Part shown: positions 1 to 64,000 of the stretch, piece by piece
How the letters are laid out: each line of letters starts with the position of its first letter
Position numbering within the stretch: the stretch's first letter is position 1
Made by a program: the position numbers and the translations under genes
NCBI RefSeq assembly: GCF_964355755.1
Contig: NC_092674.1
Span: 15,004,001-15,068,000, forward strand
Origin: Antedon mediterranea
Lineage: Eukaryota > Animalia > Echinodermata
Direction: 5' to 3'
DNA: 64,000 nt
The notes under the pieces: generated by a model
Database searches by the model: none
Seen by the model: the letters and a program-made list of their open reading frames with translations, nothing else
What the model was told of the DNA's origin: nothing

Positions 1-1020
1 CCTGGGTATAAATCGAGTTAATCGTAAATTTAAAAATTCGAACTAGATCGTAGGCCTACTCTTTTGCTGTGTAGCGCCTGATGGAAAGTAATTCTACGCA
101 TTTTGGTCCCTGGATGGAACATGATATATCACGCGTAAACCGCCAATGTTGAACGATTCCCACAAAGTGACACCGCTAGACAAGTGCGTTCCTACAAAAA
201 TCTAGGTCGCAATCCGGCGAGGGTGGTCGGAGTCAAACGCAGCAGTGTGTCATTGACGGTTATCAATCACATGTTCTACAGTACACGAAAACTATCGCAA
301 CTGGACGAAGTAAGTCGAAGTTGGTCATGTTGACTGTTGTTACACACAATTGTGCGTGATCAAAAGGTCAAATCAAATGTTAGAAAGCCGACTCAAGGAA
401 GCGAAGCAGCCGTATTCACGTATTTATTATTTGTTTGCCTTACTACTACGTATATTTGTTGATTGAAGTCAGACAAGTCAAGGGGCCCGTCAGGGCGCCG
501 TGGGTCGCGATCAAGCGAAGTTCCATAACAACAACTTGAAATCAGTCAACCACATAATGAGGGGCGGAGCTATTTATGGACGCACTAAAACGGAATAATT
601 GTGAATAATCGGTAGTCCCTTGGACGCAACATTTTAGCTGCGTCCAGAAGGATGTCACAATACAATAGATATCGCGACCAGCTGCAGTACAATCCGTCCG
701 ATATTTAGTGGAGATGACGCCTAAAGCCAATTTCACCCATTGTTATGAGCCATTGTTAATTTTACCAGTCAACAATGGTACATTGTGCCGGATTATTTTC
801 AAATTTTATGTTGGTACTGGAAATTGACGATCGGGATACTGTCCCGGATGTGACGATCATTCACGCGTGAAAAAGTCAAGCAGCTCACGGAATCTAAAAT
901 TTTATAAATATATAAATTACGCCATTATTTACAGCTGAAATTATTCCATAAATAAACTTTGCCTTTATGGATTTTTAAAACAACAGTAACAAAGTATCAT
1001 GTTATTAATCTATCTAATAC

Positions 1021-2412
1021 AGACAACAATGTGCGTCGCTAATTCGATCTAATTATTAATTGGTAGGGTTGCGGACGAACATTTATAGGGTGTACGTTTT
1101 ATATAACAGATGAAATCATTTATTTCATCGATAAGTTTGTTTGTTTGTTTTTATTGATTTTCCACACAAAATGAATATGATAATTAAGTAACAATAAACA
1201 TATATATACACAAGAAAGATGTGTGGCTGGTGGACAAATATGTTCAAAGGACTTTAAGGCTTACCCACCAGAAAAGATACAATAAACATTATCAAGTATA
1301 ACGAGTAATTAATACATAGTAAGAATATAAAATAAGAAGTAAAAATACATAAGTAAAATAAAAAATTTAAAACGTAAATAAATAAGAAAAACAGAGTATA
1401 AGTTATTAAAATGAATCATAAGTGTTTTAAACTTTAGCATTTGCACAAGAAATAATAAGTTAATAATAAGTTAATAATAATAATAAATACGTAGTATTTA
1501 AGTACTAATAAATTATTTATTATATTCAGAGACTAAAAGCTTTTTGTAGTTGTATTTAAAACTAGAGACTGTACATTTTCTTTTTAACTCCTGTGAGATA
1601 ACTCTCCAGAGCTTAGGTCCAACATAAAAAACAGAGTGACGACGGAGCTTATAAAACGACTTATCAGAAATAAAATTATTTATCGAACTTCTAGTGTTAT
1701 GTGTATGACCTTCAGCAGTTTTTGAAAATAGAGAACTTATATGAAAAGGCAAGATATTTTTAGATAAGCGGAACATAAATAGAGCTATCTGAAGCTTATG
1801 CAAATCATAAATGTTTAGAACGTTAAGCTTATGAAAAAGTAATTTCGAATGTGATCTATAAGATTGCCCTACACAAATACGTATAGCACGTTTTTGTAAT
1901 TTGAACAAGCAGTCAATATGGGTAGTCTCATTACTAAGCCATGGGCACAATGTATCGAACTTATCTAAGTTAATTATGCGTGTTTCAAATGCCTCCGACG
2001 CATGCGCACATACCCACAGACTGAAAAAAAAATCTAAATAATTATAATCGTGTTTCGTGAAGATCCTGTACGCTTTTGTTTAAAGCAACACAGACAACGA
2101 ATGACGGTCGCAAAGTGAACACATGTGCATCCCCAATCCGATCTAAATATTTAGATAGGGTTGCGGACAAACATGTTTAGGGTCTACATTTTATATAACA
2201 GATTGAAATGTACCTCAAATCAAAATATTTTGTGAAGATCCTTTACGCTTTTGTTTAAAGCAAAATAAAAAAAAAAACACAATATAGGGCCTATACTAAT
2301 GGAAACCAAAGGAAATGTTTCACTTTCACATATTTCTATTCTATTGCCATGCTGCAAACACACCGAATGACGGCCGCAAAGTGAACATATGTGCGTCCCC
2401 AATCCGATCTAA
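1021..2412. repeat. local diverged repeat, 3 partial copies (~1021-1117, ~2050-2210, ~2230-2412)
   Basis: shared blocks such as tagggttgcggac..acat...ttttatataacaga, gtgaagatcc..tacgcttttgtttaaagcaa and gaatgacgg.cgcaaagtgaaca; the LINE lies between copies 1 and 2. Confidence 0.55.
1135..1950 (-). mobile_element. 5'-truncated LINE (L2/Crack/CR1-group) 3' end
   Basis: ORF 1513..1950 has the C-terminal LINE ORF2 pattern LQKRAIR..Y.SH...LF..LN.L....HNTR...GPKLW...SFK; downstream 3'UTR ends in AATAAA followed by an (AAAC)n tail at ~1135-1155. Confidence 0.8.
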
Positions 2413-3222
2413 TTACGGCATGGTATAATAGAGCAGAGATAGCCTATAACCTCGTTGGGCTTTTGTGAATAATGACGTCGAACGGACGTATTTGGGTCCC
2501 CAATCCCAGAATTCTTTACCGTTGGTATCGTAGCTACTGGGCACCATCATGAAAAGGGTGAAATGTGGTTTATTATAGTTACTTCGTTACAAAAATGTGA
2601 GTAAAAACGGTTGTCAACGTACTATGCCATGCCTCGCTAGGCCTATACATAGAGAAGGCGGTGGAGGGAGAGAGGTATAGCAGGCCCCAGGCGGTTGCCG
2701 CAGCGGCCGCATGACCTGTTCACTAGGCCTACTACTACTTATTGTTCTATAAATTAACTATAAATTCTCAGAAAAATAGAATAGCTGTCAATCAATAACT
2801 TTATTTCATGATTGTTTATCAATAACATTAACGAATCCGTGGTTAGCCGACCGTATAATTGGATCATACGCCTTTATCGGGTGTGAAAACTACTTCCTTA
2901 GCAACATGTATTTTGGTAATTCTCCTATTTCTCAACTCGACGTCGAAATGACGTCAAAACGTCGTCTCAAGGGACGCACTTTTTTCAAGCGGGAAGGGTT
3001 TTTTTTCTTCTGTTTTTCAGTTTCGAATTCTGTAGTCGAACGTGGATTTTCTGCTATACTGGTATACTGCTGGCCTGCACATAGGATAATGCACAACGTT
3101 TTTAACTTCGAACTTTTTAAGTATACCAAATTTGTATATAAAACACAATAGAAAAGATGGTTACTTTTAAAACACTGTTTTCTTTCTACATACACAAACA
3201 AATGCTACACAAATTTAATAAA

Positions 3223-4528
3223 CTAGATGGTACGCTCGCGTACCATCTAGGTCGTGCCCACAGATGGTTCTCGAATACACAGTAATTTCAGCGTAGCAAA
3301 ACTGGCGATTTCAAATGTACGTACCGCAGGAATATAATACATTGTCGTTTAAAGAAACGAATAAATAGACACGATGATTTGTGTAGTCAACTAAAATTAG
3401 CACCCTGTGAATTACTTCCGAAGGAGAAACTTATCAAAATGAGTCCAAATTTTTGATTTGGCCTCATTTAAAGAAACCCAATTTGTGTTTTGTATGTAAC
3501 ATTAGGGTTGAGGGATGGGAAAGCGGATAGGTACAAAGAGGAACAATTTTTAAATATATTCTTTATCAACTCAGTAACGAAATGTTTTGTTCTTGTTTTA
3601 TAGGCCTATAAATACTATACCTCTAAATACAGTAAAACATTTGAGATTTAATAAATAATACTTTGTTAAAACTGTCACTGTCATAATCGATTGAAATATT
3701 AAAGTACATGTCACGATACACCACTACGACGTTTATATTTTGGTAATTATTAATTAATATAAACGTTGAGAAGGAACTGTCAGTATAAAGTTTATTTGTA
3801 TATAATAATGTGTTTATATATCTAACAGTACAGCCTATCCACAATCTCAGTAATAAAGTTTATTTGTATATATTTTTATATTACATCTAACAGTACGAAC
3901 ATTCACAGTAAGAAATTTTCGATTCAAATGAGGTATTTACAGTATTGTCAAAGTATTGCAAGTTTATTCTCAAAGGGCCCATATATTTACCTACCGTATG
4001 TGTTAAACCAGGGGCTCATAAATTTACCTACTTGTGTTAAACCAAACTCTGGCAGACTGAGAGATTGGGATGTTCCATTCATCGCAAATCAATACATTTG
4101 TATAAACGTATATTAAATCTATCAAAATAGTATTTTTTTAAGAAAATCGGCCTGTCTTCAACATTATGATGCTGTACTCTAGCTGTTCAACCGGTTTTCA
4201 GCTATTAAAAACAATTATCGTAGGAGGAGATAGGAAAATGCGAAGCCTCCTCGCATTTTTGTGGCGGGTATTTTTCAAGATGGACATCCATTAGACAGTG
4301 TATACCACGATCGGAAAACACCCCTATTTGGGGCAAATCGTTGAACCTAAATTCGTTTTAATCGTCAATAACTAATTATCTAACTTAATTTAATTAGTAA
4401 ACAGGGTTACATCAGGTGGTTAAAATCAGTACCGAAAGTACGAACCAACTTTATATACCATTGAGTACAAATTCTAGAAGTAAGGCGCAATTTACCAAAT
4501 TTTGCCCTTACGTAAATTTATATATAGA
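3223..4528 (-). mobile_element. non-autonomous Helitron, complete
   Basis: minus strand starts A|TCTATATA at 4528 and ends CTAG|T at 3223; terminal palindrome ctagatggtacg-ctcg-cgtaccatctag at 3223-3250; no TSD; homologous pieces at 25447, 26090 and 32036-34840. Confidence 0.75.
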
Positions 4529-6714
4529 TTGCTAATCAACTTTCAAATTGATTATCAATTATTCCTATTCAAAATTTTGCCATGAAAGTTTTCCCAGTCT
4601 ATATAAAAAATCTCCCCTATCTGTACCCATTATAATTTGAAAAATTAGTAAAGTAAAAATTCCACCTGTAATTCGAAAGCTTGGACGACCAAAGGTTGCA
4701 GATTTAAAAGTCATTGGATTACCTTCAAAGCACTCCAGGAAGAACGTTGTCAAGTGGAAAACCTGTGCCATTTAGAATAAAAGCAACTGAAAAAGAAGTA
4801 AGACATTTAGCAACTGACATGTGATAAAAGTATCAATATCATTATTCTATAATGTTGTTTTTCTTTTTCAAACAGTAGACAATATATACTAAAAAACCTC
4901 TTGCATTAATTGTAATTACCGTACACGTACATATGCACAAATATGATACTGTAGAGATTTTATATTATATATATCTTTAAAACATGTTGCTAATTAGTCT
5001 TATATGTATTTAAATGAACATATATTTTACAATCATGTAAGTTGTTGATATAGGTAATATGTAAGATAATATTAAGAATGAAACCCCAGCAGAATTTTTT
5101 TCTGAACTTAATAAATGTAATTTATGTACCAAAAATAGAAACCAAATTGTGACATAGAACTTATGTTTTCAGAGGTCACCAATGATAATATGTGTTTTTT
5201 GTGTGTATGCATTACGTGTTGCTCTATGAGATCGTTTTAGAGAATGTGAAAAAATAGCAATTATGTAATTTGATTTGAATGGTAAACATAGGCTTACGTT
5301 CATAACATGTCGTGTCAAGAAATGTTACGAACATCATATGGGGCTAGCTTGTGAGTAAACACAGGTTTATTCAATCAACGAATTATTTGTAATTTATATC
5401 TTATCTAACTAAAACATTGGCAAGTTTAATAATTTTGTATGGCTATTTATATCAGTTAAAAAAAACAATTCAAAACATGTTTACATGTGTTGTGTCAAGT
5501 CTGTTACGAATGTCATTTGGAAGACTGGACAGGCCTAAACCACATGTGCAGAGCGCTAGTCATCGCTGGTCGTTGATAAGGAAGCCCCAGCAGTACAACT
5601 AATATAAACAATAAAACGTCTGGATACAGGTCAAATGTCACTGCTACAGACGATAACACCTTTCGTTTTTTGCACGGTGTTACACACATCATAAACTTTA
5701 TTATCATTAAATATCCTATCACATTTGAACACAATCAAGGTATGTTTTCAAATATTATTGTAATATTAGTATCTATGGACACTAATAACCTTTGGTTTTT
5801 TACTTAATGGTAGAAATTTATGTTAAAATCGTAGTTTTTTACAGTTCCCTGGGTGTAAACAAACATTTTTTCAGCTGATACTTTGGGGTTAGCTGTTACA
5901 AACATCAATGTAAACATCTGCTTTTTTCCAAATAAAACACATCTTTCTAGTTGTTTTAACAATAAGAAATTTAATTTAAAATCATCATGTTGATTTTGTA
6001 TTTTAAATAATTATAATTTCCTGTGAAGTTGTATTATATTATGTAGTTCTGACTGTCAATTGATGCATTTTTGACGTTCGTAACTTTGACACAATTACCC
6101 TCACTGAATAATCGTGTCACCTGTTACGAACATAAAATTAAATTCATACATGCTGTCATGCCAATAACACGTATTCTAAAGTGTGTTGATCAACATAAAA
6201 TACAATTATAAGTCAATACATTTATTAAGTATTCTGCAATAAATGTATTATGTTTTGATAAGTGTTATTTTTCTATGTTTATATATAGATGTTGTTGATG
6301 TTCGTAAACTTCACAAAATTTTCGTCACCTATATGCTGGTGGACGTTCATGTCAGCTCTGTTACGTACATAATAGATTTTCTAAAATTAATGTTAAAAGT
6401 AGTGTGTGCTGACAATGATGCTATTATTTCATTATCTCAGTAATAAGATGTCTGTAACACTTGACACCATAATTATTAGCCATCAAATGCTACTTGTAAT
6501 AGACTAGGCCTAGGCTAGGTCTAGCCTAGTGTTCAAAGTTTTTGATAGCATTGCACTATTATTACTGTGGTTGATGTACTATTACTGTGGTTGATGTGCA
6601 AGTACTGATGACTTTCACAGTCACAGATTATTTATTAAAAAGATAATGTATATTTATGTCAGGAAATGTATAGTCATACCGTATATTTATTTAATTACTA
6701 TTTTTTAATACTCA

Positions 6715-9501
6715 GAATGAAGCTTCGTTGCTGTACTGAAAAAGATGATAAAATTGATCTGGATGATGTCCGAAAAAAGCAGAAAGAAGACTGATATTCA
6801 ACTCAGGCGTCAACTGTTTATGGCCGTGTGTGTCAAAAACAAAGAAAAACACTTGCCCGAAAGCATCTAAGACTGAGTTAGAGTTTTTTGACCAAGCCAA
6901 TCAATTCACATTCGATAAAGTTTAGAAAGCAAAGGATCAGTGATGCTCTGAGCCAGGACACAGTGTCTAAAGTTCTGTCATTTTATGTTCGGGTGGACAT
7001 TGCAAGAGAATTGCCAGATGCACGTTCCGCTGTAGACATCAGGCAAGGTGATGGAATGCACAATGAAGACGGCCTACAATGAACTGTCTCACTTAGTTTT
7101 ACCAAGTTCTCCACACTTAAGTCAGCAAACTATGAACCGGTTTCAAAGACCAAACTTTTGCAATGTGAGTATTGTATCAATGTAACATTTAAGGTAGAAT
7201 CCTTATATGCCAAGTGCATTGCTAACAAACATGTTGCTTTGAAAAACAAGTACGAAGCCTCATCCATAACAGTATGCGAGGCCCCAGGAATGTTCCCCAA
7301 AAAGGAGTGTATAGACCGCACATGCAACAAATGTGGTGTTGGTGTTGTTTCAAAGCACCTACAGCCTCTTCTGCAAGCCCATGGGGATGACCCCATCAAG
7401 TGGAAAGTATGGGTCAGCGAAGCTTACACAAAGACAAAACACATGGCAAATGCAAAATGGCAGTATCCCTGATGACTGGTCTCTACTGTGCATGGATTTT
7501 GGACAGAATTACAATTGTCATTTTCAAGATGAAGCCCAAAGCGCCCATTGGTCGTATGAGCAGGCCACCATTCACCCAATTGTTGCCTATTACAAGTGTC
7601 TGGAGTATGGGCAACCGATGCATGAATCATGTATTTTTATAAGTGACGACCGTAAACATGACTACCATGCTGTACAGCATTTTGTGAACATTACTAATCA
7701 ACATCTCGTTCAGCAAGGGCTAAGGATTAACAATCAAGTCCAGTTTTCTGATGGGTCGCCTGTGCAATATAAATGCAAGAGTTCCTTTTCTGATGCATCC
7801 CATGGTATGCAGGATTTTGGCTGGCCAGTGGAGAATGATTTTTTTGGCAGCTGACATGGGAAGGGCCCATGCGATGGTGAAATTGGAGTAATGAAGAAAT
7901 GTGCGAACACTGCAGTAAGATCCAGACGATTTTTTATCGCTAATGCTCATGACCTCTTCACCTTCTGCAAGGAAACTTTGTCGCAATCCAAAGAGGAAGA
8001 CCATGTACACATGAGAAGAAGTTTCTTCTATGTCAAAAATGGGGAAATCAACAGAGAAGACAGAAAGAACTACAAACATCCGTCCTATCCAAAATACAGA
8101 CAGCTCTCACAGCTTTAGTGGTATTGAACCATATGTTATCGGAACAAAGAAAAGAAGCTGTTTCTGTGACACTTGTAGAGGTACATCAAGCCAACCATGT
8201 CCAAACATCAAGTTCACTGGTCATCTATCTTTGATGTCGCTTAAAAGTGGGAAAATTGAAAGGTATGTACTGTAGTATAAAAACAGTAGGGGTCCTTCAC
8301 AATTATAAACATTTTTACAACATTGTTTTTTGTGGTTGACTGGATACATTCAAAAGTCTGTTTTATTCATAGGTTCATACTCATTGATCATGAAAATGTC
8401 TAATTTCAATATTTGCAAATTACAGTGATTTGAATCAACAAAGTGATCCTCTCCCTAAACATACTGTTTGATAATTGTTAAGGACCCCTTATTTATTCAT
8501 GAAACAATTGTCTGAGAACTGAAAAGAAAAAAAAAACTGTAGTACTATATAATATTCAATAATTGTTATATTGTTCAGAACATCACTTAAGCATAGCAGT
8601 GAACCCACACAGACTACAGTGCCTGTCTTGCTAATCTCCACAGATTCTGACCAGTCCGCACAAACTTATATGAATAGTGAAAAGATGTAAGCATTGTACT
8701 TAATAAAATACAAATGAGCAGCTCTGAGAACACAACATATACTATTTGGTTGGTTTTTATTTCAGCAAATCTGCCCATACTACATCTATTGTTTTACCTA
8801 CTAAACAGCGAAGACGGGTTTTAATCACACAGACGCGTCTTCGCCGCGATTAGGTAGCTCATGAATATTCATAATAGATCGTTAATGAGGTTCAGCATTG
8901 GACAGACGCGTCTGATGGGTTGCAAGTTTTCAGACGCGTCTCTGTGGTCTGAAATAATTTGTAGATGACGCCTTAGATGATGGGTCTTCTGTACCACCAT
9001 TACCAGTCCAGCCATTACATCATCAAGATAATCAATCAAAGATGTACTGTACCTGTACATATAATTTGTTTATTACTGTAAAAGTGCAAATATTTGTGTT
9101 GTTAAATTTTTGCGATAATGGCTCTTTACACACTCTTGCACGCTTTTATTTAATATTTGACTTGATTTTGAATTATTATTTTGCAGGGATCTTCAAGTTG
9201 GAAACTTTGCAGCTGTACAATTGCATTCTGTTGGTAAAAAGACCAACACTACATCTGTGTAATGGCAAAGGTGGTTCACATCGAAATTAAAAGTGGTATC
9301 ATTACTGTCAAGTACATGAAAAAACAGGGGAATAATTTGTACAATTAGCCATCAGATGAAGATTATTCAACCCAACCCAGAGGGGACATTATCTGCTCTG
9401 TATCCGCTCCAGTGCTGGTGAATGCCAGAGAGCAATTCCAGTTTTCTCTTGATGAGCTTAACCAAATTGAAATGTTGTTTAAGAAAATCAATTTCAAATA
9501 G
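6715..9501 (+). pseudogene. decayed spliced Sola2-like DDD transposase with C-terminal Tudor-like exon
   Basis: motifs DFGQNY..QDEAQSAHW..QATIHP, SDDRKHD, FSDG..QYK and FFGS*HGKGPCDG across broken ORFs 6888-8275; exon ~9187-9501 reads DLQVGNFAAV..VKYMKK..N*P..APVLVNAREQFQF, homologous to the end of the 55199 ORF; termini not resolved. Confidence 0.75.
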
Positions 9502-9519
9502 TTTGATGAAATTATAAGA

Positions 9520-9832
9520 CCGTATATTGCTGTGTATAAGCATGGTATAAGTCACACCTGTGTATAAGACACACCCATAATTGTGAACGAAATATCTTGT
9601 ACTTTTATGTCACCTGTGTATAAGACGCATCTAGGTCGAAATTTAAAGCATTTAACATGCTAACGGTGGGCAGTGTGATCTCCGAAATTAACCTCAACAT
9701 GTTAAATGCTTTAAATTTCGACCTAGGTATATGTGCGTCTTATACACAGGTGACATAAAGGTACAAGATAATTCGTTCACAATTATGCGTGCGTCTTATA
9801 CACAGGTGCAATTTATATACAGCAAAATACGG
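9520..9832. mobile_element. pogo/Tc2-like foldback MITE
   Basis: CCGTA...TACGG termini, TA on the right flank, ~140-bp inverted arms containing repeated tgtgtataagac motifs. Confidence 0.75.
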
Positions 9833-12697
9833 TACCCAAGTTAATTTGATGATTTTAATAGTTTTATGAAACTAATATCAAACAATTTGGTGAGATTAAT
9901 AGTTACATTTGGTTAAAATTCCAAAAAATGAATTAAAAAAAATTTGATGAAATAAATAGTTGCGATTGGTTAAATTAAAAAAAATTAGTTTCAAATAATT
10001 TTATATCATATTTAAAGCTGCGATGACTTGAATCAACAGTCAAAATTGTTGGTGTCTTTGTTACCAACAAAATCAACTATTGAATTTTGTGTTTATTATA
10101 CAAAGGTAGGTTTACAAACAACCATATTGTTTGAACTTGCTGATTGCAAGTAGGCATCTTATTCTTTGTTCATGTTCTTGCAGGGTTTCAGGCAAATTGT
10201 TGTAGAACTGTTGATGATATGCATAACGGTGTCAACTAATTTACGGATTATAATAAATGTGTGCAATACATGTAATTTTTTTTGTGTGTGTTTTTGTCTT
10301 TCTATTAAGTATAAGTATCAATCAGATATCAAATAAGGAAAAAAAAAGTACTCACCTTGGAGAGGCAATTTTCTAAATAACACCATAATACGAACATAAT
10401 ACATCCAACATAGTAACTTGTGATCTCAATTTTCCCGGGAAGTTGATACTTGACTATCTTTGTTTTGTATTATGTTTGTTGGGATATGTAAATTCAAAAT
10501 AAAATTGACTTTATTGAATTACGAACAATTTTTTGTCACATTTTTTATTGCAGTATCAAATTTGTGCATATATTATCAAAGGCTCTGATAACCTTTGTTT
10601 TCAGTCAATGTGATGTTTTCCTAAATTATTATATTATCCTCAGTTAGAGGAAAAATGGCAAAATCAGCACTGTGGTCATGTTACAAGTGTTGTCAAAACT
10701 ATATACGCCGTGGTTGGGATTCCGGCACCGGAACTCAACTGCCCAGCGTTGGGGAATCCGACACGCTATTGCGCATGCCCAGAGCAAAGTAATTATAGCT
10801 TGCACCAAAGAATAATATATAATAATAATTATATGAAGTTTATATATGAATGAAGCAACAACTTTTTTAATTACGAAATAAATAGGCCCACTGGTCACAT
10901 CTAGCTAGTAGGCCTACTAGTATTAGTAATAGTAGCGACCGCAATTTGCTACCGCGCATCGTTTCTGCGCATCAATATACTCGGTTCAGTTCGCTGTGCA
11001 AAATCTTGGTTTGAGTTGACGCCGCCAGCGGTTGTTTACCTTGTACCGTTCAAACGGTTTTTATGGTGCATTGTGGGTGTATATGTCACCTTTTTAATCG
11101 TTTACCTTCGCTATCTTGTTTTTCCGATCGATAAAAAAAAATTATCAAGAACCGTTTATTATAAGCAAAGTTATTGATTTCAGAATAGGTAAGTAATATT
11201 GAGTAATAAAAAAATGATTTTAACATAATTTTTCGAATATAAAGACCCATTAAAAACAATATGAAAAACGGAAAGAACAGGTTGTCTTTGACTTGAATGC
11301 AATCGTTTCAAGCAGAATAATTGCGATGCTTCCCGACGCCAACGACTTTCTTAGGCCAAGTCTAGGTCATTTGAAGGTCACTTGGCCTAGCTTTTTGACA
11401 GTTTATACTTAATCAATAAAACCATAATAAAATGATTTCATCATTTAGTATATTAATAAATAATGTTTGTTGACATTGTAAATTTAATTTTTGATGTATA
11501 TTTAAAGTTTTTCTAGAATTTTGAGAAATAAATTAAATAATAATACTGTATTGATATTTTTAATTACAGAGGGTGTTAGCCTAGTTGTTAACACCACCGT
11601 GTGCAGTCCCTTGATTATTAAGTTTGCTGTTCTATCTGGTAGGTTTACTCCCTCTATTATATAATGTTTTTTGTTGATTATATGTTTTGTTGATTATTTT
11701 TAATTAAGTGTTATTGTTTCTGAATTTTGCAATTATTTGTTGTTTGTATTGTTCAATATTGTCTTCTAATGAAAATATTTTATTTTAACGTTAATTTTGT
11801 TATTTATATATATAAAATTATTAATATCGATACTAATTGTTTTTTTCAGATTTTGCGTTGAAAATTGTCGTACGGGCTTGTGTGGTTCGTGTCGTTAACT
11901 GTATCATATAGTTAATATGATGCATTAGAAATCAAACTTTTATGATCTTTTAGATTAATAATTAGACACCAAAGTCATTTTTTCATAGTATATTTATTCT
12001 CAGAGTAATTGATAACCAAAAATTGTTTACTAGGCCTAGTGAAGAAAAATAGCACGTCAAAGAAATCGCGCGCATAGTAACGTATCGTAGTTGAATCGTG
12101 GAAAGCAAAATACTGCTCTGGGACGCGTGCCTCTCCAATTCCCTAATAATAGACCTAGCCTAGGCCCTATATTATTATTAATAATATATAATATTATTAT
12201 TGAACTTCCTAACGTCATAAAATAAGGAACCACGCATTTTAAATTAATAAAGTACATAACAAATGGGAGTAAAATAATTGCTAAATAACGACAGGCCAAA
12301 AAAGTTTCGTGCGTTTATATGTTGTTATTGTTATGCTATTTTTTTGTAATTAGTATTTTTTTTTTAACACAAATATGCAGGTTTTTTTTTTCTCAAATAT
12401 TTAATATACATAAATGCAATAAAAATAAATATATTTATTTCAAATTAAGCATATATTTATGTGTCTGTAATCTAGTTTAAATGACCTATATAGCTCTAGA
12501 AAGCCCCGACCGGGGGCCCTTGCCGGCCCCCTGGTCCCCAGCCAATGGTTGTTCGCTCACAAAGTTATTTATTTAGGACTTCAAAATTCTCCTGTTACTT
12601 TTTTTTTCTCCTCCTACTTAAAACCTTAATGCAACCCCTGAATTGTTGAGATAAAATGATTAATATACTAAATGGGCAAGTAATTCTTCCTTTAGGA

Positions 12698-15541
12698 TGG
12701 AGAGTGACGTAGGTCACAAAGAGTCCAACCTCGGGCTAACACCTAATTTAGGTGAAGACGTTTTGGAAAACCTGGCTGCAAACAACTTAAATGATGTATT
12801 GCAACTTGAAAGTGGGTTATTAAACAAACATATTTAACAACTTTATCAATTGAAAGAATCGATTCATGCTACTTGGGAGACCTGTGTAGAATGGTTGCGT
12901 GCTTTGACGGAGGAGCCTTTATCGCCAAATGATACAAACTGGGCAAGGAGTATAGGCAATAGTTGGAACGGGCTACATTATGTAAGAAGAAAATTACAAA
13001 GTAATAAGAAGAAAGGTGTGATGTTTGTTGAATGGGAACAACAGGAATACAAATTACCTGGTGTATCAGGGCCTCGTCCAAAAAGGCCTAAACCTAGTTG
13101 TCATAATGAGGTGAAATGTCTTACAGAGGAAAATGACAGACTTAAACGTAAAGCACATCAACAGGTATTACAAGAACGTAGAGAAAAAAGAAAGTCTGCC
13201 ATAATAAAAATGCACTTGCATACAATTAAGAAACAAGAGAAAAGTATAGCAAAAATGAAGAGAGTTATTCCTAAAATACAAAAACGGAAAAGGAGAATTA
13301 TGTATGACTACTCCAAACTAAAAGTGAAGGCTACAAAGCTAGAGAGAAGGCAAGAAATGCAAGAAACTGAATACATATTGGAATTGGAGAAGAAGCTTGT
13401 ATCTACTGAACAAAAAAGCAATGAACTGAAGGAGGAGCTTATCCAGTGTCGGGAAATGAATGCTTTGTTGATTGATACAGCCATAGAATGGAGGACAAAA
13501 GTAGCCAGTCTGAAAGGTGAAACACTTAAATTTAAAGAGAATGGTGCCTTCACTAGTGATATGAGGGCATGCGTTTGGGAGCTTTTGGGTTTCCATGTCG
13601 CTCAAGAAAAAATTCCGAAAGTTATTGAGGCTGTCATGCAATTGGTAAAAAAGAAATTTGACAAGGTTCCAGCACCAAGTACAATTAGAGTCATGTCCGA
13701 TGAGATGCTGTGTGTTGCACAGTCTCAATTGAATGAATTGTCATCTGTTCAGAATTTAAGTCTGCAAACAAGGATTCCTACCTATTTGGTATGCGACACA
13801 TGGTAGACAAGGCATCACAGACAACATTGGACACATTAAAAGAAATACTGCACGACATCAATCACACATGCTCACATATCAGCAGCACAGACAATTCTGG
13901 ATTCAAAATTCTCACAAAAATTCATTCAACAATGTCAGATCGAGCCAAAACTGAACATAAATTTCACAACATCTTGGAAACATACCGGAAGGAGTGTTTG
14001 CCCCTGTACGTAGATGACTGGAATAACCTACTTTAGATGAAGAAATTCAAGAGAAGTTAACAAAACTTCATAAATTCTTCTGCGGTCTTCACCTTATGGT
14101 GGGTATGGCAGATACTGTCAATGCAACCCTCAAGACAATCGAGGGGTTGCACGAGGTTTCTGAAAATGATGAATCATCCAGCATGGACAGTTTGTAAATC
14201 TCTTGCCAGAGGAGCTGATCCAAAAAGTGGAAGGCACAAAGATTGGAAAACCTACTGTGCCAAAATACACCACCCCGAGTACACATCAATGTTGCAAACT
14301 TTTAAGGGTAATAGGTTTAACATTATATTTCTTTTGGGTGGAAATGTTTTTTACTTGAAGGAGCATGTACTACAATGTCTACAGGAGGTCCCAGAACCTA
14401 AAAACAAACTTGTCCGTGCAGCCATTTCCCTGATGGAATCGCCTTTTAATGTTGCTGGGTGCAAAGCACTAGGTATCTTGGAGATGAATGAGCACTACCA
14501 TCGCCTGAAGCACTTCCTGATCAAATGCAAGGATGTAATTGTAAGCGTTGTGGAAGATTTGATGGATGGCAAAATTACTCCATTTCCAGAAGAACTGATT
14601 CAACGGGATAATCTTTCAGAGGCACTGACAATGAACGACGACAGTTCTCCAACTGTAACAACCATCTTACAGGCTTGCTTGGCATTGCTACAGCTGTATG
14701 TAGAAAGAACAGTTGATGAACACCTTCCTGAAGGTTTATATTGGGATGCTGATAACGATGTAAGGGATGTGACACGAAGCACCCCTAAGCACAACAAGAA
14801 TCCAGAGATAGTGTTTGGATTGCTTGACTACCTGTGCCATCACAGACCAAACTCGTCGGCCCTTTCGAATGAGGCGGTACTAATGTACGTCTATAACAAA
14901 ACAAGCAACTGGCTTAAAAAAAAATCAACGGAAGAGGTAGCAGATTTGTGTGACAAAGTAAAGTCAAGATCGAGAGAAATGCGAGCACAGTTTAAAGTGA
15001 GAGAGAAGGAAATCTTGGAGGCCCACATTAAAAAAAACCAGGAAGAAGCACAGAAACTCAAAGAGAAGAGAGACAGAAAGCTGAAGAAGAAAACAGTGCT
15101 AACAGAAAGTGTGATTGACAGTGGCCTATGGCAAACAGAAGAGAAGGTTGATGCGGTAATGCAGGGTGTAGAAGCGATGCAGAAAGAAAGAGGGCAATCA
15201 TCAAACAACTCAACTTTAGAAATGAAGTACTTCAACAGCATTATACAGGATTCATTCCAAAAATCTTCAATGCCACATTCACAGACAAATCGGGAAAACA
15301 TGTACGAACATGGGAGGAGTTGCGAGAGTGTTTACTCGATTTAATCAACGCTGCTCTTTCTGTTGCTACGTCGGTTTCAATTTCAAAAGATACGAAAGAG
15401 AGAGGGAAGCTGCCGATGCTTATAGGCAAGACAGTAAATCACACCTTTGAAGATGGAGTAACCTATCAGGGAAAAGTTATTTCTGTTCATGGTTCAACAT
15501 TAAATACAAAAACGATGAAAGCATTTACTCATACCAACTAA
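12698..15541 (+). pseudogene. frameshifted DDE transposase (hAT-like)
   Basis: N-terminal coiled coil; TMSDRA; FFCGLH (CxxH, ~14075-14092); FKGNRFNIIF; PKHNKNPEIVFG (resembles hAT P..N..E..F); C-terminal LIGKTVNHTFEDGVTYQGKVISV; several stops and frameshifts. Confidence 0.7.
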
Positions 15542-15544
15542 TAG

Positions 15545-16262
15545 ATCTTTTTGCGCATCAAAATATATATTGTATATAAATTATTAGTAAACATATTAAT
15601 GTTTGTTGCTATGGTAACTGTTCGTCTTAAAAAAGTTAAAAATTATTTAGTTTGCTGACAATTTGTTAAAACTAAGAGAATAACTTTGTTTTTGTATGCA
15701 AACACTCTTAAATATCGAGTTAAATCCAATTGTTTATTTTCTTGTTTACATAAATTCTGGTTGCCATAGTAACTTATTTCTAAAACATAATCATATTTGT
15801 TTTAATGTGGTTGTTGTCACTTGGTACTAATAGTACCTATTGGTGAAAAAACAATGAAAAAAAAAAGTTTTATATATATTCTACACTTGTTTACCTTTTT
15901 GTAGGTTGACATCTTTTTGCGCATCACATTCAAATTATTAGTAAACAAATTAAAGTCTTGTTGCTATGGTAACTGCTCATCTTATGAAATTAAAAATTAT
16001 TTAGTTTGTTGACAATTTATTGAAACTAACATAATAATAATATATAGTAATAAATATGCGTAAACATTGAGTTAAATCCATTTGTTTATTTTCTTGTTTA
16101 CACAAATTCTGGTTGTTATGGTAACATATTCGCAATGCCGAATATAATAAAAAATTTGCCAAAATGGGGTCGTTGAGACTTGAGGTACCTATAGGTGAAA
16201 AAACATGAAGAAACTATGTTTCATATAGATTTTACATTTGGTTAAAGTTGTTTACCTTTTTA
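15545..16262. repeat. two diverged ~360-bp subterminal tandem units
   Basis: atctttttgcgcatca...gttgctatggtaac...ttgtttaccttttt repeated at ~15545-15900 and ~15911-16262. Confidence 0.75.
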
Positions 16263-17438
16263 TGAATATTTAATTAGCTTGATAACTACCTATATATACA
16301 TCTGTTTTGACCAATATTCCTCATATATAAAAAAAAATCATGATTTTTCAAATTTTCAAATTGCGATAACTCTAGAACCCAATGTCCAAATTGACTAAGG
16401 GAGGTGGCAAATAAAAGCTATAATCCTAACCTTTCTTACTATGCTAAAATGAAGTGAATTCAATGCCTTTCAATTTTTCATGAAATATTGCTAGTAATAG
16501 TAGGCATCTACGCTAGTTCGCCGTGGCGCAGCTATTAAAATGATCCATCGCTGTTAGTCTGTAGAGTAAAATAGAGTTGCCGATTACCTCGGTCTGGGCA
16601 TGCGCAATAGCGTGTCGGATTCCCTAACGCTGGGCAGTTGTTTTCCGATGCCGGAATCCTAACCACGGCGAACAATATAAATAATCTGATAAAGCTCTTG
16701 ATTGTTATGTTAAAACGATCAAAGTAAAAACATAAATAATATAACAATCTGCTGTTGTTCAATACTCATTGTTTCTTATTAAAGGCATTATGGGCGTGCC
16801 ATATAGCCTAGATATTATTTGGTTTAAGGTTTTTTTGGTAAATTCATAGTTTTTAACATAAATTCTAACGATTTTTGCTATAAAATTTGGGTTTCATAAT
16901 AAATCAATCGTTTGGTAGGTATTTGCAATAGGTATTCTGATTGTTTTAATTTTGGTTCAGATTTGGTTCAGTAGGACTTTTCTCCGTGATGGTATTTAGA
17001 GGACCTACCTAGGCCTAGTAGTAGCTAGAGTTAGTAGATGAAGAGTGAGACTGAGGCTCCTAAATCTGAAGAGTCAATCCCTCAATTATCATGGAGGTGT
17101 AGTCTAACCCCCTCAATCCGCATCACGATGATTTTTATCACAAGCCTATTATAAACACTCACCAATTAAACATTCATAATGTATAGGCCTTGTTTATCCA
17201 TTGAACTTTCATAAAGTAAATAACTTCTATCAACTTTAGAATTGCAGCTTCCTCTTCTTCACACATGGCCGGCAGGCATCATGCACGTACACGCATCCAT
17301 AAGGTGGGGTTAGAGAGAATAAGAGATAGATGTTCCGCTGGCCGCTGGTTATATATGGAACGGCCAAATTCATGGCACGTCATTAAGGACAAAATTTGTA
17401 TTGATAATTTCATTGTTGAACATGACAACGCCATGTTT

Positions 17439-19366
17439 TAGACAAGTAAAGTTCTATTTCCCCTGAAATATGATGTAAGAAGCATTTTTGGGTATAAGCT
17501 GGGATCCACTTGATTTAGGATATTTTGACCTCACTAAGCCCTTAATTTGCATAATTAAAAATGGCGGCCATTTTTTATAATTATCCTATATCTCGAGAAC
17601 CACTAGTCACAGATAATTAATTTTGATTTCAAATTGTTTTAAATATATGTTTTTATATTCACTTTAATGACACATTTTGTAAAAAAATGGATGCAAGTCT
17701 TATTTCTGACATTTTGACCTTTGACCTTTATTTGTCCTATCTCAGCAACCAATAATCGGAGAGACACAACGTAGGGCTCAGATTGTTCAGAAACTACACA
17801 TTTATATTTATTATAATGACATGTTCTTACACAAAATGGCCGATTTTACAACTATTGACTTTTGAACTATTAGTCAAATATAATAATATAACTCTGAAAA
17901 TTGTGGTCTTATGACATTTTTTTCCTTTTTAAATTGTTTAAAACATGTGTGTTTCTATCCAGTCTAATGGCACATTTTGTACAAGAATGGCCGATGTTCA
18001 AAGGTAAATAACCATACTTACAGCATAGGCCTACTGTATAATAAAATTGCATAACTATGAAATTATTTATACAGAAAAATAATTAGTAAAATTATAAAAT
18101 TCACTGCCATCAAATATGTTGTAATATGATTTACATAGATTTAAAAAAATTGGAACACGCAAGTTACATTTGGAAATTATCTGCCATCAATATGATGAAT
18201 TATGATTATAGATTTAAAAAAGAATTTGAACACGTAAGCTACATTTGGAATGAACATGTATGTTAATGGCATCAGTTTTGATCGTTCATGCAAAGGTTTC
18301 CGTCATCTTCTTTAGCGTTGTTACAGCGCGGCATAAAGCTGTACATGGTAGTTTTGACTTCTTGCACCTACATCTATTGGTTATACATCGTGTCTTGCAT
18401 CCACAATAAATCATCTCTAACAAAGCAGTAGGAATAGCTTCATTTTTCAGAAGCACTGGTTGAAGTTTACCATTAGATAGCTCCCAACCAAAATCTGTTG
18501 ATGATGGCAAATGCTGGATTGGCGATACAGCTTTTTTCCATACGAGTGCTCTTTTTATATGCTGGTGCACTGCATCGCTTGTTGGAGGTAATGCCTCTGG
18601 TTTTGGGTTTTTTTTTTTAACATGGCATGCCTAACTTCATTGGTACTTTTAACTTTTTGAACAACTCCGTAAACGTAGCAAATGAATCTTTCCGATTTCA
18701 TAATAACTTGGTCACTGATAGGTTGTTCTCCCAGCCCAGGTCTTTAATTAGTTCATGATTTTTCTTGAATACTTACCGTGCTGATGCCTTTGAGTGACCA
18801 CTTAGATATGAGGTAGTATCACATCCAGTAATAGTGTGAAATGAAATCAGTGCTTTTGCAGAACCCTCGGGCAAGGCTTGAAAAATGTCTTTTATAGGAA
18901 GATACTTTCTTTTTCTTTGATGTCCCTGTCATCATCCATATATCTTTGGATACCATGCTTTGGTAGTGAGACACTAGAATCACTAGTACGTCTGTATCTC
19001 TAGAAACAACTACAACTGTGTCGTATCGGACATTGGCAGCATGGTCAAACTTTTTGGCATTACAAGATAATATAGCAGATCTGGCACGATTTCTATCAGA
19101 GGAGTTAATTCGTCAAGCTCCTATAGACAAAGAAATTGTCACAGCTGGTGGATTTATGGAAGAATCAGTTGTTAAATCATCAACAGTCTACACGAATACA
19201 TTGTCTCTGGTCGGAATTCATGAAGAAGCGGACACGCGACTTGTTCTTCATGCTGCCAATGTCCGATACGACACAGGTGTAGTTGCTTCTAGGGATACAC
19301 AGACATACTTGTGATACCAAAGCATGGTATCCAAAGATATATGGATGATGACAGGGACATCCAAAA
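17439..19366 (-). mobile_element. truncated Academ (3' end) with inverted distal segment
   Basis: minus strand encodes TGCDTTSYLSGHSK, LPPTSDAVHQHIKRA..W..FGW and CGCKTRC..RCRC..LPCTALC; + strand 19044-19361 encodes WSNFL..HEEADTRLVLHA; subterminal ttttgacct repeats at 17520-18000; left terminus approximate. Confidence 0.8.
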
Positions 19367-20479
19367 AATAATATTCCCTGAATATATAAAACTCATACAA
19401 TTTTTAGGCCTACACAAATTACCAAGAAATATTGCTTACAACATTTTTTTTTTGTATTAAATATGCTTTTTTTTATTCATATTATATTTAAAAGAATCTT
19501 CAATGAAACTGCGTAAAAGTAACACTTTTGAAATACCCTTCATGAGAACTGAACCTTTAACAATATTTTCCTATCCCATATCTGATGAAATTGATATCTG
19601 TGTAATTATTTAGAAATGTTTAGTGTGTAGCGTTTGCTATTTTTTTTTTAATTTTGTCTGTTCTTTGTATTCATTATGTGTAATTTGCCTATATAATATA
19701 AATCATTTTTGTACAAATATTGCAATTCAGCGTTTTATTCTGCAATGTATATTTTTTATATGATTGACTGAATAACGATACCGAATAAATATATTCTGAA
19801 ATGAAGCCTATAATGTAATCCTAAAATATAGTACTGTAGGCCTACACACCGAGGAAGGGCGTTATAGCAAGAAACGTTTCTAATTTCCCAACCGCCAACA
19901 AACGTACTCATACTATATTCAAATAATTCTTCATCTATACACACCACGGTCTCAGCAGTCGCTATCAGTTTTAAATATTGTTTGCTACTCAAGATTACGC
20001 GTTTTAGTTTTATTTATTAGTATGTATGCACCACGTGTAAAACCCCAAAAGGAGATTTATAACATCTTTTATTACGCCTTACTATCATTAAGTTGAGTTC
20101 GGCTTTAACTGTTTAATTTGTCGTCGTTAAATATTATTTTTGTACTAAATTACAGTTGCAATTATTTTCTGAATTTAGTATGAAAGAAGATGCTAAATCA
20201 GAGAACTTGAAATTTGAGGACCCGGAAGAGCAAAATGTGCAATATCTTGCGGTTGATCCAAAGATCGACCATCACAAGTAAAAGTAGTATTTTGCTTACA
20301 TTTGACTTTTCTATTTAATACATTATTTATTACATGCTATATGTTATCTTTATGTTCGATTTAGTATATTTGTGTTTCTTATCAACTTCCTAGGCATTTT
20401 GACGACGTTCATGTGAGAGGTTCACCTGTTAATCCAAAGATCTTCCAATCTTTAGCTAGTTTTCGCCGAAATAAAAAAA

Positions 20480-20930
20480 AACAACCTGGCAATAGCCCAT
20501 GTTAATATAAAGAGCCTGTTGGCGAAAATTGACCAACTTCGACTGTACTTATCAAGTCATAGTATACAGATCTTTGCTATAGCGCGGAGACCAAATGCGA
20601 TGATTCAATTGGTAACAACCAGATCATCATCGCAGGGTATAACCAGGGAGTCCTACTTCGTATGGACAGAAATCGTAACGGTGGTGAACTTGTAATGTAT
20701 ATTTCAGATTCCATTGCCTTTAAAGTAAATCACTATAATGATATTAATATATATCTCAGTGAACCTCAGAACCAAGCGTGGTAGCACTCTCACTGTCAAT
20801 ACGTCGTACAAGCCCCTATCAGCCATGGTTTCTTATTACGAGGAACTAAGTCAACTCCTTGAATTGTCGGGAGTCCATAAGAACGACTACATTCTCATTG
20901 GAGATCTAAATACAAACTTATTCTACTAAT
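20480..20930 (+). pseudogene. LINE APE endonuclease fragment (CR1/L2-type)
   Basis: HVNIKSLLAKIDQLRLYL..ETK.DDSI..IAGY..RMDRNRNGG..MYI..YKP..ILIGDLNTNL across frameshifts. Confidence 0.7.
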
Positions 20931-21185
20931 TAAAAAATGGAATTTAAATATGGTAACTTTTCAATTTTAATGTGATGTGTGTGTGATCTCAACCTGTAGG
21001 CATGCAACTGAATACCCTCTATAATGTGACTTCACGGCGGTACAAGTGAGAAAATATGATAAAGCTTCTTAATGAGTATGTCCTTTTGGGACATAGCTGG
21101 CTAAAGCCGCGGCGCGAAAATCTGACGGAACATGCGCCAAAGAAACTAAAGATATCCTTCTTGAAGAAGTTAACACTTTGAAAAG

Positions 21186-22010
21186 TTGTATGCCAAAGAG
21201 GACATACATGCAATTGATATTCAAAATTATTTAAATTTAATAGACCTTCCAAAGTTGACACACCTTGAAAAGAGGTCACGTGAAGGAGAATTAACCTCCG
21301 TAGAATGCGAAGAAGCGATACGGAGTATGAAACAAAATAAAGCGCCCGGTACTGATAGTCTCACGGTAGAATTCTATCAGACATTATGGCCCAAGATTGG
21401 CGTATTAGTTTGCAACGCTCTCAATCTATGTTTTAAAATGAATCGCTATCGACTACGCAAAGAATGGGAGTAATTAACCTAATATTTAAAAAAAGGTGAT
21501 CATGAAGACATAAACAATTGTAGACCCATAACCCCTTAAACACTGACTATAAAATTGCCGCCTTCGTTTTAACAAAAAGGCTACAAAATGTTATTAAATT
21601 TAAAACAATTGTGAGCAATGATCAAAAAGGGTATATTAGAGGCCGATTTGGTGATGAAAACATCAGATTAATCGAAGATGTACTTAAATATATGGATACT
21701 AGCAAGTTAACAGGGGCATTATTAAGTTTAAACTTTAGAAAAGCTTTTGACACAGATGACAGAAATTTTCTTGTTAACATTTTGTACCATTTCAATTTTG
21801 AACCGTCTTTTATTGTATGGGTCAGAGTTCTATGTGCTGAAACGGAATGTATTATTTGGAACAATGGATGGTGCTCAAAAAGCTTTAAAATGTTTAGAGG
21901 TATAAGACAAGGTTTTTCTTTATCTGCCCTTCTGTTCATCTTGGTTGCTGAAATTATTGCGTTAAAGATAAAAAATGATAAAATGATTAAAGGTATACTT
22001 TTTACTTCAA
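21186..22010 (+). pseudogene. L1/Tx1-type reverse transcriptase fragment
   Basis: MKQNKAPGTD.LTVEFY, RPITL.NTDYKI, DQKGYIRGR..NIRLIED, FRKAFD, NNGW..RGIRQG..LSALLFILVAE. Confidence 0.8.
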
Positions 22011-22139
22011 CTATTAATTATTTTGCTGTTTTCGTTCCGTTCAAGACTTACGGTGTGTGTCTCCAGACGTTGTAATGACAAAATAGTATTATCCATTACC
22101 GTTGAAATATTTGCATCCTTCGTAATACTTTATCTTGGT

Positions 22140-22247
22140 TTTTAGTCGTGTGCAACGCGACTCTACAGCTCACTATGTCGGTCGGTCGGTCGGTAAACAC
22201 TAACTCAAAGTTGAGCACGCGACTGCAGCCATGTATATGGCCTTGTT
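22140..22247 (+). mobile_element. minimal HINE/DINE-1-like (Helentron-associated) element
   Basis: 5' agtcgtgtg..acgcgact palindrome, (GGTC)n, 3' subTIR cacgcgact, hairpin gccatgtatatggc, ends TTGTT in a T-rich site. Confidence 0.75.
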
Positions 22248-22995
22248 AAGTAGTACGTGAAGCCTACCTCGCAGTTTTCCTTTGAGCTTTGGAATTTTCC
22301 GCCGAAGGTCTGTTAAGCCCTCTCCAGAAACGACCATAGATGGTGAACTGAATATGGTAGAAGACTCAGATGGAAAATATAGTTTGTGTTCGGATCCAGA
22401 CGTTGAACAATACAAATATTTGGTTGAAGAAGGAAATAGGAAATTACAGTTTAGGATAGGCAACATTTTTCTGAATTTAGATTAGGTTTTTTTTAAACGA
22501 AATGATTATAAAAGACTGTTTTCTCGGGACTGTACATTTTAAACGTAATATCCTTTAGGCCTATAGTATCCCATTAGCATAGTTCAAGATTTATTTAGAT
22601 TTTCACTCCGATGAAGTGCATACATGGTGACTGCGTTGTTCCATCCAACCTACTATATTTATAGAAAACACAACGAGGACAATTTCACCTGTAGGCTAAG
22701 ACACACAGACCAATGCGATCAAGTTGATTGATAGCCTTGCACAGAAGACATTACATGGGCTATGAGAGGTCTACACAACGTACTATTTTTGGTATCTTTA
22801 TGTATGCCTACATATATCCACAAAACCTACATCTATGTTAACATTGAATATTCTCATCCCTAAGGCGGGATTTTAACGCATTTCTAATAACTAATTAGTT
22901 CCAGATTTTTTGACAATTGTGGGGTAGGAAGGAATAGTGCAGTTTTCCTTGGTCATAATTGTTGGTATCAATATATAAAGCAATGTCAATGATTG

Positions 22996-23365
22996 TTTAT
23001 TTATTTATTTATTTCATTTCCCAACCAAGATTGAACTTATGGTTCACCACTTACAGGAGGGAACACAGACAAACACGTAGACATACAATAAAAAATATTA
23101 AACTAAACTACTAACAATGTTGCGAAACTTACGGAAATTATTACTAAAGGTATCTATCTAACTCATGGTTTCTTAAAGTAAAAGATTTATAAGTTTGACT
23201 TAATCTATTAATAAAACCATTTTTTAAAACATTTACTCTACAAACAGGAATATGAAACGTAGGATTTTTTCTAAGACGACGACTAGGGACTCTAAGATAA
23301 AAATTACTAACTAAGTTACAGTCAAATAAAGAATTAACACATTTATACAAAAAACAAGACCAAAT
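22996..23365 (-). mobile_element. CR1-type LINE 3' end
   Basis: ORF2 C-terminus YKCVN..F..PSRRLR..FHIP.CR.N..KN.FINR followed by a 3'UTR and an (AAAT)n tail at 22996-23014. Confidence 0.65.
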
Positions 23366-23440
23366 AAGGTTCTACTGGCTCAGGAGATTTGACATGGAAA
23401 TGAAAATCAGGATTCTGGTTGTGGCTGAATATGTAGCGTA

Positions 23441-24158
23441 AACAAGGCCATATAGATGGCTGTAGTCGCGTGCTCATTAGTGTTTACCGACCGACCGACC
23501 AACCTACCAACTGACCAAAATTACTGAACATGTTTAAAAATGTTTAAATGTTTAAAAACATTTATAATTTTTTAATTTACACGTGCGTAGCCTGTCACTT
23601 TTGATGTGCTCGTATAACATAATTTCGAGTTGAAAAGTGAGTCAAGAAAACAGAAATCGGGCAAAAAGAGTGCGCAATAACATTTAACGCGCAGTGCGCG
23701 CGCAAAAATCTGCGCACTCATGGCAATTTTGTAAACGCTTAAAATTGCCTGAAACGTACTCTTATTTCATCGAAAATAAATTTTGAAAATGTTATGCGCG
23801 CGTACGCATGCGTTACATGCGCTACGCACGTAATTGTATTGCCATATGATGATTTATGCCCTGAAATGTATGAGTACCAAATTTTATTTAATTGTGATTC
23901 ATGGTTGTGAAGATATGATTACAAACGTGATTTCGTTAAATCGTGCGTACACCGCGTAATTTTTTATTGCGCACCGTGAAAACGTAACCACATCGATTCC
24001 TGGCCATAAGGGAATATACTGTGAAAAATTGACTTAGCTAAATTAAACTGATATCAAGATAAGGTCAGAAAGCGATAAAACGCATAGTGATACCAGACCG
24101 ACCGACCGACCGACCGACCGACATAGTGAACTATAGAGTCACGTCCACGCGACTAAAA
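23441..24158 (-). mobile_element. HINE/DINE-1-like element, full length (~715 bp)
   Basis: subTIRs agtcgcgtg/cacgcgact, (GACC)n microsatellites near both ends, 3' hairpin gccatatagatggc, T-rich target. Confidence 0.85.
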
Positions 24159-24289
24159 ACGGTTATGCAGACGCTGAATGTGCGTAGACTGAGTTTTCGA
24201 AATAGAATTAAAAATAACAGAACTAAAGTTGAGAATTGGATGGATAATTGAAAAATAAAGGTGGATTTTGGTTTACCTGTCAAAATGTT

Positions 24290-24860
24290 TACAATTACGC
24301 CACATCAGCCCAAGCAGTCTATTGCACTTGCCAACAAGATAATCAATATGAAAAGAAAAACAAAGGAACTATCGATAAAAACACCAAAATCTTTTTTGCG
24401 ATTGCGCCCTATTAATGGGATTGTCATTAATTAAATAATTATGAAATAAAATGTTCTTTTTCAAAGTAATAGTTAAGATATTGCACTTTACTGGATTGAG
24501 GGATATACCCCATAAAGCTGCCCAAGAACATAATTTGTCTAAGTCCACTTGAAGCCTGTCAGCATCCTCAACACTAAACCAATAATTTTGTAACATCATC
24601 AGCAAACATAAGACATCTGGAGTGGGTAAAGAGTTTTTGGAATATAATTGACAAAAAGATTGAAAAGTAGAGGACCAAGAATCGATCCCTAATAAGGGAC
24701 ACCGGAATGAATAGGAAGCCATTTAGAGGATATACCCCCAATGACCACTCTATGGAACCTACCATTAAAGGCCAGGTGCGGGCAAAACATTTCTATTGAC
24801 CATACATTCCAATAATTAGAAAAAAAATTTATCGATCTATAGTTTCCCCTATGTTTCATA
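24290..24860 (-). pseudogene. CR1-type RT fragment
   Basis: SKWLPIHSGVP.GS.LGPLLF, LMFADD, LQVDLDKL.SWA..W...LNP.KC. Confidence 0.8.
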
Positions 24861-25141
24861 ATTTTTGGGATTTTGTTTGTTTTACACGAGCCTGTTGAAA
24901 ATAAGCACTTTCTTATCAGTGGGGGGATCCCCAATGTAAAAGATATTTTAAATAAAACAAATTTTATAGACAAATTTAATAAAAAAAACATCTACTAACT
25001 GGATAAAGCCATTACAAACAAATACTAAACAAGTTGATCATAACGGGTGGTTTCAAAGGCCCAATGCAAAACAACAACGTTAACAATATTATGTATAAAG
25101 GACTCCAACCTTGATAATATTTGTTAAATAAAACTGATTTT

Positions 25142-26413
25142 AAGAGCATCAATTTAAAGTTTAAAACAAGATCAAACATCATGAGGCTCGTAGACAATCC
25201 TGGTCAAAAAATAACACAGGATCATGTAAGATATGTATTACTAAGGAAAAGAAACAGTAAACCACTTTTTGTTTAAATGTCATTCATCAAACTCTGTTAT
25301 TGAAAATAATTTAAGTATATGTATAATTGGGATAATTTTAATTGTGGATCTCAAGAATTATAACACCACTATATGCTAGACAATTTATTCACTGCGAATG
25401 AACATTAGGAAAAATTTTGATTTTATTGTAAAAAATATTTAATGAACTAGATGGTTCCCGAATTCATCAGAGTAAAACAAAATGGCGATTTCAAATGTAT
25501 GTACCGCAGGACAATGTCATTTACAGGAACGATACATAGACACGGTGATTTATGTAGTCAACAGCATCCTGGAGATTACTTTCGAAAGAGAAAGTCACAA
25601 AATGAGTCAACATTTTTAGTCGCGTGGACGCGACTCTATAGTTCACTATGTCGGTCGGTCGGTCGGTCTGTCTGTCGGTCTGGTATCACTATGCGTTTTA
25701 TCGCTTTCTGACCTTATCTTGATATCAGTTTAATCTAGCTAAGTCAATTTTTCACAGTATATTCCTTATGACAATGTCATTTACAAGAGCATCAATTTAA
25801 AGTTTAAAACAAGATCAAACATCATGAGGCTCGTAGACAATCCTGGTCAAAAAATAACACAGGATCATGTAAGATATGTATTACTAAGGAAAAGAAACAG
25901 TAAACCACTTTTTGTTTAAATGTCATTCATCAAACTCTGTTATTGAAAATAATTTAAGTATATGTATAATTGGGATAATTTTAATTGTGGATCTCAAGAA
26001 TTATAACACCACTATATGCTAGACAATTTATTCACTGCGAATGAACATTAGGAAAAATTTTGATTTTATTGTAAAAAATATTTAATGAACTAGATGGTTC
26101 CCGAATTCATCAGAGTAAAACAAAATGGCGATTTCAAATGTATGTACCGCAGGACAATGTCATTTACAGGAACGATACATAGACACGGTGATTTATGTAG
26201 TCAACAGCATCCTGGAGATTACTTTCGAAAGAGAAAGTCACAAAATGAGTCAACATTTTTAGTCGCGTGGACGCGACTCTATAGTTCACTATGTCGGTCG
26301 GTCGGTCGGTCTGTCTGTCGGTCTGGTATCACTATGCGTTTTATCGCTTTCTGACCTTATCTTGATATCAGTTTAATCTAGCTAAGTCAATTTTTCACAG
26401 TATATTCCTTATG
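25142..26413 (+). repeat. near-identical 629-bp tandem duplication (period 643) with 14-bp filler
   Basis: 25142-25770 matches 25785-26413; identical ORFs called at 25451 and 26094; includes a Helitron end and a HINE 5' part. Confidence 0.9.
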
Positions 26414-26645
26414 GCCAGGAATCGATGTGGTTATGTTTTCACGGTGCGCAATAAAAAATTACGCGGTCTACGCACGATTTAACGAAATCACCATGAATCA
26501 CAATTAAATAAAATTTGGTACTCATAAATTTCCGGGCATAAATCATCATATGGCAATACAATTACGTGCGTAGCGCATGTAATGCATGCGTACGCGCGCT
26601 TAAAATTTTCAAAATTTATTTTCGATGAAATAAGAGTAGGCCTAC
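26258..26645 (+). mobile_element. HINE 5' half, interrupted by Academ
   Basis: colinear with ~31327-31730 until tagtctagtagg at 26646. Confidence 0.8.
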
Positions 26646-29600
26646 TAGTCTAGTAGGAAATGGGGGTTCCCATGCACCCCTAAGGTATGTTTTTTTAATG
26701 TGATTTTTTATAATCTCAAGTATGTCTAGTAACCAGATCAGGTTGTTAACATTTTCAAATCGTGTCCCATGGGGTTGTTTTGACCCATTTAGTCGGCCAT
26801 GTTGGTTTTAACAAATTAACATTTTTTCGCATTTCTCAGGAACCAAAGGTCGTAGAAATATAATTTTGGTACCAAAGTACTCAGTATATGTATGTTTGTA
26901 TATGCTGTAATGAAAGTTTTTTGTATACAATTACGGGAAGTATGATTTTTGACCTATGACCTTGCTTTTAAATGGTGTCCATATCTCAAAAACTGGTTGT
27001 CATAGAAACTTTATTTTAGTCTCAAATTATGCAGAATACCAACATTTATATTCATGGTAATGCAAAAGTTTGTCCGAAAATGATCGGAAATGATATTTTT
27101 GACCTTTGACATAATTTCATTTACATTTTTACACAATTTTGTCCATATTTGAGGGCATTAGGAGTTCTTGATAACTAACAGACATAGAAATATAATTTTT
27201 GTGTCAAAGTACTCGCGATATGCATTTTATATTCACACTAATGAAAGTTTTTTTGTGAAAAATGACCGGAAGTAGGACTTTTGACCTATGACCTCAACTT
27301 TAAATATTTTCATTTTCTCAAAAACCAGTTGTCATAGAAACTTGGTTTTAGTCTCAAATTTTTCAGAATACTAATATTTATATTTATGATATTTTTTTAT
27401 CTTTAACATACTCTTTTCTTTTTTGTCAGGAGAAATTCTGTCCGTATTTTGTTAGTATTATCAGTTCTCGATAACTAACAGACATAGAAAAAACATTTTT
27501 GTGCCGATCTTTGTTAGTAACAATACACTAGGATAAATTCGTTGTTTAGTTATCAACATTCCGACCTTTAACCCTATTGAATGATTTTGTAATGATATAC
27601 CTTATCATTTTTAATTTTGAGATTAATACATACATACATGTATTAATTAATCTTCATTCGAGAGGAGTTCTTCTAGGATGTGACCATCCTCATCTAACTC
27701 TTCCTCGTCCAGCTCCTCAGATGTTTTCTCAATCAGATCAATGAGAGAAGGAGGAAGGACAGCACTTTGTGACCAAATTGGCTCTAATATGTTGTCAGTT
27801 TTCTGCCAGCCTTGTCCTTGGTCATATGGTTTTGGACACCAATAAATCCCTTTATCTGCTCGCTTGAAGATAGCAAGGCGGTGATTGACTCTCTCAACAT
27901 GTGGGACAAGATTATCTCTGCATGGTGGAAGGCGCGAGAGATCCATCTTTGATTTTATAGTCAGTTGCTCATCCTCGCCTACCATTTTCTTGAGCATAAT
28001 GCTGCGTACAGTATTTATCGACTGTTCACGGGAATGACCATACATCAAACATGTAAATGCCTCGATATCATCCATAACTTTCGGACTTACGGACCAGTCA
28101 TCACCTAGTGTTCTGAAGAAAATCATTTTAAAATGAGGACAGAGTACCAAAAATAATAATAACAAAATGATTACTATTAACGCACGAAAGATCATTACCT
28201 GAAGGCAGTTTGGTACTTGGGGTAGTTCTGTAATTTTTTTAATGGTCCAACTTTACCCTTGCCCTTGAATGCACTAGTTACGTCTTCTCCAGTGAACACG
28301 TATAATCCCATTAATGTAGTGCATTTTTCAGCTCCCTGAATTCTTGCTAGTTCACTTACATTCACAATCTTGCGATGTTTACCAGTCCCTGTATCTAGAT
28401 AAATTACTATTGGGATTGACATAGCATGATGAAGTAGGATCATAAATATATATGTGTCAGGCGTCCTCACAACTGCCGATTTATACCCCTTATTGGCAGC
28501 ATATTTAAGGTACAACACAACTCTGGTGTCAGTCTCCTCTTGATGGAACACATCATTACCATCACCAGTAATGATTTGTGGAGTAAGGAATGTAGAAATT
28601 TCATCTACAGCTTTCACCAGTGCTGTTTCAAGTTCTAAGCTGAAGTCGTATGTCTCACAATGACCCAACCTATTCAGAATAGTTGTCAATTGCTTACTGC
28701 GATAGAGATGTCTAATTGTGGTACTAAGGAGTATGTGCTTCGGCAACTTCCACTCGCCTTTTGTCACAGCACGGCATATATCCTAAAATAAATCAATATA
28801 TATATATGACAATATATGCATCAATGTATTGTGTAATTTTAAATATGCGTCGTGTACAAATAACATACCAATAAACTGTCGCAGAAGGCTTTCAAAGAAC
28901 ATTCAGTTATGATAACTGTTACGTACTGTAAATTTGTAAGAATAAATTTAAATGTGTCATACCTGGCCAATAGAAAGCACAATACGTCTTGTCTTTTCAT
29001 TCATGTTCTGCATGTTTTCATCATTAGATATAAGTATACTCAAAAAGCTCAAAAGATTTGGTGGAAGAAGTTTATCGGCTGCGTTGATTTCTAAATCACT
29101 TGCTGTAGGTGGCCACGGAAATGGCTTCATTTCTTTAAAACCTTGTTGTACAGAATTTTGAAGTTGCATCGCCATATTTTCATACTGGTTTTTCAATCCC
29201 AGTTTAGGCCTATATGCATAACTCACTGCATTAGCGACAGACAGATTTTTGCTAAAAACAACATTATAAGTAATACACCCCTTATCACCTGGGTTAACAT
29301 TTGTAATAGTAATGCATTTGCTTATATGGTGGTTCTCTAACTGTGCCTTGAGTTTCTCACTTCTATACTCTGGATTAGGGAATCATTTTCTCTAACTCTT
29401 TGACATAGATATCACGAAGTGATGACAATAGCATGACTTCTTGCTGCCCAATTACATGTTCTTGAATAAAATAAATTACATACGTCAATGCATTTAAGCG
29501 GGCCTCACCTTTAAGACCATTATCATTATCCACATTCAACGACTGGATGTATTTTACATACTTTAGGTTGAATTTTTTTCTGCATGATTGGTGGAAATTG

Positions 29601-30709
29601 GCGTCACGGGCAAACAGGTCTTCACCTTGCACTAAGCAATGTAGGTCTGTAATAAATTACCATTCCCTAACATATAGAGTAACATAGTATTTACATGAAC
29701 ATTCTAGAATAAGATGGTTTGATTTAAGAAACCATGTATAATTAATAAGAACAATCAAGAACATTCCAGAAGTGCTATTAATAGAAACTGTAATCATGTA
29801 ATAATGAGAAGTATAAAGAATGATCTAGAAGGATAGGAGCATCTTGTATATAAAGGGATGTAAACTATTGTAAGGTTGTTGGATTAGAGGTTGGATATTA
29901 TATTGTAAAGTTATTGTGAAACTGTTGTTTAAAGTGCTTACTGGATTGTTGAAAGTTGAAGTTGATTGAAATTAAAGCTTTATTTTTGAGTTATTTTACA
30001 ACTTTGTGGATGTTGTGTGTATACTTTTATGTCACAAGGGAGTTCCTAAAGTATTTTCAACCGCTCGGAAACATACGTGAGAGGAGTTCGTGACATAATT
30101 TGGTGGCAGCGGTTATTTCGATCTACTGTTCGACTTAACTGTGTATTTATCTACGGTTGTGATATTTTGTGGTAGCAGTTTGATCTACTGTATTTTGCCA
30201 TAGATTGGTGGCTGTTTTAGGATCAACTGTACTTTTAAAACATACGTGAGAGGAGTTCGTGACAAGGTCATGCATTCCTAGTGCAAGTGACCGAGGCTCA
30301 ATTTGTTTCCATGTGGGATCTTTAAATACACCATTTTCAGTTTTATAAACAGGAAACTTGATGCACCTTTCAGTCTTTCTAGACACTTTCAATTCAAGTT
30401 TATTACAAAAAATACACTCTGGTGGAAACAAACTGTTCGTAGTTGATGGTTGTTTACGATTTGAGCGGGAATTTTGAGCTACACTAGATGTTGCACTACA
30501 TTTTAAACGATGTTGGTTAATAATAAAGCGTTGGTAGCAACCACGATGATAACCAATTACATTCAAATCAGTATTTTCGAGATTCTCTGGAATACCTTTA
30601 CAGACATCCTCCATACGATAACGAGAATCATAAGGTTCGGTAAGTCGTTTGTCACGAATACTATGTAGCTGATTCAACTTCTCTGAGGCTGATCCCTTGA
30701 TATCAGTGA
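26646..30709 (-). mobile_element. 5'-truncated, internally deleted Academ
   Basis: YHRGCYQRF, CIFC, GEDLFARDANFHQSC, PKHILL..RHLYRSKQL..LNRLGH, QEETDTR, TGEDVTSAFKGKGK, LPPC..GW; GT-AG introns at ~28783-28964 and ~28113-28198; DDE core missing between NDVFH and QEETDTR; subterminal repeats at 26700-27520. Confidence 0.85.
29648..30264 (+). mobile_element. internally deleted LTR retrotransposon (full 5' LTR, PBS, last ~27 bp of 3' LTR)
   Basis: 5-bp TSD AGGTC (29643-29647, 30265-30269); TG..CA LTR at 29648-30095; PBS TGGTGGCAGCGGT at 30101-30113, complementary to the tRNA-Leu 3' end; removal restores the Academ frame (MHDLHCLVQGEDL). Confidence 0.85.
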
Positions 30710-32036
30710 GCACCTGGCCTTTAATGGTAGGTTCCATAGAGTGGTCATTGGGGGTATATCCTCTAAATGGCTTCCTATTCATTCCGGTGTCCCTTATTAG
30801 GGATCAATTCTTGGTCCTCTACTTTTCAATCTTGTTGTCAATTATATTCCAAAAACTCTTTACCCACTCCAGATGTCTTATGTTTGCTGATGATGTTACA
30901 AAATTATTGGTTTAGTGTTGAGGATGCTGACAGGCTTCAAGTGGACTTAGACAAATTATGTTCTTGGGCAGCTTTATGGGGTATATCCCTCAATCCAGTA
31001 AAGTGCAATATCTTAACTATTACTTTGAAAAAGAACATTTTATTTCATAATTATTTAATTAATGACAATCCCATTAATAGGGCGCAATCGCAAAAAAGAT
31101 TTGGTATTTTTATCGATAGTTCCTTTGTTTTTCTTTTCATATTGATTATCTTGTTGGCAAGTGCAATAGACTGCTTGGGCTGATGTGGCGTAATTGTAAC
31201 ATTTTGACAGGTAAACCAAAATCCACCTTTATTTTTCAATTATCCATCCAATTCTCAACTTTAGTTCTGTTATTTTTATTCTATTACGAAAACTCAGTCT
31301 ACGCACATTCAGCGTCTGCATAACCGTTTTTAGTCGCGTGGACGCGACTCTATAGTTCACTATGTCGGTCGGTCGGTCGGTCGGTCGGTCTGGTATCACT
31401 ATGCGTTTTATCGCTTTCTGACCTTATCTTGATATCAGTTTAATTTAGCTAAGTCAATTTTTCACAGTATATTCCCTTATGGCCAGGAATCGATGTGGTT
31501 ACGTTTTCACGGTGCGCAATAAAAAATTACGCGGTGTACACACGATTTAACGAAATCACGTTTGTAATCATATCTTCACAACCATGAATCACAATTAAAT
31601 AAAATTTGGTACTCATACATTTCAGGGCATAAATCATCATATGGCAATACAATTACGTGCGTAGCGCATGTAACGCATGCGTACGCGCGCATAACATTTT
31701 CAACATTTATTTTCGATGAAATAAGAGTACGTTTCAGGCAATTTTAAGCGTTTACAAAATTGCCATGAGTGCGCAGATTTTTGCGCGCGCACTGCACGTT
31801 AAATGTTTTTGCGCACTCTTTTTGCCCGATTTCTGTTTTCTTGACTTATTTTTCAACTCGAAATTACGTTATACGAGCACGTCAAACGTGACAGGCTACG
31901 CACGTGTAAATTAAAAAAATATAAATGTTTTTGAACATTTCAACATTTTTAAACATGTAATTTCGGTCAGTTGGTAGGTTGGTCGGTCGGTAAACACTAA
32001 TGAGCACGCGACTGCAGCCATCTATATGGCCTTGTT
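30710..32036 (+). repeat. inverted duplicate of 23441-24779 (CR1 RT fragment + full HINE 31327-32036)
   Basis: near-identical reverse complement; paired ORFs 24369/30767 and 24574/30697. Confidence 0.9.
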
Positions 32037-35000
32037 TAGTCAAATTTAAAAAAAAAAACGATTTGTGTTTTGTATGTTGAAGGACGAGGGAAATGATGGG
32101 TGCAAAAAGGAACAATTTTAAATATATTCGTTATTCATTCAGTAAGAAAATATTAATTGTTTTCATGTTTTAAAAATAATATACCACTAAACACAGTAAA
32201 ATATTGCGATTTAAAACTTTGTTGAAACTGTGGCATTACTTTACAAAATGAGTCCAAATGTTTGAGTCAAATTTACACAAATAGTGTAGTCGATCAAAAT
32301 AGTAAGTACATGTAACGATACATCACTACGACGTTTATATTTTTTCGTAATTACAGTATAATTAATACAAACGTTGAGAAGCAGCTGTCTGTAATAAAGT
32401 TTATTTGTATAATTATAAACAGTTTGTGAAAAACACCTCTATTTAATTGTCAATAAATAATTATCTAACTCTTAATTAACTTAATTAGAGGCCTAATGAT
32501 TTTCAATTATTTCTTAGAGCCAATTTATACTTAAGTTGGTTCCTATCCACAAAGTTTTTTTGCGTTAGGGCACGTGATCCTTCGTACTGTAGGCCTATCC
32601 TAATTTGTTTGTATCTTAGAGCCCTGTCTTAGAACCAAGAGTTCACGGTACTTAGTTATTTACACGGGTAAGTATAGTTCCTACCCACCAAAGTTTGCTG
32701 TAACTGTGCTTAAGAAAGCAACTAACTCGGATAAGTAACTAATGCCTAAATTATGTGATACAGTGGTTTTGGTAAATCGTTTAACCTAAATTCGCTTTTA
32801 TCATTAATAAATAATTATCTAGGTCTAACTCAACTTAATTAGTAGGCCTGGTGGTTTTTAATTGCTGGTACAATTTAGTACGGAAAGTATTAACTCATTT
32901 TCTAAAGAATTGAGAAAAAGGTTACGCGCGATTTACTGAAATGTCCTTAACACTAACAGCTAGTGTATATCTCACCTCTGCAGTCACCGATTTTTTTAAT
33001 GGATGAAATTTCTGTTATGAGTGTACTTGCCTTTGTGTTATTACGCCTGAGGGAATAGACACTTGTGGAAGAAACACGATTGAAATGTTCCATTCTTCGC
33101 GAATCAATACTTTGTATAAACGTGTATTAAATCTATCAAAATTGTATTTTGTAAAGAAAATCGACTTTTCTTCACTGCATTATGATGCTGTAATCGAGCT
33201 GTTTAACCAATTTTCAAAATCAAAAACAATTATCGTAGGAGGATAGGTAAATGCGAAGCATTCTCGTATTATTTGTGCGGGTATCTTTCGGCATCGACAT
33301 CCGTTCGGAAAACATATCTTTTAAGATTTTAGGCCATTTCAAATTTCACCTCAGACACTGTCCGATTCCTCAGAACTCGTAAACCGTACATCCTAGAAAC
33401 ACGAAAATAATGGAAAATGATGCAGAAGTACTACTTTCTTTCATGTTTAATAAAAACATATGCATTTAACTCAATACTATAGGAGTTATTTTTAAAAATA
33501 GATCAGAACCTATTTCAAAATGGAAATAGATACATTAATATGATATTTTAAATAATAAATAAATAACTGTAATCCAACCCTCTCACAAAGATTTACTTAA
33601 AAGTATAATGGAGTCGCAGAAATCTAAAGGCCGTGCTCGGATTAGAAAATGACAAACCAATGCCATGGATACTGTTTACTTTAGTAAGGTTATTTGTAAA
33701 AGCTCCATCCTTATTAATTTTATCATAATCAAAATGTTTTATACTAACAGTATAACATGTTTTCCATGCAAACCATTCTAGATCACAATTTTAATTACAT
33801 TAAAATATAACGTTACATTATATTTTTTTGGGTAGCTGGTAGCTGGTAATACTCTAGACCATGGATAAGCAAAATCTGGACAAATGAATACATGACTTAA
33901 AAAAACACTGTACCGACCATGAGACACTCAGTATTATACTATTACCATCGACATATAGATCTGTTTCAAAAGGTGTGGGTAGGGGAAAAGATCGAGCAAA
34001 TTTCGGCAGGGAGTGAGATGGCTGCCAAGAGCTCTCCCCGGTGGAAGCCCGGCTACTTTAGCAATTGTAGGTTGTTTTAATTGATTTCCACATCAATATA
34101 GTCATGTCAAATAATTGATAGGAGGCTAAATAAATATAAACAATTTTGCACGTGACGTCCACAGTGTATCAGAAACTGATACGAACAAATAACTTTAGTT
34201 ACTTTGGAATTTCTGGTAAGTTACTGTGGGATTGATGGACTTGGTGGAAGGGACATTACTACCTCAGTCTCACCGTGGTTGGAACTTGGAAATATGAATT
34301 TTGTGAGTAGCCCGGCACTATTTAGTCACTAAAAATCTCTGTACCGGACTACCTACACAAGGTTTGAAGAGGAAGAATATAGACCTGGAAAATTCACTCA
34401 TTAAAGTTTGTGTTCACAGTACCCACACTCAATTTGCGATTCAAATTTCGACCAAAAATGCTGTCTTCAACATTATAATGCTGTACTCGAGCGGTTGAAC
34501 AGGTTTTCAGTTATTAAAAACAAATCGTAGGAGGAGATAGGTAAATGCGAAGCATCCTCGCATTATTGTGTGCGGATATTTTTCAAGATGGACATCCATT
34601 AGACAGTGTAGGCCTATACCACGACCGGAAAACACACCAATTTGGGGCAAATCGTTGAACCTAAATTCGTTTGAATTAATCAATAACTAATTATCTAACT
34701 CAATTTAATTAGAAACAGGGTTACATCAGGTGGTTAACATCAGTACCAAAAGTACGAACCAACTTTATACCATCGAATAAACATTCTAGAAGTAACACGC
34801 GATTTACCGAATTTTGCTCTTACGTAAATTTATATATAGAAGCATTGGTTACTAGATCTACAATATTATCAGCGTTACCTCTGTCGTCAACACGTAACTA
34901 ATAAATTAATAATAGAAAACAAGTACAACCGTCTTTATGAGGATGTATATGTAATCTGTAAATTTATTAGGCCCTATTATTATTTTTTAATGATATCCTG

Positions 35001-36310
35001 TTATTTTTTGGTTTATGATATATTTTTTTACTGTTTTTTTTGGTTTTGTTTTTTGGTTATATTGTACAGTTTAAATATTGTTATTTCCATACCATGATTT
35101 AATTAATTAGTTTATATTTTGTTTTTTTTATGTTACGTATAAGTATTTAAAACTTTCAGGCTAATGTTATTTGCAATTGTCTGTAAAACTACTTCCTAGT
35201 ACCTCATAGATTCACCATCATCATCTTATTATCCAATTGGCTTAAGTTTCTAATTTATGTTTCTAATTAATTGTCTCTTATTATAAACACCACTTTTGTT
35301 ATAGGCCTATAATGGTTTTTTTTTAAAATACATATTTTTAAAATAAAAGCCACGAGAGGGAGGCGCCGTGACGACGACGGGAAGTCGTTTTTGTATGTAA
35401 TGTTAATATAGTTACATACTATTAACAAAATCAATTTAATGTTTTAATGTTTTATTCACAATTACATTTACAACAACAAAATAACAACACCCAACACGCA
35501 ATACTAACACTAACAGTCCCCCTAGATATGAAAAATAAAACACAATGATAGGCCTATATTAAGTGATAATACGTAGGGCGTGTGTTCGAGGAAAATGGTA
35601 ATAGGCTATATCGATATGATATGAATAGATTTGCAACACATTTTATTCTTCTTCTCAACCAAATAGTTTTAATAAGCTAGTGGCGCTCCTATCCCGATCT
35701 TCAGACGATAGGTAGGCCTATAGAGTGTGCGCGGCGGAGAGAGGAAAATCAGACGGCCGAACGGATTGTCATCTTTCTTCGCATGCTGCTGTGTACTACT
35801 CTGTAGGCTACGTATGCAGAGAAGTAATATGTCATCGATTAGGCCTAATGTATTATTACTATTAATAACAATCGATTACGAGGAGGTAAGGCCAGATTTA
35901 AAGAAAGAAAGTAGGCTATAACGTATGTTATTAAGATGGATGGGTGATTGTAACAATATAAAAAATAATACTGGCTAGCTGCCTGTTGTAGGCCTATTTT
36001 CGGTGGCCGTACGCGTCCTCTCGACGGCATGCAGTAATTAAAAGAGAAGAGGAGAGAGAAGTTTCAAGCCCGTTTTCAACAACGTGCTTTTTGTATTCGC
36101 GGATCCTCCTATTCTTCGGCATTCATTTATAGCCTACACGAACGAAATAAATAATGGAATGGATGAAGAAAGAGATCACAAATAATAACATGATGTTTTT
36201 TTCCCTGAAATGTGTTAAAAAATGTTCTTCAAGCCTATATTTATTAGCCCATATTACAAATCAAAAGTTAAATACATTAGGCCTAGCCTAGGGGGCGGGG
36301 AGCGGAGGCC

Positions 36311-38452
36311 GAATACAGGTCAACCCGTACCCATGCCAACTCGTACCCACCAACTCGTACCCAAATTTTGGCTTACTCGTACCCAAAATTTTGGCTCACC
36401 CGTACCCATCATTGGCTAACCCGTACCCATCATTGGCTGGCCCGTACTCAAGTTTAATGCTATTTAAAGTATATTTATATAGGCCTATTACAGTTAAACC
36501 CAGTTTTATTACATATTTTTAGGTCATATGTTCGATATTATAATGGCAAAAACTATTTACCTAAGTATAATTTATGTACAGACTCGTACGAAAAAAGCAC
36601 AGCTTTCATCGTATTTGGGTCGTAGTTAAATTAATACTGGAGGGCGCTGTTTTACATGGAAGATGTCAGTGGTCGGCTGCTGTGCTGCATTCTATTTTTT
36701 TTCATTTATGAATAGTTATTGATCTATTATTTAAAATCATCTATCGTTGCCATGGAAAAACGAGTGTGGGTCATTTATTTGTAGAATATTATAGAATGCG
36801 TATTTTTTTTTAAAAGGGAATCCCTCGTCAGCAAAAACACGTAGCAGTTATTGAGGAAACATCTACCAAAAATGTTTAATTGCTGTAAACAAACAGATAA
36901 TTTTACTGAATTATTTAAGAAAAAAAAAATAGAAAACGATCGTACGCCAAATTGCGTTGTCTATTTTTTTTTTACACACTGTAGCTGTTATAGAAGAAAA
37001 TCTGCCAAAAATGTTTAATTGCCTTAAAGTACGTGTATATGATCATTTCACTGAATTATTAATAAATAAAATATATGGAAAACGATCATACGTCATTACT
37101 GAGTCGTCTCTTTGACGCCCTATAAATGCGTGTTTTTAGTAATAAAAGGTTAATCCCGGTCAGCAAAAACACGTAACACGAAATCTACGCCCCATAGCCC
37201 TGCAGGCCTTACAGTACGTGTATATGATCATTTCACTGAATTATTAATAAATAAAATATATGGAAAACGATCATACGCCATTAATCCCGGTCAGCAAAAA
37301 CACGTAACACGAAATCTACGCCCCATAGCCCTGCAGGCCTTACAGTACGTGTATATGATCATTTCACTCAATTATTAATAAATAAAATATATGGAAAACG
37401 ATCATATACGTCATTAATGAGTCATCTCTTTGACGCCCGATAAATGCGTGTTTTTTTATAATAAAATGTTAATCCCGGTCAGCAAAAACACGTAACACGA
37501 AATCTACGCCCATAGCCCTGCAGACTTTACAGTACGTGTACATGATCATTTCACTGAATTATTAATAAATAAAATATGGAAAACGATCATACGTCATTTT
37601 TTTTATAATAAAAGGTTAATCCCGGTCAGCAAAAACACGTAACACGAAATCTACGAGTAATTCGACCCCATAGCCCTGTGGGCTTTTTGATTAAAACAGT
37701 GCGTCGTTAATTTTACCAACCAATTTTAAATATACCAATACAATAGAAACAATAATTACTTGATCGAATCATGGAGGTATACCTCCATGATCGAATGTAA
37801 TCAGGGAAGATAAGGTGATAAGAATAAAAATTGATAAGTATAAAAATGATACGTTGTTGGTACTTTACCTGGGCTTAATTGAATTGTAATACTATACAAC
37901 AGTAAAAATATTTTTTTATTAATTAATGTTCTTACGTAAATAAATAAAAAGACACATCAAACATTACGTTTATAAAACTATAATACTACATTTAAATTAA
38001 TGTTAACAAATATATGCCTAATTAAACGAAGTTTACAATCAAATCAATGGTCATTTTTATTAGCACAAATTTCACCGAGACCTGTAAAATAAAAAAAAAC
38101 TATTTAAATATAAAAATATTCATACATTTGAAAGCATACCACTAGTTTTGCGCCGATCAAATCATTACAAGTAGGCCTAATTATTCAAATTGGGTACGAG
38201 TAGTCCAAATAATGGGTACGAGTAAGCCAAAAATGGGTACGAGTAAGCCAAATAATGGGTACGAGTAAGCCAAGTACTTTGGGTACGAGTAAGCCAAATA
38301 TTTAGGTACGAGTTGGCATGGGTACGAGTTGGTTTGGGTACGGGTTAGCCAAAGTGGGTACGAGTTGACCAATTATTTGGGTACGGGTTAGCCAAGTTGG
38401 GTACGAGTTGGCATGGGTACGGGTTGGTTTGGGTACGGGTTGACCAGCACCC
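36311..38452. mobile_element. non-autonomous Mutator-like foldback element
   Basis: 9-bp TSD GCGGAGGCC (36302-36310, 38453-38461); G..C termini; inverted arrays of acYcgtaccc at both ends; internal tandem repeats at ~37020-37680. Confidence 0.8.
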
Positions 38453-38828
38453 GCGGAGGCCTAGAGGACGGGAATCGGAGGCCTAGAGGACGGGAAGCGG
38501 TACCCCACAAGTTCCGTTAATCAAGACACATATTTTGGTAATTGTGTATATAAAATAAGCGAGGGGCAAACGGGGCAAACAGATCAACAGGTAAGTGCAC
38601 AGCAGATACCCATGTTAATTATGTTGAATACACCATTCCCATAAGGTTTTGCAAAATCATTACATTTTTCAGACTTAGTGCCTCCCATATTATTATTATA
38701 TGCAATGGCTGTAGTGTTATTATCAGCTCAAAAGTTTCACAAATGTGTGACGTATCCGTTTTTATTATCGTATTCGTATTGGTTGCAAAACCTCCCTATT
38801 CACCCGGGTGTGTAGGGTACAGTATATT

Positions 38829-39180
38829 TACCACGTTGAAACACCGGTTCTCGTCAGATCACCGAAGTTAAGCAACGTTGGGCCTGGTTAGAGCTTGGAT
38901 GGGAGACCATCTGGGAATAGCGGGTGCTGTATACGGAGCTGGGGTCCCGTTAGGCATTTGAAATCAGCACTGCTGACTCTTATGGCAGCCCCTGCATCTA
39001 GTATCTGCCTCAGACCTCTGGTCAAGGTGGGCACTGGACGAGAGAAGCCCTTGATCAATGTCAGGACCAATCAAGGTGCTTTAAACTCTCCTGGCTTTGT
39101 TTGTATCAAACCTGTTAGTGGCGGTAATTATCGCTGTTGGTTTCGATTGAATAAAAAAAAAAAATAAATAAAATAAAATA
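38829..39180 (+). mobile_element. 5S rRNA-derived SINE (SINE3-type)
   Basis: 38829-38931 is a nearly complete 5S rRNA lacking ~11 5' nt (box A agttaagcaacg, box C tggatgggagacc), fused to a ~220-bp unrelated body and an AATAAA/A-rich tail. Confidence 0.75.
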
Positions 39181-39799
39181 TATCTGAGGTTAACAGACCA
39201 CCAAAACGGTAGACACTGTACAGTACAAAACACATGCACTATATCGAGGCATTTTCAGAGTACCCAAAAAACTTATAACACAAGAATCTCCTGTTCGTCC
39301 GAAGTGTGTGACATTTCCAAAATGCATTGTAGGATAGAATAGAGCTACTGGATGGCGCCATTGTGAGCCATGGAGTATAGTGCGCCCTCATCAAATTAGA
39401 AAGTGAAAATCTTTGCTATACTGTAGAGGAGATATGGTAATTGACATGACAGGACATAAAAAATGCTCTAAAAAAACATGGATAATCTAAATTTACAAAT
39501 TTTTTTTATGCTAAGGATACAAATATTTGCTCCATGCTGTGAAATGGCAGAGCCCAGTTTTGACCTTTTAACCCTGTACTTCCGATACCGTGTTTTGAAT
39601 GGGCATGGGTACTGCATTACCAAATGTTCATTTCGTTTGAGGTGTTTTTCGATCAAAGTTTATTATTAGTTTGTCGAAACAGATCCGTACAGTATTTAGG
39701 AAGGATTTATTTAAAATTTACATTACGTTATTTAAATGTGATGAAAACAGTTGCTCTAGCATAGCAACAGTGTGTAAGCATTTATTTTTTCAAAAATGT

Positions 39800-39913
39800 T
39801 CAGAGGCATTTCAAACCCACCCCCCGCTCGGTGCTACCCCGCTCGGTGCTACACCCCCCCCCCCCCCGTCAGATCCTAGATCCGCAACTGTCACCCCCCT
39901 AGATCCGCCACTG
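39800..39913. mobile_element. MITE terminal fragment
   Basis: C-rich subterminal repeats ending ctagatccgccactg, with a duplicated terminus; other end not found. Confidence 0.4.
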
Positions 39914-40890
39914 CTTTGATCAGATTGTGATACCGGCTGTCGTATTTGCGTTAGCAAGGTCCTATCATATATTATAAATAATTAAAGATTCAATCAATAT
40001 ATCTTTTAAAAATCAATTATCTTTATTTAAATCAATGCATATAACCTATAATTCATTTTTTTGTGGTATTAAACTTTGTTTTTTCATTATCACCAGATTA
40101 CTACCATCGTACAACACCAAAACCTAATAATCTCACATTTTTTATTGCAAAAGGCAAGATTACAGATTGAGAATGTGAGTCATAATAACTAAAGCAGTAC
40201 TAATAAATGGCAATGCAGTTCAAGGTAGGAGATTTTATTTGTCCATGTTGGTAGAAGAGGTTAAATACCGGCATGAGGTAATTTCAGTTTTTCCCAGGAC
40301 AAATAAATTTGAAAAAGTTTCTAAATATCACTTGTCCACAATATTACGCAATACATAAAAAAATAAAATAATAAACACAAGTTGATGTTCATTCCTTTCA
40401 ACTATTTGTAGGACTTGGCTGTTAGTAAATGTCATCAATGATTTTTTCAGTTTTTATGTCTTTATAATTGGCAGGATTACAATTGTCCATGAAGCCTAAG
40501 AACTTGTCCATTTTCCGGACCGTAATTAAGTCATTGTTCTCTGAACGTTGCCTACAAAGTATTGTTTGTAACCTACAATGTATTTTTATAATTATCTACG
40601 CATCGATCGTAGGGTTAGTAAATACCATTGTCGTTGCCTTAATAGAAGCATGGACAATGCACACAATGTATTGTCTAATTAATATCCTATCTAAAGTTAG
40701 AAGATGACAAAGATGTTTTTGTAGTCGGCCTACGCGTCAGTTATCTTAATTTAGCCGGACATCCACCGACAAGATGACATCGGGCCTGTGGGCCTCATCT
40801 CATGTAGAGTTGAGGCTAGCCTAGTTTCTACACTATAAATTATTTAATCCTACCTTGGGTTAGTGAATTATAAAAACAACACCTAGGTTA

Positions 40891-42438
40891 GGGGCCGTCC
40901 AAAAACTAATTTTCCGCGAGTTCCGCGATAACAAACCCTATTACTTACTCAACCATGAAAGTAAACGTCTCTTGCGGTAATGAGGCAAAATCATTCAAGC
41001 TTGATTTTCTCGCGGAACTCATGAATATTAATTAATATCGCGAGACTCGCGGAAGCCTTACAATATCGCGGAACTCGCGGCAGTATTGCCGATAATAGAG
41101 AATATAGTGCTCGTTTTTATTACTAACGCTTTGCATGCCAGCCAGGTATTAATATACGGTAATTGATTTTTACAGAACAAAAAATTATATTTCAATATTG
41201 TTTACAATTATTATATCCATTCGTGTGTCTGATCTTGTTTTTGTAATTAATAAATATATAGATAATACTATTAATAAATGAAATGTGAGTGCCCTTCCCG
41301 AGTTTTACCACAATAAAAACCACTGAAGTAGATAGAAAATAATGTCAAGAAGATTTGTTTGCACAACGACTCGGACGAGACGCAAACATCGCCTGACTTC
41401 GTTGCAAGGGGATTTCCCTTGCTTACAGAGGCCTCCTTTTGTGTCGCCACATTGCCACGCCGCTAGCCTGGTAAAAACAACTACCAAGGTAGGCCTAGAT
41501 TTATTATAAAATGCTTGCTTGTTAAACAATGATAGTCCCCTGTGTACAGTACAGAAAGAAAATAATAAATCACCATGTTTCAGATTATGACGCATTACAC
41601 GCGCTCCTAGCCTATCCTCCCAACGCCGATCCGCCGATCGAGAACACATGCAATTCAATTCATTGGGAAAACAATTCCATTTGACGCACACGCACCCTCT
41701 GATAAGAAATTTCACACGGCGCGTCGTGTACATACATCCTCTCCACGCACGAAAGATCTAGAAAGATCGTTGGAAAAACAATTCCTTTTGACGTACACGC
41801 ACCCTCTGATAAGAAAATACCATGTGCGTTCCTGCATGGTGCAGTCCATTATACGTCTAAAATTAGGGGTTTCCACTTTTAGTAACAAAGTTAAACACGC
41901 ACCTCAATCCGAAGATCGTTTGAAGTATATTATATTTATATTTTATCGCACCCACCTCAATAATCCAGCCGACAGATCATCGAAAAATCTTGTTTAACAA
42001 CGTCGTACACTAAATTAACGAACGCGTTTTTACCGACCTCAAAGAAATGGTATAGTCCACAATACATGTGCAGAATTAATTCTAAACTAACAGAGAGAGA
42101 AGGGTCGGCGTCCGTCCGTGTTTTGAATTTAAAAAAAAAAAGCTTTAGAAATCGAAACTCGGAAAATAACTATAATTTATATTCTACTACATAATGTCAT
42201 TGGCTTGAATTTTACCGTGGTTGAAACCCTGTGTATGAATAGTTGTAGGGCCTACAAACAAATTGTTTTTTGGTATCATTTTCTCCGTTCTATCAGAGTA
42301 GTTTAAGTAGGACTAGGCCTAGTACTAGCCTACTGTAGTCGTAGTCGGCCAACCTAGCTAGGCCTAAAACGTGCTATTCTGTACTATGATCTCATCTATT
42401 TATTAGGCTACCCGCGGAACTCGCGATATGTGGGCGGC
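40891..42438. mobile_element. non-autonomous TIR element (possibly PIF/Harbinger-type)
   Basis: tta|ggggccgtcc..ccgcgagttccgcg versus cgcggaactcgcg..gggcggc; motif repeated at 41010-41080; right terminus clipped, no TSD confirmed. Confidence 0.4.
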
Positions 42439-45034
42439 AACATTTTGATTGTTGTCCCGTCACTCGCATTCAGTGGGAAAGCCACTCGACAAATCGAACA
42501 AATTTTCATCTAAGAGAGGGCGCCCTATTTTTTCAAATTTGTTCAAAATACAGAAATTTGTAGGGTTCAGGAGAAAGGATATCATGTAAAATTACTATTA
42601 AAAATAAAAAAACTTGAAAATGGAATATATTTTCAAAGGATTAAATTATATGGTAACAATTTTTTATAGAATTTTCATCCATACAAAAATCTGAAATTTA
42701 AGGGACAATTCGTGTTTAATTTTTTTATTGAATTAGTGCCTTAAAAAACCACTTAATTAAAATATTTATCAAAAATGAACCACCTCGAATTTAAAATCCC
42801 TGTTGAACAAATTTATAAACTACATTTTGAAATATTGGGATTAAAAATCGAGTAGTTGGGACGCAAATCCGACTATTCAAACTAAAGTATGTTCATATTA
42901 CATCGCGCCGCCTAGCGGGTTCCTAGGCCAGGTTGTTTACTTTTTTCCGCGGTACCATCATGACATGTGTTGTATCGCCCGCAAGAACACAAAGCTATTC
43001 GGTAACCCGGCACCTACACCGCCGGGGAACCGAGGCTATCAGATAGCAGAAACAGTCAGTGAAATAAGAAAGAAAAAAACTCAATATTTATACTGATCAA
43101 GGCATGTAGCCAATATTTCGCTATTTATTACATTAGATCAGGTAAATACGTTGGGCCCTGGAAGTAAAACCTCCATGATGGACCATATATGATATATAGG
43201 CCTAGGCTAGGCCCTATACTATAGTAGTAGGCCTAGCTAGCTAGCCTATTAGGCTCCCAACACACACAGAAGCCTCTGCAGCTCGCCTACTCTTACTAAT
43301 AATAATAAAGGTCGTCACACAAAATAATTAGGCCTAGTCTAGCCCATGGAGTTACAGAATAAACAATTTTTTATACCTCCAACAAGATGTACTACTACTA
43401 GCCTAGAGAGTAGACTTAGATAGAGGCCTATTCTTCCAAGTTCTAACTAGGCCTACACGCACCTCACCTTGTCTGTTGTTGCACAAGAACAACATTTTTA
43501 ATATTTTAATAATAATAATATTCAGGTAACTCACTTTAAAGTTAAAAATTCTATATTCTATATCATTAAATACAAATTTATGGTAAAGCCTTGGTTGGCA
43601 TTTTAGGCCTATATATGTAATTATAGTGTAATTAATAACTTCAATGTTGCAATTAATAATTTAGCCTGTCTAAACAATCAACATTCATTTTCCACATTCA
43701 CAATTTTTGCTATGAATGAACACAAATTTTCTATTTAGAAAATTTGTAATTTCATTTTACACACTTGCTCCTTGTTACTGTTTTATTACTTCATTATTAC
43801 TGCATTATTTTAGAAAATGGTTTGTAGTGGTAAACAATCTTATTCTTATGACAAAACGCAATGAAGATATTATTAATTTCTGTTGTGACCTGTAGGTTTT
43901 GCTTCACATTCACTGCTGATATACTTCCATTCATTTCATGTAAACCTAAAAATTATCAAATAACTTGCTCAGCTTGCTTTAAAGTGTGATCTATCAATTC
44001 ATATAATCAGAGTCAACAAATAAGCATTTCATTCATAACTGTATATTCCAAGATCATGATATAAGCATTTCATTTATAACTGTATATTCCAAGATCATGA
44101 TACTGTGTAATTAAAGCACAATATTTTTATGATTGCATTATTCAATTCAAGTGATGCCACATAGTTCAGCTTTTTGAATCCGTGACCATGCATACATTTT
44201 TTTCTTTTCCTAAGCAGCCTTCATATCATACAACTCATTAAAATGGTGAAGATGAATAGTACACAGAGTATCTATGTCATAATGAATTGTTGCTTTTAAA
44301 ATTTTACTGATGCAAATTTATAACTTGGCTTCATGCAAATTTATAACTTGGGTTTCATCATTCTTGACATTTCGTACCATAGCAAATCTTGAAGATCTTT
44401 CATTTAGAAAATGCTAACCATACTATAACCATATTGCAGCAATGTAGACCTTGTAAATGTGAGAATGAATGACCACAAATTAAAAAAATTTATAATTTAT
44501 GTTCATTCATAGCACAATTTTTGAATGGGAAAAAGAGAAGCCGGCTGTTTAAAATGTAATTTATAAATATAATCTTAAAATAGTGTAGCACATATTTGTA
44601 CACAGAATAAAAACAATACATTTTTAATGTTTTAACTTTATAACACAACTTTTTCTTGCATCAACATACAACATTAATTATTCAACTATTACTATAAATT
44701 TAATACTTTTTTTAATGTTATTTGTTAATTCCATCCAATATTTTAAAAGTGCATACAGTATTTCTTATTTTTGTTTAAACTTGTGATACACAACATACAT
44801 TTAAATAGTATTTTAAGAGACCTATCTCAATTATAAATATGAGTCTCATAAAAACAAAAATCACATTGGTCAATAAAAAAATATTTAACATTACAAACAT
44901 TCATAAAAAAAAAATCCTCTTTTTCTTATTCAAAAGAGTTTTTTCCAGTTATTTTATAATATTTAATTTAATTATTTTATTTAATTTACATAGCATTTCT
45001 CAACTCAACAGTTGTATCTTTAAACAAATACAGT

Positions 45035-45210
45035 AATATAATAAATGTTTTATGAGTTGGATTGTGAGAATATTTCATGAATTGAAAAATTGACTGCTCT
45101 ATTTTTAATAAGGCGGGGCCGAGTTAAAATGAGCAGGCAATTTTTCAACGAATGAAATATTCTCACCATTCAATGAATGAAAAACATTCATTATTTGTTT
45201 TATAACAGTA
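45035..45210. repeat. palindromic interspersed repeat (second copy ~46222-46366)
   Basis: gagaatatttcat..ttgaaaaattg.ctgctc arms inverted around a central aaggcggggcc; diverged copy 1.2 kb downstream; resembles Crypton-type non-autonomous palindromes. Confidence 0.5.
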
Positions 45211-47323
45211 CAAACCTACTTTTATTCAATTTATCTTTATTTTCATTTACCTGGAGTAGAACCAGCTGATTTTTAGCATCATGTGGAAAAAATGTTAATC
45301 ACTTGGATCAGTTTTCTGTTAGGTCTAAGTGTAGTGATGCGTAATTAAGAATACATTCAGGTGTGTTATAATACATAATTATTAGTTTTACACAACAATT
45401 CTTACAAAAATGTTTTAATGTTAAGTCTAATAGTTATTAGTTTATTATTTTCATTAATGTTATTTCTTAAGTTTACATTAAAAGTAAAAAAAAAAAATTA
45501 AACTTTTATTTATCTAAAAATTAAACCTCCCGTTGTCATGGGATTTACAATTGTAACAATATACATTATAATGTATTCCAGTATTATACAATTTAATTAA
45601 AAATAATAAAAATACATTGCATCAATTTAGGTTTTTACAAATGTTTTTCTTACTCCTTTGTTGTAGTTTGCCTTACGTCTTATGGTTACTATTGTTTACT
45701 TTCTCGATTGTTAATCTTTAGTAACGTTACATTTTTTTAAAAACTTGATATAAATCAAACAAACCACTAGCAAAAACATAGTAACAGTAACAATAGTATA
45801 TTTACATGCAATACCCAGTTCCTACATACATAATTGAATAAGGATCATGTAAAAATTGTTCTTGTGTAGTAACTACATTTTGTGTACTCTTTAACATTTT
45901 TTATATAATTATTTAGCAAGTTTGTTTTGGGTAATTATACTGTAAATTTGACGCACTGTTCTACATTGAAACACTAAAATCATACATTTATAGAAATCAA
46001 GAATGTAGTTACTGTAGAATAATTTTGATATGATCACTATTAGTCTTACAAACAAAATAATACTGTGTTGTAGTTTGATATTGCGTCACATTTTTTACAA
46101 TTTTCTATCAAATTAAACCACCCACTCAGAGATATTGTAAAAACCTTGAAAGAATCAATGTAGCCTTTTTATGCTTGAGGAAGATATAGTATAAAACAAA
46201 AAAAGGGTTGAATATTATACAATTAATAAATGTTTCTGTGTTGGATGGTGGGAATATTTCATTAGTTTAAAAATTGACTGCTCTATTTTTTACAAGGCAG
46301 ATTAAATTTTGAATAGAGCAGTTAATTTTTCATCAAATACAAAGCATTCATGATTTGTATTATAACAAGAATACAATTGTGCATGTTATTGTTATAATAC
46401 AATATGACCTGGAAGGATAACCACTGTTTTGTAGTATCTTGCTCAATGTAGATATCCAAATCTATGAAGATAAAATTAAATAAATATTATTATTAATTTA
46501 AAAGAGAACAAATGAGACAGTCTATACATATGTATTGAATTGAATACATCTCTATGGAAATAATTTCTCCATGGTTTAACAAACTCTCATCTCAACAGTT
46601 AAAGATTCATGTTATAATCCTCACTGACTAGTGACTGGCATATAAATTGGTATACAAATCTATATTTCGATAGCAAATTAGCAACAAGCAATCAATTGCT
46701 ATGTCACACTCAAATCAGTCCTTTGTCCAGGCCTGTCATTATAATTGGTTCAGAAAAAAATGATCATAATGTATATCTTTAATCAAAAAAGGACCAAATA
46801 CAGTAGGCATTTATAGAAAAATACAGAATTATACTTGTTATTTTAGTACTATAAATTCAGTCTTTTTTATCCTCTTAATTTTAGCTTTAATATTACAGTA
46901 GTTTTGTGTAAATTTTGTTTTTTGAGGTTACCATCATCTCCATAAGGATGAAACGACACTTCAATGTTATTATTGTAAACAATTCTAAAGTAGGTATACA
47001 TTAATAATGTATACAGTATTACAATATTTAAATTTTATTAGGTTATGTATTTCAATCTAATAAAGTCAAATACTTTAAAGGGGAGCCTGGGCTGATTTAT
47101 TGTGACAATTACACAATTCTCATAAAACTGACCAAGAACCAGAATTAAAGTATTTAAAAAAAATGCTGAACATTACTTCAACATGACCACCCTGTATCTA
47201 CCCTGGATAACCACTTGGATATTGTTGATTCATTCTCATTGTACATAGCCACATCTATAAAGATAAAATTTAAAAAAAAGAATATTAGAGAATGGTGAAT
47301 AAACACATTCAACAAACGTTTTT

Positions 47324-50300
47324 TTATGAAAAAAGCTGAAGATTCATGTCATGCTTCTCACTGTTATCAAAATCATTTAGCTCATCACTGCACTCTGAGT
47401 TTGTATCAGATTCCTCACTACTTGTGATTGGATCTTCATTCAGGTTTTTGCAATTTACACAAGTACAACCTGGACCACATTGCTGTTTCCGTTTAATACA
47501 AGCACACCTGCCAGTTATGCAGCCTGTCTTGCACTTGCAGCCATTCTTTGGGTACCGCACTGATTCCCTTACTTTCTTCATGTTCTCTTCAGAATCCCAT
47601 GTGATTGATACTCCTTGATCTGTTTGACTCCAGCCATATTTAGTCAAATCGGGAACATCTACAGAATTTACACTCGCCTGAGACCAAACCAAACCTACCC
47701 AACATGACCGTAGCCAATGAAACTTAAGTGCATCAACTGTAGGTATCCACTGGTCCTCACTTTTGATACGGTGGAATGTGCTTTCTCTAATTACTTGCAG
47801 GAACTTCACATGTTTATCCAGATCATTTAGGTCTGAGGTGTTTATATTCTGAAAAAGCTCTTCAGCTGTGTCCACACTAAATGCAGCCAAATTCTGTTGG
47901 AAATAAACACAACCAACAAGCCTGTAGAATGCTAGAAGTCCAAGGTGTTGAACATCTGGGCCAATTTGATTCAGATATCCTGTATGGATACCTCCCGATA
48001 CAAACTTGCAGTTCCTATAAAAAACTTCCATAAACCTCTTCTTGGAGTAGCCTTTGAAAAAGGACACATAGTCACAACCACTAGATATAAATAAAGTTTG
48101 AAGGAGCTTAGGTACCGTGCACAACATGTCACCTAGCGGTTGCAATGACAGATCTGTAGAGAAGGATAATAGCAATGAATTAATACACACATATACATTA
48201 TCACTTCTTGATGCCTTTAGTTGAATGATGGTCTTCTTATCTGGTACTGCCTGTACAATGGGAAGACCTACATGGAGCTTATCCCTATCAGGACTATAAA
48301 TGATCACACAACTACATGATGTCTTAGCAAAATGCAACCAAACACGTGAATCGCCTTCCTCATGATTAGAATTATATTCTGATGCAACTTTTGTTTCTGT
48401 ATTGCTAGAACAAAAACACTTGTCTGTATTGTCACCATCAAACCCACCAGCTGTTAAGAAAATCTGTCCATTCCTTAAATTCTGTGAAGCAACAGAAATA
48501 AAGTAGCTAGAAATAAGATTAACTAACAGACGTTTTTGGCTACGCACTGCCAGGAAAGCCCGCCATTGAGATGGTAATTTATCATCTGCATCTATGGAGT
48601 GAAAGTTAATTTCATTGTTGTTGACATTTTTGTCCCTTCTTACTCGTTCAACTTCCTTTGGGCTAGGACCATGTCTACATGGATGATCAAATACAACATG
48701 AACTTCCTTAGCTCTGTAATCATAAAAAGGTCTCAAGACCCATTGCCTGAAAAGGAAGTTCATATAGTCTTTAAAAGTCTCATGAGATGGCAAAGGCGTT
48801 GTGTTAATTAAGAACATCCCCTCGGCTATGTAAGCTGTTGATTCTAGTGATGGTTTGTAAGAGTCACTGAATGCACCAGGGTATCTAGATTTGAAAAAAG
48901 AAGAACAAACAGCCTTATTTGCTTTGTAAGGCATACCATCAGCAGTACAAAGTGCTCTGGGAAGAGAGAGAACTTGGTGGAAGTCTGTGATTACTTGGCC
49001 GTGGGATTTTGACCAAGCAACTTGGTGTCTCAAACATTCTAATTGGAGTTTTTGGTCTTGAATCTCTTTCCTCTGTTTAGCAACAGTCGTTTTGGGGGGT
49101 GTGAAAGTACTCACTTTCCTATTCTTTCTTACTGGTCTTTTAGCACCTGGAAGAGATAGAACAACACATTTAATGTACGAGTGTAAATCTTCTTGCCCAT
49201 ACTCATAGAAATTTAGAAGGTCACTTGACACCTTCTGTGCTGCTGCTTCATCTGTAAACAAATGATAAAGCAAACTGGAGGAGCCAGTTTGCAGCACTGT
49301 TGTTTTCTTTAACTCCATCAAGAATGATCGTACATTTCCTTCTTCATACCTAATTAAAGAAGGAGACAAATATGTTAGTGATGAAGATTTAAAGTTTCTG
49401 CTGAGTTGTGACGAAAGATTACACACAGATCGTGTACGATGTGGAAGATAATGCACAAGTTTTGTGAGTCCTTCCTGCCCTGTTGTAGTTAATGCCATCT
49501 TTACGTTCTTATTGATAACCATTTCATGTGCTTCGTCAAAAGCGATGCAAGACCAGTTATCTCCAGTTATGCTTACACTGAAGGCACCCATAGAAAAAAA
49601 GTCACGAATGTGTGAAGGGTAAGACTTGAGATCTGCAATGTGAAATGGTAGAATATTTAAGTACCGATGCCTATCTAGTGCATAAAAGAGTGGGGCAACT
49701 TGTAAAACACATGCATTTCTGAGTGAAAAATTTCTGCTACGAATTGCAAGAAAAAGGCCAATGTAGTGAAACATATCGCGATGTACAAAGTTATGCCAAA
49801 ATCTAAATGTTGCATTACTCTTGCACAACCTTTGACAAAATTCATTAAATTTGTCCTTGCATGTTGGAAAAATAGATGTAATTGAACTTGTATCTGTATG
49901 ACATAAGAAATCTTGTCCTTCCTGCAAAGAATGAGAAATGCAATTGTCAAGATTAGTGGTTATCTTTTCACGAAAACTTGGGGTGCAATCACTGAGAAAA
50001 GCTTCAACCTGAAAACGATAGAATGCTTCCCATACCTGTAAAAGGAAATGATGTGTTGTGTCAAAACTAGTAGCATTTGCTACAGATGCAAGTTTGGCTC
50101 CACGATAGCCACCAGCCAATAACAAATCTTTAAGGCCAGCATCGAGATACACTTTCATAATTGGTGCCTGACAGTTCTTCAACAGATGCCAATCACCTAT
50201 GTATGGTAGCATCCAATTGAGATCTGTCCCATATTCCCTCTTTAAATTCATGAGGATATCATATGTCTTAGCATCACCTGCAACAACCAACTGCTCCATA

Positions 50301-52458
50301 GTATTACCTATGTCATACTTACTATATAGCATTGACAAGGTATTCTGTATCGTTTCCTTGCTGTCTGCAGGTTCAGCCATAACAGCAACAAACTGGATAT
50401 CAGACTGCTCTGTTTGCAAGGAAGTGCTTCCATGATGAGCAGCTTTAATACCTGCTAAAGAGATGTCTGGAGTTAATAAATGAGCAGAGGTTTTCGTTAA
50501 TACATACTGAAAGAGAAATTGGTCCTGCAAACTTAGAGAATCCGATTCAAGTTTAGTTAGCTAGAAGTCTTCAAGTTTAAGCTGAAAATTACTATGTGTT
50601 TGTGACGTATGTGGATGAAACAAATGCTCCACACCACTGTGGTATGTTGTGACAGTGGACAGCTGTATTTTTCTTTGTCTCCTTTCGTCAAGTTCCATCT
50701 CTTGTACCTGAGCCTGTAATGGAATTGAACACGTTAATTTAGCAGAATTTGGCAATGGCTGAACAGCCTGAACTGATGTACCATGAAATCCACGTGACAT
50801 TTGTGATGATCTAACAGCAGCGTATTGCGAGTTTTTATCGATGTTATCTATTGAAATAATTGTAAAGGCATTAGATACAAATGGTTTACTAGTCATTTCC
50901 AATTCTGCAACATGTGTTTGATATCTGAGAAATGTATCTTTAGATACACAAATACCAAACTGTGCCAAGAGACCTAAGCACTTTGCTGATGAGTTTGTGA
51001 ATTTATCAATAGCATCAGTGATGAGCATATGAAATGGTAAATATGCTTGATCATTCTGCAAAAATAAAAGACAACAAAATATATTAAGTCTCTTTAGTTT
51101 CTTGCGGTGGCTAAAAGTTGATGACTCATGTGTGTTTAGGTAATGAGTATCCCATTTAAATGACATATCTGTATACAGATTCTTCATCTCTTGCTTATTG
51201 AGGGTAATCCTGAGAAGAAAGTTCCACAAGATTGGATCAAAAGAATTAATTAATGATAGAAAATTTACATTGTCAATGTGATTGCACTTATTACCTAAAG
51301 ACAAAATCTTTGCTTGATTTGAAATTCTTGATTGTATATCATCAGCTACAATAGATAATGGATGGGATTTAGACTGTGCTTCCAACTCTTTTATCTTTCT
51401 GTCACTCTCTTCTAATTTGTGTTTCAATGCATGTTGTACTCGAAAAGTGATTTCAACAAACACTTCTGAACATCAGTGCCATACCGTCTAAGAACTGTTC
51501 CTAAACGTTCGTTGCCTGGACTACAGTAAGAAATGACGCACTCGCCTAATGAAGCACGAATACGTGTCATTAGCATAGCCTTGATTTGTTTCTCTGTAAA
51601 TGAATGCCAGTTATGATGTTCACACTTTGATATGTCAAAGGCTTTATATGTGCGGAGATAAAAATGATATAGGTTATCCAATAAAATTGCTTCATCAGCA
51701 AGTAAAATCTCACCCATATAACCTAAAGTTTGGACAATACAAAAATCAACACAGCTGACAGCTAACACATTCTGCTCTAATGACCTTAGTATTTCTTGGA
51801 AATATGTTTTAGAGCATCGCTGTTCTCTAACAAAAGAATCAGCATTACAAAATCTGTGAAAAGACGAGTGACACGACGAACATAAACAAACAATACTAGA
51901 ACAATTGAGTGCATCATCAACATACAATGAACGAGCGTTCATGAACTGTGTTAGCTTGCCGACTTTATGACACATTCTACTGCTTCTTCTATGAAATGGC
52001 AAATGAGAATGGCATACAGCACACTTGGTAGGTGGTGATAAATAGCGGTTGTAATCATTGTAGTGTATGTGGCAGAGTGGAAAATTGCCATCAAACTGTG
52101 GGATTTGCTTTATTTTATCCATGGAAATCTTGAAACAATGCCTTACTTTCGTTTCATCCCCTCTACTTGTTCTATGGATTTGAATGCTGGTGCATTCCGG
52201 AACTAGGCAGCCTTCATCAAGCTTCGCCTTCTTTGTAGTACCAGCATGGTCTGTAGCACTCCATTTTCTATGGCAGTTCCAACATATGCAGTCAGTTGGA
52301 GTAACATCAAACTGTTTCTGCAAATTTTGTACCACTGCATGATGGTGTGGCAAAGCATTTGCAATGTGCCAAAATTTGTTATTGTGACAACCACAAATTT
52401 TACATGGCCCACCTTTCTGCAAAGGGTGTGTTGCAATGCAATTACTTATTTTAGGCAT
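47324..52458 (-). pseudogene. Academ transposase/XPG-like nuclease protein (~1,700 aa; one frameshift, one stop)
   Basis: Cys/His-rich N-terminus; ISIDNID, VVAGDAKTY, IGDWHLLKN, FDEAHE; XPG/PIN-like VVFD..SPK, NHEEGDSR, SGCDYVSFF; C-terminal CKCKTGC..RCAC..CGPGCTCVNCKN; frameshift at ~51424-51463 and in-frame TAG at 50561. Confidence 0.9.
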
Positions 52459-52700
52459 TACTTACCTTTTTAATTGAGCATTTTACGTCTGTAATTTTGG
52501 ATACAGATCTTCTTGCCACTCACTGGAATAGAATATTTATATACAATTAGATTAGGAGAGATGTCCCGGTTGCATGGGAAATATTTAACCTAGACGGCCT
52601 GCCTAGTTTTTACTATTAGGCTAGCCAGGCTAAAAGGCCAGTAAACTTTACTAGGCCTATGCGGCATGCCTATATGTAGCAGGTAGAGAGAGGGCAGGCC

Positions 52701-53937
52701 GCGATTTTTTTTTTCGTACATAAGTTGGGGACCCCATCATGAAACGTCACAAAATAAACATGAATAATTCATCAGTTAAATTTTCTTGTTCCGTGTGCAC
52801 CCAAGCGTATAGCAACAAGAAGTGATTACACAAGTGCGGTACGATTCTAGGCCTATCTCCGCTGTGGTTGCCGCGTGCGATTTCATAATAGAATAGCGGA
52901 GTTTTGTGTGGATTGTCAAAATAATCAGCCTTTAGTTTATGGTGTTTTTAATATAGTTTATTACTAAAGAATTACGTGTTAAAATTATAGTTTCTATTGA
53001 TACTATTAGGCCTAATTACTAGTCTCTAAACCCCTGTATATTCTAGTAGTAGCTGTGTGGGTGTGTGTGACTTGTGTCTTTGGGCTATGTCCAATTACTA
53101 CTTAGTTTAATGTTTTGCCTAGCTGTCGATTAGCCTCGACACATTTTGCATAGTGGACGTGTGTGTGAAGAAGAGTGCGCGAAGGCAATCACGTGAATTG
53201 ACCTAGAATCCTAGGCCTATTATTGTAGAAAGAATCGTATCGCAGTTGTTGTTCCGTGTGCACCCACAAGCGTTCTTGGACATAGCCCAAAGAAAGCTTA
53301 GACCCACAAGAATAAAGAATGTGTTTAATTTGTGTACTGTATTTTTTTAATTCTTCTATCAATTATCAAACAATATGCAATGTACTCAAAGGAACTTTAA
53401 AAATGCGCGTATATGAACACATGAGATGGGAAGATTTGACCCACGAGAATAAAAAATGTATTTTTGTGTAATGTTTATTGTTTAATTTTGCTGACTTATT
53501 ACTCGGATTGTGTCATACCAAAGATAGTGTAACTATTACCAAAGATAGTGTAACTAATCTTTGGTCATACCTAACACACACACACGTCACACACATCCAC
53601 ACAGCAACTACTAGAATAGACATGGGTTTAGAGACTAATAATTAGGCCTAATAGTATTAATAGAAACTATAATTTTAACACGTAATTCTTTAGTAATAAA
53701 TTATATTAAAAACACCATAAACTAAAGGCCGATTATTTCGACAATCCACACAAAACGCCGCTATTCTTCAACAGCGGAGAGATAGGCCTAGAATCGTACC
53801 GCACTTGTGTAAACACTTCTTGTTGCTATACGCTTGGGTGCACACGGAACAAGAAAATTTAACTGATGAATTATTCATGTTTATTGTGTGACGTTTCATG
53901 AGGGGGTCCCCAACTTATGTACGAAAAAAAAAATTGC
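52701..53937. mobile_element. Mutator-like foldback element, ~370-bp TIRs
   Basis: 9-bp TSD GGGCAGGCC (52692-52700, 53938-53946); 52701-53075 inverted at ~53580-53937. Confidence 0.85.
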
Positions 53938-53939
53938 GG

Positions 53940-54425
53940 GCAGGCCAGCTAGGAATCTAGTTTAGGCCACTTTTAGTTAGTAGGGCCTTATTATAGCCAG
54001 GCCTAGGCTTACAGTCTGAGTAGCTAGTCAGGCTAGGCCATTATCCCTTTAATTATTGTACCTAACTAGGCCTATGCCCTACAAGGCTATAGTAGTATAG
54101 GGCCTACATACATAGCATATAATTATAGGCCTAGGCTAGGAGTCTGATCATCATTTATAGCCAGCCGTGTAAGTGAGATCATCGCAAATTAGACTTTCTG
54201 TCCTAAGCCTAGCCTAAATAAAAGCTAGGCCTAGCTAGGCTAGGCCCTAGCCTTTTATTTACCTAGTCTAGGCCTAGGCCCTGTCTAGCTACTACTAGTC
54301 TAGGCTAGGCCTAGCTGGATGTCCCCCTCTACTACCTAGCCTAGGCCCTAGTAGTAGGCTACTACACTAGATAGACAGGGCCTTTAGGCGCTAGCCTAGT
54401 AGGCTAGGCCTAGGCCAGGCCTATC
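53940..54425. repeat. TAGGCCTA/TAGGCTA/TAGCCTA low-complexity cluster
   Basis: dense irregular array of these motifs; similar clusters at 42310-42370, 43195-43455, 52590-52670 and 57339-57358. Confidence 0.85.
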
Positions 54426-54921
54426 TCATGACTTACAATCGGAATAAATTAAACAGTATTTAACAACGATGAACCACCTTCTCATAGGTCATAATCGATA
54501 TATACTTAATTAAAGCATATTATTAAGCTATTAAAACACATTTTCATTAGTTGGGACGCAAATCCGTCTATTCAGAAAAATGTAAACAAATCAAATGGTA
54601 AAACTTACATGATCCTGCAACTTTTCCGAACCAGTGACTGACGGAGAAAATTTTTACTTTATCGTCTGATTTTTCTCCAAGGAAATCGATTGGCTAACAA
54701 AATATACTTATTAGGAGACATGTTTACCAAATTAGGAAAATTATAATATTTGAATATTCATGATATTATTCTAATTATAACTTCTGTTTTTTTCGAGTTT
54801 TTTTCGCGTGAAGCTTCGTCAAGTTTTATAACGTATGAGGGCGCTACAAAACTCAATCGAACAAATAGATGAAAAACGTTCGATTAACAGAATTATCGCG
54901 AAGTGGCTTTCCCACTGCATT

Positions 54922-57900
54922 ACTGTCACTCGCATTACCGTAAGAAATGAACTTAGTATTTACTAAACAAAGCAGATTTTAGAACGAAGAAAAGTAGACA
55001 ATAATTAATATTGCAACATTAAACCACTCAAAGGATGTTATATCAATATTCAAGTAAAAACTTTTATTTCAACTCATTTGGATGAAGTTCTAAAGGACAT
55101 CATCTATTTTTAACACTAACAGAACATCTTGTTTTTTTATAAACACAGTAACACTTATACGGTCACTAAAAATGAATTAGAAAATTCAAACAGCCATTTT
55201 ACAAATTATGGAACTCAAAGTGACCACGGTTGTTGACAACAACTGGTGCTTGAACCTTCTTTTTAAGATTTTCTTGTACATAATATATTGTATCTCTTGG
55301 AGTGGGCCATCTCCAGTATTTCCCGACTTGTTCCATAACGGACACTTGAAAATCATTTTGTTCCCCAATAGCAATAACTTCCCCAGGGTACAGCTTTCCG
55401 TCGTAATCAACTTGGTACCACTCACCAACATGCACTGTTAAATTATACTCCTTAACATGCCTACTTATGACAAAAGCAGACACATTACTTGAAGTTACAT
55501 CAAAACAATGCATTTTGGCAATTCCATGAATGGCACAGGCATGATCAAAAATGCTACATGTATTAAGAGAAGTATTTCTCTTATCAATTTCTTGTTGCGA
55601 AAAATGTTTCACAGAAACATTTTTCATACCAACAGCAGCAGAAACAAATGATTTGGCATCCGATACAATTGTCTTCTTGTTCGGACCTGACCCCAGACAA
55701 ATCGTTTCACTGATCCACCTATTCCATCTACAGGGCCTTTTCCGTGTGATGTTGCAAAATAATTCCACCGTAGGGTTACCTTGTGTTTCGCTTGCAGTGG
55801 TTGAATTGCAGCAACAATAAACCGGTTCTTGAACTGTGATGCTGGTCCATCAGACCAAAGTGAAACAAATGTTACTGTTTCTGGTAGTTGCTCTAGCACT
55901 TCATCAATGTACGAAACTACGGTTTCTTTAGAATGGACCAGATTATCAGACACTAAAACACGTGAATGGACTTCCTCCCCAAACCATTGGGCTATTGTGA
56001 ATAGGCTCACCTGTCTCTGGTTCCAGTGAGCACTCTGGATTTCGTCTTGGGAGACACACGTATAGTTCTCAGAAAAATCTATTTGGATTACAGCCTCAAG
56101 TGGGGAAGCTTTCATTCTATCATCTTTGTTTGTAGCTGCTTGCTGGCGCTTGACATAGCAATGCTCAATAAATTGTGGAATAAGACTGCAAAAATACTCT
56201 GTCAGCTCTTTAACTGTACCTTGCTCAATGACTTTTAGTATTCTTTTATCAGTATTAGACATTCTCCAAACATACCATGAACTTTCATTCTCACAAGCAT
56301 CTTCATCAAGAATTAACTGATATTTCTGCTTGAATCCTTCAGCATCTTTGCAAGATGAGCACTCATTTAACCAGCATTTTTCGGTTACTGTCTCACACAA
56401 CAAAGAAGCAGGAAAATCATGGGTATAGGATGGAAATGTTCGACACACCTTGTGCAGTGCATCAACTGCAAAGATGAAATTTTCGTGGTACCTGCAAAGG
56501 CATACATTGTGAGGCAGTTTATTTGTGAGATAAACATGCTTGGGTCGCATTTCTGCAAACTTGGATTTTCCAACTTTTATTTCCGGAAACTCGTTACAAA
56601 AGAGGGAAAATGTTTCCATTATAGAGCTTGTCAAATGACGGACTTGCATCTTGTTTTTTTTGCCATCGACTCCTTGAACTAAACAGTAATCTTTCATTCC
56701 TGGTGCCTGACGGCTGACATCATCCCGCACATAAAATGTTGTTATTATTTTAATAGTTTCTTCAGGTATTTCATTTGACCTCCGTCTTTTAGAACTGGTT
56801 GGTGTCTCATCGTGTAGCTCGTCGTTAAAAAGTATATGTCGCACACGCTTTCTTCTGCGAGGACTGGATGGCAAACCAGCATCAAGCATTCTTTTTGCCC
56901 TGGTAGTGGCTTTAGCAAAAGCCATAGCACTTCTAAAAGGTGATGGCCCATCTGATGCCAAAGCAGCCTTCTTTGCTCTGAACTTAGCCACACGTTTTCT
57001 ATTAGCAACTTTAAGAGCATCAATCTTCTGCTTCTTCAAAGCTGGTGGCAGAGCTAGAATTTTCTCTTTTCTTTTACTTTTACTTCTTTTCGAAATTTCA
57101 TTTTGTTTGTTTCTGTATGAGGTGTATTTTCCCTCGGCTTTCAGTTTTTCTAGGTACTTTCTCTGTCGTTCGGCCATTTCTAAAAGCAGGATGCAAATGT
57201 GAATGATATTTTAAAATTATTTTTAAATAATAAGCAATTATATATTTTGTTTTTAAAACTAAAATGCTTTAGACCTGGTGGTGTAAAATATGCCTAGTAA
57301 ATAATAATATATAAATAATAATATATAAATAAATTATTATAGCCTAGGCCTAGGCCTATGCGGTGTTTTCAAATTATAGAATTTGAAATAATTAACACTA
57401 ACAATATAAGAAAAAAAAACTTAAAAATTGTGATTAAATATAAATGTATACTTATTCTTACCTTCTTATCTTCACAAAAGATTGTACCAAATTTGATAAA
57501 TCTCACCAGATTTAGTGTTTTTTATTTAATGAGCTCTTACTGTATAATGATTGATTTTTCAAATGATTTAACTGCAAAAAGGTCGTTGCTAGGGATTGTG
57601 CTGCCCTCAACAAACCTAATGCTATAATTATTATACTGTACTGCCTCCAAATAAGGGCCAAATCACACATTGTATTATGAAATTAATGTATATACTAATT
57701 CTGGGACTAATTCATAACTAATGATAGATTAATTACTATTTTACTTTACAAAAAAAAGAGTTTTAGTAATGTCACTCGCATTACATTGTCCATTTTTGAA
57801 CGTCACTCGCATTACATGTCACTCGCATTTCACTTTTCAATGTCTCAACAATTTTGTATTTACGGGAATTTTTTATTTTTTTTGGTCAAATTTTAATTGT

Positions 57901-58350
57901 TCAAAGTAGTATAGCTAAATTATAAAATTTCATTAAAAAAAATTATCATCATGATGGTATAAAAAAAAAAATAATTTTTTTTGTCACTCGCATTACATAC
58001 CCTAATATATAACAGAATATACACAGCACTCCTATATGGGATATTCAAGATTTGTAGTTATATCATATTTTCCATACATCTTAAGTGTACTATACATGTT
58101 ACTTTATAAATATTGCTTTGGTGGGGAAATTAAGTTAAGTTAACGTAATTACCTATTTTTCACACCTAAAAAAAAAATATATATTCAACATTGAATAAAC
58201 GTAATTTTTTGGCTACAAAAAGTCATAAATGAATTGAAAAAGTTAAAAACCTAGTTCCCACATATTCAAAGAGTAACATAAACACAAATTTTGAGCTGAC
58301 TAATTAATTTGAATTTTTTTGGTCATGTCCATGTTTGCATGGAATTGCCC
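54922..58350 (-). mobile_element. Sola2-like transposon (plus 32-bp remnant at 42439-42470)
   Basis: terminus GGGCAATTCCATG (minus) at 58350; gtcactcgcatt subterminal repeats at 57771-57995, 54926 and 42459; other terminus lost. Confidence 0.75.
55199..57177 (-). pseudogene. Sola2-like DDD transposase, single frameshift
   Basis: VGKSKFAEMRPKHV..CLCRYHEN, DFSENY..QDEIQSAHW, WSDGPASQFKN, FATSHGKGPVDGIGG; frameshift at ~55680 into the ORF 55199..55768 with Tudor-like VGEWYQVDYDGKLYPGEV..WRWP. Confidence 0.85.
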
Positions 58351-58802
58351 AGCTAGTTTTTAGAGAGAGTGGTGTTATGTTTCATGTCATGTGACACAAA
58401 CTTCAGTATTAGTCTTTATTATAGACCAACAGTCTGAAACCTCTCTTTTTGTTGCATTTTTGTATTATTTATCGTCAAAGACAACCAATTGAACGAGTTT
58501 TAAGTGTTAATTAAAAAAAATAATAGCGGTGATTTCATTCTTATGTAGGCCTAGAATAGATTTTCTTGCATAGAAATGTAGGTATACTGTTATGATTGTG
58601 AATTGAACAAGCGTGACGTTATTACCTTATTTGGTATTCTACGCGCAAAGTACGCCCTCAATTTGTTACTTTACGCGGTCCTATCTAAAACTTTTATAGC
58701 AATGGTCTAACAGTGGTGACTTTAGTAAGACCGTCTATCTAATAATGCCGGCTTTAATCGGGGAGTTAAGACCATCAGTTAAGACTGTAGCAATCCGCCC
58801 CT

Positions 58803-58956
58803 GCTCTGTGGTAGCAGCAACAATGGCCTTCATAATATGGCTCGTAATTTGGGTTTACCAGAAATTGAAAATGAAGAGGATATTGATATAGGGGATGCAG
58901 GGGACAACAATGGACGTGCAATCAGGCAGATGGTTGCAAAAGCAATTGCTAATTAA
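58803..58956 (+). pseudogene. PIF/Harbinger transposase C-terminal fragment
   Basis: LHNMARNLGLPEIENEEDIDIGDAGDNNGRAIRQMVA* matches the LHN..acidic..G...R ending of Harbinger transposases. Confidence 0.55.
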
Positions 58957-59099
58957 ATTTTGTTTTGTAAAAAATGTTTATACTGTATAATTGTTAAAGG
59001 TTTATTAGATTCAAAATAATTATGGCGCTGTCATAACAGCATCATCATTGTACTTAATACAGGTATTAATATATTAAAGATTTTTAAATTATTTGTAAA

Positions 59100-62062
59100 T
59101 GACTCAAAATATGCTAAAGTGTTATAAAACTGTAACACAGAGGTCAATTTTTCATCTTTAACCTTTTTTTTTTTTTATAACCTGAAATTGTTGAGTAAAA
59201 ACATATCTTTCAGGCAATACTAAAAAAAAGATAAGTCACTGAACATGAACTTCAAAAAATGTATTTTAATTTCATTGGTGTAGCAATTGCGTGTGTTAGT
59301 TTTGACGGACACAATTTTGTTGTTTTTCTTGAACAAATAATAAAATTATCATAACTATGTCTTATAATAATTTATTTAATTATGTTTAATATATACTACA
59401 TTTCAAAGTATAAATGCGGAAAAAAAAATTCTCAATAATCACATAAAAGTGTTTTTGTCTTTAAAAAATTAGCATGCAATTGGTGAAAATTTATTATGCC
59501 GTTTTAATTGTACTTTAATCACTGTAAATCCTTTGGTTATTAACTATTCTTGATAGAATGGCAGAAAGTCATAATGGCAAAATGTTTTATGAGGAAAAAT
59601 AATATCAAATGGCATACCTTTGAAAATAATGACATTATTTGAGGTGTACTTGCGTGTGTTAGTTTGACAGACACTACGCTTGCGTGTGTTAGTTTGACAG
59701 ACGAAGCTGTGGGTGTGGGTGTGTGTGTGTGTGTTGTCTGGAAAACACTATTGGGCATGTAGTTTGAGAAAAAAATTTATAAAAGTACACTTTAGGTGTG
59801 AAGGTTGGCTTTTTATTAAAAATTACCAATATTTTAAGGCAAAACAAAATTTTGGAAAGTATTTTATAAAATCCAAATACCGTTATGTAATCTCCGACAT
59901 ACAGTAATTTTCACTTGGCAAATTCAACTACCGGTATACAATACTTGCAGGTATAAAAACACAACTAAACATGTCATCAAAATGGTTTGAAATATTTAAA
60001 TTGAAAATCAATCTGAAACAATTATCTTAATTGCCTAATTATTATACAGTCAACATGAAAACGTGCATGATGCATAAATAGAATAATTATTGTGTTATTG
60101 ATTGAGTTAAGTTAACACACTGACGATGGCTGGCATTCTCTCTTTCTTGAAAACTTTTCCACTCTTCTGAATCTTTTTTTAATCTTTCTCTATATAATTT
60201 TGAATGGACGGCACCTCTTGAATTAGTTTTCGGGGTTGGTGAGCCCTTATCTTTATTATCTCTTCCATTTTTACTTTTATTTTTAAAACCATTCTGAAAA
60301 TACAGCAAGTACAGAAAAAAATATTAATTTTGTATTTATTTTATTAATATTTTTATTTATTATATTAGTAAATCTATATGTTTTATTTATTTAATATTTC
60401 TTTAAATATTTTTATTTATGTTAGTACATTTGATGTATTCTTTTATATTTTAATTTGTTTTATTTCTATTTGTTTTAATTTAGTATACTTAATTATTATT
60501 GAGTTAATACTAATTAAATAGCCTGTTAGTTACTTAACTATATTTTTATTATAGGTATTAATATTTATAGTATCTATTTATTTATAATTATATTGGACTA
60601 AATGTTATACTTCAAAATTATTTTACCATGCTAATCATCAACACACAAAATGAAACTAAATTGTTTAATTCCATTAAATATTTTTTTTTATGAAGTGTAA
60701 AAGCTATTAAAATACGCTATTTGTAATTGAAATGAAATACACGATCTGCCAAATCCTTATATACACGGCCGCCGTCCGTCAAATATAACGCACGAGAGCC
60801 TTTAACAAACATTCACTTGTTCGCCAGCGCTCCTCCTGAGACGGAATACCAGCGATTGCTACTTGTTTGAAGTAAAGTTATAAAACCTAGGAATTACATG
60901 TATTAAAACTTGAAAAGAACATTCCATGATATTAAAATTAACTAAAATCTAACCAATAAATATGTCAAGGCCTAACGCACGGAAGAAATATCTGTCAAAT
61001 ATAACGCACGATTTAGAAAGGTCAGTCAAAACATTGAGCAAATTAGCCTAGGCGTGTGCCTATCGCTGTCGCTTGAGACAGTTCGCCCTAATAGCCGTAC
61101 CGAGGTAATTATTAGGCCTAAAATACCACTAGAATTAAATATATAAAGCCTAAACTATGTATTTATGTTCTAAATGTATTTATTTATGATTTCTAATAAT
61201 GTTAAGTACTTACGTGCGTTATATCTTGCGTGCGTTATATTTTTGACAGGAACTAGTTTTCGTTGTTTAGCGACGCAAGTTTACATTCTGTGAAGAATTT
61301 TTGCAGCGGGAAGCCATCGCGGGAGCTATATTTGTAGGCTGCCATGTAGTATCGTCTGTTTGCTCATTCTCGGCGGTAATGACAGGAAAACATTGCGTTT
61401 TTTAAATCAGGATTTATATACAATTAAATTACATTACATTTAAAATCCGATGCATTATATAGAGTAAACATATCCTTGAATTGTTTAACATTTTGGTTTT
61501 CGTATTGCCGTTGTTCTAGGCCTAACCCAGCCTAGGCCTAGTCAAACTTGATTGTTGACGGACACAGTAACGCACGTCAGCACAAGCAAAGATATTAATT
61601 TATTATACAAAAATAAAATATTGTGGTGTCAATATATTGATTTTATTTATTGTTTATACATGTACTTCCAATATCCCAATCAATATTTTTTATTATACTT
61701 CACAATTATCAAATATAAATTGGATTATGAAGTGACACTCAAAATGTTGGTGTGAGAATAGGCCATTATCACAACAAATTTGAAATTTAAAAAAAAATTA
61801 GTGGGTGAAGTGAAATGAAACTGTGTAAGTTATACCGTTGCATGTTAAACTATCTATTAATTCCCTACACATATTAGTGTATAGTATATAATATTTTTTA
61901 TAAATACAAATTAAAATGGCATTTTATGTAACACCTTACTTAGCATATTTTGACTCAAATACCAATTGAAATTTAATGAATTATTTATCAAATTTATCTA
62001 AATTGTATATAAATTGTAATTTACTCAGGTTGAAATTTTCAGACCGTTTGGATAGAGTGCTC
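59100..62062 (-). mobile_element. internally deleted Sola2-like element
   Basis: inverted block tga.tcaaaatatgctaa at 59100 and ~61937-61957; terminus GAGCAC (minus) at 62062; arrays tgcgtgtgttagtttgac and gtcaaatataacgcacg; basic exon 60087-60295 (KLYRERLKKD) similar in character to the 57177 N-terminus. Confidence 0.4.
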
Positions 62063-62127
62063 AATACCAAGGTAGAGCATAAATAAATAAAATAACAGCA
62101 GAAAACTTGGTTACTTCATTGTTTTAA

Positions 62128-62183
62128 TCACTACAAATTTGTTTCGTACGACCAGCATGTAGCTGGCCGCACTCTTCAGGTGA
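62128..62183 (-). ncRNA. minimal type I hammerhead ribozyme
   Basis: ucac-CUGAAGA-gugcggccagc/uacau/gcuggucguac-GAAA-caaauuug-UA-guga: complete core, 11-bp stem II, palindromic stem III. Confidence 0.85.
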
Positions 62184-62267
62184 AATATAAAACGTAAGTG
62201 ACACAGTTGTCTCATAGTGCTTAATAGAAGTGAGTCATCGGGAAGTCGTATACAATAGCCTATTGTT

Positions 62268-64000
62268 TTAGATAAACTGTTTGGATCTGCAATTTAGTAA
62301 GAATTTTTTCCTATGTCTACAAGTAGAGACTAACTCGTTCTTACGGTTCAGTGAGCATAGCTCTGGTTGACATATAATAACATACTTTTCATATATACAT
62401 AAATTACATCTTTTGTTAATATTTGAGTAAGGTTTGCATTTCTTTACAATTTTCCATTTAATTGAGTAATTTGTTTTAGAGTCTTTAAGTGTCCATATAT
62501 ATTTACTGAGTTCCGTTGCACTTCTTAGTTTTTCGTTCCGGAATGAAGACGTATGGTTTCTGTATCTATAGTTTTAAACTGGTTTTCAGTTAGTCCGACA
62601 TATGTTTCTTCTTTTGATGAATCTTCTCTCTTTACTGTAGCTTGGTAAACTACACCTTTTGTTAGGCAGTTACCTGGGAGCGGGCATTCATTGGGATTGC
62701 GGCAGTTACATCCGCTTGTTTTCGCGTTGGTTTCAGTAGACTTTTCTTTGGCTATCACATATTTGTTGTGTGCGTTAATTACTTTGTCTACGCTGGGCAT
62801 GCAACTATAGCTTAGTTTCAAGGTATTTTTGTTAAATATTTTTCTGAGCTTGTTGCCGGCAGGAAAACAATCTTCTACTATAGCTAAAAACTTGTGGCCG
62901 ATGTTGGTTGCTACGTTTTTGCTGAATGGTGGGTTAAACCAAATTATGTTTCTGGTACGTGATTTTTTGGGCTTCTGCTGTTCAGCATTGAACTAAAGTT
63001 GATGATTGTATCCACTTTTTTTGAGGGCTTCCTGGTATAGGGGTGCAGATGCATGAAATGTATCTTTGTCTGATGAGATGTCAGAAAGGCGTCTATTTAT
63101 AGCAAGTGGGATGTTTCGGATAATAGATGGAGGATGGTTGCTGTCATGGTGCACGTAGGTTGGTTTGTTGTTAGGCTTAGTGAAAGGTCGGAAGATCCCT
63201 GTCCTTAGGTCGAACGTTACATCCAAATAATTGACTATTTTCTTGTTAGCTTCAATTGTTAGCTTGAGGTTGTTCTCCTGGAAAATCTTACAAATATCTT
63301 TCTTGATTAGCTCAATCGTTTTGGCTGATTCGCGAAACGCGGCTAGGCCATCGTCGCGGTATAGACCAATTTGGTTGCCATATTTGTTAGACAGTTGCGA
63401 CAAAAGATATGTACCTACGATTTCACAGATTTCAGCACCATCAAAGCTTCCCATTGTGACGTCAAACACAGGTTGGTTTTCAGTTCCTTTTTTGCACCAT
63501 GTAGCGTTATCATGGAAAAGGAGTGACTTTTTCGCTTGGATAATAATATTTGTTTCTTCATCGGAGATTGCTTCAAACTCGGAGGCGAATTCAAGGGCTT
63601 TTTTAAGTAGGTCACTGGTTATTGACGGGTAGAAATCAACTATGTCGAAGCAAATAAACGAGTGCTTATCCTTGTTTTGAATGTTCTTATACCATTCGAT
63701 AACAGAATTAGTGTTCTTCCATTGATTTAATCCTGTAGACGCTATTATTTTCTTATTTATTCTTTCAAGGATTTGTTTACTTACGATGCCAATTTCTGAT
63801 TTCGATGGGTTGATCAATCTACATGTCGGGTTGTTCTCGAAGTTGGGTTTGTGGTCTTTCAGTGTTATAAAAGCTTCCTTCTCGGCTAAACGCTCGATTC
63901 TGCTTTCCAATTTTAGTTTTGCGGCGGTTTCATATTCATCTCTGGCTAATTTAGAAGTTGTGCTTTTGTTCGTCTTCTTATAAGATTTTGTAACATTGTT
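62268..64000 (-). pseudogene. Penelope-like (Naiad-type) RT + GIY-YIG endonuclease, runs off the window end
   Basis: [82 protein letters not shown]; one TAG at 62993 and a +2 frameshift at ~62568. Confidence 0.9.

Follow-up and report, generated by a model that had tools for sequence, protein, structure and literature searches.

The octamer TAGGCCTA recurs over the stretch of DNA analysed here (64,000 bases, 34.5% GC; the window), from an animal that is probably a feather star. Its recurrence raises the question of what process writes one palindromic word so often. An original prediction had explained it as a small insertion at TA left by the excision of a transposon.

Over-represented words

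The octamer occurs 50 times in the window, versus 0.57 expected with all such words (below, scars) masked, that is, in about hundredfold excess. Depending on the model, the expectation is from 0.5 (order-1 Markov) to 1.0 (order-2), in agreement with the earlier claim of dozens of copies against fewer than one expected. Among all 8-mers of the window it ranks first. The heptamers TAGGCTA and TAGCCTA, correctly described as common, are found 13 and 18 times, together 31 versus 5.06 expected with scars masked, and the nine-mers TAGGCCCTA and TAGGGCCTA 8 times (5 and 3) versus 0.21 expected. The resulting density is about 1.4 scars per kb (89 scars in 64 kb). The excess is window-wide: the interval 26631-34620 holds only four of the 50 octamers (26637, 29205, 32590, 34609), one TAGGTCTA (32820), and no heptamers.

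All enriched words fit the pattern TA-G(m)C(n)-TA, and the family TA-G1-3-C1-3-TA has its peak at G2C2. Variants of TAGGCCTA with one mismatch in the inner positions are barely above chance, 12 versus 8.5 expected, beside the 50 perfect copies. The forms G3C1, G1C3 and G3C3 are absent from the window, TAGGGCTA, TAGCCCTA and TAGGGCCCTA each having no copy, and TAGGGTTA occurs three times. T is depleted immediately before the TA of a scar (21 of 120 half-sites versus 33%, p 1e-4). Only one of the 89 scars lies in an ORF-like stretch, where 18.6 are expected; this scarcity was set aside as evidence, since choosing long open frames already favours stretches free of insertions.

Insertions at individual sites

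The sites considered individually are as follows.

34609..34616, no strand: TAGGCCTA scar, a private six-letter insertion in a single copy of a very high-copy repeat; empty paralogue at 4296; the best-supported site
38172..38179, no strand: TAGGCCTA scar within a repeat; the six letters are absent from family contigs of two organisms
29205..29212, no strand: TAGGCCTA scar that lengthens a decayed transposase-like ORF, in frame, by two residues relative to homologues
32820..32827, no strand: TAGGTCTA, six letters inserted at TA; copies near 4375, 32461 and 34690 are empty (three of four copies without it)
26637..26644, no strand: TAGGCCTA at the truncated edge of a repeat copy, next to an element starting with TAG
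32590..32597, no strand: TAGGCCTA whose first TA is common to TACTGTA; no empty copy seen

At the sites checked, TAGGCCTA is a derived insertion of six letters that duplicates the TA at which it lies. The four resolved sites (34609, 38172, 29205, 32820) all have a short insertion, and in each the repeated dinucleotide is TA. The long allele is the derived one: the six letters are absent from family contigs (34609, 38172) and from all 25 aligned protein homologues (29205). Thus the possibility that the short alleles are deletions, named with the original prediction as grounds for refuting it, fails at 34609, 38172 and 29205 in three independent tests of direction.

The cited pair 4296 and 34604 does differ by a clean six-letter gap, in an alignment of 385 columns with 89% identity. 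In runs X3-X6, 13, 39, 17 and 26 contigs with loose ends behind 34610 read on into the empty site; from loose ends before 34615, 8 and 8 contigs of X5 and X6 do the same, and the high-copy family runs straight through the TA. At 38172 the six letters are missing at depth 465/996 in X3 and 20,881/51,274 in X4 (five contigs), and at depth 32.4/32.4 in X1, which is from another organism. X1 and X2 contain no more than fractions of 0.07 and 0.06 of the words and span chiefly repeats; for this reason they provide no outgroup for unique sites. At 29205, the set of 29 homologues includes 25 that span the site, all lacking the two extra residues, three that stop short and one that is unaligned there.

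The six-letter difference cited between 4375/34690 and 32814 is also real, with the one-letter variant GGTC, and the copy near 32461 is empty as well; the TAGGTCTA at 32820 would be a scar with one changed letter. The remaining cited pair, 31723 and 26632, is invalid as a before-and-after comparison. Similarity of this region to 31327-31729 ends at the TA (26638), with one matching letter rightward, and the continuation of the paralogue is found only at 31731 and 23738; the site is a repeat-truncation junction. A possible further pair, 3601 and about 32172, was set aside, as it differs by eight letters in a 67% alignment.

Clusters and chains

The scars fall in clusters (variance/mean 5.3) and are weakly associated with kilobases rich in CpG (rho 0.36, p 0.004); a local CpG test is not significant (p 0.15). 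The TA is common to another scar in 22 of the 89, versus about 3% at random, and 60 are isolated. The main clusters and chains are listed here.

6500..6528: chain of unlike units with a single TA between each
35302..36290: cluster of six octamers and five heptamers in near-unique DNA
42246..43611: cluster with chained scars having common TA dinucleotides
53963..54423: densest cluster; the kilobase starting at 54001 holds octamers and heptamers to a total of 14, several of them chained
57340..57358: a heptamer chained with two octamers

The chains combine unlike units, unlike the products of slippage; there is one homogeneous dimer (57345-57358). Both arms of a long inverted repeat (52692-53946) hold TAGGCCTA, in the pairs 52848/53783 and 53007/53643, and therefore some copies were inherited with repeats and are not new events. 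None of the 10 scars in 35490-36310 is heterozygous and contigs have no presence/absence difference there; all 29 gap letters of record 24 of run X5 are explained by listed non-scar indels. Thus there is no sign of current activity in this region, which counts against excision as the source of the scars.

Probable excision footprints

We consider it likely that TAGGCCTA words are footprints of germ-line excision of a TA-duplicating cut-and-paste DNA transposon with predicted GG(C) ends. This reading combines the word spectrum with the known chemistry of Tc1/mariner elements. The element would insert at TA, duplicating it; its transposase would cut a few bases inward from either end, so that the donor flanks keep short 3' overhangs, and end joining would then fix these. 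In the original prediction the overhangs were three nucleotides, GGC. Full overlap would then yield TAGGCTA/TAGCCTA, pairing of the last two bases TAGGCCTA, and a one-base overlap the nine-mers. Alternatively, two-nucleotide GG overhangs could be joined end to end, as in the Tc1 footprint TACATGTA, so that the octamer would be the direct product and the other words would result from cuts one base off. The second version fits the counts about as well; we give somewhat more than half of our confidence in excision to the GGC version and somewhat less than half to the GG version. The third base of the predicted parent is probably C, weakly favoured by the absence of TAGGGCTA, TAGCCCTA and TAGGGCCCTA.

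The nearly invariant inner bases indicate a template, and the nearly equal numbers of the two heptamer orientations are expected from the resolution of a central mismatch. Chains and clusters may be due to repeated visits to one TA or region, and some scars would afterwards have been copied inside other repeats. What stands of the earlier explanation is the derived insertion at TA and a word family that fits end-derived footprints; what does not is one of its three cited pairs. That neither the parent nor a filled allele was seen counts against excision.

Comparison with known systems

In TA-targeting systems, 3-nt 3' overhangs and end joining explain the 7-mer footprints, those canonical for Sleeping Beauty being TACAGTA/TACTGTA (PMC7827188, PMC6943129). 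The scars resemble them in having TA on both sides, a short fixed core and two complementary 7-mer forms (PMC6943129, PMC7827188). However, the core is CAG/CTG there and GGC/GCC here, where the 8-mer is dominant. Since the 7-mer is canonical in the tested systems, this dominance counts against footprints. Moreover, the Sleeping Beauty footprints come from assays, whereas here the scars are a standing genomic excess.

The words TACAGTA/TACTGTA are themselves in excess in the window (38 versus 14.3 expected), which speaks for excision. They are not co-located with the GG scars (rho -0.13), four of the 38 sharing a TA with one versus 2.1 expected, which speaks against it.

The footprint of Tc1 in C. 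elegans is TACATGTA, called rare in PMC3520976 with reference to earlier work. Like TAGGCCTA, it is a palindrome of the form TA + 2 + 2 + TA, but with the core CATG (PMC3520976). It occurs six times in the window versus 3.0 expected.

Among the rows listed of the pogo table in PMC7386202, only the Fot/Fot-like family has TIRs starting with GG. The GG rows come from one amoeba and from fungi, oomycetes and red algae, and in most cases the duplication is TAA or TAAA; the single row starting with GGC is fungal, with a TAA duplication. The text gives 50 TA-duplicating Fot-like elements, and among the rows listed one, from the amoeba, is GG-ended with TA. No animal GG-starting TIR with a TA duplication stands at 56 of the 99 places with 'GGG' or at any of the five with 'GGC' in that source. 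As these GG-starting rows are non-animal and mostly TAA/TAAA, they count against the explanation by excision (PMC7386202). In the window we saw no Fot/Fot-like transposase.

ISL2EU elements are found in animals, usually have TIRs starting with GG and make a 2-bp duplication (PMC4482050). As a parent they were rejected: they duplicate AT within A|AT|T (PMC4482050), whereas here the dinucleotide is TA at four resolved sites. Sailor elements, also rejected, start with GT or CC and duplicate TATA (PMC8533490). The available parts of PMC10379824, PMC9179366 and PMC4455052 contain no useful end sequences. In titles and abstracts among the matches listed, which cover neither Repbase Reports nor subscription journals, TAGGCCTA is nowhere given as a scar; a TA|GGC family may be named in TIR logos of figures or in further supplements.

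Alternative explanations

It is rather unlikely that TAGGCCTA arises where no transposon has resided, or that its maker is a transposon group not belonging to any described superfamily. In the element-free scheme, to which we assign a low probability, a nuclease, which may be a non-integrating transposase or an enzyme of the host, cuts TA with a stagger of 2 nt; filling in duplicates the TA, a repair polymerase extends both ends by one to three G, and joining closes the break. Every enriched word fits the pattern so produced, no parent was found in the window, and the GGG-ended family described below was rejected. However, untemplated polymerases are imprecise and their additions should mix bases, yet inner variants are barely above chance, and the G3C1, G1C3 and G3C3 forms are absent.

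Selection of the palindrome as a binding site of a dimeric DNA-binding protein is very improbable. The word is a perfect palindrome, clustered and weakly linked to CpG-rich kilobases; in Phytophthora the similar TACATGTA was taken for a binding site (PMC3520976), and a short trout paper of 1997 about regulatory motifs is listed as containing the heptamers (PMC2275977). Against this, the octamer arose by one-step insertion of six letters in single repeat copies and inside a dead ORF, the local CpG test is not significant, and selection gives no account of origin, although some scars may have been co-opted later.

A scheme in which telomerase extends each TA-ended half of a break by GG(G) and the halves then fuse head to head hardly merits consideration. 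The telomerase repeat TTAGGG contains TAGG, and templating would account for the fidelity; but TAGGGCCCTA is absent, TAGGGTTA occurs only three times, and the depletion of T before TA is the opposite of priming at TTA. Inflation of the count by a few word-carrying repeats or by slippage of a TAGGCC unit, suggested by the inverted-repeat pairs and the homogeneous dimer, is largely refuted for the window and has almost no probability left, as the remaining 46 octamers have unrelated flanks in the listed contexts, most scars are isolated and chains combine unlike units.

Implications

If the scars are footprints, they preserve at this density a natural archive, open to dating, of excision and repair in the germ line, which are usually measured only in assays. 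If the element-free scheme or a new transposon group is true, a conserved germ-line process that cuts at TA and writes GG on both ends would leave a mutational signature in non-coding DNA that is major and so far unrecognised. The 8-letter word with the strongest over-representation in this DNA is a mutation product, so a motif search of such genomes would mistake it for a regulatory site. An origin by excision also predicts an abundant TA|GG-ended element, which can be searched for directly.

Search for the predicted parent element

No convincing TA|GG...CC|TA element was found in a TIR scan of all TA|GG and CC|TA sites of the window, as the original prediction had stated. The scan yielded internal parts of paralogous repeats, scars paired by chance, and a single pair of 26 bp (9634-9723). 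The latter is a weak parent candidate: a longer palindrome (9546-9817) encloses it, T stands at its third base, and the 9-mers that it predicts occur zero times. The inverted repeat 52692-53946 has GG-rich ends, and was rejected because TA flanks are absent. No filled allele was seen at a scar site among the loose ends listed (24 of 2,863 and 24 of 584). None of the 16 ORFs of the window matches the DDE_1 transposase; in Pfam, the transposase-like ORFs are all below the cut-off and only a reverse transcriptase fragment passed.

Two transposase-like elements were considered.

26646..29656, minus strand: decayed transposase-like element hosting the 29205 scar, recognised from ORF pieces and homologues
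55199..58350, minus strand: transposase-like element with a GGG end, rejected as parent

The former, which we take to be Academ-like, is weakly related to the ORF at 47324-50560. The latter is presumably Sola2-like. The bases next to its end at 58350 are AG instead of TA, and its relative L002 has a 4-bp duplication. Its transposase (55199-57210) has 414 homologues (the best 120 of 414 listed, 24 aligned) and relatives in 80 metagenome loci; the TIR script was applied to 50 of these loci and the end-pattern script to all 80, where eight of the 67 raw end-pattern matches have TA flanks. The closest listed protein match is a feather star protein with 98% identity.

Frequency and distribution of the words

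In this repeat-dense animal DNA (GC 34.5%) the octamer TAGGCCTA occurs 50 times and is the top-ranked 8-mer of the window under an order-2 model. The heptamers TAGGCTA and TAGCCTA occur 13 and 18 times. With scars masked, the expected numbers of the octamer, the heptamers and the related 9-mers TAGGCCCTA/TAGGGCCTA are 0.57, 5.06 and 0.21, respectively; the octamer and heptamer excess of the original prediction is borne out (50 vs 0.57 and 31 vs 5.06), and the 9-mers were observed 8 times. TAGCTA is weakly enriched in the window (18 observed, 11.2 expected, p 0.04), and neither of the two possible 10-mers is present in it. Every enriched word has the form TA-G(m)C(n)-TA with the peak at G2C2; the forms G3C1, G1C3 and G3C3 are absent from the window, and inner variants number 12 (8.5 expected).

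Only 4 of the 50 octamers fall within 26631-34620, where the feature had been placed; it is window-wide. The words are clustered (variance/mean 5.3 per kb). They correlate positively with CpG-rich DNA on the kilobase scale (rho 0.36), but a local test is not significant (p 0.15). At the 120 half-sites of 60 isolated scars, the TA has a preceding C or following G more often than expected (32 half-sites vs 16%, p 0.002) and a preceding T or following A less often (21 half-sites vs 33%, p 1e-4). Of 89 scars, 22 have a TA in common with another scar, compared to about 3% at random, and such chains combine unlike units.

Across the whole window, the footprint words of Sleeping Beauty type, TACAGTA/TACTGTA, are also enriched, by 2.7-fold (38 observed, 14.3 expected). 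Their positions show no association with those of the GG scars in the window, and they are possibly a second scar class.

Direction of change

Three new tests, at positions 34609, 38172 and 29205, establish the direction of change: empty forms exist at each, and therefore TAGGCCTA is a derived insertion at TA at every testable site. Of the words in a 9.9-kb stretch, 0.77-0.87 are present in contig sets from four sequencing runs of one sample (X3-X6), from which the window itself possibly derives, and 0.06-0.07 in those of two other organisms.

The host repeat of the 34609 scar has a summed depth near 100,000 in X3 (near-unique DNA about 15). Assembly is interrupted at the scar, and the sequence carries on as the empty site in 13, 39, 17 and 26 contigs of the four runs on one side and in 8 and 8 contigs on the other; one X5 contig (depth 216/649) has a different variant at the same place. 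At 38172 the six letters are absent at depth 465/996 and 20,881/51,274, and in a second organism at depth 32.4/32.4 (all among 12 of 288 indel rows). At 29205 the octamer lies in frame within a decayed ORF, and exactly two residues are missing there in 25 of 25 homologues aligned across the site, two of which have the gap displaced by one position (other organisms provided 29 homologues, of which three stop short of the site and one is unaligned).

The observation underlying the original prediction is partly confirmed, as the excess and two of its three paralog pairs hold. The copies at 4296 and 34604 align at 89%, with a clean gap of six letters. In the comparison of 4375 and 34690 with 32814 the six extra letters stand, three of four copies being empty, but the inserted word is a one-letter variant. 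The pair 31723 and 26632 fails: similarity ends at the TA at 26638 and does not resume, so TAGGCCTA there lies at a truncation junction adjoining another element.

One-mismatch variants of the octamer number 27 (14.9 expected) beside 50 perfect copies, which argues for a fairly young age of the scars taken as a class, with roughly a few per cent decay. An X5 contig across 35490-36310 differs from the window by 9 letters and 6 indels and keeps all 10 scars, the 29 gap letters all coming from non-scar indels listed (12 of 21 indel rows), although such contigs may be mosaics of haplotypes.

At 35719, right behind the scar at 35713, the other allele carries five additional letters, all A or T; three of the four runs show this. 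Over 34812-34999 the sequence of an X4 contig exceeds that of the window by six letters, possibly owing to a heterozygous scar.

Mechanism

Tc1/mariner transposases generate a TA duplication and cleave a few bases inside the element; the footprint that remains after end joining consists of the element's first or last 2-4 bases, according to excerpts of PMC7827188 and PMC6943129. This chemistry predicts a core that is fixed, self-complementary and flanked by TA on both sides, as seen here. By this analogy, a Tc1/mariner-like footprint behaviour of the scars is well supported, and excision of a transposon is the likely origin of TAGGCCTA, the parent element not having been found. With 3-nt GGC overhangs, as proposed originally, full overlap would yield the 7-mers and two-base pairing the 8-mer. 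With 2-nt GG overhangs, as for the Tc1 word TACATGTA (excerpt of PMC3520976), the 8-mer would be made directly. Word counts fail to separate these models; we lean slightly to GGC, since the window has few CAG-type products with zero overlap.

Untemplated G addition at TA-staggered breaks would account for the word shape and for the missing parent. However, it conflicts with the fidelity of the words, and we consider it unlikely. Telomerase healing, a selected binding site and repeat-borne inflation are each at odds with the results of this analysis and highly improbable.

A scan of TA|GG sites across the window revealed no convincing TIR pair, in agreement with the original statement that no parent is identifiable here. 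Among known systems, ISL2EU has GG ends like the predicted parent, but duplicates AT rather than TA (excerpt of PMC4482050). Fot-like pogo elements have GG-starting TIRs like the predicted parent (excerpts of PMC7386202 and its supplement 3), whereas the GG-starting rows examined in that supplement are non-animal and mostly have TAA or TAAA duplications. No paper describing TAGGCCTA as a scar was found in titles and abstracts among the matches listed.

The pair 9634-9723 is the sole GG/TA pair in the window not accounted for by paralogous copies or scars. It is the inner pair of a palindromic element (9546-9817), whose inner 26-bp arms begin with GG, each preceded by TA.

The transposase-like element 55199-58350, apparently with a GGG end beside TA, was ruled out as the parent. 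Comparison with 80 related loci showed that the family has a conserved end and that its clearest complete copy (L002) has a 4-bp duplication, and in the window copy AG comes after the true end at 58350. At 42471 and 54916, opposite ends of one element type adjoin CATT next to the family's subterminal repeat unit, which suggests that insertion was directed at that unit and duplicated 4 bp.

Other repeats and genes

Repeats and genes of the window
4063-4528, 32771-33305, 34461-34840: very high-copy repeat with a TATATAGA-type tail (depth about 100,000 vs 15 in near-unique DNA, X3)
12838-15344: transposase-like ORFs (322 and 427 aa) between inverted 88-bp segments at 10706 and 16670
22138-26638, 30710-32040: repeat with a GGTC microsatellite, several copies
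36318-38445: repeat with many subterminal ACTCGTACCCA units and inverted ends, CAG apparently on both sides
38818-38932: 5S rRNA match (73 bits) within a high-copy stretch
47324-52461: nearly intact transposase-like gene, three long ORFs (1078, 303, 345 aa), CpG-poor and scar-free
52692-53946: high-copy inverted repeat, arms about 400 bp, two octamers in each arm

The very high-copy repeat resembles Helentron-associated elements. The scars at 36480 and 38172 lie within the repeat 36318-38445, whose apparent CAG flanks match the CWG duplication reported for NuwaI (excerpt of PMC4482050). The densest scar cluster is formed by the flanks of the inverted repeat 52692-53946; at one TA of a paralogous contig there is a scar-like insert that the window copy lacks. 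Copies of the GGTC-microsatellite repeat include an inverted pair of 1.3 kb (97.7%) and a direct duplication, exact over 629 bp (25142-25770 and 25785-26413), the latter possibly very recent or an assembly artefact.

The ORFs of 47324-52461 have weak, below cut-off matches to Pfam DUF6589 and TCR; those of 12838-15344 have no Pfam match. Another ORF of the window has its best homologue, 98% identical, in the feather star Antedon mediterranea, so the DNA is probably from a crinoid of that genus. The 5S match is possibly where a 5S-derived repeat has its head.
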